NCBI GenBank assembly: GCA_050575255.1
Contig: JBNZDD010013730.1
Coordinates: 4,881,607 to 4,945,606, forward strand
Reading direction: 5' to 3'
Length of the DNA: 64,000 bases
Source: Harriotta raleighana
Taxonomy: Eukaryota
The notes beneath the pieces were generated by a model. It saw nothing but the letters and a program-made list of their open reading frames with translations, was not told the origin of the DNA and made no database searches. Below are positions 1-64,000 of the stretch, in pieces; the stretch's first letter is position 1; every line of letters starts with the position of its first letter. The translations under genes and the position numbers were made by a program.

Positions 1-828
1 TAGCTAAAGCACTCTGGGACACTACCCAAATGAAGGCTGCTATATACAGTAATATATAATATATACATATATAAATGTGTGTATTCTGACCTATTGGGGA
101 TGGGGAATAAAATCTTGTTTACATATTTACAGATGGAATGCTGAGTCTAAATCTGCAGTTTTTTTTGCTGTAAATTTTTTGTGTGCCTCTAGGAGAAATG
201 ATTGGTGCAAAAAAAAACTATTGCCACATTGATTAAGAGCCTAAAATATGAGCTGAGATGAATCTATTTGGCTTATTACATACTCTCCTTCTGTAACCAA
301 AGCAAAGTTTATCCTGTTGTTGATGCCACCCCACTCCTGGGGGAAGTTACTGCCAAGGGTAATGGAACAAAATATTCTATTGAATCCTGGTTTGTTCCAT
401 GTGTGTTATTATATCTCACAAGATTTTTGAACCAAATATTTGAATCTGGATTTAGACTACAGTCTTCATTTGTGCATTTGCTGCCTAACGTCTATTATAG
501 TGGTGAAGGTACCTAGAACTTCAGTAATTGTGAACTAAAATCTGCATTTTAGCACATGTGAAGCATTTTAATATTTAAAGTATTAGTTAAAGATGGAGAT
601 TTATTTTCGGTATCATGAATTGTCCTCTATCAACAGATAATTGTATGAACCAAAATTGCACTAAATATAAGGCATTTTAGGGGTTTTGTTAAATGACTAA
701 ATGTAACAGAAGGAAGTGGAAAGCAGTTGCAGATAGAAGCATAATTGTTTTGAGGTGAAGAGCAATCCTAAAGCATCAAAACATCAAACATTTTAACCGT
801 GAAGATTAATTGTATTTTCTTTCCGAAG

Positions 829-1002
829 CAACAGCTTAATGTCCAGTGTGATGATGAAACAGCTGCACTACTGCGTGATTGCTATTTGCTCGAAGAGAAG
901 GAACGATTGAAAGAAGAATGGAGATTATTTGATGATCAGCGAAAGAACTTTGAAAAGGAGAGAAGAAATTTTACAGAGGCAGCTATTAGACTAGGGCATG
1001 AG
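829..1002 (+). CDS. SSX2IP: Internal coding exon of SSX2IP (afadin- and alpha-actinin-binding protein, ADIP)
   Basis: Translates [58 protein letters not shown], recognisably the SSX2IP C-terminal coiled-coil segment. AG acceptor ends at 828 (alternative at 834); GT donor at 1003. SSX2IP is the known neighbour of the vertebrate VTG2/3 cluster. Confidence 0.9.
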
Positions 1003-1223
1003 GTACAATATATTTGAGCATGTTATAATGATGTTGCACACCCAAGTATAAAGAGAATAAAGTGAAGTTTCTTATTCAAGGAAGATAAGATTGAATTATG
1101 GGGCTTTCATCATCTGAATCTTGTCAGTTTTGTAGCATCACATGCAATAACTTGAGAGAAGGCTTTCAAAGCCACTCACGGCCTTGCCCCCGCTTATCTC
1201 TCTGACCTGCTGTTTCCCTATCA

Positions 1224-1760
1224 NNNNNNNNNNNNNNNNNNNNNNNNNNNNNNNNNNNNNNNNNNNNNNNNNNNNNNNNNNNNNNNNNNNNNNNNNNNNN
1301 NNNNNNNNNNNNNNNNNNNNNNNNNNNNNNNNNNNNNNNNNNNNNNNNNNNNNNNNNNNNNNNNNNNNNNNNNNNNNNNNNNNNNNNNNNNNNNNNNNNN
1401 NNNNNNNNNNNNNNNNNNNNNNNNNNNNNNNNNNNNNNNNNNNNNNNNNNNNNNNNNNNNNNNNNNNNNNNNNNNNNNNNNNNNNNNNNNNNNNNNNNNN
1501 NNNNNNNNNNNNNNNNNNNNNNNNNNNNNNNNNNNNNNNNNNNNNNNNNNNNNNNNNNNNNNNNNNNNNNNNNNNNNNNNNNNNNNNNNNNNNNNNNNNN
1601 NNNNNNNNNNNNNNNNNNNNNNNNNNNNNNNNNNNNNNNNNNNNNNNNNNNNNNNNNNNNNNNNNNNNNNNNNNNNNNNNNNNNNNNNNNNNNNNNNNNN
1701 NNNNNNNNNNNNNNNNNNNNNNNNNNNNNNNNNNNNNNNNNNNNNNNNNNNNNNNNNNNN
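1224..1760. other. Assembly gap (N run)
   Basis: Run of N. Intervening SSX2IP exon(s) may be hidden here. Confidence 0.99.
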
Positions 1761-2127
1761 NAAAGTAGCTTTCACATTGTGAGGCTGTCTCAAAGCACTT
1801 CAAGCAAATGACTAGTGCCTTGGGTTTTAAAGTGACATCCATGATATGAGGTAGTGGCCTACAAATTTTGCATCGTTGGAAAATGCTGGTGTAAGAGTGC
1901 AATGAGCTTTCTGATTTCAAGATGGAAAAGTTGGACAGCTTATCTAGAACTTGAGAAACATTGCAGAAGTGTCCAAATAATCAGTTTGACTTGATAAATT
2001 GTAGTCAAGTGAATACAATTAGCTGGAATAAAAGGATTTATTCCTTTATCATTAAAATTCAGCCAATATTTTGGGATAAGTACATTACAGTTTAGATTGA
2101 GGTGTAATGTTTTATTTTTCATTACAG

Positions 2128-2341
2128 CTCAAGATCTCTACCAAAAAGGGGAAATAGTGTTGGCATCTACGATAAAAGAAACAATTGTGGAACACCAATC
2201 GAGAAAAGGAGAAACCCAGCAAAATCAACTTCATCTCATGACTTTTATGATGCATCATCTCCCGTGCTTTTAAAACATTCATGGGATGAGAGTTTCAATG
2301 AAAACTCTATACAAGCTGGAGCTGAGCCTAACCTCAAGTGA
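2128..2341 (+). CDS. SSX2IP: Putative terminal coding exon of SSX2IP
   Basis: Pyrimidine tract plus ttacag acceptor, then an open frame SRSLPKRGNSVGIYDKRNNCGTPIEKRRNPAKSTSSHDFYDASSPVLLKHSWDESFNENSIQAGAEPNLK* followed by AT-rich UTR-like sequence with AATAAA near 3461. Assignment is positional because this region is poorly conserved. Confidence 0.5.
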
Positions 2342-3774
2342 CTGTTTGTACAAGGGCAAACCAGTGCCACATTTTGATTGCTTGGAAGTTCAAAGAATGT
2401 AGGCGATTGCATTCAAATAATGCAGGATCATTTAAAATGTGACATTTGTATCAATTACTTCATATAGCACTTTGAATGTGAGTGGAACTGTTGGTTGTTG
2501 TAATTAGAGTCTTAATTTTGATTTTTACAAATGCACTATGCGTATGAATGGGTTTGAGGAATTGGTTTTAAGGGGAGTGTTTTTTTGCCATAGATAATTT
2601 AAGATCTGGGTGCAAATTCATTTGTCATTTATAAGTTTGTTTACTTACATTGTTTTTAATCACTTCGTCAGTGATCGGGTTTTCAGAGAATGTGTATACT
2701 GAAGAAATTTGCACACTTCAAAATTACCACTACATGCAGTCTTTGCTGAACTTAAGTACTCTAGAGAATTTTAATTTTTTAAGAAAAATTGTAACTCATG
2801 AATATTTGTCTTTGGAAGACAGGATTTTAATAAAGTGAGTTAATTGCATTTGTTTCTGAATTTTTAAAAAATTTTACAGTTAGTTTACGTGTTCCTATAC
2901 ATAACCTGAACAGGTATATTGATTTCCGATCAGATGATTTGATTACATATCTACTGAATCTTTCTCAAAAAATATATTAACTGCAGTGCTTTGATCACTT
3001 AATCTGCAATGAATACATTTTGGTGATTGCTAGAAATGTTTTACTTGAATGTGAAGGTTTTTGATTGCCACAATGTTATTACATTAGTAAGAACAGAATA
3101 TGGTCACGTTTCAGAAGACAGCTAACATTTTATATATGTATATATATATATATATATAATTATCCTTACATTTTCTTGATGGACAGGCTATATCTTTCTC
3201 ATTGCAACTACCTTGTGTATAATATTTATTGGTAGGTTATTTTGTAATTTGGTTGCTTTTGTAAATTGCTCCAATGTCAACTTCAGTAAACAGTCAAACT
3301 TCCAAAATGTATTTTTTAATTTAAAACAATTATATTTAATAATAACCTAATGTACAAGGACTACCATCAGTGCTCTCAAACACCAATTGATTTTCTTTTG
3401 AATGTACTTTAAGCAGGACATCATGTAGAAGCATTAAATGCATTTATTGCAACCACAGACAATAAATGGAACCAGAACTTAATTCTGAATTGGGGGTGCG
3501 GTTTTTGTTCAGGGGAAAAAATGCGTGTTAGGTAGCTTTTTGAAATATGCACTCATGAAATGTGAGTGACTTCAGCTGTTTAGGACTTTTGGGACAAACA
3601 AACAATGCTTTTCCGCTTCCTGCTGCTGTCTTGTTTAAGCTGCTTAGGCATCTAGCAGTAAGAAGCAGAGGAATAAAATTGTTTTTCTCACGGCCCTTAT
3701 TTTTGCTGACATTTTGAAACCATTAAAACAACTATTAATGTATCATTCTGGGTCAGTTAGATTAATAAAAAATT

Positions 3775-4100
3775 GTGTAACTCAGTGTTCAGAGTACAGT
3801 GCTCAACCCCGTAAGCGAGAGATCTGGATTTGATTCCCGGCAGGACAAAATGTTGGGCGAGTTTCCTTACTCCATGCCTCTGTTTACCGAGCAGTAAGTA
3901 GGAACCCACTTGTTAGTCAATTGGAGGATTGCTTGCCAGTGGTAATAATTCGTACAATAAAAAATTGGTCACTTAATCCATAACTATTTGTCGGACGCTA
4001 CTGTGTGCAATTGGCTGTCGCTTTTTTCCCCACGGAGTGCAGTCGATTCACAACAGTATCGTCTATGAAAGTGCTTTGAGATGTCTCGGAAGACGTGATA
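3775..4100 (+). mobile_element. tRNA-derived SINE, diverged copy
   Basis: A/B-box-like head (taactcagtgttcagagt...gatttgattccc) and the same central block (ctgtgtgcaattggctg) as the other copies in the window. Confidence 0.65.
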
Positions 4101-4451
4101 ATCAATCAATCAATAATAATTACATTTATATAGCGCCTTTCACGTTAGGAGGACATCCCAAGGCGCTGAACAATCAGGTAGGGATCAAAGCAGGGGGAGG
4201 AGGGGTCGGGGGAAGGAGAGTAGGAAAATTGACTGTATATTTGTAGTGCTACATCAAATGCAAGTTTGGTCCTACACTGTGAGCACAAAATACAGACACT
4301 GTGTTTGAACCCACGGGGTGGATTCTGAGGAGAGAGTTACCAAGCTGAACCTTTGTTTTATTCTACTGTACTATATTTCAAATGCTAATTGTCTCCATTA
4401 TAATTGTTGACTCTTCATCTTCTTTAATTATTCAAAGGCAATGACATACAA

Positions 4452-4506
<55 letters not shown>
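4452..4506. repeat. (TG)n(TA)n microsatellite
   Basis: Read directly from the sequence. Confidence 0.95.
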
Positions 4507-4510
<4 letters not shown>

Positions 4511-5289
4511 CTAAACACTGAGCAAACTTATCCTCCCAGCGTTGATCCTCAGTTATTTTGGTGGGTGATTGTTTTCCTAAAGTAGTTCCAAATTTCGATT
4601 TGGGTGATTTGAGCTACAACTATAATGATAGACACACAAGCTTGACCTCAATATTTGGAAAATTAACATACAAAATTCAAAAAATTGAAGATTAATTGAA
4701 AATAATCTAATGCATGACTGCCATTAGTGCTTTAGATTTACAATGACCAAACGTATCCATTTTATTGAAGCGTCTTCCTGACGTGAATGGCATATACAAG
4801 TGTAATTTTGTTGTTGTTTATTGCAGGTGATTTCCTAAATTCCCTCTCTGAAAACTTCATGGGCATAATGTATCTAGACTTCTAAAAGATGTTTACCAAA
4901 CGTACGACAAGAGATTGTATTCCCCTGATCTAGACTGCTGAATGGGACTTGCATTGATTGGCGGATTGGAAAGCCACCAAATTTGTAAAGTGCAGTTGTT
5001 TAGTCTGGGTTGCCATTACACCTAGAGTTTTATTAGTTAGAATAAATGTGTTACTCCTTCACTCCTTGATTGACTTAATCCCTGCAACCTAGACAAAAAT
5101 CAGGTGTAGTGACTTAAAGTATATCAACAAACTTTACAGCAAAAACATAACTTATTTTCACATTCTAATGCTACTTTAGCTGAATTACTTGATATGGTAT
5201 TTTATGTTTGTTTGGGTCAAAGTGTATCTTGACAAAATAAAGAATTCCATGAGTAAAGAAAATAAGTGTTACATACTTTGGCCAAACAA

Positions 5290-5323
5290 GGGCACATTAA
5301 CCTCAATCCAGGTCATCGTAACT
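5290..5323 (+). promoter_or_regulatory. Paired imperfect estrogen response elements, VtgA promoter
   Basis: GGGCAcatTAACC (5290-5302) and GGTCAtcgTAACT (5311-5323) versus consensus GGTCAnnnTGACC. A homologous pair lies upstream of VtgB and VtgC. Confidence 0.6.
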
Positions 5324-5585
5324 TTTGCAATGGTATCTAACACAGGTTAACCCAATTAATTGTTTACTGTTTTAACAAAAAAACTTTTTATAATAAAGAC
5401 ATTTCTTTTTCTTGCATGACTGCAGATCACCATTATTAGAACCAATATATTTTAATATGCACCGAACAATTTTTTTCAAATGATTTCAAATCAAATTGTT
5501 AATCTTTGGTGAACTTTGATACTGATTTGAAAAGAGCATCAGTCAGCAAATAAGCACATATATGGAAGAGAACTACAGTATCTAG

Positions 5586-5592
5586 TATAAAT
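5586..5592 (+). promoter_or_regulatory. TATA box of VtgA
   Basis: TATAAAT 47 nt upstream of the ATG at 5633. HNF4-like TGAACTTTG near 5510 and FoxA-like AGCAAATA near 5545. Confidence 0.7.
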
Positions 5593-5632
5593 TCATGAAA
5601 CCAATTCAACCAAGTGCCATTCATCAGTCGAC

Positions 5633-8600
5633 ATGAGGGGAATTATTTTCTTATTAACCTTGACTATTGTGGGTAAGTTAATAAACATATTGTTCTTCTG
5701 AGCTGTAATTGTTTTCAAAATTCTAAGTTATTTTATGCCAGATTATTTGTTCTCATTTCCATGTGTTCTTCAATTCCAGGAAGTGAGAGAAACCTTGGTA
5801 AGTGTCATTTTCTTGTTTGAAAAATTCAGTTTTTCAACCTGACTTTAACTCAATGCAGTACCATTACTTCTAACTTGATTTCAGTACCCAGTTTTGGTGA
5901 AAGAAAAACATATGTTTACAAGTATGAAGGCATACTTCTAACTGGACTTCCAGAAAGTGGTTTGAACCGAGCAGGTTTAAAAATTGCCTGCGGAGTGCAA
6001 ATCAGCAGACTGACACAAAGACTCCACCTTCTTAATGTGAGTAGATTTCAAATACTATTGTGATCGGTAATTTAAAAAGAAATGTGATGCTGTGAATAGA
6101 ACTGGCAAGGTAACTAAACGACAGGAACTTACAACTGGTTATTTATGTAATGTAATGTTGTTTCTCATGCGCAAAAATCACACGCAAGTGTCAAAGGTAG
6201 ATACCATCTGCACTACTGAGAAATTAGAACTGGGATTGTGCCAACCACATCGGTGAAAGTTTCCACCCTGAAATGAATCACACACTCAGCAAAAAAGAAT
6301 CTGAACTTGCAATGTTGCAGCACCTCAAAGTGCATCACAGTCCACTAATTACTGTCAAATGTAATGTTTTTTGTTAGCGAATGCAGCAGCCATTTTGTGT
6401 ACAGCAGAGTCCCGAAACAGAATGATCCATTTGTCCAGAAGCTTGTTGACCAAGGCTTCAAACATCTTGTTCTTTCCAAACAAAGGTAGCCACTACTATA
6501 GAGCACCAATGGAAAATCATAAAACATTTCACTATCCATTTTGACTCTGCAATATTTTCAAAAATGAAGAATGCAAACATCTTTCTAATTTATAACAAAC
6601 AATTTTTATAATTCCCGGTGGCCCATACACTGTGCCTACAGATCTCATGGGTTAATTACCCAAACTGGGTAATGTGTCATTCCTTTCAAAATTGATGTGG
6701 ATGCTATTTCTCAGTTCATTTGTTTTTCAGATCACAGACCCTCAGATTCAGGAGCTCAATGGTGTTTGGCCCAATGTCACATTAAGTGCAGCAAATAAAT
6801 TGACACAAAGACTGGCAGCCGACCTGATCAAACCTGTGAAGTTTGAATACAGCAATGGCCGAGTGGGAAATATTAATGCCCCTGAAGGCTTGCCTGAAAA
6901 TATACTCAACATCCATAAAGGCATTTTGAACATGCTTCAGATCACTATAAAGAACACACAAAATGTCTATGAGTTACAAGAGGTAAACATTCAGACTTCA
7001 CAGCAGATTCAAACAAAAGCATGTCACACATTCTACAATAAATCAATTTGTCTCTTTCACCTCCAGACTGGAATCGAAGGCATCTGCCTTACAAAATACG
7101 TACTTCAAGAAAACAGGAAGGCCAACCAGATTATTGTAACAAAATCAAAAGATCTGGATAATTGTCAGGAAAGGGCATTGAAGCAAATTGGTATGGTGTA
7201 TACAATGCCATGCCCTACTTGCCAACAGGTAAAACTGTTAGCTTTTCATTCTATTATTCCAGATATTATCTTTATGTCATGCATAAAAATATATTTGTGA
7301 CATTGTTTACCTTAATCAAAAGCTATTTAATAGATGGTTTATAAAGACATTATGAGCCATTTTAATTTTCTGAGCGGAATTACATGGAATGGTAATCGTA
7401 TTGTTATTTTACTATTTTTAGAGAAGCAAGAATTTACGCAGTATGGCGACATTCACCTCTACCCTGAAACCTAAAGAATCTGGTGCACTGATTGTTCAGA
7501 TTGAATCGCGGGAAATGCATCAGTTTACACCATTCCATGAACTTGATGGAACTGCTGTTATGGAGGCAAAGTAAGCTTCCAATGGTTAGATTTTTAAGTC
7601 CCGAGGAATTTGCAGAACATGTTTATTTTGCTTTACCTCGAATTTCAAACTGTTTTAATGTTTTGAATCTATCCAAGTGTATTCAAATTTATAATTATGT
7701 ATGGTTGCGGATTATGCCAATGTTGCAATAAATGGCTGCAAAGCAAATTAATCTTGATTATATTTCCATGTCTAATTATCTGTGCCCTGATTTTAGCTAT
7801 ACTATATAATACTGTTTGTATGTTGAATGATGATACACAAACTATGGTACATTTCTGAATAATATTTTTCTTTTCAGACAACACTTAATTCTGGATGATA
7901 TCATAGCTGCAAACGTTTCTGAACCACAAGTTGATTTTCAGAGCTATGGAACTCTGAAATACCACTGGGATACTGACATACTCCAGAAACCAATCCATTT
8001 AATTAAATACAAAACTCTGGAAACCCAGGTAAATATCAACACAATATTGTCTGTCGCCACCATCCTCTGTGTGATATGGTGCACTTTCGTACCACATTAT
8101 TTGTCATTTTTTTTAAATATAGGTCATTGAAACGTTGAATCATTTGGCTCTGAACAACCAGGAACGGGTTCACTCTGATGCTCCAAATAAATTTCTGCAG
8201 CTTGTACAGCTTCTTCGTACAGCATCAGATAAAATCATTGATAGTGTGTGGAAGAATTATGCCACAAAACGGGTGTACAGGTAAACCACTTAATCACATT
8301 ATTCTCCCCCGGGTTAAAGAATTGCCAAGCACCCCATTCACCTATGGCTGGAGAACGCAAGCGTCGAGAATTTAGGTAACCCAAACACATACATACTTTA
8401 TATTTGATTCAATAGATCCAATTAAATCCGATCCACCGGTAAGCCATTTGCAGACATTGTATTAAATAGCTGCATAGGATTCACTGCAAGGGATTTAAAC
8501 CCTGTGTATTTTGTAGGGGAATATAGAACAAGAAAATATTTTCATCTTGTTTCTTAAATGCAGACACTGGATTTTGGATGCACTTCCTGCTGTAGGAACA

Positions 8601-11600
8601 GCTGACGCCCTGAGATTTCTCAAACACAAGATTCAGTATTCGGAAATGAAAGCCACTGAAGTAGCTCAGGCTTTAATTCTTGCAATGCAGCAACTCAAAG
8701 CTGACCGGCAGAGTGTGTCTGTAGCTAAAGTGAGTATGGACCTACATTTACCTGCATTTCGTGATTCAGAGAGAAGCCACACTAAAACACCTTCTCCCTA
8801 ATATTTGCAACATGAATTTGATGTTTACCTGTGCACCAAAATTACTCTTAATGAATTTTTTATTTGCAGGAATTGCTTAGTGTTGCTCATGTGCAGCATT
8901 CCTCCATTCTTCGCCAGATTGTGATTCTTGGGTATGGTTCTGTTGTGATGAGATACTGCGCAGTTCACCAAACATGCCCCTCTGATGCCCTTCAGGTAAA
9001 CTGCTGTGATTTTGTAAACTGCTTTGTTTCGCCCACAAATATACAGTCAATTCACTTTACAGTATGTTCTGTGAAGGGCTCTGAGACATCAAGAAGACAT
9101 GAAAAGGATTATTATTGTTATATTATTAATAGCTCGTTTGCCAATGAGTTCACACTGGTTCAACAAGGCTCTACCTGAGATTTTTTTCTTCCAGCCACTC
9201 NGTTTATAAAGACATTATGAGCCATTTTAATTTTCTGAGCGGAATTACATGGAATGGTAATCGTATTGTTATTTTACTATTTTTAGAGAAGCAAGAATTT
9301 ACGCAGTATGGCGACATTCACCTCTACCCTCAAACCTAAAGAATCTGGTGCACTGATTGTTCAGATTGAATCGCGGGAAATGCATCAGTTTACACCATTC
9401 CATGAACTTGATGGAACTGCTGTTATGGAGGCAAAGTAAGCTTCCAATGGTTAGATTTTTAAGTCCCGAGGAATTTGCAGAACATGTTTATTTTGCTTTA
9501 CCTCGAATTTCAAACTGTTTTAATGTTTTGAATCTATCCAAGTGTATTCAAATTTATAATTATGTATGGTTGCGGATTATGCCAATGTTGCAATAAATGG
9601 CTGCAAAGCAAATTAATCTTGATTATATTTCCATGTCTAATTATCTGTGCCCTGATTTTAGCTATACTATATAATACTGTTTGTATGTTGAATGATGATA
9701 CACAAACTATGGTACATTTCTGAATAATATTTTTCTTTTCAGACAACACTTAATTCTGGATGATATCATAGCTGCAAACGTTTCTGAACCACAAGTTGAT
9801 TTTCAGAGCTATGGAACTCTGAAATACCACTGGGATACTGACATACTCCAGAAACCAATCCATTTAATTAAATACAAAACTCTGGAAACCCAGGTAAATA
9901 TCAACACAATATTGTCTGTCGCCACCATCCTCTGTGTGATATGGTGCACTTTCGTACCACATTATTTGTCATTTTTTTTAAATATAGGTCATTGAAACGT
10001 TGAATCATTTGGCTCTGAACAACCAGGAACGGGTTCACTCTGATGCTCCAAATAAATTTCTGCAGCTTGTACAGCTTCTTCGTACAGCATCAGATAAAAT
10101 CATTGATAGTGTGTGGAAGAATTATGCCACAAAACGGGTGTACAGGTAAACCACTTAATCACATTATTCTCCCCCGGGTTAAAGAATTGCCAAGCACCCC
10201 ATTCACCTATGGCTGGAGAACGCAAGCGTCGAGAATTTAGGTAACCCAAACACATACATACTTTATATTTGATTCAATAGATCCAATTAAATCCGATCCA
10301 CCGGTAAGCCATTTGCAGACATTGTATTAAATAGCTGCATAGGATTCACTGCAAGGGATTTAAACCCTGTGTATTTTGTAGGGGAATATAGAACAAGAAA
10401 ATATTTTCATCTTGTTTCTTAAATGCAGACACTGGATTTTGGATGCACTTCCTGCTGTAGGAACAGCTGACGCCCTGAGATTTCTCAAACACAAGATTCA
10501 GTATTCGGAAATGAAAGCCACTGAAGTAGCTCAGGCTTTAATTCTTGCAATGCAGCAACTCAAAGCTGACCGGCAGAGTGTGTCTGTAGCTAAAGTGAGT
10601 ATGGACCTACATTTACCTGCATTTCGTGATTCAGAGAGAAGCCACACTAAAACACCTTCTCCCTAATATTTGCAACATGAATTTGATGTTTACCTGTGCA
10701 CCAAAATTACTCTTAATGAATTTTTTATTTGCAGGAATTGCTTAGTGTTGCTCATGTGCAGCATTCCTCCATTCTTCGCCAGATTGTGATTCTTGGGTAT
10801 GGTTCTGTTGTGATGAGATACTGCGCAGTTCACCAAACATGCCCCTCTGATGCCCTTCAGGTAAACTGCTGTGATTTTGTAAACTGCTTTGTTTCGCCCA
10901 CAAATATACAGTCAATTCACTTTACAGTATGTTCTGTGAAGGGCTCTGAGACATCAAGAAGACATGAAAAGGATTATTATTGTTATATTATTAATAGCTC
11001 GTTTGCCAATGAGTTCACACTGGTTCAACAAGGCTCTACCTGAGATTTTTTTCTTCCAGCCACTCCATGATCTGCTCATTGAAGCTGACCGCCATTCCCA
11101 TGAGCACGACATTGTTCTCAGCCTCAGAGCAATAGGTAATGCAGGACAGCCTTCAAGTATAAAACATATAAAGAAATACTTGCTTGGTTTTGGAAGTGCA
11201 GCCACACGTCTTCCATTAAATATTCAAGTTGATGCGGTATCTGCACTGCGTAACATTGCAATGAAAGACCCACGAAAGGTACAAAAATCAGTACACCCAC
11301 AACACTGGTTAACAATCAAGTTCCATTAACTCAAGTAATTCTTACTAAACCTGCAATTTGATTAAAATATTCTATCCATTTTGTATTATTATTTCATTGA
11401 TCATTTCTTTCTTTTTTTCTCATTTGAGACAGGTACAAGATATTACAGTAAAGTTATTCATGAATCGAAAGAATCATCCCGAAGTTCGAATCGTGGCTTG
11501 CGCTGTGTTGTTTTCTACCAAACCTGGTTTAGCTTTAGTGACAGCAATAGCTGATTCACTGCTGAAGGAGACCAGTTTACAGGTTGCCAGCTTTACATAT

Positions 11601-14600
11601 TCACATATGAGAGCTCTGTCCAGAAGTTCACTGCCATCTGTCAGATCACTGTAAGTATAGTACTGTATTGTACCACAGAATCTTCACTGCCTAGGAAGCT
11701 GCCAATCAGCCTTGGTGTAGTTATTTTCTCTAATCCTATTCCACTCATCTTTTTTCCCCCATTCTCTTATTATTTCCTTTTAAATGCTGTGCAAAAAAAA
11801 AATCGTTCTAACATCATCCTTTTTCTACTAATACAATCATCAATTTATGTCCACTATGTAACGCACTTTGCAACTGGTGACAATTTTATTTATCCTATTA
11901 AAAACAATCTTCCGTTTTGACCAGTGGAAAGTTGCGTGTGGTTTAGTCGCCTGGAGCCTGTATTGATAATCCAGTAACAATTCATGTTAACAGGGCGGCA
12001 TCCTGCAATCTAGTCATCAAACTCCTGAGCCCCAGACTCGACAAACTTGGTTCCCGATACAGCAGAGTTTTCCGAATGGATATGTTCAGATGTAAGTTCT
12101 AGCAAGATTCTAAAGGCAACATTAAATCTATGATTAAAATGGCGGTGTTTTAAAGAGACTTTCTAATTGAGAGCATATTATTAAATTTCATTAAATTTGT
12201 AAAATTGTCTTTTCTTTTGTCTCGGAATGGATTCCATTTCAAGTTCGTTTTATTGTGGGTGCCCTGTAAATATCCAGGAAATAGACTATTTCTATTCAAT
12301 ATCTCTGGTATCTAAAATAATTGAATTTGTAATATAGACAACCTAGGTTCAAATATAAATTTTACAGCTTAACACAATTGCAAACTTCAACTGAAAGAAC
12401 TGAGAAGTTCATTGTTGTATCTTTTAGATAATCTAATGACAGGAGCATCTGCTGAAATGCTTCTAATAAACAACGCTGGCAATGCAATCCCATCAGCAAT
12501 CTTGGGCAAACTTCATGCTTATGCCCTTGGCTCTTCAGTAAATCTTGTGGAGGTAATGGACCACTAATTTGGAGAATTCAAGCGCCTCATAAAATTCAAT
12601 GTGAAACGGACCTTCGAATTCACGATGGATTTACTATCGACATGGAATGTGGATTAAGTATAATAAATTGATTTTTTTTTCCGAACCACCAAGGTTGGCT
12701 TGCGAGCAGAAGGACTTCAGGGAACCCTATTGAGAAATCGCGTGACACTCATTGGAAAACCAAATATTGAAAAGATTCAGCGTGTTTTAAAAATGGTGAG
12801 AACAAATCTGAAGGGCTTACTGGTTCACAAATACTTTGTCTTTGTAATTAATATATTTGCATGCTTCAAAACTTGATTCCTAATGTATTTGATTTTCCAG
12901 CTTGCTGGATGGAAAGCTTTGCCTGAAGACGTGCCTTTGGTGTCAGCATACATCAGATTTCTTGGTCAAGAAATAGCCTTTGTTGAACTCAAAAAAGATG
13001 ACATCCGGGAAGCCACTCAGGTACCAGAGAGCTGTACAACATTGGCTTGTAAACATACATCCGAATGAGCTGATCTGAGTGGGATTCTGTGCAGCCACCC
13101 ATTCTAATCATTCTCATGAGACTATGTTCATTTCACTTTTCTATACAGACAGACACTCAAGGATCGAAAGCACTAACTGGATTAAGGAAACTTGTCGATC
13201 GGCTCAGAAACCAGTTTGGATTACATGCCTCTGTAGCATTGCTAGCAGCTGAGGTACGACATGTTATAGCCACAAGTGTCGGTCTGCCAATGGAACTGTC
13301 CTTTCATTCATCTGTTGTAACAGTGGCCAAAGCAAATGGTGAGGAGCATATTTATACTTTGTCTCTAATTGCTTTGCTTTCACTCCCATAAAAGGGCTCT
13401 TAGGTAACCACAGCCACATTTTTCTTACAGTGGAAGTATACAATTATACAACACAATAACATTTTAATGAGCTCTACCAAAGACTCAATTGGAGACTTCC
13501 GCTTTCATTTTCGAGCAGAATATAAATTGTTGTTTTAAATTGAGTTAAGGGTCAGGCACACTCTTTCCATAGATGTGAAATAAGAATAATTATCTATTGA
13601 GTAGCTTCAACTCGTATAGATATAGGAACTAAGAGAGGAATGCCTCTCACTGGAACCTATTGCAGGAAATAAATCTTTGATCTTAGCTCATTTCATTCTT
13701 TTCTCTCTAACAGTTCAAGCACACATCTCTCCCTCCTACATTTCTTCAATTTTTCAGTTGCTCAATGCCAACATTCAATTGAAGATAACAATCAACCCAA
13801 GGTATGTGTTTATGTAAAAAAAAGAAAAAGTAGTTACCACTTGATTTCTGTTGCAATTTATGCAGTAGTAGTGGAAGGATCTCATTTTTATGCGTGTAGA
13901 GTATTCAGATCTTCTCTATGTTAAATCCTTGTCTCATGTTTTCTGTGTTGTTTTGCAGTGTAGTCATTTACACCAAAGCCTTCATGGGAATTAATGCGCC
14001 TTTTATCCAGGTGGGTGTAGAACTCCAAGCAAGTGTCTATATGGATCATCCAGTAAATATAGCTGTGAGGATAAACCTAAAAGAAAGAAATCTGAAGATT
14101 GAAAGTGAACCAGCTCAAAAGGAGAAGCAGATCATATCATTCAAGTAATTAATACAGTACTATCTTCCTTGAGGTCAAATGTATTCATTATTTTCCTTTT
14201 CTATAATATTTTGCCTTTCTTTTTTAATCCCCTTTAAAGTGTTGTATCGTCATGGCATAATACCATCAAAGACAGCAGCCACTGCTTTCAGATAGGAACC
14301 CAGTTGGTGACTGCATTATTTTGCAATTGGAACTTATTGTAGCAGAGCTGAATCCTTCCTCACTTAAAGCCCATGCCTATACATATATATAATTTCAGTT
14401 TAAATTAACTGAACATTGATACTCCTCTTCGACTGTTGCCTTCAGTCACCTGCCTCCTACCTCTATGCCCTCCATCCATCCTGATCCCAAACAGCAGCTC
14501 AGGTGTGGATCCCTGACTGTCCACTGCTTTGGGATGTTCCCCCAATATGAAAGGCGTTATGCAAATTTAATTTGTTGTTGATTAGGAGAACGAACTTTGG

Positions 14601-17600
14601 CGATTTATTCTAACTCATCTTCCTTATAGAGGTAGAGGGTTAGGGAGGGAAACTAAAACCAATTGTAGCATCACTGTGGCTGAGACGGGAAATATCAAGA
14701 GAGACCAAGAATTCAGACAGGAACCTTTCCATTTCACATGGCTCAGTGCTATTCAGTGTACATATCACAGGGAGACTAGATGGACTCTGCTTATAATTGT
14801 TTATGTAGTTTTTTTTAAAAAAAGTATTGCTTTTGCTATGTTAATACATAATATTCATTATTTGTATTGAATATGCAGGTCACAGGTTTATGCTGTTTCA
14901 AGAAATATTGAAAATTTGGCTGCGACAAAAATGACGCCAATTTTACCAGCAAATACAAATACAAGCCAAGCGTCATCAGAGAGGTCATCCAGAACGAGTA
15001 GGCAAACAACTGTAAATACCTCTGATTTTTTCTTTCACATGCAATAGCATGACCTTCATCATATTTAAAATATATGTTGAATATACACTATGTACAACAC
15101 AATAACCTTTTAATGAACTCTACGAAACTCTCAATTGGAGACTTCTGCTTTCATTTTCGAGCAGTCTTGTATGCAAGTTTCCATTCTTATACACCTTCCC
15201 ACTGTTTTCTATTTGCTGTGTACTTGCGTTCCTAGTTTTTTTGAATATACTGTGATTTTAAAAAAAATCTATTATATGCCAATGGAAAAGTGTGACATTT
15301 CTTTGTCGGTCTACAGGCTCAGCGATCCTCAGAAATAATAGCAGAGGAAACTGAACAAAGGAAACAATCACAAGTTGCAAGGACATCTACATATAAGATT
15401 TGTTCCAGAACAACTGAATTGGGGATTGAATTTTGCCTTGATGCATCAATAGAAGATGCTGTTTGTATTCGACCATCCCCGTTGTATACAATGATAGGCC
15501 AGCATGCTGTTACAATATTAGTAAGACCAGGTAAAGAAATTTTAAAAAGCACATTTTGCACTTAAGTATTTAAGCAATTTTGTTGGCGGTGTATGAATCA
15601 TGATAAACCTTTTGTTTGCAGTTCACTCAGAGCCAGACGTTGAAACAATTGTACTAGAAATACAGACAGGATCTGAAGCAGCTTCAAAAGTCATTCGACT
15701 AATGCAATGGGAGAATCAGCAAACTGTAAGAATCCAGCACAAAATGTATATTGACCAAAATTCTAATCTCTTGTGAATCGAACTCTTACATTTAATATCT
15801 TTGCTATATCATTTCCAATGAACTACGAGAGAAGTGTGTTCAATAAAATATGAATGAACAAATGCCTGATCCAACTGTAGAATCCCACTATTATTTTACT
15901 GATCATCCTTTAAAAACATTGCCCCAAATGCAAATGTAATTTTTATTGGTCTTACATTTCTAGGGAAACACATTTTTAATTCATCACGATTCATCTGGAG
16001 AGTTTTATGATTATTGAGCTTTCCAACACAGATTTGTATATTTAGTGCAACTAACAAGAAGAAAAGATTTTGCCCCAATTCATGACTTCTGTCTCCACAA
16101 TATAACCATGGATGACTTTACTTCTGAACTATTTAGCGCTCAAGCACAAGAATGTCAATGAGAAGTTTTCCAGCAGGAAATCCATCCTCTGGTACACAGC
16201 GAAGACAAAGCAGCAGCAGCTCATCAATTCTTCGCTCATCTCGTCAGGTTTGTTTTCTGCTCAAAAGTAAAGTTCCAGATGCTTGAGAACTCAGATGAGC
16301 TCCAGTCCAATGAACCACTTTAAAATCTATTTCTTTGTAACCCTAGGGCGCAGGTTCCCCTATTCTCACCATCCTTCTTCGAGCCGTAAGGATTGACAGG
16401 AAACAGCAAGGCTATCAGTTCACTGGATACGCAGAGGTTTCAGATCGTCAACCCAGAGTTCACTTGCGTGTGGTGGAACTGGCCGAAGACAGCAGGTGGA
16501 AAATCTGTGCTGACGGTATCATGCCTCACGGACATAAAGCAATGGTAATAGACAATTCTACTGTAGCTACTTAAATCTACACCAAGAGTATTTCTTATTA
16601 TTCAGTAAACCCAACCTTTTTTAAAAAAATCTTTAGGTATTATTGAGATGGGGTCAAAACTGCCAGGACTATGAGGTGTTTGTTAAAGCTTCAACTGATG
16701 AGTTTGCAAGCCAACCAGCACTTAAGATCAAATTGCAATGGTCCAGGATTCCTGTTTGGCTGAAATCAAGTGGCAGAATGTAAGCTTTAAAATCACACAT
16801 TTATTTTGCTTTAATGTGCACCTTCTATGTCGTAGAAAGCGACGTGTTTACTGATGCTTGTTATCTGGGTTCAGGGTTGGAGAATCATTACCAGGAATTG
16901 CCTACCTGTCAGGAATGTCCCAACGATATCAAAGTAATCCTTCTCGTCAGATTACAATGTTGGTCATTCGAACAACACCACAATCCATTGATTCCATTAT
17001 TGAAGTACCCAAGGTATTGCAATCTATATTCACTTTATGTAATTGTACTTTAAATGATATTTCTTTGCTTCAAGGGCTTCTGCTTTTGCATCAGAATAAC
17101 GCTTGACCTTTACTCCTGTTTCAGATGACAGTCTATTATCAAGATGCCCAATTTCCTTTATCTATTCCCATTGGTGCAGTCTTTCCATGGGTAAAAGCCA
17201 GAGGATTCAGATCCATCATGGAAATTCCTGACCTACTTCTTTCAGTGAACCAACGTAATTAGTAATTCCAAGTTTGGCCTCTAAATCTCTATTAACTAGA
17301 ACCAAATGATTAATTCAATTAAATCGTTAAATAATTTTTACTAGAAAAACAATGTAGGGAGGCGTCTTCTGAGTTTATTCGAACATACTGTATTAACCTG
17401 GGAAGGATATTTTGTGTTGCATTAAAGTGTGGAAAATATTTTATTTTCTACTTTAATCATTTGGTCATCCAATCCAAGAACGTTTGTGGGACACTGCTAT
17501 GCGCAATTGGCTGCTGCGTTTCGCTCACAAACATACAGTCAATTCACTTTACAGTGAATTCTGTGAAGCGCTTTGAGACATCTAGAAGATGTGAAAAGGA

Positions 17601-20207
17601 TTATTATTACTCTAGATTGCTTTTCCTGCCAGCAGAGATTACTACCAGTGATACCCCAAATTCTTTCCTATCCAAGCTTACATGAAGTAATTAGTTGGAC
17701 AATGTTATTTGTGGGACTTCACCAGCACAGATTAGCCACTATATATGTCTATGGTATGACAATGAGGACATTTCAAATTAATTCATAGTGTAAACTCATC
17801 TTAACATAATAAGCCATTTTTGTTTGAAACACAAAAAGTTCAGTTCATTTTCTTTGTATTTGTAAATAAAAATTGTACAGCTTCAATTTTGGGTAATCAT
17901 CTGTGTCAATTTCTGACTGGATTTCCTAATAAAAAAACAGAAGTCATTTATACTCCGCTCCAAATCAGTCGCATTCAGATTTCTCACAAATTAGAAAGTT
18001 ATATATGAGTTTCCATTTCGTTTCCATCTTAAGGAACCCTTGGCTTATTTATAAAGGTATTCTGTTAGAAATCACTGCATTATTAGACTCCAATGTGTAG
18101 ATTGCCAAATTGTATAATATTTTATTTTGTATTTTTTGCAGGGAATTGTATTGCAGAACAAAACAAGGTACTTTCGTTTGATAATGACCAGTTAGAATAT
18201 CAGATACCTAATAACTGCTATTATGTCCTGACACAAGACTGTTCAAGTGCTCCAAAGTTTGTTTTATTAATGAAACGTGCGAAGATTCAATCAAAGAAGT
18301 CAATAAAGCTCCTAATGTCAAACCCCAATCTGTAAGTAACATCACAAATGTTTTTTTTTTACTGACTTTGACTCTTTTCTCGCTTCAAGAAAATGTACAT
18401 GGTTTATAGAGTAGGTAATGATGCAAACAAAAACAATCAAATATCATAGTAACTGGACATTATTGATCCCTTAATAATAAATGAATAGAGGATAAAGAAT
18501 AGCACACATTTAATGCAACTAACATAATTTTCCCTAGTTACATGTATAAATCCTACTTGAAGGTCTTGAGATCAAGTACATCACACAATTATATTTTTAC
18601 TGTTGACGCCTTTCTGGAAGCGTTCAGTTCTTTGAACAGAATTTGTGGTTTTGTTTCTAAACAGGGTCATTGAAGCATATCCCGAAGGTCAAGATATTAA
18701 ACTGTTAATTGACGATGTGGAGTGCCCAGTGAGCTCCCTCCCAAGAGTTGAACAAGGTGAGTGTTTACTGTAGTGGCTGGTTAACTGAAGCAGGAATGTT
18801 TCCTGAAACAGTTTCCTGAAACACTAGCAAAAATGTCACGTACATTGCAATTCAGCTTTATGTGTACAAAAGTTTAATTATTCACTCATTATCGCTTATT
18901 TTTTGACACCACATAGTTTAAGGACATTGTTGGACTTGTGTTTTTTAATTCTAATTTAGGTATTGTCCAGATTCGAACAAATGGCACTGGAATTATTTTG
19001 GAAGCGAAACACATTCAACTGGATTTATTATATTTCGATGGAGTCAAAGTGCAGGTAGCTCACCCAACTGATCAGAACATTTTCCAAGTGCAGCAGATTG
19101 TTCAGAAATGTACTTGACTGATACATGTTTTATTTCAACTGTGTTTTAAGGTTACAGTGAACCAGATGAACAAGCGGACATGTGGTATTTGTGGACATAA
19201 CGACGGGGAGAGAAAGATGATCATGCCCAATCACAACCAAACTCAAAGCGTTGATGTCTTCTTCCAGTCGTGGTTATGTTCAGGGAGCACCTGCCAGGAT
19301 GGTAGGGGATTCTGACTGATTTTTAAATCCTATTATCTCACAACCACAAGCCTGCAAACATTCCTTATGCATTTTTTTTTTCTTTTAATTCAGAATGCAA
19401 GGTTCAGAGTGCATTTGTAGAATTAGAATCACCACTGCGTTTTGGAGGCAGGGAGTCCAGATGCTCTGCAACAGAGCCAGTCCAACGCTGTCTCCCTGGG
19501 TGTCCACCAACTGAAAAAGTTCCTGTCAGTGTTGCTTTCCATTGTGTACCCACTGGTAAGTTTGTGGATCTTTTTCAAGTACGTTATTGTTGTGTTGAAG
19601 TTTAAAATACAAAGCTGTGAGAGTGATGGGTGGCGGTAATGTTATAAATAAGCATGAAAGTACGATTTAAGAATTAAAACATTCGAACTGGCCATTCATA
19701 TCAACAAAAACACATTTATAGAGCGTCTTTCACATCAGGAGGACGTCCCAAGGCGCTGATCAGGCTAATAATGATGTAATTACATCCCAGGCTAGAGGCC
19801 ATACGTTATACTATAGTATTTTCTTTCTCTAATTTAATTGTAACAAAATGCTTTGACTTACAAAAATTGGCAATCAACAACATTTGTTATTGCAGGAAGC
19901 AAGATCAATTGTATTGGTAGGAAATGGTGTGACGTATTGGAATTCTGTGGCTAGTTTAATTTCCGAGTGCAATTTTATTCAAACAATATGGAAAAATCAT
20001 CACTTGACTTATTTAAAATATATATATAGATATATACAGTGTGCACTTTAATTATATGTAGTCATATGTGTGTTTGTTTAACCAAGTAATTTCAAACCTG
20101 TTCATTAAGCATACATTGCTTTCTCAACAGATTCTTATATGAGTCAACTGATGAGTTTTGACCTCCATCACTCTGTGGATTCCCACAGTGACTGTGCTGA
20201 AGCATAA
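5633..20207 (+). CDS. vtg: Vitellogenin paralog A: 33 exons, intact, lacking the main phosvitin exon
   Basis: Signal peptide MRGIIFLLTLTIVG. Exons traced with GT-AG ends: 5633-5672, 5780-5797, 5885-6036, 6731-6982, 7067-7228, 7422-7570, 7878-8028, 8123-8280, 8564-8729, 8870-8995 (exons 6-10 repeated at +1865), 11060-11278, 11433-11650, 11994-12091, 12428-12552, 12694-12795, 12901-13020, 13149-13338, 13714-13801, 13959-14144, 14879-15011, 15317-15530, 15622-15725, 16137-16247, 16347-16543, 16637-16779, 16875-17013, 17125-17254, 18142-18331, 18665-18756, 18960-19054, 19151-19301, 19394-19555, 20131-20207 (TAA). Motifs FEYSNGRVG, VTKSKDL and vWD TCGICG are present. Confidence 0.93.
7337..11065 (+). 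repeat. Near-perfect direct duplication, offset 1865 bp (7337-9200 / 9202-11065), joined at a single N
   Basis: Identical ORF pairs in the track at offset 1865. One synonymous difference seen (CTG vs CTC in exon 6). Junction is the N at 9201. Confidence 0.95.
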
Positions 20208-20383
20208 GGACATCCATTTTCCTTGACTGCGTTGAGGTTACAGTTTTCCTGCACACCAAACTCACTCAAGCCTCAAATGTACAATTTCTCACAGTCATAC
20301 AGTTTTCTAATTTCTAATATGAACTTTCAAATGTATAACTTTGCAGTTATCTGATTATTGCAGAAAATGCATTAATATATTCC

Positions 20384-20389
20384 AATAAA
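20384..20389 (+). terminator. Polyadenylation signal of VtgA
   Basis: AATAAA about 180 nt after the stop codon, in a context similar to the VtgB signal. Confidence 0.7.
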
Positions 20390-20879
20390 GTTATTACCTG
20401 TCAGCAACTTTAAAACCCCCAAACCATGTGTGAATTATTTGCAGGCACAGCAACAAATGATCACTGGAAATAGCAACTGATTGAGGAGCAAAGGATAATC
20501 ACTTTGACCTTCCGAAATCAAAGAAATATAACATTCAACAACATCAACGATTGTAATTTCATATCAGATTTGATTTTATATCAAATTTCTCCATCTTATT
20601 GGGAAAAGAATAGGTTCAAGTTTTACATTGGGGCTGGAGCTCATAATATAGATTAATTTTCCAGTGCAATAATGCATCCTTTGGATGAGATATTAAACTG
20701 AGATTCCTCATGGGAATCCATATTAGTGTTGGTTTTCTGTGGCTGTGGAAGAAGTGAAGCTACTGGGCTAAATGGCCTTCAGTCTTTCCATATTTTCATA
20801 TCTTTTTATGAAGTAAACTAGAAGGATTGAAGGGCTTATTACCCCCCAGAAAAGCAATCGGCCAATTGAATAATAACCC

Positions 20880-20995
20880 GGTTCTTACTTACTGCTAAGT
20901 AAACAGAGATGTGTGGAGTAAAGAAACTTGCCCAATATTTTGTCCAGTCGAGCGTCGAACTCCGGTCTCTTGCTTGCGAGGCAAATGCTCTAATA
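20880..20995 (-). mobile_element. tRNA-derived SINE head fragment
   Basis: Reverse complement resembles the SINE head at 3780-3900. Confidence 0.55.
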
Positions 20996-21273
20996 CCCTC
21001 CATGTAATACCCTCCTTGTTTTTTTAAAAATTCCCTTCATAATTTGTGCACAACTGTCCTGCTGCCTTAACTTATTTGAAAATATATTGTTAAATATTAC
21101 TTTCCCTGTTAAGAATGATCTATTTGGGCTCAGCTGCATTGTGTGGTGTTGCTTTGAAAAGCTAGAGAGCTGTAACTAACCTAATCATTCTTTTACTGCT
21201 CATCCTTCCAACGCTGGGAATCAATATTAATGTTTTCCTCTGCACTGTCTCTGAAGCCCATTTAGACTCGTAA

Positions 21274-21286
21274 TGTCACAGTGACC
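21274..21286 (+). promoter_or_regulatory. Near-consensus ERE about 1.85 kb upstream of VtgB
   Basis: TGTCAcagTGACC, one mismatch to GGTCAnnnTGACC. Confidence 0.45.
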
Positions 21287-21932
21287 AGAACAATACACAG
21301 TACTTTAGGTGTGATCACTGTAGAACACTGTAGATGAAACATGACCGCGGATGATCTGAACTTAACTGATTTGGCTGAATCCCAGCATCCTATTTGCTGA
21401 GCGGATTGCTGTCTCACGCTGCTTGGATATACTGAGCGACTTTCCAACTTCATTCATGGCAATTTCTATCCCATCCATACGTATGCCATCTCCTAAAAAA
21501 TAACTGTGAGGATGGTCAGAGAGCATTTACCCCATTTGAAATCATGTTGAGAGTCATTAAGTATATTATTTTGATACAGTTACCATCTTAGTTTTGACTA
21601 CTGACTATTGAGAACAGGTTAATGAATCTAGAGTTGCCAGGTATGGCAGTGATCTTAAACATGGAAACCACGATGGCTTGTTTTCAGTCTGCTCGATGAT
21701 ATCAGTGCTTGACAGATCTCTTCCTTTGTCTTTCTCAATGCCCTGGCAACTTATTGGTTTTCACCCACATGGATCCACTAGATCTGCTGCCTCACGATTG
21801 TCAAAACTCAATTACGAAATTTGTTTTAAATGACACTATGTAAGCAGTTGACAGAGTATATCTTAGTACATATTTTGTTTGCTCTTAGTGTCCTATCATT
21901 ATTTTATTTTGTGTTTATCTTACACTCATTAT

Positions 21933-22250
21933 GGAGTCCTATAGCTCAGTGGTTAGAGCACTTGCCTTACAAGCCTGTGGAGCTGTGTTCAAATCCAGGC
22001 AGGTCAGGGCGAATCCTTGGGCATGTTTCCTTATTCCACATGCCTAATAATAAAAATCCCTCCAAAAAAACAACAAGAATAAAATTGGTCATCTCAATCC
22101 ACGACTGTTTGTGGGACACTGCTCTGCACAATTGGCTGCTCTTTTTATCCACTAATATACAGTCAATTCACTTTACAGTATATTCTGCGAAGCGCTTTGA
22201 GATATCTAGAAGACGTGAAAAGCGTTACATCGAATACAAGGATTATTAGT
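21933..22250 (+). mobile_element. Full-length tRNA-derived SINE (Deu-type central domain, LINE-like tail)
   Basis: tagctcagtggttagagca (A box) ... gttcaaatcc (B box) ... ctgtttgtgggacactgctctgcacaattggctgc ... gtgaaaagcg...caaggattatta. Confidence 0.8.
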
Positions 22251-22519
22251 ATTATCTGTGAACAACATAATTGTATTCATGGATGATTCCTAATTACTAA
22301 ATTTAATACATTATAACATGTCAGCGGGATATTTAAAAGCTTCATAGATTTCACTGTAAAGTGTAAAATTTTCAGTATTTTATGGCTGAATTTGGGTGAA
22401 TACTTTATATTTATTACACACAATATTAGCTCATTTATCCCCAAATTGTGTCTGAACAAAATCGATAAAGAAATCACTGGTTAAACAAAACATGTGCCAC
22501 AAATTCATTACTCCAACAA

Positions 22520-22557
22520 GGGCAAGTTGATTTTAAACCATCCAGGTCACCGTAACC
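22520..22557 (+). promoter_or_regulatory. Paired imperfect EREs, VtgB promoter
   Basis: GGGCAagtTGATT (22520-22532) and GGTCAccgTAACC (22545-22557). Confidence 0.6.
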
Positions 22558-23135
22558 TCTGCAAAGGCCCATGTCAAGCTACGTGATTGATTTTATGCAT
22601 TTTCATGCTTTTTTCAAAACATAACTGTAAGGATGGTGCGAGAGCATTCACCCCATTTGAATCCATGTTGAGAGTCATTAACCATATTATTTTTATACAG
22701 TTACTATCTGACTATTGAGAACAGGCTAATGCATCCAGAGTTGCCAGGTATGGCATTCATCTGAAATATGGAAACCATGTTGGCTTGTTTTCAGTCTGCT
22801 CGATCCCGCGAGCAGGATCCCGCAAATCATCATCGGTGCTTGACAAATCTCTTCCTTTGTCTTATTACTTAACTGAACATAAATACTAAAATATTATACA
22901 AAGTTGGACTTGAAAAGGCCATGTCTCGTTTGTGCATCGCTATAATCTAGGCAATACCATGAGAAATTGGCAACCTCCATTTAAACCCAAATATGTGATT
23001 GCTCAATGTCAACTTTGATGCTGATCGAAAATTAGATTATTCAGCAAACGTTGCCACTTTACAGGGTCACGTGGTACAGAACCTCATGCTTTAAAAGAGA
23101 TGACAGGAGGGGCAAACCTCCATTCACCGATCAAC

Positions 23136-26100
23136 ATGAGGGGAATCATTTTTGTACTGGCTCTCGCTCTTGTGGGTAAGTTCGAAAATGTTCTACTTCC
23201 ATCTGGCAGCTATGTTTATCTATTTTTTTTGCCACATATATATATTTTTTAAAAATTGAGAATATTTCATTTGTGCTCACTTTTACTTGTTTCTCATTTC
23301 TTAGGGAGCCAAGTATCAAGCAGCGGTGAGTAAAATCTGCTTGCTTTACACTGATATTTTGCAACGTGAGCTCATATCTATGTATTCCTATTAAAATTGC
23401 ACTATAATTTTCTGTTGTTCACAGATGAAAGCAGGACTCAACCCAACTTCAGTGAGAAGCTGACCTATGTTTATAGGTATGAAGGTACGGTCCTGACTGG
23501 ACTTCCAGAAAAGGGCTTGAACAGAGCAGGTGTGAAAATCAATGCCATAGTGAAAATCAGCGCACTGGCACAAAGAAACTATCTGATGCAGGTAAGATAA
23601 TTTACAAATAATAACACATTCATTTGAGTAATTATAAGTCATTAATCTCATTGAGGCACAAGATGACTCCATCAACCATGAAGGAGCCTTATACAAAGTT
23701 AAATCTCAAGATCACATTAATTTTATGCTACAACCCTGTTCTTCTCACAAATATAGAGAGTGTAAAGAAACGGAAGTTTTTTAAAAATCTGATCAGTATC
23801 AGATTGTTGGTTATTTTATTAATGCATTGTAGCTTTATAATTTCCTTGTATGAATTGTACATTTCAGTTATATTTCCTGATATCCTTATTTTTACTGCAA
23901 AACAAAAATATCAACTGTTATCCTATAAAGTAGTTTTGCCTAAATATCAAAACCATATGTACAGCATACGAATTTTTCGCAGCATCATTTTTGAATTCTA
24001 TAGTCTGAACTCTCAAACTTTACAATCACAACACAGCCCGTTTCAGAATTATAAATTACATTTTTTGTTCAGCCAAAATATCTGATACATTAATGATGCA
24101 CACTGTTTCCGAAATACTGCCTCATCCACGATTCATTTAAAATCATGCTTAAACTACAGCATATCAATTTTTAATTATTTACCATATTAAAACACAAACT
24201 CTGTTAAGTAAAATGATAGCAAGAGTGTCTGGCCTGCCACAGCTTTGATCATTGATATGTTTTGGTTCATTTGTTTCTCAGATCACAGACCCTCAGATAC
24301 AGGAGCTCAATGGTGTTTGGCCCAATGTTCCATCAAGGACTGCAAGTAAATTGACACAAAGACTGGCAGCCGACCTTACCAAACCTATTAAGTTTGAATA
24401 CAGCAATGGCCGAGTTGGAAATATCAATGCCCCTGAAGACTTGCCTGAAAATATACTCAACATCCAGAGAGGCATTTTGAACATTCTTCAGATCACTATA
24501 AAGAACACTCAAAATGCCTATGAGTTACAGGAGGTAACTAAAGGTCCAGTCTTCACACTTTGCAGCAAATATTTACACCAACATTTTTTCATTGCTGGAT
24601 AGTAAACCAATTTGCCTTTCTTCTAGATGGGAATTCAAGGCATCTGCAATACAAAATATGTACTTCAGGAAGACAGGAAGAACAGCCAAATTCTCGTGAC
24701 AAAATCAAAGGATTTGAACAACTGTCAGGAGAGGGTCCAGAATCAAATTGGTCTAGCATACGGTCTTCCCTGCCCCGCTTGTCAGCAGGTAAACTGTTTC
24801 ATCTTATTGTTTCCCAGATATTCACACTCAAGAATGATTTCACATTGTGATGGATCTCAAGGACCTGAGGGATTTTAAGGGTGATAGGGACATCATTATT
24901 ATTGTTTTCTTATCTTTAGAGAAACAAGAATTTTCGCAGCACTGTGGCTCTCACTTACATTCTGAAGCCTAAAGTATCTGGTGCAATTATTGTCGAAGCC
25001 AGGACACGGGAAATACACCAATTTACACCATTCCATGAGCTCGATGGGACCGCTATAATGGAGGCAAAGTAAGATTCCAATGCTTTGTATATAGGTATCC
25101 TAGCAAAGTAAACCTCCAATGCGTAAATTATAGGAAAGATAGCAAAGTAAAATTTTAATCCTTAGATTATGAATGTCTGTCTGACATTATAAAGGCCTCT
25201 TTGTCTGTCTGATTTTACGTGATTTTCCAGTTCAGGGTCACAAATCAAATGTAGTTTCTCAGCTGCCATTACTAGGTGGATCGCCGCAGATTAGGGATCT
25301 AACCTGGCACTTCACAGTAAAATCCCATGAAGCACTTTAAAATGCGTCAATGATATGTGATACAGTGCTAGGCCAAATGTAAGGATTATTATTGTTTTTC
25401 TGGATCACTCCAGCTCAATTTCATTCTTAACGACAACAACAACAAAATTACATTTTTAGAGCGCCTTTGACGTTGGGATGCCCTTTGTTTTATGTCAAGT
25501 CGTTTGTTTTACCAATGAAGCTACTGACATAAAATGAGCAGAAAGTTTCCTCTGCTATTTTCTAAATAATTTTATTGTTATTTCCAACATTTTTCAACAA
25601 TAAAAGTACAATATTTGTCATTTTGGATTAGGTATGAGTATTGGTTATATCGAAGTGTCGATATTATTTACTGCTAAAGATAAAACCCAACTGTGTTTGT
25701 CTCCCCTATGTATTGCCAGGTGATTTTAAAAAAATTATTATTGGCGCAAAACTGATCAATGCTATTCTTTGCAGACAAAACCTTATTCTGGATGACATCA
25801 AAGTTGAACTAGTCCGTGAACCACAAGTGAGATTTCAGAATCGTGGATCTCTGAAATACAAATGTAGCAGTAATCTACTCCTTAAACCAATTCAGTTGCT
25901 TAAATACCAAAGCCTGGATGCTCAGGTAAATAGTCCCAATGTCATTCCGTGTTGTGTTTCATCTACATTATAAGGACCCGAATGACACATTCTTTGCTTT
26001 CGTCTGTAGATAATTGACACCGTGAGACACATGGGTCAGTACAATGACCAAGAGGTCCACTTTGATGCCCCAGAGAGATTTTTGGAACTTATTCAGCTTT

Positions 26101-29100
26101 TGCGGACTGCCTCATTTGAGGTTATTGCAAACAGTTGGAAGAGAGTTGCAGAAAATCAAGATTATAGGTAATTTTTTCATTACAATATCATTAATTACGA
26201 AATTATAAAATATAAAATTATGGGTAATTTGTGCATTACCCATCATTCTAAACGCCTATAATAGTGGCACTGAAATTGTTTTGGGTTAAGATATTTGTTT
26301 TTACATTATGAAAGCACAGAGTTAAATTAGCCGCACTTAAGGGTGAAATCTTAGTGGATTGATGTTTAGCCCATCCGTGCAGTTTAGGAAAAGGTTTTAC
26401 GGTTTGAATCACACGGTGAACGCGGCAAGAAAAGGTAGAAACTACGGAAAATGGTCTCACTTTGTTTCCCAAATCTAGGCGCTGGTTTCTGGATGCACTT
26501 CCCGCAGCAGGAACAGCTGACACCCTGAGATTGCTCAAACGCAAAATTCAAAGTTCGGAAATCAAAATCGTTGAAGCAGCTCAGGCTTTGCTTCTTGCAA
26601 TGCAACAACTCAAAGCCGACCGACAGAGTGTGCCTATAGCTAAAGTGAGTATGGACCAGAATCTAGGCTGATACTCTAATGCATGGCTGGGGCGTGCTCA
26701 ATGGTCAGAGGTGTCAGATGAGAAAAGTGAAGATTAATCTCCTCTGTGTGTCTTCCGTATAGGAACTCCTCGCCGTCGATCAAATAAGACAATCTCCCAT
26801 CCTTCGCAAAATTGTACTTCTTGGATATGGTTCTGTGGTGTACAGATTCTGTGCAGAGCGACAATCCTGCCCCGAAGATGTCCTGCAGGTAACATGATGC
26901 AGTTTAATAATGTGAGAAATTATCTGTATTACTGTTTATGGTTTGTACAAATGTCTCACAGAGGGTTTTTTTCCGTTCCAGCCACTCCATGATCTGCTTG
27001 CCGATGCTGGCAGTCGTTCCCACGAACAAGAGATTGTTCTTGGCCTCAAAGCAGTCGGTAATGCTGGACAGTCAACAAGCTTAAAACGTATTCAGAAATT
27101 CTTGCCTGGCTTTGGCAGTGCTGCAGTCAATCTCCCACTAAAGGTTCAGGTTGACGCTGTAGCTTCGCTGCGTAACATTGCAAGGAGAGATCCACGAAAG
27201 GCAAGACAAGCATTCCTCTTATTTCAGTTTTTTTAAAAAAAATGATTTGACTAAACTCATTTCCTTAAAGTTCAACGAGCTCACTTAAAATGCTTAATGA
27301 CATTTGCTTGAATGTAAACACTACAAGTTCTAGAAGTACAGAAGTCCTGTGGCTTAGTGGTTAGAGCACTCGCCTTACAAGCATGAGGCCTGTGTTCGAA
27401 TCCAGACAGATTTGGGCGAAACCATGGGCGAGTTTCCTTCCTCCACATGCCTAATAATAATCCCTCCAAAAAAACCACAATAATAAAAAAAATTGGTCAT
27501 TTCAATCTATGACTGTTTGTGGGACGCTGCTGTGCGCAATTGGCTGCCGCATTCCGCCTACAAATATACAGTCAATTCACTTTAAGGTATATTCTGTGAA
27601 GCGCTTTGGGATGTCGATAAGATGTGAAAAGCGCTATATCAAATGCAAGGTTTATTATATTATTATTATAACTACCTATTAAACGGTGCTTGGATCCCTG
27701 TAAATCTACTTTATTTTCCTTTTGTGACAGGTACAAGATATTACCATCGAGATATTCATGAACAGAAAGAATCACCCTGAAGTACGAATGGTGGCTTGCG
27801 TTGTGTTGTTTTCTACCAAACCCAGTTTAGCTTTAGTGACAGCAGTAGCTGATTCACTGCTGAAGGAGACCAGCTTACAGGTTGCCAGCTTCACCTATTC
27901 GCATATGAAAGCTCTGTCCAGAAGCTCGCTGCCAGGAATCGCGACATTGTAAGTGCACCCAATAACTTCACATGAAATGGATTGATTCCCTGTGCGAAAT
28001 CCATCGTCCTGTTAACTCAGCATTTACCAGCATGGAATCTGTATTGATAATCTCACCATTGCTCACGTTAACAGGGCTGCTTCCTGCAATATAGCTGTCA
28101 AACTCCTGAGCCCCAGACTGGACCGTCTCAGTCTCCGATACAGCAAGGTTTTCCACATTGATCTGTTTAGATGTAAGTTTTGTCCCAGAAATTTTTTAAA
28201 GGAAAGGTTTCTAACTGCAGTGCACATATCTACATGTTTAGAAGAGGCACCAGAGAGCAAACTTCCTGCATAATCCTTTAAAAATTGGAATAGGCCAACT
28301 GTACACACTTGACCAAATCATACGAACTTGTCTCAAATGATATAATTCCCTTGTTTTCTTGTCCACCACAACTTGCTTCCATCCTGTATACCTTGTAAAT
28401 AATTAGAAAATGTGTATTTTATATTGCAATATGCGTAACTCTATTTACTATTTACTAAACATTTTAATTTAAATTAATCTAATTTCAACCCAAAAGCCAC
28501 AAGTTTGGCTCAAATATGAATGTACGACTGAACATAGCGCACAATTAGTTATTTAACGGATGAGATGAACTTTTGTGGATAAATAACTTACTTTTGTTAA
28601 AATGTTAAACGAACCAGCCAATTCACTGTAGCTTTCTGATTTAGATAATCTAATGACTGGAGCATCTGCTAGATTTCTTCTGTTAAACAATGCTGGCAGC
28701 ACCATCCCGTCAGCCTTATTAGGCAAAATCCGAGGTCATGGTCTTGGGAGCTCAATGGATCTTGTGGAGGTAACAATACATTTGTACGTTGGGAGGAAGG
28801 AGCTGGACAGTCAGGGATTTGGACCCGAGCTGGGGGTTGGGATTGAGGAGGGCATGGAGGGTAAGAGGGTGGCCAGAGAAGCGTTTTGAGACCTAATTAT
28901 TAAATGTATTGTAGTATTTGTTCTAAAATAGACAAAGCAAGACCACTCCGTTCTTAAATAATCAGTATCAGTGTCTATTCATCATGCCCAAACCAAAAAA
29001 AATAGAAATTATGAGGTTGAACAACCTGAGGTCATTTTAAATTCATAAACCACTCCTTCAAGTAATTCAGTAACAGATGGACCTTAAACTTCTCAATGGA

Positions 29101-32100
29101 TTTCCCATCAACATGGAGTTATTCCTTTGTTTTTATCCCCACAGGTTGGCATACGCGCAGAGGGTCTTCAGGAGGCTCTGATGATCAATCGTGTCCCCCT
29201 CAGCAAGAGGACGAACTCAGAACAGATGCTACGTATTTTGAAAACGGTAAGAATGATTTAGTAACATTACTGGTTAACAACACTGTGGTAGACTTTTTTT
29301 TTGGACACATTAGCCTATTTAAACGTACTTTGCATTCACTCATGATCAATTTAATGTTTCAGCTTTCTGGGTGGAAAGCCTTTCATGAAGAAGTACCTTT
29401 GCTGTCGGCGTACATCAGATTGTTTGGTCAAGAGCTAGGTTTTGCTGAAATCAGGAGGGATGACATTCAGCAAGCCATTCAGGTACCAGAACACTATCCT
29501 GAAATCATACATATGAATTCTGTGCAGTCATCGATTCTAACATTCTTATTACACCCTTTTGCGCAGACACTCAGCACTTCACCACAAAACCAATTCAAGA
29601 GAACCATGGAACAGCTATCAAGGGGGATGAAAGTACGTCCAGCTAAAGCATTGCTAGCCGCTGAGGTTCGACGTGTTATACCAACAGGCCTCGGTTTGCC
29701 CATGGAAGTGTCCTTCATTTCTTCTGCTGTTGCATTGGCCAAAATAAATGGTAAGGGTTTGCAATGCTGTTTCTAATTCCAAATTCCTTTCCCGAAGGGC
29801 CACAAACATATTATTTTCTTTTTGGCTTGAGAGAGATGATCCAGGTGAACTCGCATACAGGCAGGACCACAAGATTTAACGTGATTTACATGCAGTACGA
29901 GTTAGCGGAAAACGGTCACTTAAGTAGGATCAGGTGACTTAATATGACTTGTGTGTAGAAAGCTTGTTTCAAAAGCAGCAGTGGGCAAGTAGGACTTCAT
30001 CAACATAGCTGCTAAATACGGTAGTGGCAACACAAGTTAGGAGATGATATGCAAAGGATTCAGGATTATTAAGAACCAAGAAGCTGCTTTGACATAGTCC
30101 GTTATCGAACTTGTAAAATTTGATAAGTGCAAAGAAGAAATCATAATGATTTTTAGAAGGGAAATGAACAGGACTTAGGTACATGTACGACTTAGGCGAT
30201 TATATGATTTATAATGAGACTACTTATACGAGTCTACCCGTACAACATTTACTACTCCCTGAGAGACACATGGACATCCCTCAGTTTTCTACCATAACCC
30301 CACTCCATCTGACCCTTCTTTTCAAAACCCTCCACTCCTCTGCACCCCCCTACCTCTCTGACCTCTCTCCTCAAACCAGCACCCGTTGCCTTCGCTTCAC
30401 GGGTCTGGCCTCCACCGTATCCCCCGAATCCTCCGCACCACCCCCGGCGGCCATGCCTTCAGCCACTATGCCCCGAGGCTCTAGAGCTCCCTTCCTCACT
30501 CCATTTGCCTCTCTTCCCAGTTTCAGGTCCCAGCTAAAGACCGTCTCTTCAACCGTGCCTTTGGTCACCTTTCTACCCCTGCCCCTGGCTCGGTCCCGGG
30601 ATCCGTTGTTGTGAGACACCGTCTGGCTTGGACAGTGCTATATAAATCAAAGTTGTTGTTGTTGTTGAGGTGGTGCAGCTTGTCACGAGCTGGTCTAAAT
30701 TCAAGTCCAATACCATATAAACCAAGAACACTATCATTTCAACTTGTTGGAACTGGTATAACAGTACAAAACATAGAGGAACATGTGTCTTTAGTTCTCT
30801 ATCATCAGATACGCTGCAGGAAACTATGTACAGTAATTGGAACTCTCTCTTCCCTCAAACAGTTCAAGTACAGAGTTCTTCTGCTTCTTCTCCCATCACC
30901 AAAATTTCTCAACTGCTAAGTTCCACCATTCAGATATCAAGTACAATTAACCCAAGGTATTAATTTTACAATATTTCTTTAAAAAAAACTTTAAATAATG
31001 CCAATTCAATTCTGCTGGTAAAAATTATTAGTCTGTTTTGGGATTTAAATTTTCTCACCCATAACAGGCATTTTACTCATTAAAACTCGTGCAATTCATT
31101 TTTTTTCTGTCTCTTTTTGTTTTTACACACAGTTTGGCCATTGTCACCAAAGCAGTCATGGGCATTAACACACCATTCATGCAAGCGGGGATGGAATTGC
31201 AAGCAAAAGTCAATATAAAGCAACCAATAAATATACTTGCAAGGATCAATGTAAAAGAGCAAAATCTTAAGATTGAGAGCAAACCATCTGCAGAGGAACG
31301 TCGAATCGTATCTCTTAAGTAAATACTACCATTTTCCTACTTTCATCTGTAACCAAATGATCTGAATTTTCTCATTGATGTCTAACACAATATTGGACTT
31401 GTAGTTCTCAGGTTTTTGTTACTTCTATAAATATTGAGGATTTGTCTTCTGCAAAGTGGACCCCAATTTTACCTTCAGGAAATGTACCCAACTTGATGGG
31501 ACAAGACTTCAGATCGACACGTAGCAGCTTATCAGCAGGCTACCGTCAAGCCATTGTAAGTGACTTTGATTTATTACTAAGTGAGTCTTTGGCAACTTGG
31601 AATTCCTGTGCATAACATCAGATATAACACTATACGGCTCTAACAATACGCTTACTCAAATGTGAGCCAAATATGCCAAGAATGTCCAAGACCAATCACT
31701 AGCATCACATTATGCAGATTATAAGAATTGGTGACTTAACTCAAACTCAACTGTAGAGTCACTACTTTTTCCCCCCACAATTTGTGTGACAGGGAAAGCT
31801 CCAGCGATATTAAACTGCCTGGCATGATAATAAAAAATAGTCAGTCTTTACACTTACAATCGATTGTTTGTTTCTTTGCAGCCGCAGTTGTCTCCAGGAA
31901 TAATATCTCAGGAAACATCATCCTCTGAAGAACAGCAGTGGATTCCACGTGCCTCTACATATCACACCTGTGCTATGACAACCAAATTTGGACTAAAAGT
32001 TTGTTTGGATGCTAGAATGAAAAGCTCTGTCTTCATCAAAAATTGCCTATTGTACCGTCTCATTGGTGAACATACTGTTAATGTAACCGTCAAACCAGGT

Positions 32101-33739
32101 AAAGAGATTAAATAACCCGGCCAAAGGCCATTTATTGTTGTCTACAACAATATATTGTTTGATAGTGAAAGGCCAATCAATGCCAGTCTTTGTGAATGTA
32201 TACATTTAAATCCTTCCGCCACAGTGATGATTGAACAGTAACTCCTCTAAAAGGCTCGGGAAACAATAACCTGTTCGGATCTTATTGGAGACTGTTTTAT
32301 TCTGAAGGAGTTCCCGAGGATGAAGAAACAATCATTAGCAGCATACTTATAGTTGTTACATAATAGCAATGATTGTCACTACGATTATACGTAGTAGGAA
32401 ATGTAGGAATCAGTTGAGTGACGAACTTCTGCATCTTTGACTTAGGCCAAGGATACTTGGGTACCAAAGACTTTTCTTGAATTACAACCCTAATAACACC
32501 ACTTCGGTTGAGAGGATCTCTCACAGCAGTAAAATTACGATTGTGCTGTGAAACTGTGAGATAGGTAATAGAAACTGTGATTGTCCCTGGGTTTCCCATT
32601 ACTGGCATTTCCCCAGATAATCCGTGATATCTGTCCCTGAACAACCGTGACCAAATTCTCTGTTATTTCACAGTACGAGGTAGAAGACAGCAAAGGTTTC
32701 ACTTTCAGCAAATAGACATGTTGATTCTTAGATACTAAAGGGGGCAAGAACATATAGATTATGTTTCAACTGGCCTAGAATAGTAAATCAGAGGACACAG
32801 CCTTTGGTCTTTTTCCATCTCGTATTTCTCGCGTTCTTATGTTATGTTCGATGGCAATATATGATTCATAGCAAACCTTTTCTTTCCAGTTCACTCAGAG
32901 TCAGAAATTGAAAGAATTGTGCTTGAAATACAGACAGGCTCAAAAGCAATTTCAAAAAGAATTCGATTGACAGACCAGGACGACCAACAAAGTGAAACAA
33001 TTCAGGAAGGAGTTCTTATGAGGCGCACGGAGGTATTAAGTTTATCTTCTGTGTTTCTGACACATTCAGTGACATTTTTAACACCATATCAATTTAAGGC
33101 AACCATGCGCCAAAGGAATAATATTCACTGAAGGCCAAAGGAGAGGAAGAGTTGGCATTAGGTGTTTTCTGTGCTATATTTGGATTATCGTTGCTGGGTG
33201 AAACTAACGTGTCTCTTAAAAGAATAGAGATCTCCGGAACATTGAATCACATTTCTACCTTACACCCAAAACTAGGTCTATAATTTAGTGGGATTTATGC
33301 CTCCTTTAGTTCATATCAGACAGAAAGAGTTAATCCTCTCACACCCTTGTGACTTGGTGAATGAAGTCAGAAAGAGTTCCAGATCCTCTTTTCCCTCTGA
33401 GCTCTGCAGTGGGGAACAGTTGTAGCTAAACTACTTATAATAATAAATAATCATAATATTCTTTACATTTGATATGGTGTTTTATCACACCTCCGCTTCG
33501 TCTCAAAGCGCGTTACAGAATACACTGTAAAGTGAATTGGCTGTATGTTTTGTGGGTAAAACTTGATGCTATTTGATTTATAGAGCAGAAGAAGAATTTC
33601 CTCTTTGAGCAGCAATTCCAGAAGATCATACCACTTTACTGGAAGTGAACGCCGATCGAGCAGACGTTCGCCTGATAGAATGCGTGGAACTTCCCCAGAT
33701 GATCAGGGACTTGAAGGAAGAAGTAACAGGTTACAGAGT

Positions 33740-33771
<32 letters not shown>

Positions 33772-36700
33772 CAGACTAATATCATCTAGTAAAGACAGAT
33801 CCAGTGACAGGCGCAGATCCAGTGACAGGCGCAGATCCAGTGACAGGCGCAGATCCAGTGACAGACGGGGATCCAGTGACAGACGGGGATCCAGTGACAG
33901 ACGGGGATCCAGTGACAGACGAGGATCCGATGACAGACGAGGATCCAATGACAGACGCGATTCCAGTGACAGACGAGGATCCAGTGACAGACGCGATTCC
34001 AGTGACAGACGAGGATCCAATGACAGACGGGGATCAAGTGACAGACGAGGATCCAGTGACAGACGGGGATCAAGTGACAGACGAGGATCCAGTGACAGAC
34101 GAAGATCATCCAGGAGGATGGAGGTAATTAATCATACTGCAACTACACCTGGCATTTATATAGCGCCCTACACGCGGATTAGCGTCGCGGAGCACGTCAC
34201 GGCAGTTGAGTCTGATAACAAGTTAGGGGGAGAGACAGTGGGGAGGTGACCGAACAAAAAAGGTTGGTCTTTATGCGTGAAGGAGGATGCAAGGCGGAGG
34301 GATTGAGAGAAAGTGTCCCAGGGATTTGGGGAGTAGTGGCTTCTTCAATCATGGTTAAAATGATTAGTTTCTATGAAGTTAGCAATCTGGTGCCAGCAAA
34401 TGCAGTATCCGGTNAGTAGTGGCTTCTTCAATCATGGTTAAAATGATTAGTTTCTATGAAGTTAGCAATCTGGTGCCAGCAAATGCAGTATTATAGAGAG
34501 GTTGTAAACAATTGCAAACAATACATATTTATGCATTGACAGTTACAGTGATTTCCATGGAAATGATGTGCAAATGATAACTGAAAATGATTTTTTTTCT
34601 TTTTGAATTAAATCTCAAGAGTGCAGAGATTTTAATGCTTCAGTTCAGGTCAACACGTCGCAGTGAGGTAAGATCACATTCTGTTTTGACACCTTGGCCT
34701 GATTTAAAACCTAGTAATTGGGTAAACTTCACACCTGGATAGCATTGACAATGGTCAGCCATCAGCACAAACAATAATAAAATTGCTTACTTCAAGCCAC
34801 AACTGTTTGTGGGTCACTGGTATGTGCAATTGACTGCCACATTTCGTCCAAAAATATACAGTCAATTCACTTTACAGTATATTCTGCGAAGTGCTTTGAG
34901 ACATATAGAAGACATGAAAAGTGCTATGTCAAATACAAAGATTTTCATCATCATTATTATTCATCATCTACTATTTAGAGTTAATGCATGAATCGAAAGA
35001 TGAAAAAATGCCAACTACTGTATTCTTTATCCCTATTAACATTTTACTAAAATAGATGCTGTATAATTGAGATATTATATATATATAGAGTAAAAGCCCG
35101 TTTATCCAGCATCCGTGGGACCTGGCCAATGCCGGTTAAAAGGGCTTTTATTGTGTGTGTGTATATATATATATATATACTTCACAGCATAACAATGCAT
35201 AACTTTACTTCTGAACTGTTTAGCTCTCAAGCACAAGAATGGAACTGAGAAGCAATCCAATCTCAAAGCGAACAACAGGGAGCAGCTCATCAATTCTTGA
35301 ATCATCTCGCCAGGTTTGTCTTTTGCTCAACAGTAAAGTTCCAGATGCTTGAGAACTTAGACGAGCTCCAGTCCAATTAATCACTTTGAAATCTATTTCT
35401 TTGTAACCCTAGGGCGAGCTCATCAGGAGCGCAGGTTCCCCAATTCTCACCATCCTTCTTCGAGCCGTAAGGATTGACAGGAAACAGCAAGGCTATCAGA
35501 TCACTGGATATGCAGAGGTTTCAGATCGTCAACCCAGAGTTCACTTGCGTGTGGTGGAACTGGCCGAAGACAGCAGGTGGAAGATCTGTGCTGATGGTAT
35601 CATGCCTCACGGACATAAAGCAATGGTAATAGACAATTCTACTGTAGCTACTCAAATCTACATCAAGTATATTTTTCATTATTCAGTGAAAATAACCTTA
35701 TCAAAAATGTTCTTTAGGTATTATTGAGATGGGGTCAAAACTGCCAGGACTATAAAGTGTCTGCTCAAGCATCATTTGGTCAACTTGCAAGAAATCCAGC
35801 ACTTATGGTCAAAGTTCAATGGTCCAGGATTCCTGATTGGCTGAAATCAAGTGGCAGAATGTAAGCTTTAAAATCACACATTTATTTTGCTTTAATGTGC
35901 ACCTTCTATGTCGTAGAAAGCGACGTGTTTACTGATGCTTGTTATCTGGGTTCAGGGTTGGAGAATCATTACCAGGAATTGCCTACCTGTCAGGAATGTC
36001 CCAAAGATATCAAAGTAATCCTTCTCGTCAGATCACAGTTTTGTTTGCCCTAACAACACCACGGACTATCGATACCATCATTAAAGTTTACAAGGTAGTG
36101 CAATCTGTGTCTCCCACTTCTCTTGCATTTGAAGCGATTGTTATTCTTGTCATATTTCTTTGCTTTGAGAACTGGTGTTTTTTATGCAGAAATAACACAG
36201 AGCATTTCCTCCTCTTTCAGATGACAGCCTACTATCTGGGCGCTCAAATTCCTTTAGCCATTCCCGTCAGTGCAATTGCTCCACGAATAAAAGCCAGAGG
36301 ATTCAAAAGCATCACCGAAATTCCTGACATGCTTCTGACAGTGAACCAACGTAACTATTATTTCTACTCTTGGCTTGACAACTTAGCAAACTTGATTGAT
36401 TTATTGAGTTCCCTTTTGTGGCTTTAGTTTCAAATCATTGAAATCCTGAATGTGAGTTGAAACTTTAGTGTTACAGTAAAATCCTGTAAAGAAAGCCCTT
36501 GGGAGGTTTCAATGTAAGGATTATTATTATTATTCCCAAAACGTTATGTTCCGTAATCTATTTTTTTGTTGCAGATGAATGTTTGGCGGAACCAGGAAAA
36601 GTTCGGACATTTGACAATCAGATCTTAAAATATCAGATTCCTAATGATTGTAACTATGTGCTGACCCAAGACTGTTCTAGTGTACCAAGATTTATTATAT

Positions 36701-39139
36701 TAATGAAACGTGCTAAGGATCAAACAAGGAAGTCGATAAAACTTATCCTATCAAATCCCAGCATGTGAGTACCATCAGAAGTGATTGTCTTACTCTTCTA
36801 TACTGTTCAGTAAAACAGTTTATACTGTTTACAAGTTTAATGCAAAAGCCCAGAATATTTGACTGATTCATTAGAATATAAATGAATGTTGGCCGAGAGC
36901 ATGGAGAATGATGAATCAAAGCCAACATTTTTGAAAGGCATTATCACTGTCTAGTATCTTGAGGATGTTGATCCCTTAGACTGAGAACTTAAAATATTGT
37001 TGCAGTTACCTGAGATCTTTGGGTAGTAGGTCAGTGCTTGAATGTATTAATGCAAGTTGGAGATCATTGTCTTAAAGTAGACACCAACTGTAAATACACA
37101 GAAATGAAACATAGATAGTACCCTATTCATTAAGTATCCCGTGCTTTACTACAGGCTGTGTTTTTTCTCTCTCTCTCCAGTTTTGTGTATAAAACCCACC
37201 ATAAAAGCTGGAGAAAGTAGATCACACAATGCTGTATCTACTATCTATGCCTTCCCTGAAATTTATAGTTTGTTGAATAGAATTTGTGGTTTTGTTTCAA
37301 AAACAGGGTCATTGAGGCATATCCAGAAGGTCAAGATATTAAAGTTAAAATCGACAATGTGGAACGTCCAATCAGTTCCCTACCAAGAATTGAACAAGGT
37401 GAGTGACAAACAAATTTTACAGAGGGTAAAACAGTACCCTCTGTAAAACAGTAGCAATAAATATTTGGCTTGTGGAACCACACAATTTAATTGAGCTCCA
37501 CTCCAAACTGGTGAAAGGTTAACTTACCTTACAAGTTAAAAAGGTTAACTTACCTTATCATTGCCATTTACCATGTCACACAATTTAATTCTAGACTTAA
37601 ACATTTTCTAGGATCATGGTTAATAATGTATGTTTTTAGGGATTGTCGTGAGCTAAACAAAAATACAGTTTGTTTCCGCTACATAAGTGCAACCTTGTCA
37701 ATCTCTTTGTAGGTTTTATACTCATCCTCATATTCACGGTCTTGCCCCTGCCTATCTCTCTGACCTGCTGACTCCCTATCAGCCTACCCGTCCCCTCCGT
37801 TCAGCAGACTCTGGCCTGCTCTGTGTCCACTGTCCTAACTGCCCTACCATCAGTGGCCAGGCTTTCAGCCTCTCTGCTCTCACACTATGGAACACCATCC
37901 CGCAATCCCTTCGCCTCACCTCTTCCCTTTCCTCCTTCAAGATCTGTCTCAAGACCTTCCTCTTCGACCGTGACTTCTCCTTCCCTCCTAATTCTTCCCC
38001 TTCTCCTCCTCTCCTTCCCCCTACTCCGATCACCCACCTGCTCGGTCTCGACCTGATTGTTCAGCATCTTGGGATGTCCTCCCAACGTGAAAGACACTCT
38101 AGAAATGTAATTTTGTTGTTGTTGTACCATAAGGGCCTCAAAACTGTTCCTTCTTGTTTTAGGTGTTGTCCAAATTCAATCAAATGGCACTGGAATTCTT
38201 CTGATAGCAACTGCAATGAATTTGGACTTAGTATACTTTGATGGAAACAAAGTGCAGGTATCTGACTGATTGATGAGAAACTTCTTCAAATGGATTTTTT
38301 GGGTATTGTAGTTGAATTGCACCAATACATTTTTTTTTAAACTGTGTTTTAAGGTTGTAGTGAACCAGATGAACAAGCGGACATGTGGTATTTGTGGACG
38401 TAACGACGGGGAGAGAAAGATGATCTTGCCAAATCACAACCAAACTCAAAGCGTTGACGTCTTCTTCCAATCGTGGTTATGTTCAGGAACCACCTGCCAG
38501 GATGGTAGGGGAATCGCAATCACCAATTAAATCATGCTGCGTCACTAAAGAAAAGGAAAAAAACAGCTCTTTGTAAAACAATGCATTTTCTTTCATTCCA
38601 GAGTGCAAGGTTCGACAGGAATTTGTGGAAGTAGATTCATCACTGAGTTTTGAAGGCAGGGAATCCAGGTGCTCTCCAATTGAATTAGTTCAACGCTGTC
38701 TCCCTGGATGCGCACCAACGGAAAGGGTTCCAGTCAGTGTTGCTTTCCATTGTGTACCCTCCAGTAAGTTTTTCTTAGATACTTTTTACACACTGTATTC
38801 TTTTTGAAGTTGCTCCCTTTGTGAAACTAAATTCATTCCATTAAATTCTTCTGTTAAAATAACAGTAAATAAGAAAGAAAACTTACAACGGCTGCTGGTA
38901 AAAACAAATTAATCTGGTGATGAATATTATAAATGTCACTAAATGTAAACTCATTGAAGAATTCATGGTTTGTGTCACATAGACTGAAATATTCTTATGC
39001 AAAATATTACTATCTGACCACGATTCAAATCATTAACTAAGCATATATTGATCTCTCAACAGATCCTTCTATGAGCGATCTGCTGAGTTTTGATGTACGA
39101 CGCTCTGTGGATTCCCACAGCGACTGTATTGAAGAATAA
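23136..39139 (+). CDS. vtg: Vitellogenin paralog B: 35 exons, complete (LvH-phosvitin-LvL-beta'/vWD-Ct)
   Basis: Signal peptide MRGIIFVLALALVG (exon 1 23136-23175, exon 2 23305-23325, exon 3 23425-23591). Exons are colinear with VtgA. Phosvitin-region exons 33584-34123, 34620-34667 and 35224-35313; vWD TCGICG exon 38354-38504; last exon 39063-39139 ends VDSHSDCIEE*. TTTAAAA TATA-like box at 23090-23096. Confidence 0.93.
27345..27670 (+). mobile_element. Full-length tRNA-derived SINE in VtgB intron 11
   Basis: tggcttagtggttagagca...gttcgaatcc...ctgtgcgcaattggctgccgc...aaagcgctatatcaaatgcaagg followed by a (tta)n tail. Confidence 0.85.
30300..30667 (+). mobile_element. L2-type LINE 3' fragment
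   Basis: FKTLHSSAPPYLSDL-type RT C-terminal remnant, pyrimidine-rich 3' region and (gtt)n tail. Confidence 0.65.
33584..34123 (+). CDS. vtg: Main phosvitin exon of VtgB (180 aa: poly-Ser plus SSDRRG repeats)
   Basis: tttatag acceptor, phase 0/0, GAG|gtaatt donor. SRRRISSLSS...Q(S)11RLISSSKDR(SSDRRx)17SSRRME. Confidence 0.9.
33800..34105 (+). repeat. Coding 18 bp minisatellite, 17 units (consensus TCCAGTGACAGACGAGGA)
   Basis: Counted from the translation: SSDRRR x3, SSDRRG x4, SDDRRG, SNDRRD, SSDRRG, SSDRRD, SSDRRG, SNDRRG, SSDRRG x3, SSDRRR. Confidence 0.95.
35088..35153. mobile_element. ~65 bp palindromic mini-MITE related to the 41278-41968 element
   Basis: gtaaaagcccgtttatcc...ggacctggccaatg...ggttaaaagggctttta, flanked by (TA)n and (TG)n(TA)n. 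Confidence 0.5.
37730..38125 (+). mobile_element. L2-type LINE 3' fragment
   Basis: IHGLAPAYLSDLLTPYQPTRPLRSADSGLL...AFSLSALTLWNTIPQSLRL...FKICLKTFLF, typical L2 ORF2 C-terminus, plus a (ttg)n tail. Confidence 0.8.
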
Positions 39140-39326
39140 GGACATTCATCTACATTCTTCTGCACTAAGAATACACAATGTACACTGTAGCTTGGCGATA
39201 CTTGTGCCTTAAATGTAATATTTGTGATGCTATTGCTAATTTTTGAAAATGGACTACGGGTCTCGTAATAAGTCAGATTAACTGTCCATTTACTTCAGTA
39301 TTCTGTAATGTTCATTAATGTTTTCT

Positions 39327-39332
39327 AATAAA
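39327..39332 (+). terminator. Polyadenylation signal of VtgB
   Basis: AATAAA about 190 nt after the stop codon. Confidence 0.7.
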
Positions 39333-40094
39333 GTCTTCTCTCAGCAAGTTGAAATACCAAAGATTATTTGTCAATTATTTACATACATAAGAATAAAATC
39401 GGGCAGATAGAAACAGAACAAGAAGAATCACTTGAAATCTCGACTGGTCTAAAGTAGTTACAATGACATGTAACATTGATCAGCATAACCTATTTGAAAT
39501 TTCAATTCTGATTTCATTTCACATAGAATTTTGGGGGGCGTTTTTGAAAGAATGAACCAAACACGGGCGTAAGGAAGAATCATACAGTAACAATTTGGGT
39601 AGAGGACACCATTGCTCAATCTAACCTACCTATCCAACCTTTCAAAGGATTACATGTTTCGTTTGTTTTTAAACATATTTTTTTTAAATTCTGATTAGTT
39701 TCAAGTTAGGAGTTTCAAGTATTGTCATCATTGAAAATATTAATACTCTCATATAGATGTGAGATATCTCCTGAAAGTGTGAAGGTAATTGCATCGTCCA
39801 ACAGTTCACTTAAACAAAATTGGTTTGGATGATGAAGGCTTTTCGGCCCATTTGATCATCAGTTCTTGCTAAACATCTACCCCCACAGTCCTCTCAAAAC
39901 AGCATCAAGCTGCATGTTTTGATGAGTGAGTCCAGTGTCCTGGGCACAACCACTTCTCGGTAACCTGTTCCAGTCATTAATTACCCCCTGAGAAAAGATA
40001 ACATCTTGTGTCTGTGCTGAAGTTGTCCTTTACGATTCTTTAAACCCATGTCTTGCTGTTCTACTGACTTTAGTGCATTCTAAAGTGTTATGGA

Positions 40095-41085
40095 ATCATA
40101 GAATATTACAGCACAGAAGTTGGCCATTCAGTTCTTTGGAAGTGGCGGCTCTTTGGAAGAGCTGCCCAATCCGTCTCACTCCCCCTATCTTTGCAAATTT
40201 TTCCTTTTCAAGTTCCTATCGAATTCCCTTTAGTAAGTTGTTATTGAATCTGTTTTCACCAACCCTTTCAGGCAGTACATTGCAAACCATAATAACCACA
40301 GCAACAAAATGACATTTATATAGTGCATTTCGGATCGGGAGGATGTCCCAAGGTGCTAGACAGCTAATATTCCGGAACCGAGCTGGGGGTAGGGAATGGG
40401 GAGGGCAGGTTTGGGTAGAAGGTTGATTGAAAGCACGGTCAAAGAGGAGGTTGGTATGAGGCCAGGAAATCGCAGAGGTAGGGGAGAGCAAGGCCATGGA
40501 GGGCTTTGAAAGTGAGGATCTTGAACTGTATCCTCTGTGTGATAAGAGAATAACAACTCACTGTGTGATAAATCCATGTCCCCCTGGTTACCGATCAACC
40601 TGCCACTCCATCCAGCCTATCCAAACCTCTCGTAACTTTAAACACATCTGTTAAATCTCCCTATAGCCTTCTCAGCTCTAAGGAGAACAACCCCAGCTTC
40701 TCTATTCTCTCCATATAATTAAAGACCCTCATCCCTGATACCATCTGGTAAATCTCCTCTGCACTTTAGGAAGGGCCTTGATACCCTTCCTAAAGTGTGA
40801 TGCCCAGAATTGGACACAATACTCCAGCTGAGGCCTAGCCAGTGACTTATAAAGGTTCAGCAGAACTGTTTTGCTTTTGTATTCCATGGCTTGATTTACA
40901 AAGCTAAGGATCCCTTGAAATAACTGTTTGAGCAACTCTTCCAACTCGTCCTGACACCTTCAAAGACCTCTGAATGTGAACGCCCAGGTTTCCCTGCTCC
41001 TGAACTCCATTTAAAACTGTACCTTTTAGTGTATATTGCCTCTCCATATTCCTCCTCCAAAAATGCATCACATCTCACTTCTGTA
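40095..41085 (-). mobile_element. CR1-type LINE fragment(s) interrupted by an L2-like piece
   Basis: Minus-strand LLNLYKSLARPQLEYCVQFWASHFRKGIKALPKVQRRFTR (CR1 RT C-terminus), CR1-like tail aatcatagaat near 40095, and an L2-like purine-rich segment at about 40310-40520. Confidence 0.8.
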
Positions 41086-41277
41086 TATCAAATGCAAGGA
41101 TTATTATTATTAAGTACAGCAATTTGGCAACAACACTGAAGAATCCGTCAGAGACATTCGTGTGCCAATAGTAAAATGCAGAAATATTTGCCAAAACATG
41201 CCAAATTTTTCAGGAAATTGAGGATGAATTGGAATTACCTATAATCTGAACACATTTTCCGAATTGGTAATATAATA

Positions 41278-41968
41278 CAGTAAAACCTTGTTTGTCCGTG
41301 ACTCGATGAACCAGAAAACCCGTTTAACCGCTATCTGAAAATTTGATTTGATTAACCGGAAGTTATCCAGCAGAATAGTGAAGACGCATTTAATGAATGG
41401 ATTGTCGCACGCGAGTACTGGTGCAGTTATATCGGTGGCCACTAGTTGAGCCTAAAGTCGGGCTACTGATGTTTTTTTAAAAACTCGTAATACTACCGTT
41501 TTTTGAAAAAAGTGCCATTTTCCTGTTTTTTTTTCCTCCTTTGGCAGCCATTGTAGAAGTTAAGTATAAATAATAAAGTACTAATATAATATTCTGTTAG
41601 CATAGTATCTGTTATTAGTGTATTTAATCTATTATTTATACAGTATTGTTCAACATTTACATATGTATGTGTGTGTGTACTCTCACTCTCTCTCTGCAAG
41701 TCTAGCCTATTCAATCAATTCAAAATACCTCACAAGAAGGCTTCACAGGAATCGACTGTGCCTTCCCCTCGCTGAGGGTTAGCAGCGTGCGGACAGCAGC
41801 TTTCTGTGTTTGCACAGAGTGGGAGCTGGTAATTGTTATTACTGTGTGAAAATATTTTTTAATTTAATAAACAATTAATTTTAAAAAATGTTTTAACCGT
41901 TTAACCAGAAAACCGTTTAACCGCCATTGGCCAGGTCCTGTGGGTGCCAGATAAACAGGGTTTAACTG
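41278..41968. mobile_element. Non-autonomous Tc1/mariner (pogo/Tigger-like) MITE
   Basis: TIRs CAGTAAAACCTTGTTTGTCCG and reverse complement CAGTTAAACCCTGTTTATCTG (17/21 match), TA on both flanks (41276-77, 41969-70), internal aaccgtttaaccg repeats. Confidence 0.7.
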
Positions 41969-42899
41969 TAATAACATTTGTATTCCAACTTGTCCTTGGG
42001 CTGCATAGTTCAGTTGTCAAGTTGAATAACTGTTAACTTGTAGGCCAACACAACAGCCAATTTGTACACAGCAAGATTTCACAGCATGAAATAAATGATC
42101 AAATTCTATGGATGATTCTTGGTCAAGGCACCAAGTGATAATTTCTTCTCTTTACAAAATCGTAACATGTGATTTCTAACGTGCACCAACAACCTTAGAC
42201 ATTCTGCTTATTTAAACAACTTAGCCAAAAGACACAGTTCAACACATTACTGCACTCTTCGCCTGGTCTATGATTTCCAGTTCCAATGTAGATACAGTAT
42301 ACTGTATTTAGTTCAATATCAATTCAAGAAACGGTTATCAGAATTTGGCTGAGCTATTTTACAAACCTGGTATGAAAAGCATCTGAACAGATTTTTCTTA
42401 GTGCAAGACATTTTAACACATAGAAGAAGCAGCAAAATCACAAATGGCAGGAGGAAATAATTCAACAAGTTAACAAGCTTGAAATAAATCTAATTTAAAT
42501 GTATTTAAATAAACAAATGGGAGATTGGAGAAATTAGAAACTTTGGAATGAAACATAAACACTCAGGGGTATGCCCGGCAGCTGAAGGTGGTTAATTTGA
42601 GTAGGCCCATTAGGATGTTGGCGAGTACAATCAACAGGAGTTTAGTGGGAAGAATCCATGCCCTCAGTCACCAGTCAGCTTCTCCAAGTCCTACCAATAC
42701 CCTTGGCTTGCTGGCTGGATAAATATATCACCATAATAAACAAGGTTCAAACAAACTGAAGGCAAGACTGGAATGTGATTCCCTGCTTTAAGAAAAGTCA
42801 CAGAGCCATAACTGACAATGACAGACTCTTAAGCTGTATTTAATAACGAGTACACTAACATCCCTTGAAGCAAATCAAAGATTTACCTGGGTGGAATAA

Positions 42900-43320
42900 C
42901 CTAATAAAGGACAACTTGCATGGTTCCAGAGAGGGAAAGTCTTGGCTGACTACTTCCCATGGAATTTTTCGAAGAGGTGACAACACCAATTGTCTGTAGG
43001 ACGCCATATGATATAATGGAATACAAGAAAGACTCCTTTACAACCCAAGGTATTAAGTGGAGACCATTCTCAATACGGTTAAATTTGCAAATGACACCAA
43101 ATTAAGGGGATATTGGAACCAAAGTATTATGTAGAGAGCTTCATAGGATATCCCCCTGTGCTGCTAACTAGCAAATACAGTGCAATGGAGATAAATTCCA
43201 GGTTCTGGTTATAGGAAATTAAAATAGAATTCATGTGTACTCCATGGATGAGATCAAACTTGTCAAAGGGGAAAGAAGCTGAAAGAGATCTAGAAGTGTG
43301 AGTTGACTTGGTGTTCGCTA
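42900..43320 (+). mobile_element. Highly degraded CR1-type LINE RT remnant
   Basis: Remnants resembling EFFEEVT (gaatttttcgaagaggtgaca) and KFAxDTKL (aaatttgcaaatgacaccaaatta). Confidence 0.55.
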
Positions 43321-44994
43321 TGTCACAACTTTATCTAATACTGTCATATCAACACTAGTCAGCTCTCATGGTGCACACACAATGTCTTGTACAAAGTATC
43401 TGCAGTTGTGCTTGTCACTGTATTAAGTGTCCATCTCACTTCTTTCTCTCCTTGACACAATTCCAGTTCCATTCCCCCGCATTTACTACCTATCAGGAAA
43501 CATATTTGACTGCCTCCCACTTTGGCCCATTCCACGTTGCAAAATGAAAGCTAACCCTGAACTCTTAAGTCCTCTATCTGTGGATAATAACCAAGAACAT
43601 TTTGACTCACAGCTGAAGGATTGGTGCCATCTGACTTTTCCTATGTTCCAAAGTCATCTTTTTTCTGCCAGCAAAAGTAGCACTTGGATGAAGTATCAGC
43701 AATGTTCTTAAAGTAGTCTTAAACAATGGAAATTACAAAACACACTAACAATGTGTTTTATTGACAATGTTGAATTGTTTAATATCACAAAATAGGTTGG
43801 TTACTTTACTTTACTCTACAATTTCCATCATTAACGCCATTGATTTTATAATGGAATTTTTAGCCCAAAGTTTTCCATCAGCATTTTATCCTTTAGAGGC
43901 TGCACAAGTGTAATTTTGTTGTTGTTGTGGTATCATTTCAAGCAATTTGCAAGAAGCATGTCTCACAGATACATCAATACCATCTATATGTGTCTAATTT
44001 CTGAGTAATATGATGAAAAAAAGTTCAGATATTGACAACATGACATATTTAACTGACATTTTCCTTGCTTATTTAATCTGACATTACAAACAGTTATATT
44101 GAACTGTTCTTTCTCACTTCATACATGCCTGTGGAAAACCTACAGCTCATATTTATTGGCACAAGCACAACTTTAAATGATTGAAAATGACTCGAAATCA
44201 GTCTACAAAAAAGATTTCAGGTGAATGTTAATAACATTTACCATGTTTTTTTCTTTTGCCACCAGAATCTGCATCATTTTGGTGTTTTAAATATATTGTT
44301 AATGTGGAATGTAAAATTTGTTGTTGAACTTTATTAAAAGAAATATATTAAACAAGTACTCCGTCCTTTGAGATACTGGAAAAAATGCTTAATTTGTTGT
44401 TGGTACTGGAATATTTTATTTCATCCCAAAATTATAATAACAAAATAGTGCCTTTCACTTCCCAAGGTGATGTAAATCACTAAAAAAAACTTTTTTTAAC
44501 CTCTTTATCATAGATTCTGTCTTTTTTCTTTGAAGATCAATTTTGGGGGATACTCTATTGGAAAGACAAGAAATCCCCCCAAATGATCTTAACAGAATTC
44601 TATGTTTTCTCTGTTCTCTTATTGTCTAGTTTTGTTTTTGTTTCCCACTAAACCTTTGCTCCAACTCCATCCAACTGGAAGGTAAACTAGATGGAACTTG
44701 GTTTATTATCGTCTAGCATTTCTTATGATCTTAAAAATGACACTACCTATCAGGAAACATATTTGACTGCCTCCCATATTTGAAAATATTGGGCAGGTAA
44801 TTTAGATTAACCTGCTATTAGCGCCTTGTGATGTCTTCCCGACATGAAAGGCGATCTATAAAGGTAATTTTATCTTTTTGTTGTATTAAGCTGTTAAGTA
44901 ATAATAATGAACATTGAATCTGATGTAGCCTCTTCTCACATTGCTATCTCAAACTCTTCATAGAATGTATTTGTTTTGTTTGTTTTTTCTTTTG

Positions 44995-45122
44995 TGTCAC
45001 ATTGACCCAAATTACACCGAACAAATCGATAGAGAAATCTGTGATTAAATAAAACTTGCGCCACAATATTCACTGTCCCAGCAAGGACAAGTTGATCGCA
45101 ACCTATCCAGGTCATCATAACT
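44995..45122 (+). promoter_or_regulatory. ERE cluster, VtgC promoter
   Basis: TGTCAcatTGACC (44995-45007, one mismatch), GGACAagtTGATC (45085-45097) and GGTCAtcaTAACT (45110-45122). HNF4-like TGAACTTTGA near 45324 and TTTAAAA at 45403-45409. Confidence 0.6.
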
Positions 45123-45448
45123 TAGGTATGGTCCATGCCAAGGTACATAAGCAATTTTTCATGAATTTAAAACTTATTTTAACGCTTCAACAAATTCTTT
45201 AAACCATCCAATATTAAACAAAATCTAAATATAATATATAGTTGGGCCTTTATCATCTGGTCAATACCATGATAAATTGACAACCATTTAAATCAAAATA
45301 CTATGCGTTATATGTAACTCCTGTGAACTTTGATACTGATCAAAAGTGGTTTATTCAGCAAAGGTTACCACATAAGTGGTCCCGTGGTATAGAAGCTCAT
45401 GCTTTAAAAGAGATGACTGAATGAGCAAACCTCCATTCACCAATCAAC

Positions 45449-48400
45449 ATGAGGGGAATCATTTTCTTACTGGGTCTAACCCTTGTGGGTAAGTTGGAAA
45501 ATGTTCTACTTAGAACTAGTAGCTATGTTTAGCTATTTTTGCTGTATTCCAAAAAGATTTTGTTTTAAATGTAGAAAAATGTGTTGAAAAAATTTAGAAT
45601 ATTTAACAGAATATTTCCCCTCACTTTCATTTGTTTCTCAATTCTAGGGAGTCACAGGTCGAGAACAGGTAAGAATAACTTCACTTGCTTAACATTGATA
45701 TTTTGCAATATGGGTTTATTTCTGTGTGTTCCCATCAATATTGTAACATAATTCTTTTTTGCCAGTAGAAGACCAATCTAGTGAAAAGAGTTCTCAACCC
45801 AACTTCAGTGAAAGGCAGACCTATGTTTATAAGTATGAAGGTGTGGTTCTGACTGGGCTTCCAGAAAATGGCCTGAACAGAGCAGGTATCAAAATCTCCG
45901 CCAGAGTCCAAATTAGCGCACTGGCACAAACCAACTATCTGATGATGGTAAGATGATTTACTAATATGAATAATAGATGAATAATGCGAGTGCCTACAAG
46001 AAATTAATCTTATTGGGGGACCAAGTGCCTTTATGTGGTGACTTTCACATCGGGAAGACATCTCAAGGCACTTTATAGAGACTAAAAATTGAAGCCACTC
46101 TTGTATATCCTGTGGCTCAGTGGTTAGAGCACTCGTCTTACATGCCTTTCAAGCATGAGACCTGTGTTTGAATCCAGGCAGATCAGGGCGAAACCTTGGG
46201 CAAGTTTCCTTACTCCACACGCCTAATAATAATCCCTCCTAAAAAAAACCACAATAATAAAATTGATCATTTCAATCTATGACTGTTTGTGGGACACTGC
46301 TGTGCGCAATTGGCTGCCGCGTTTCGCCCACAAATATACAGTCAATTCACTTTACAGTATATTCTGTGAAGCGCTTTGGGACGTTGATAAGATGTGAAAA
46401 GCGCTATATCAAATGCAAGGATTATTATTATTATTATTATATCGGATGCTTATTGTGTTCTTGAGCAAAGTTACAAGAAGCCCAATGGGAAAGTGAAGCA
46501 AAACCTATTAGATTGATTATTAATCGAGTTCTAATTTTTGCAGTGTGTTGTATTATGTGGTATCAATTACTCACATAACTGAAGTAAAAAATGCTATGTA
46601 GTCAACTAATTTTTCACAACAATCCTTTGCAATTCTTAGGATTTACCACACTCTGCATTCACAAGACATTTCATCTCCAGTTGGCAAATTGCGTTTTGTT
46701 TTTAGAAAACTCCTCTAAAATACTATTGAAATCGCTTTCTATTTACAATTAAATCAACGTTAGCTTGAACTGTTGCATTTGTCAAAACATTAAAACACAG
46801 TCCGTTTCAAGAAAGAGTAGGGCATTTGCTATGAATGGCTTTGAGAATTGATATGATTCTCTTTTCGGCTCATTTGTATTGCAGATCAAAGACCCTCAGA
46901 TTCAGGAGCTCAATGGCATTGCACCCACTGTACCATTGCCCTCAACAAGTAAACTGTCACAGAAACTGGCAGCAGACCTGACTAGACCTGTGAGGTTTGA
47001 ATACATCAATGGCCGAGTTGGAAAAATCGATGCCCCTGAAACCTTGCCAGATAATATTCTCAACATCCACAGAGGCATTTTGAACTTGCTTCAGATCACC
47101 ATTAAGAAGACCCAAAACGTCTACGAGTTACAAGAGGTAAAAAGTTTCAGTCTTCACGCTTCACCACAAGGTTGTGCATAAGAATTTCTTTTCATGCTGG
47201 CTGTCTTACAATAAAACCATTTTTGCTTTTCCCACCCGCCAGGCTGGAATTGAAGGCATCTGCCAAACAAGGTACATACTTCAAGAAGACAGGAAGAGCA
47301 AACAGATTACTGTAACAAAATCAAAGGATTTAAGCAATTGTCAGGACAGAGCCATGCAACAAATTGGTGTGGCTTATGCACTACCCTGCCCTACCTGTCA
47401 ACAGGTAAACATGCTATTTTGAGTTTGTTCTTGATATTTTGTTATTTACTGTATATATCTCAAACTAAGGACCAGATTCTCTATTAGATATATGACTCAC
47501 GAAGCCCTGTAAAGCTCTCATTACCGCAGAATGACACACAATAGGTTGACAATCCAAAGCAGTGCTGGGAGAGCGTTGTGTTGCATTAAACGAACGTTAA
47601 AAATCCCATTGTATTACTCAATGAGGGAATGGAGTTCCTCAGGTTGTTGTTGTTTGCCAGTGCGCTGATTTCGACCATTTTATTTAGCAAAGCTGTTGAT
47701 TTTTACCTCACAAGTTCCCCAAATAAAATCGGTTGCTCATTCCGTGGTTGTTTGTGGTTCACCGCTGTGTGTAAATTGGCTGCCACGTTTCACCTGCAAA
47801 ATACAGTCGGGTGAAACCAATTTACAGTGAAGGGCTTTGAGATATCTCAACAATGTGATAAGACACTATCTCAAATGCCACAGTTAGTTTTATTTTTTAT
47901 AGTTACCTGACTTATGATAGATGGTAAATTAATAGGGCCATGAGAAACTACTCTGATATTCTTTCTTCAGTACATTTTGGAAAGGAATTTTTTTTTTCTG
48001 TCTTAAAGAGAGGCAAGAATCTCCGAAGTACTGTAGCTGTTACCCAACTTCTGAAACCTACCAAATCATCGGGTGCTCTCATCATTGAAGCTGAATCACG
48101 GGAATTGCATCAATTCACACCATTCCACGAACGTGATGGAAGTGCTGTATTGGAGGCAAAGTAAGTGTTTGATGATATCTTACAATGAATTGCATTATCT
48201 TGTTTTTAAACCCCTTCAACTTCCTTGCTCTCCTCTTGAATCTGTCGACTGATGTAAAGGGGAATGCCACATATATTAGTTGCTCTCAGATACACTGGCC
48301 TGTTTTCATGAGTCTAGACAATGTAAGCTTTGGCTACTTCATTAGTGGAGGAAAGGCAGCCAAGTTTCACGCTGAACTCACTGACATCTCTAGCAGGAAG

Positions 48401-51400
48401 CAGCAGAGAGCAAACAGAAACAGGAATTGTTGATTTACTATTTCGAGTCCAGGGCTTCTGGAACCAATGGTGCCTCCATAGAAACTCAGACTGAAATAAA
48501 CAACATACAACCTGCCCTAAGTACTGTATACTGTATAGTTCAATTACAACTTAAGCATTGAATGCATCACATCATAGAATCATAGAATTATAGAATGTTC
48601 CGGCACAGAAGAAGGCCATTCGGCCCATCGAGTCTGTGCTGACTCTCTGACAGAGCAATGTAAGGGTCACACAGCATTTATTAACCCCAATCACCAGCTT
48701 TCTCCCCATAACCCTGCAAACCCGTCTTCCCCAGATACCTATCCAGTTCTCTCTTAAAAGCTGCTATCAAATCGGACCTCACTACCCTTTCAGGCAGATC
48801 TTTCCAAATTTGAACAACTCTCTGAGTGAAAACAATTCTTCTAACCTCCCCTCTGCTTCTTTTGGTAGATATCTTAAGACTGTGACCTTGGGTCACGGAC
48901 ACACCTACCAGCGGAAACAGCTTTTCCCTATCTAGCCTGTCGAAACCTTTCATGATCTTGAAGACCTCTATCAGGTCCCCGCGTAATCTTCTCTGCTCTA
49001 ATGGGAAAAGTCCTAACTTCTGCAGCCTGTCCTCATAGCTAAGATTCCCCATTCCTGGAATCATTCTTGTGAATCGCCTCTGCACCCTTTCCAGTATCTT
49101 AATGTCCTTCCTGTAGTAGTGAGCCATAGGCAGAGCTCACTCACATCGAGTGCAGATTTTCTCCATTGATTTAGAATAAAAGTGGAGAGTTTACCTGTTG
49201 TAATTTCTGTTACTTTATTTTTCAGTATTAATTTCTCACTACAGTATTCTATAATGCAGGATTTTTAAGTCCATTTTAAGTCCATAAACAGTTTTAGACT
49301 TTAGAATTCTGAACGATTCCAGTTCATCTGAGTCTACTAATGAGCTGCTGCCAAAAGAAACAAATTCTCACTCATATTTCCATTTTAAATGTTTATGAGT
49401 TCTGATGAAGGGTCGTGGACCCGAAACGTTGACTCACTTTTCCATTCTCCATAGATGCTGCCTGACCTGCTGAGCGACTTCTGCTTTTGTTTCAGATTTC
49501 CAGCGCCTGCAATATTTTGCGTTTTTTGTTGCCATTTAATATGATGACTGGTCAACGTCATCAGCCAGTTAAAGTTATCAAAATCCCAAAAGAACAAAAA
49601 ATCCCATTTTATATCAATAAAAAATATCAATGCAATCTTTTTCTTTGCAGGCAAAACCTTATCTTAGATGATATCAGAGCAGAAGCTGTGCCTGTGCCAC
49701 AGGTTAAATTTTTCCCCCGTGGAAGCTTGAAATACACTACCGACCGTAGTGTACTCCAGAAGCCAATTCAATTGATGAAATACGACAATCTAGAGGCACA
49801 GGTAAATATTTACCAATAATATCTGTACTTTAGGAAATGCTGTGTGACCCTTACATTTTAAATTTTCATATCTTGCACTTTTCTACTTTCTGTAGATCGT
49901 TAACATCTTGAGATACCTGGCTCAGTACAACCAACAGGAAGTCCGAATGGACGCTCCAGATAAATTTCTTCAACTTATCCAGCTCCTCCGACTTGCCTCA
50001 TTTGAAGCAATTGCAAAAACTTGGAAGCGATTTTCAAACGCAATGGACAGGCAAGATACAGAGGAGTACAGGTAACTAATTAATCAAAGTGACATTAATT
50101 GTAAAATCTAAGATCGATGTCAGGATAGATGTTTATCTGTGTAGTGCCTGTGGAGCAATTATTTTTATATCAAAGACTCAAATAGAAAGCAACCAACCAA
50201 GTTTTTGATGATGATTTGACAACTTCCCCTTGTTCAAGTTAGATCAGTGAATAACAACACATCCTATTTTCCAAGAGTATAAAAAATCTGCGCAATCTAG
50301 TGCCAAATAAATTCAGCTCTATCGCACATAATCCCCTAAAATCTTCACTAACATGACAATCTTATATAAAGAAAGTAAAATCTCATATAAAAGAAGCTGA
50401 CATGGGAGGTAGAAATGGTACCCGTAGCAGGGTACAAATTTATTTTCTGTTGCTGGAATGCATGGCATTGATTGAACAACTAAGATAATCTTTACACTGC
50501 ACAGCAACTCCAGTATGTTTGTCTATTAAATGATGAACGTCCATTGCATTAAAGGTGGAAACTGTTCCCCAACATTTATCGTCATGACTGCAAAATTCCC
50601 AATAAACTTCAAGTAGTCCCGGACTCTTCATCCACCCACACACTGAGGCGAAAAAAAATACACGGCGGATTGAGTAGAATAGAAATAAAATGTTGTGACT
50701 TTATTTCCTAGATGTAGACAATGGCTTTTGGATGCACTTCCCGCAGCAGGAACAGCTGACACCCTGAGATTGCTCAAACGCAAAATTCAAAGTTCGGAAA
50801 TCAAAACCGTTGAAGCAGCTCAGGCTTTGCTTCTTGCAATGCAACAACTCAAAGCCGACCGACAGAGTGTGCCTATAGCTAAAGTGAGTATGGACCAGAA
50901 TCTAGGCTGATACTCTAATGCATGGCTGGGGAGTGCTCAATGGTCAGAGGTGTCAGATGAGAAAAGTGAAGATTAATCTCCTCTGTGTGTCTTCCGTATA
51001 GGAACTCCTCGCCGTCGATCAAATAAGACAATCTCCCATCCTTCGCAAAATTGCAGTTCTTGGATATGGTTCTGTGGTGTACAGATTCTGTGCAGAGCGA
51101 CAATCCTGCCCCGAAGATGTCCTGCAGGTAACATGATGCAGTTTAATAATGTGAGAAATTATCTGTATTACTGTTTATGGTTTGTACAAATGTCTCACAG
51201 AGGGTTTTTTTCCGTTCCAGCCACTCCATGATCTGCTTGCCGATGCTGGCAGACGTTCCCACGAACAAGAGATCGTTCTTGGCCTCAAAGCAGTCGGTAA
51301 TGCTGGACAGTCAACAAGCTTAAAACGTATTCAGAAATTCTTGCCTGGCTTTGGCAGTGCCGCAGTCAATCTCCCACTAAAGGTTCAGGTTGACGCTGTG

Positions 51401-54400
51401 GCTTCGCTGCGTAACATTGCAAGGAGAGATCCACGAAAGGCAAGACAAGCATTCCTCTTATTTCAGCACAAAAAAACTACTACGATTAATTTGACTAAAT
51501 TATTTTTGTTAAAGTTTTCCAAAATCTGTAACGTAACATATTCATCCACACCATTAAAAATATTTCCTTTTTTTTGTGTAGAATAAATTAACAAATGTTT
51601 CTGTGAGTGAATTTTTTGATATCATATGCACGGATTATTTCTTATTATTATCATTTTATTTCTTTCGAGACAGGCACAGGAGATTACCATGCAGATATTT
51701 ATGAACCGAAGAAATCACCCCGAAGTCCGAATGATGGCCTGTGCAGTTCTGTTCTCTACCCAACCTAGTTTAGCTTTAGTAGCGGCAGTAGCAGATTCTC
51801 TGCTGCAAGAGACCAGCTTACAGGTTGCCAGCTTCACATATTCACACATGAAAGCCCTGTCAAGAAGCTCACTTCCCTCTCTCAATTCAGTGTAAGTATT
51901 CACAGATTTGAATGAAAACATATGTTGGTGACAATTAACAAGCTTAAGTGCCAAAAAATGTAAGGGTTAGATTTCAGTGGATTCATCCTACTTTTCAACC
52001 TCTTCAGGCTCCCAACATGATTATCCTAGTTAACAGATAGTCTCCTGGGTGGTTAACATGCTCTCCCTGGGATTTGCACTTGCTTCAAGGTCGTCAAGTA
52101 ATCAAAAGTACTATTGACTAGCTGTAGCAGTTTTGAAATGTCTCATAACACTTCGCCAGTTATTACTGTCTCCTTAGTCACTTTGTTAGGGAAATACAGC
52201 AGCCATGATGTGCAGATTGAGGTCCCACAAATAGTCATGACCAACAAATCTATTTTTTTGAACCAGGGGAAATTCCCTTCTCTGTTTGAACAGTGAGAAC
52301 ATCAATATCTTACCCAAAAGATGCCTCCAAAAGTANTATTTTTTTGAACCAGGGGAAATTCCCTTCTCTGTTTGAACAGTGAGAACATCAATATCTTACC
52401 CAAAAGATGCCTCCAAAAGTGAAGCAAACACCCTGAACTGGACATTACTGAGTCAATGCAGTAACCCAACTACCGTTTATTTTAACAGGGCTGCTGCCTG
52501 CAATGTGGCTGTCAAACTTCTAAGTCCCAAACTTGACCAACTTGGTGCCAGATACAGCAAGGTTTTCCGTACTGATATGTTTAGATGTAAGTACTGTAAT
52601 GGCAAGCTTGTAAATGAAAATGGTATAGCTTGAAGTAGCTAAGCAGCTAAGAGTTTAGATCATCCAGTTATGTCCACAGCATTTTTTGATCAGTAGATTT
52701 TCTCCATAGGTGTTGCTGATCACCAAATATCGAATAGATTCTATTTGATGTACACAAACATATTTATGTCATTTAAAAAAGGTAGATTGTAAACAAAAAA
52801 AGTCATTGACTTTGGTTCAAATGTTATTTGAAGATTCAATGACGGTAGTGACTTTTCGCTAGCTGGAATTTATTTTTGCTTAACAAACCACAAGAACCCG
52901 GGAAATTCAATGCATCTTTCTTATTCAGATAATCTGATGACAGGAGCAGCAGCTAAAGTGCTTCTGATGAACAGTGCTGGCAGAGTCATACCAACATCAA
53001 TTCTGGCCAAAGTTCGAGGTCATGCCCTTGGCTCTTCAGTAGATCTTGCGGAGGTAACCAAACTAATTCAATCTGAAACACGCATCTTTAACTTTCCCGT
53101 GAACGTGGCCTATCTGCATGGAGTTTTTGTGGAAAAAAAAATGTCAATGTTTTTGTTCAACCCACCAAGGTTGGCTTGCGAGTAGAAGGTCTTCAAGAAG
53201 CTCTACTGAGAAATAGAGTAACACTCAGTGGCAGACCGAATATTGAAAAGATTCAGCGTATTTTAAAAATGGTAAGAACAATTCAGCAGTATCATTTGTT
53301 CTACAAAGTTCTGTCCCTGCGATAGATTAAGGTCTTGTTAATTTTTTATTTTTCAAGCTTGTTCATTCATTTACAATGTTTTTTTTTTACACACAGCTTT
53401 CAGGATGGAAATCTTTGCCTGAAGAAGTACCACTAGCATCAGCACACTTCAAACTATTTGGTCAAGAAATTGCTTTCGTTGAACTCAGAAGGGATGACAT
53501 TCAACAAGTCACTCAGGTACCAGACAGCCTTACGAGATATGATTTGTAAAATGTACATCCAAATGGAGATGATGGGTGCAGAATTCTTCATAGCTATCGA
53601 GTCTAATGATTCTTATTACACCTTTTTACACAGTCCGTCAGCACTTCAGTACAAAACCAACTCAAGAGATCTGTAGAACAACTCCAAAGGGGAATTAAAG
53701 CACATCCTTCTAAAGCATTGCTATTAGCTGAGGTTCGACGTGTTGTACCTACAGGCCTCGGTCTGGCCATGGAAATTTCCTTGATTACTTCTGCTGTTGG
53801 AGTGGCCAAAATCAATGGTAATATTTGCTTCTATCCCCATTTCATCTGAATGACCCTTCATTGATCAGTTCATTCTTTAGTTTGGAGGACAAATAATACA
53901 GCAACTACCCTCCCAACGAATGCTGTCTGTGTGTTCCTGTGTCCTTTATCTCACTCCAGCTAGCATGGCAAGGAGTAGGTGTAGCTTGTCAGAAGTGGAC
54001 GTGAGGCAAGTCTTCATTGTAGATAAGCGTTAATTGCTAAGTACAGTAGTTTTTAGCAATACAGGAATTAGAAGAGACATTTCTCTCCGACTGGGTATGT
54101 TGCAAGAAATTAAAAATTGTCACTCACTCTACACTCCCTTCTCTCAAACAGTTAAAGCACAGACAACTCCTTCCTCCTTATCAAGAATTTCTGAATTGGT
54201 GAGTGCCAACATTCAACTAGACATCACTCCAAGGTATGTACTTCACCACAATGGTTCTTTATAAAAAATCCTCACAGAAAATATCAATTTTAGAAAAAAG
54301 TTAAATATTCTAGAGAGATGTTATTTTTGATATCTATAGTGGGCTTTCCGTTCATTATACATTTTCAAGGATGTAAATGCATGGATTATAAAATTTGTCT

Positions 54401-57400
54401 AATTTAATGTTCTCTGTGTTGTTTTGCAGTGTGGTGACATTCACAAAAGCAGTCATGGGAATCAATACTCGCTTCATCCAGGCAGGAGTCGAACTCCAAA
54501 CAAGAGTCCACATAAGTCAACCTGTAAATGTAGCAGCAAAAATAAATATAAAAGAGAGAAATCTCAAGTTTGAGAGTAAACCATCTGTAGAGGAGCGCAG
54601 AATTATATCTTTGAGGTAAATAATAATAGTTTCCGTAATATAACCTTTAACTAGAAATCATGAAAATCATTTTTTTCTGATTTTCTTTGGATTCTATTGA
54701 CTTTTTTTTTAAAAAATGATTCAATGGCTATACAAATGAACAATTTCTGAGATGCCATGGATGGCTAAAATTGTTAAGAAAAATCTTTTTTTAAAAAATG
54801 ATTCAATGGCTATACAAATGAACAATTTCTGAGATGCCATGGATGGCTAAAATTGTTAAGAAAAATCTATTTTGTCATATTGCATAAGAGTTATCAATTT
54901 TTATCAATTTCTACCAACTGAGCTTGATTGTAATCATTAGGTGTCTAATATTTAATATTTAACATGTAGTTCCCAGGTTTTTGCTGTCTCAAGAAATATT
55001 GAGGAGTTGTCTGCAGCAAAAATGACCCCCATTTTACCCATAACAAGTGAAGCCAGCATTACAAGACAAGAATTCAAGTCACAACGCACAACACAAGACT
55101 CTGGACGAAGCATTGTAAGTGCCTTTTGTTTTTTTTAAACCTATAAGAACAACAACAAAATTACACTTGTATGGAGCCTTTCATTTCAGAAGGGCGTCCC
55201 AAGGCGCTGAACAGTCAGTGGTTCGGGAACCAAGCAAGGGGAGAGGCAGAGTAGGGGAGAGGGTAGGGAGAGAGGTGGGAGAGCGACTTAAAGCACGATC
55301 GAAAAGAGACCCTTAAGACCCTTGAAGGAGGCAAGGGAGGAAGCGAGGTCAAGAGATTATGGGATGGAGAGTGAGGCAAAGTGACTGAGGTTTAAATTCC
55401 CATGCAACCCTGCAGTACAATGAATTTGTTTTGATGATTCGGTTTTTAGGGATAGTCATTGCTGAAATGGAAAACACGTGATATTAGGCTGCCTGGCATA
55501 ATAGTAAAATTAAAAGTATAAAAAATGTTTTCCTATTACAATGGAGTTACATTTTCTTGTGTCTTTGCAGCTGCGCATATCTCCAGAAACAATATCTCCA
55601 GAAATGTCATCATCTGAAGAGCAGCGACCACGTACCACATCTACCTATACATATCACACCTGTGTTAAAGCAACTAAATTGGGACTAGCAGTTTGTCTAG
55701 ATGCTAAAATGAAAAGCACTGCCTTCATCAGAAATTGTCTATTGTATCGACTCATTGGCCAGCATGCTGTTAATGTAACCGTCAAACCAGGTGAAGACAA
55801 AATAATTTATACATTTGCTTTAGCACCTTTACACGTCAGGAAACCATCTCAAAGCACTTCATAAGATATACTGTAAAGTGGAATAGCTGTGCGTTTTGGG
55901 AAGAGGTGGAAACATTGTGCGCAGCCTTGACCCACAACCAGCCATGAATTGAACTACCTCAGATTAACATTTCATCCAAAGGATGGTATCTCCATCAATG
56001 CAGCAAACCCCAGCACTGAATTGAAGTGGCAGCCTAGACTATATGAGCTCCAAGTCCTGACATGGGATTTGAACCCCCTTTGGGACATTTTCACTTTCAG
56101 CAATGAGGCATTACATATTGGCGGCAACATCTGATTTACGATAAAACTGTTCTTTCCAGTTCGCTCGGAGTCAGAAATTGAAAAAATCGTGCTGGAAATA
56201 CAGACAGGATCCAAGGCAGCTTCAAAGGTGATTCGATTGACAGACAAGGAAGAAGAGCAAAGTGGAAGAATTCGGGAAGAAGAATTAATGAGGGTTAGTC
56301 TCCTGGTTTCGACTCACTCAATGCACCATTGCTATTTTAACACAGTATCAAATGACAGCCAAAGCATGTTCTCTGCATAAAACAGTCTAAAACATTGGGG
56401 ACATTGAATTCCTAATCTTTTCAAAGCAGGAAAAGATCAATGGGATGTAACATGGTCCACGTCTCAGTGAGATGGGAGATAGACAGCAGTTCAAATGCTT
56501 AATTGCTATTCAGCAACTTAAGAATGGAATAAATTGATGTAAGGATAGCTTGGTCTATAACCTAATGGCATTTGTACTTCCTTCACTGTCTCTATGTCGC
56601 TCGGAATTGTCATGCTTCAATGGGAATTCTAATGCTCTCCCAAAAAAAATGTCAGCCCTTTTACCTCAACAATTATAACTACCGTATTTCCCTAAAATGG
56701 AGCTCTGTAGCTCAATGGTTAAAGTACTCGCCGAGAGACCTGGGTACGATTCCAGTCAGGGTGAAATCCTGGGCAAGTTTCCTTCCTCCACACGCCTGAT
56801 AAGAATAAAAAAATTGGTCATTTAAATCAACGACAGTTTGTGGGACACTGCTGTGTGCAATCGGCTGCCGATTTTCGCCCACACGGATATAATAGTCCAT
56901 TCACTTTCAAACATATTCTGTGATGCGCTTAGAAACCTCTAGAAGACATGAAAAGTGCCAAGCCAAATGCAAGGATTATGATGATGATTATTATTAAATG
57001 CTCCTGTATTTGATTGAGACACAGGAACGAAAAGAAAGTCGCTTCTCCAGCAGCAGCTCTTCATCTAGTTCCCAGAGATCACAACTTGATGATATGGGTC
57101 GCACCGTGATACCTCCCAGCAGTGATTTGCCCGATGAAATGGATGACACCCTTCGCACACCGGAAAGAAGACCGATGAAGTTTAGCAGCAGCAGCAGTAG
57201 CAGACAAATCCAAAGCAGCAGAACGCAAGACAGAAGGCAGATGAGTAGCAGCAGCAGTAGCAGCAGTAGCAGGAGAACCTGGAGTGATCAGGTAACCCTT
57301 CCTGTTGGACTATCTCACTGGCGAGCCATTGAACTGATAACGCCCACAAAATATAACAACAACAACTTGCATTTACCCTTCCCCCCGACCCCACACACAC

Positions 57401-60400
57401 ACACACACTACTGCATATTCTGTGAAGCGCCTCGAGATGTCTCAGCATCATGCACAATGGGACTCTGCCCTGCGTGAGGGACGCCATTGAAATGCAAGTT
57501 GTTGCTGCAGTCTCAACAACCGTGATCAGGCCCTATATCAAATGCAAGGACTATTATTATAACTGAAACTATGGAACATGCTATGGAGAGGGATTATAAA
57601 CTCATCCGAAACGCAGGTATTCACGGAGGCACAGGAAAGCCAGTGGCCCTTGGCAATAATTTACACTGAAAATGATTTAAGCAATAAGAGTATGTATAAC
57701 TTACATTGATAATGAATGATTTGGATGTTGAATTTCTGTCAAAAACTTCCCTCTAGTAAAGTTTTTCATTTTACTTTTGATTGTCAAATCAACAACCTGA
57801 AACTGTTAGGAATAACATTCCCTTATTTTTGACCAAATACTGTAGATTAATGTCTGCGAAATACAAAGTTGCTACACTTTACATTAAATCCTGTTAAGCA
57901 CATTATCCTGATATTAAAGGAGCTCTCTCAAATGTTAGGATTATTACTATTACAATTATTATTTCAAACTCATATTGTAGTTGTATCAATTCTTGTTAAA
58001 ATAACTAAAACAGTTTTTAGTCTTTGTAAAATTCACCATCTCTGTGATTATTTGTGAATCCTTGTCCAGACCTGCGGGACAAAATTTGTGACAGTTGTAT
58101 TGAAGAAGTTCAAGTTTTTTTTAAACTGCTTAGACATTTTATTTCTAAGAAGCATATTATTTTCAAAAAATATCTATGTGCCTAAAGAGGCAGTAACTTT
58201 TATACCATTGATGTTTAGCAGTCCATGGGGGAATTCATTAATACTGTGAATCTTTCTTTCTTACAAACTTGAGCAGAAAATGGGTGGAGGACTTTCTCAG
58301 CTTCGCTTCAGTTCAACAGAGCGCAGTAGGGTAAGAGCTGATTGACAGTCTAATCTCTTAGTTTGTTTAACTAAACAAGTGTAAGTTTGTTTAACTATAC
58401 AAGTTAGCACAGGAATATTTTCCAAAGTCTCATTCCAGCTATTCTGTTCAAAGGAGTCTTGTGTCCACTGAGACCATCATAAGGGGAACTGAGGTAGCAG
58501 TCAATGTCACCTCATTGTTTCCATCACAACCCATCACTCCTCTACAGTGTGTTTAGCGTGATTTGAATCCTGGCCAGAGTTTACCCCTGATATTTTTCTC
58601 TCATTTATATAGAGAGAATTTTGTCATAATATGTGCTGGGATTATTCCTACTATTAATTCTACAAGCTAACACCGGGATGGATAGAGTGGCTCTAGCTGG
58701 GCAAGCAACGGAAAGCTTACCAGCCTGTTTTCTCAATGGGAAACTCTGGAGTTTTAGCCTGTTTCAGCAACACCCCGAATCCTTCAGAGTTCCCCTTCGC
58801 CATTGTCAATCTTCGCCCAATACTGTACGGAAACAAGGTGTGTTGTAGCTAGGGGGAGAATTCACATTCCACACACAGGGAAATTTCCAGATGGAGAAAT
58901 GCAAGCTTATGTGGCACTGCCAGACTGATTTGGAAGTTGTTCAGCGTGGTTTCCTTATCTGATATCTGGACTACCATAAACAATTGTGAGACAATCAGGC
59001 TAAATCCTCATTCAATCTGTACAAAGTACGCCTAGGTTATTGTATAGATATGAGACATGTTCAATGCATCATGCCTCCATTTGTTTTTAATACCTCTCAA
59101 TGTTAGAAAACCTCATACCCACAGATGGATAGCTTTTGGCCATCTTATAATGTGTGCAATATCCGTATTAACATTTTACTGAAATAGGTGCTGTGTATTT
59201 ATTGCATCTATCGAGGAGTTTGTCTCTCAATTCATGACCTCCGTCTCCAAGTCACAGAACTGTGTAACGTTTTTTTTCTGAACTGTTTAGTCCTCAAGCA
59301 CAAGAATGTCAATGAGAGGTTTTCCAGGAAATCCATCCTCTGGTACACAGCGAAGACAAAGCAGCTCATCAATTCTTCGCTCATCTCGTCAGGTTTGTTT
59401 TGTTTTCTGCTCAACAGTAAAGTTCCAGATGCTTGAGAACTCAGATGAGCTCCAGTCCAATGAACCACTTTAAAATCTATTTCTTTGTAACCCTAGGCCG
59501 AGCTCATCAGGAGCGCAGGTTCCCCAATTCTCACCATCCTTCTTCGAGCCGTAAGGATTGACAGGAAACAGCAAGGCTATCAGATCACTGGATACGCAGA
59601 GGTTTCAGATCGTCAACCCAGAGTTCACTTGCGTGTGGTGGAACTGGCCGAAGACAGCAGGTGGAAGATCTGTGCTGACGGTATCATGCCTCACGGACAT
59701 AAAGCATTGGTAATAGACAATTCTACTGTAGCTACTTGAATCTACATCAAGAATATTTCTCATTATTCACGAGAAATAATTTTTTTAAATAACCTTTTAA
59801 AAAATATTGTCTAGGTTTTATTGAGATGGGGCGAAAACTGCCAGAGTTATAAAATGGCCATGAAGGCTTCAACTGGTAGGCTTGCAAACCACCCAGCAAT
59901 TAAGATCAAGTTGGAATGGTCCAGGATTCCTGAAATGCTGACATCAAGTGGAAGAATGTAAGCATCAAAATCATATATTTATCTCGTTGTGCACCTTCTA
60001 TGTTGTAGAAAGCAATGACTTTGCTAAATGATGCTTGTTATCTGGATTCAGGGTTGGAGAATCATTACCGGGAATTGCCTATGCGTTAGGATTGTCACAA
60101 AGATATCAAAGTAATCCTTCTCGTCAGATTACATTGCTGGTAGCCCTAACATCACCACGAACCATTGACACAGTTGTTAAAGTACCCAAGGTATGACAAT
60201 GTGTATTTACTTTATCTGTTTGTACTTGTTTTTATTTCTTTGCTTTGATAATTCTTGTTTTTATACCAGAATAACACAGGAACTCTGCTTCTGTTTCAGA
60301 TGACAGTCTTTTATCAAGGTGCTCAAATTCCTTTAGCAGTTACCATCAGTGCAATCCCTTCAAGCATAAGAGCAAGAGGATTCAAATCCATCACTGAAAT

Positions 60401-63400
60401 TCCTGACATGCTTCTGACAGTGAACCAACGTAATTATTTATTCCATTTTCACCTCCATTATTCAAGTACTGTATTGCTGAGCTGCTTGATTGGTCCAGAT
60501 CTATTTCTTTATTTCAATCTGAACATGTTATAAAATACATTATGTGCGTTCAAACCTTGATACCGTATCTAAGAAAAGTCAATTGGTATCTGAAAGCATT
60601 GAAAAATTTTGCTTTCCTCTTCTAAAACTATTTAGTGTTTTCATGTGCTTTGGAAACATACACATACTGTATTATGCAATAAAATAATGCGCTAAAGATG
60701 GCTTTGTCTGAGAAACAGAGACATAACTCTGCAGAAAACTGCATGGTTTTTAGAAAAAATTAAAATCCATAATCTTGATAATACTGCAGAACGCTAACTG
60801 TAATTGCAGCTATCTGATTCCCTACAGACGAAGCAAGTAGAATTGTGGTAATATCGGTAGAAAGACTCGTGCAACGTGTAGATTCACAAAAAAAAAAGTT
60901 CTAACCTATTTGACATTGTTTGCAGGGGAGTGTTTTGTGCAACCAGGCAGAGTTCAGACATTCGACAATCAGACATTAAAATATCAGCTACCTAACGATT
61001 GCCACTATGTACTGGCTCAAGACTGTTCACAGACTCCATCATTCGTCTTGTTGATGAGACGTGCTAAGGATCAAACAAGGAAATCAATAAAACTTCTGCT
61101 GTCAAAGCCCAATATGTGAGTGATACCAGAAGTGATCTTTAACGTTATCGCCGGGTGTTTTCCATCAAATAACCATGCTACAGTACAACACAGTACAGGT
61201 CCCCACTAAGTTAAAGAATGGGAAGAACTGAAATATTATAAATATTATTATACTAACTGGAGAGCATTGATCTTTTACTTTGATTTGACAGTTAGACATA
61301 TTTTATTAGCAGATTCATCCATTTGAGAACACTGCAAGCGCCAAATGTCCAGAAAAGACCTTTGTGGGCCTCCCCTAGACACTGACCTCACAGGAAAGGG
61401 ATTGAGGCCTCATTCATAATCATATTTTGTTTATTGTTGCCCATATTCAATGTAAATGCCATTCGTGTCATTAGATTTGATCGTCTGTTAAGGTTACACA
61501 TGTAGAACTTCATCAAACGCCTTCCGAAAATCCAAGCAAATCAGTGGTTTAAATTCTGATATATACACTTTTCTGAATAGAATCCGTGGTTTGTTTCTAA
61601 ACAGGGTCATTGAAGCACGACCTGAAGGACAAGGGATTAAACTGCTAATTGATGGTGTAGAGCGCCCACTGAGTTCCCTACCAAGAGTTGAACAGGGTGA
61701 GGGTTTATTGTACAATACTACAGAATATTTTTTAAGACATGTAAAGATTTGTAGTATGGGAACCGAACAATACATTTGAGTATTCTTGACAACCTATTAA
61801 CTATCAACATCGCTTACGATTTGACACCATATAGTTAAAGGCTTCATATCTTCATATGTATTTATTTTAGAATCAGTGCTAACAGTATGATTTGGTTTTG
61901 AATTATTTGTCCTCATTCATTCAATCTTGGTGCTTTGCTGTAGTGCAATTTGGCTGATGTGTTTACCTACAAGTCTGTACACATAGCAATTTCCTGTGAA
62001 GCTCTTTGAGACGATTAAGTATTTGAGGGACTACATCAACCTCAATGATTAATCATTCTTACAAACCATTGAAAAGAAACAGTATTACTATTTCACTTGA
62101 CTATTTATTCAAGAAATTGTTCTACTTGCACTATCCACAAATGTTCCATGATCTGCTAACTGTTGAAATGGTCTATTTTGAGGAGATATCCATAGCTGAG
62201 ATACTAGATTCTGACATAATAATAAAATAACACATAAAAAACATCAAAGTTAGGCTTACCATAGAAGAATAAGGGCAATACACTAGGGAGATCTATTATG
62301 TCACCATTGACTATTGAATGCAATGAGGTTTGAACCTGCAACCTTCTGACTCAGAGCAGAGGCAGGCATGCAACTGAGCCAGAATAAAACACTGTGATGG
62401 TTGAACATGTGAGTTCTGTCCTGTCACAGAAAGCGTCACTTCAACCAGCAGTCTCTTTAATGTACGACACATTTCAATCCACATATCTCAGGTTTGTACT
62501 GTGCTTACAAGACTACAAAGCTGCAAATGCTCCCTCTTTCAGGTGTTGTTTCGATTCAGACAAATGGCACTGGGATTCTTTTGGCAGCAACCCAGATTAA
62601 TTTGGATTCGGTGTACTTCGATGGGAACAAAGTGCAGGTAACTCATCTGACCGACGAGAAAACTTTCCAAAGAAGAGAGAGAGAGAGAGNGACCGACGAG
62701 AAAACTTTCCAAAGAAGAGAGAGAGAGAACTGTTTTGATTTTCAGCTAAATTGCACTCATTGTTATATTCATTTGAATTGCATTCGTAGGTGGTGGTGAA
62801 CCAAATGAGCAAGCGGACCTGCGGCATCTGTGGGCATAACGATGGGGAGAGAAGGATGATCATGCCGAATCAAGAGAGAACCGACAGTGTGGATGTCTTC
62901 TTCCAATCGTGGCTGTGTGCGGGGCAATCCTGCAAAGATGGTACGAGTGACTTGACGGTAGAGACGCTCTCAAATCATTCGACGTTGCAAAAGAAATCCG
63001 GTCTGAAGTCTTTGTAAAACAAAACAAAAAAAAACAAAAATATATATATATATATACACACACGTTTCCTGCCCTCTGATTGCAGACTGCAAAGTCCGAC
63101 GAGAATACGTGGAACTAGAGGAATTAGTCAATTATGAAGGAGTGGAATCCAGATGCTTTTCGGTTGAACCAGTCCAACGCTGTCTCTCTGGATGTTCAGC
63201 AACTGAGAGAGTATCCGTCCCCGTTTCCTTCCACTGTGTGTCATCAGGCAAGTGGACTTAATCCCGGTGTGGCTATTGTGGTATTTATTTGAATCGGAGT
63301 GTGTATGTACTTTTTAAAAGCAGCCACTCTTCGACAGAGAAGCCTAACTTTTATGTTGTTTTTTTACGTGTCATTTTAGCACATTTTTAACCTCGCTTNC

Positions 63401-63869
63401 GACAGAGAAGCCTAACTTTTATGTTGTTTTTTTACGTGTCATTTTAGCAAATTTTTAACCTCGCTTCGTTTTTAAACTCTCTTCCTGGGGGGGGGGGGGG
63501 GGTCACACATAAACCCCCCCCTCAAAAAAAAAGAATTTGCTCAATCAAATCCGTGACTGTTTTGTGACTTGACTGTGAGCTGAGTTTCACCCCAGTCAAC
63601 TCACTCCCTTAGTATATTTCTGTGAAGCAACTTTGAGAACGTTTTGGAAGGTGTGTGTGATAGGCTGCTGTGTCAAAAATGCAAGGGTTATTATCATCAT
63701 CATCATCATCATCATCGTTATGATGATTTTCTCTAAATCTGCCTCTACCTTAAACGTATCTTTTATTTTATCCACAGCTTCCTCCGTCAACAGATTTCAA
63801 GAATTGAGTTTTGCTAAAAAATCTGCCGACTTGCGAAGGTTTGTGGATTCCCACAGCGACTGTGTTTAA
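45449..63869 (+). CDS. vtg: Vitellogenin paralog C: about 35 exons, complete, short polyserine phosvitin
   Basis: Signal peptide MRGIIFLLGLTLVG (exon 1 45449-45488, exon 2 45648-45668). Exons are colinear with A and B. Phosvitin-region exons 57025-57291, 58277-58330 and 59291-59392; vWD TCGICG exon near 62790; last exon 63778-63869 ends VDSHSDCV*. Confidence 0.93.
46108..46440 (+). mobile_element. Full-length tRNA-derived SINE in VtgC intron 3
   Basis: Same family as 21933 and 27345: A box tggctcagtggttagagca, B-box-like gtttgaatcc, (tta)n tail. Confidence 0.85.
48570..49125 (-). mobile_element. CR1-type LINE 3' end, 5'-truncated
   Basis: ORF 48681-49127 HYYRKDIKILERVQRRFTRMIPGM...LEQRRLRGDLIEVFKIMKG is the CR1 RT C-terminus; tail repeats catagaat (ATTCTATG on the minus strand). 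Confidence 0.9.
49397..49435 (+). ncRNA. Minimal type I hammerhead-ribozyme-like motif (Penelope-like repeat derived)
   Basis: gagtt-CTGATGA-a-gggtc/gtg/gaccc-GAAA-c-GTT-gactc. Stem I gagtt/gactc, stem II gggtc/gaccc, palindromic aacgtt in place of stem III. Confidence 0.55.
54702..54868. repeat. ~82 bp perfect tandem duplication in a VtgC intron
   Basis: aaaaaatgattcaatggctatacaaatgaacaatttctgagatgccatggatggctaaaattgttaagaaaaatct occurs twice, with no N at the junction. Confidence 0.9.
55145..55372 (-). mobile_element. L2-type LINE 3' fragment
   Basis: Reverse complement resembles the L2 3' region at 37900-38125. Confidence 0.6.
56698..56996 (+). mobile_element. tRNA-derived SINE immediately upstream of the VtgC phosvitin exon
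   Basis: gtagctcaatggttaaagta head, ctgtgtgcaatcggctgcc core, aaatgcaaggatta tail. Confidence 0.75.
57025..57291 (+). CDS. vtg: Main phosvitin exon of VtgC (89 aa)
   Basis: acacag acceptor, CAG|gtaacc donor. Three poly-Ser tracts separated by spacer sequence. Confidence 0.88.
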
Positions 63870-64000
63870 AGCAAAAAAAAACACTATCCCGTCCTCGTGA
63901 ACTGTTAATGCAGCATAAACTACACGTCAGTTTGACTACTACTTCGATTGTAATTGCGAATGTAATACCACTACTTTTCCCTTCAAGTACGTTGTTTTGG

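Follow-up and report, generated by a model that had tools for sequence, protein, structure and literature searches.

The phosvitin exon of an intact vitellogenin gene of the chimaera Harriotta raleighana carries, in frame, a tandem array of 18-bp units coding for S-[S/D/N]-D-R-R-[R/G/D], and keeps a run of twelve serines (Ser12). Related chimaeras carry the same repeat, and the arrangement of its units differs between samples. The account that we find probable, while leaving real room for others, is that of a coding minisatellite, common to these chimaeras in differing unit numbers, which would have grown by slippage or unequal crossing-over out of a decayed serine tract and would be tolerated as a disordered, charge-mixed extension of a Ser/Arg-rich phosvitin. 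The repeat is a real variant of phosvitin, shared within the lineage, and more likely an expansion tolerated in a fast-changing region than a domain of a new kind. Throughout, 'the window' denotes the whole stretch of DNA analysed, 64,000 nucleotides in length.

The host gene and its phosvitin exon

Three vitellogenin genes of the VTG2 type lie in tandem within the window, all on the + strand; three holocephalan VTG2 genes have been reported at the same locus (PMC10015161, in the part accessible to us). The repeat belongs to the middle gene, and we found no basis for the label 'VtgB' that the preliminary description had given it. The relevant features are these:

23136..39139, + strand: host gene, an intact VTG2-type vitellogenin, gene 2 of 3 (35 exons, 1770 aa, no internal stop; guided alignment)
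33584..34123, + strand: phosvitin exon, exon 23 of 35 (180 aa, from residue 1082; AG/GT, phase 0/0)
33737..33772, + strand: Ser12 run in AGY codons, likely the main Fam20C target (from the sequence; kinase link drawn from the accessible part of PMC7948968)
33800..34105, + strand: coding minisatellite, S-[S/D/N]-D-R-R-[R/G/D], 17 x 18 bp (TRF and codon-register reading)
33926..34087, + strand: zone of 36-bp (two-unit) sub-period, units 8-16 (lag comparison; the Gly/Asp dimer is more numerous in other samples)
34620..34667, + strand: 48-bp mini-exon following the phosvitin exon (hand-set boundaries, AG/GT, frame kept)
35224..35313, + strand: final linker exon, preceding the beta-sheet shell (lipovitellin light chain) exon at 35413
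57025..57291, + strand: paralogous phosvitin exon of gene 3, used as comparator (89 aa, Ser runs of 9, 6 and 9, no repeat)
15622..16247, + strand: linker region of gene 1, without phosvitin exon (between the exon ending at about 15725 and that starting at 16137)

Single exons of gene 2 match the Pfam families Vitellogenin_N, Vit_open_b-sht, Vit_b-sht_shell and VWD, and its splice sites have AG acceptors and GT donors, apart from one GC. Guided alignment had broken up the phosvitin exon and put a few small exons in the wrong place; we drew these boundaries by hand and verified that they respect frame and AG/GT. Exon 23 has the position of a phosvitin, between the Vit_open_b-sht and Vit_b-sht_shell exons. 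It is 34% serine, Ser12 included, and aligns both as protein and as DNA to the gene-3 exon and to the Callorhinchus milii model P0002, in a low-complexity register that is approximate. It has no Pfam match, and phmmer against 1.84 billion representative sequences returned 64 matches, the seven examined being unrelated low-complexity repeats with no vitellogenin among them.

The neighbouring genes show several features of their own. For many of the gene-3 exons, identity to C. milii models is about 80-93%, and the C. milii models retrieved carry the gene-3 phosvitin exon. Gene 1 apparently lacks both the phosvitin exon and the subsequent mini-exon (the intron there is 412 bp long and contains no N) while keeping its vWD domain; judged from its sequence it appears to be a nearly phosvitin-less VTG2, so that phosvitin design differs among the three paralogues. 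The beta-sheet shell exon opens with five codons fewer in gene 1 than in genes 2 and 3 (16347 vs 35413); its protein is 97-98% identical across the three genes (35413, 16347 and 59497). Genes 2 and 3 share a tract of 780 bp, covering introns as well as exons, at 97.4% identity (26448-27227 and 50687-51466), other shared tracts being about 66-89% identical; gene conversion is the probable cause. Just upstream of the phosvitin-exon acceptor, positions 33460-33562 hold a fragment of a very high-copy interspersed repeat (summed depth in millions), related copies of which occur in many introns of the window. A coding exon of an upstream gene, at 772-1014, has no Pfam match; presumably it belongs to SSX2IP, a known neighbour of the VTG2 cluster.

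Structure of the array

TRF reports a tandem array at 33798-34107 with a period of 18, 17.2 copies, 89% matches, no indels and a score of 431. In codon register this makes 17 units at 33800-34105, just as the preliminary description had it, and an in-frame tandem unit within the 10-60 bp of a coding VNTR. The formula (SSDRRG)x17 that it proposed holds for the number and not for the letters: SSDRRG is literally present in 9 of the 17 units, the others being SSDRRR (four), SDDRRG, SNDRRD, SSDRRD and SNDRRG. The 102 residues comprise 38 Arg (37%), 31 Ser and 20 Asp; no unit has more than two serines, and the longest serine run inside the repeat is also two. Additional open frames cross the array because the 18-mer is free of stops. 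A degenerate pattern of the unit has at least seven matches in the 1.1-Gb genome, all within 33800-34105, and the 5' part of the phosvitin exon has at least one.

At the DNA level the units fall into nine types, in the order AAABBBCDECFCGHBHI. Units two apart differ at 1.67 positions on average, vs 2.48 in shuffled orders (p=0.003, 5000 permutations), and adjacent units are also closer than in shuffled orders (p=0.031). In units 8-16 the contrast is sharper, with 1.29 differences at lag 2 vs 2.88 at lag 1. Similarity at lags 1 and 2 is the pattern expected of local duplication of one or two units at once. The higher-order 36-bp pairs noticed earlier are thus real, and the slippage or unequal crossover then invoked gains support as an ongoing process, both from the similarity in unit order and from arrangements that differ between samples.

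The same repeat in related chimaeras

Sequencing runs of two further organisms, labelled B (X5) and C (X10), gave contigs that take in each end of the array, with flanking exon and intron about 90-94% alike to the window. Over 33804-33909 the contigs pile up to summed depths of 490-922 and 310-1450 in X5 and X10, vs 52-65 on the flanks. X5 contains a 48-base contig identical to SSDRRR units, together with several contigs of diverged units whose depth is up to four times that of the flanks. Exon indels in organisms B and C sum to +6, -6 and +12, all multiples of three, while the intron indels, among those listed, measure 1, 5, 6, 4, 4 and 34 bases. The array has persisted across about 6-10% of intron divergence; family-level splits of holocephalans are dated to 150-200 Ma (PMC11521621, accessible part).

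A published peptide of the small-eyed rabbitfish (Supplementary data 2 of PMC10015161) has the same lead-in, a Ser7 run, then 20 full units and one partial, and accounts for all 16 SSDRR matches in that file. It comes from the model 'VTG2-2', curated on GCA_012026655.1 (Ohishi et al. 2023, PMC10015161). Its units read S/M-S-D-R-R-x and, as in the window, those ending in Arg come first and those ending in Gly later. Unlike in the window, the serine run is Ser7 rather than Ser12, some units have Met at position 1, and Glu or Lys takes the place of Asp at position 6; the rabbitfish model also truncates the array and attaches the exon to a gene-1 body. It includes a read-through piece of intron that corresponds to the intron preceding the phosvitin exon of gene 2, and for this reason we take the two exons to be orthologous. 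Compared by eye, the junction with gene 1 is probably a curation chimera. VTG2-2, with its gene-1 body, bears a gene-2 phosvitin exon, while VTG2-1, the body of which resembles gene 2 (again by eye), bears gene-1-like and gene-3-like linker pieces. The accessible part of PMC10015161 describes these models as hand-curated on a short-read assembly; exons of different paralogues are likewise combined in two UniRef models of C. milii, P0002 and P0186.

We count the repeat in at least three lineages, organism B or C possibly being the small-eyed rabbitfish itself. A recent or private origin is not supported by this distribution. The preliminary description had itself named, as the finding that would count against it, a repeat already standard in related species: that is the case for these chimaeras. 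The sequence has been public, but without comment. The words 'phosvitin' and 'serine' are absent from the main text of PMC10015161, SDRR was not found in the supplements of PMC6185446 and PMC8596760, and a literature search found no description of the repeat (subscription papers on shark yolk proteins or phosvitin, and scanned supplement pages, fell outside its scope).

How many units?

Samples differ in their units. In runs X1 and X4 the flanks are 99-100% identical to the window. X4 yields a 66-base contig, identical to 33954-34019, at a depth of 21.7 vs 4.1-4.4 on the flanks, while its 31-mers occur on average 1.14 times in the window; with low coverage and few read starts, we do not take such depths as firm copy numbers. 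In raw reads of sample S8 (24 reads from three runs), Asp-ending units replace the Gly-ending ones of the window in 11 of 14 reads at 34030 and in 9 of 11 at 34066, and one 151-base read apparently contains four consecutive dimers (as judged from 12 differences), the window having two Asp-ending units. Samples S4 and S8 thus hold more Gly/Asp dimers than the window, where under-assembly is possible; no read spans the array. The 17 units are either a short allele or an underestimate. Length polymorphism, proposed at the outset as probable, keeps that standing: extra dimers in S4 and S8, and 20 units and a partial one in rabbitfish, speak for it, with reads that never span the array.

Could the array itself be an artefact of assembly? 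The window does contain single Ns between short duplicated stretches, at 34414, 52336, 62690 and 63399, the first three showing perfectly matching overlaps of 77, 84 and 38 bp. One of these joins lies about 300 bp downstream of the array (34414, the 77-bp overlap), and reads show arrangements that the window does not have. The same units nevertheless turn up in separate sequencing runs of three or more labelled organisms, as well as in a published peptide, so that we give this possibility next to no weight: the existence of the array is established, and only the count of 17 may be too low. The 'repeats' that TRF reports at the single-N sites are probably join artefacts. The same probably applies in gene 1 (7334-11040), where a stretch of about 1.87 kb with six exons recurs across a single N at 9201; a scaffold join would explain it better than a real exon duplication.

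An addition to an ordinary linker

The preliminary description held that the repeat replaces most of the polyserine, which does not agree with comparison of the paralogues. Ser12 is kept, and in the alignment with the gene-3 exon, low-complexity and approximate as it is, the array falls at only the third of the three serine runs, while the first has decayed. The gene-2 exon encodes 180 aa vs 89 aa in gene 3. The site of the array and this difference in length make the repeat mainly an addition. Serines in long runs do drop from 24 in the gene-3 exon to 12 in the gene-2 exon, out of 61 serines in the latter.

For a broader comparison we used the best 120 of 295 homologues. Both anchors were present in 119 of them, and the group statistics for linkers omit six redundant C. 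milii isoforms. This collection has no serine run above 11, with 22 proteins at exactly 11, which looks like the effect of a filter, and long-run phosvitins may be absent from all the comparisons; we dropped for this reason the idea that Ser12 is the longest run in the family. With the repeat removed, the gene-2 linker is left with 157 aa, of which 29% are Ser and 18% Arg, and with 16 serines in runs. The 18 elasmobranch VTG2 linkers span 98-250 aa and 19-37% Ser (medians 192 aa, 26% Ser and 13% Arg), with a median longest serine run of 6.5 and a median of 12.5 serines in runs of at least four. By composition, what remains is an ordinary phosvitin of the shark type. Median linker Arg is 13% in shark VTG2 vs 6% in 86 bony-vertebrate proteins, and with the repeat the chimaera linker reaches 26%, vs a maximum of 21% among the 18 elasmobranchs. 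Tandem peptide repeats are common: among these best 120 of 295 homologues, 51 of the 119 linkers outscore the best of 119 shuffled linkers. They include three shark proteins with 30-mers, one more with a 24-mer, and bird proteins with 8- and 10-mers. The chimaera repeat scores above all of these linkers (52 vs a best of 38). None of the 119 has an SDRR array, and a single SDRR occurs in one of them.

Translation, phosphorylation and the D-R-R core

Skipping of the exon, use of an internal donor, or low expression of the gene would make the repeat a mere passenger. Internal GT sites upstream of the array do score 6.7 and 6.2, close to the gene's median donor of 6.65, but the true donor is stronger, at 9.3 (rank 8 of 33 among the gene's own sites, the acceptor ranking 18 of 33). 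Exon indels keep the frame in two relatives, where the GT donor is kept too, and the frame is open in rabbitfish as well. Seventeen Arg codons of the repeat contain CpG, and seven are one CpG transition away from TGA; no stop is present, and the differences listed for the raw reads include no C>T. The strong donor, the frame-keeping indels of organisms B and C and the absence of stops indirectly support translation, and we hold an untranslated or partly translated array to be very improbable.

The kinase logic first proposed for the repeat, namely Fam20C-type and basophilic sites in every unit, finds no support in the sites themselves. The repeat has no S-x-E and no S-x-S, 17 S-x-D and 21 R-R-x-S, so that Ser12 alone fits the polyserine mode of Fam20C. 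Asp at +2 replaces Glu poorly, and an Arg beside a phosphate would pair with it and compete with metals. Fam20C phosphorylates phosvitin within the secretory pathway, preferring SxE/pS, accepting polyserine without Glu and using some other non-SxE sites too; in the accessible part of that source, POMK and VLK are the only members of the canonical kinome placed in that pathway (PMC7948968). Arg at -3, by contrast, marks cytosolic basophilic kinases (PMC12650399, accessible part). A periodic phospho-switch may still be envisaged, in which one phosphoserine per unit would bring the net charge of the polyampholyte from +18 to about -16 and tune the packing of yolk platelets or the binding of Ca or Fe. 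S-x-D is indeed present in 17 of 17 units, the charge arithmetic is as computed, and Fam20C does take some non-SxE sites. Yet S-x-E and S-x-S are lacking, the serine of S-x-D is Met in 3 of 20 rabbitfish units, and the Arg at -3 points to kinases of the cytosol; we find this reading unlikely. The repeat is cationic when unphosphorylated, as had been stated, but the alternation of charges ascribed to phosphorylation needs no phosphate, each unit already placing D before RR.

Furin-type cleavage has the consensus R-x-K/R-R. The repeat has no such site, and a single R-x-x-R, which does not make a furin-type polyprotein array. It has 22 RR pairs, counting the exon end, at which cleavage would be plausible. 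In teleosts, yolk vitellogenin is processed by cathepsin D, then L or B (PMC1770952, accessible part).

What remains constant is the D-R-R core, unchanged in 17 of 17 units of the window and 20 of 20 of rabbitfish, the sole invariant part of 37 units in two species. The serines vary: in the window position 2 can be D or N, and three of the 20 rabbitfish units have M at position 1. All three changes in D-R-R codons of the window are synonymous (P=0.017, post hoc and from few events), while over the six codons of the whole unit 4 of 9 changes are so (P=0.18), indistinguishable from neutral. This invariance, persistence over 6-10% intron divergence, the top tandem score and 26% Arg leave room for selection on the repeat itself.

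One form of such selection, tentative as it is, would be a store of arginine. The three tandem VTG2 genes of chimaeras would have split phosvitin design among them (almost none, an Asp-Arg-Arg polymer, short serine runs), the polymer being an expandable ribosomal product, reminiscent of cyanophycin in composition only. Cut at its RR pairs in the yolk, it would supply Arg for urea in an embryo that retains urea, and a carrier of phosphate and metals would have become a nitrogen and osmolyte depot. The invariant D-R-R amid variable serines fits, and so do the 22 RR pairs, the general Arg enrichment of shark linkers, and the repeat's share of the protein's Arg (38 of 167, or 23%) with 2.14 N per residue vs 1.42 elsewhere; PMC5568229 (accessible part) cites work on the yolk sac and urea-based osmoregulation of Callorhinchus embryos. 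Against it, the repeat accounts for only 8.4% of all nitrogen in the protein, the Arg content of the whole protein (9.4%) is equalled by one of the 18 elasmobranch VTG2 proteins (maximum 9.6%), and unit number varies widely. We regard the proposal as improbable.

A probable tolerated expansion

In decreasing order of likelihood, we thus place expansion tolerated under weak constraint, which is probable, then the phospho-switch or packing element, unlikely, then the arginine and urea depot, a doubtful candidate, and then the lack of translation, which has little in its favour. Tolerance is preferred because the gene is intact with the exon at its canonical position, and exon indels in relatives keep the frame; because unit number and arrangement vary (17 here, 20 and a partial one in rabbitfish, extra dimers in S4 and S8); because either serine can be replaced and whole-unit changes are near neutral; because tandem repeats are common in linkers (the 51 of 119 just mentioned, from the best 120 of 295 homologues) and shark linkers are already rich in Arg; and because the neighbouring paralogues cope with a short phosvitin or almost none.

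The array would have originated at the site of the third serine run, where AGY Ser codons are one change away from AGR Arg codons, and would have grown by slippage and unequal crossing-over. Once translated, the repeat would travel through the secretory pathway of the liver, with Ser12 densely phosphorylated and carrying most of the phosphate, the repeat itself being lightly modified at most, at S-x-D sites only. In the oocyte, cathepsins would free it with phosvitin, and it would be consumed as ordinary yolk amino acids. Selection would maintain the open frame and perhaps the D-R-R core, not the length and not the serines.

If tolerated expansion is correct, we have here a clear case of a phosvitin exon freely remodelled through tandem amplification, and the array is likely to be a polymorphic coding marker as well as a lineage character for chimaeras. 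The published rabbitfish gene model is flagged, in passing, as probably chimeric. Should the D-R-R core instead be selected as an arginine depot or a packing element, the design of a yolk protein would be tied to urea osmoregulation in the embryos of cartilaginous fish.

Comparison with known phosvitins

After the rabbitfish peptide, the closest counterparts of the chimaera exon are the elasmobranch VTG2 linkers (P0007-P0024) and the gene-3 models of C. milii (P0002-P0005). They occupy the same position, are rich in Ser and Arg with short serine runs, are net basic and have few S-x-E sites, and some, such as that of Cetorhinus (P0017), also contain tandem peptide repeats. They differ from chimaera gene 2 in having no SDRR array and in their lower Arg (median and maximum as given above). 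The phosvitin of birds and bony fish (86 proteins among P0025-P0121) is likewise a linker between lipovitellin chains, of the Fam20C substrate class, and in birds it is often made of tandem serine-rich units (8-, 10-, 12- and 13-mers). Its units, unlike those of the chimaera, with their two serines at most and their 37% Arg, consist of serine runs broken up by K, R or D, and the linkers have medians of 37% Ser and 54 serines in runs of at least four.
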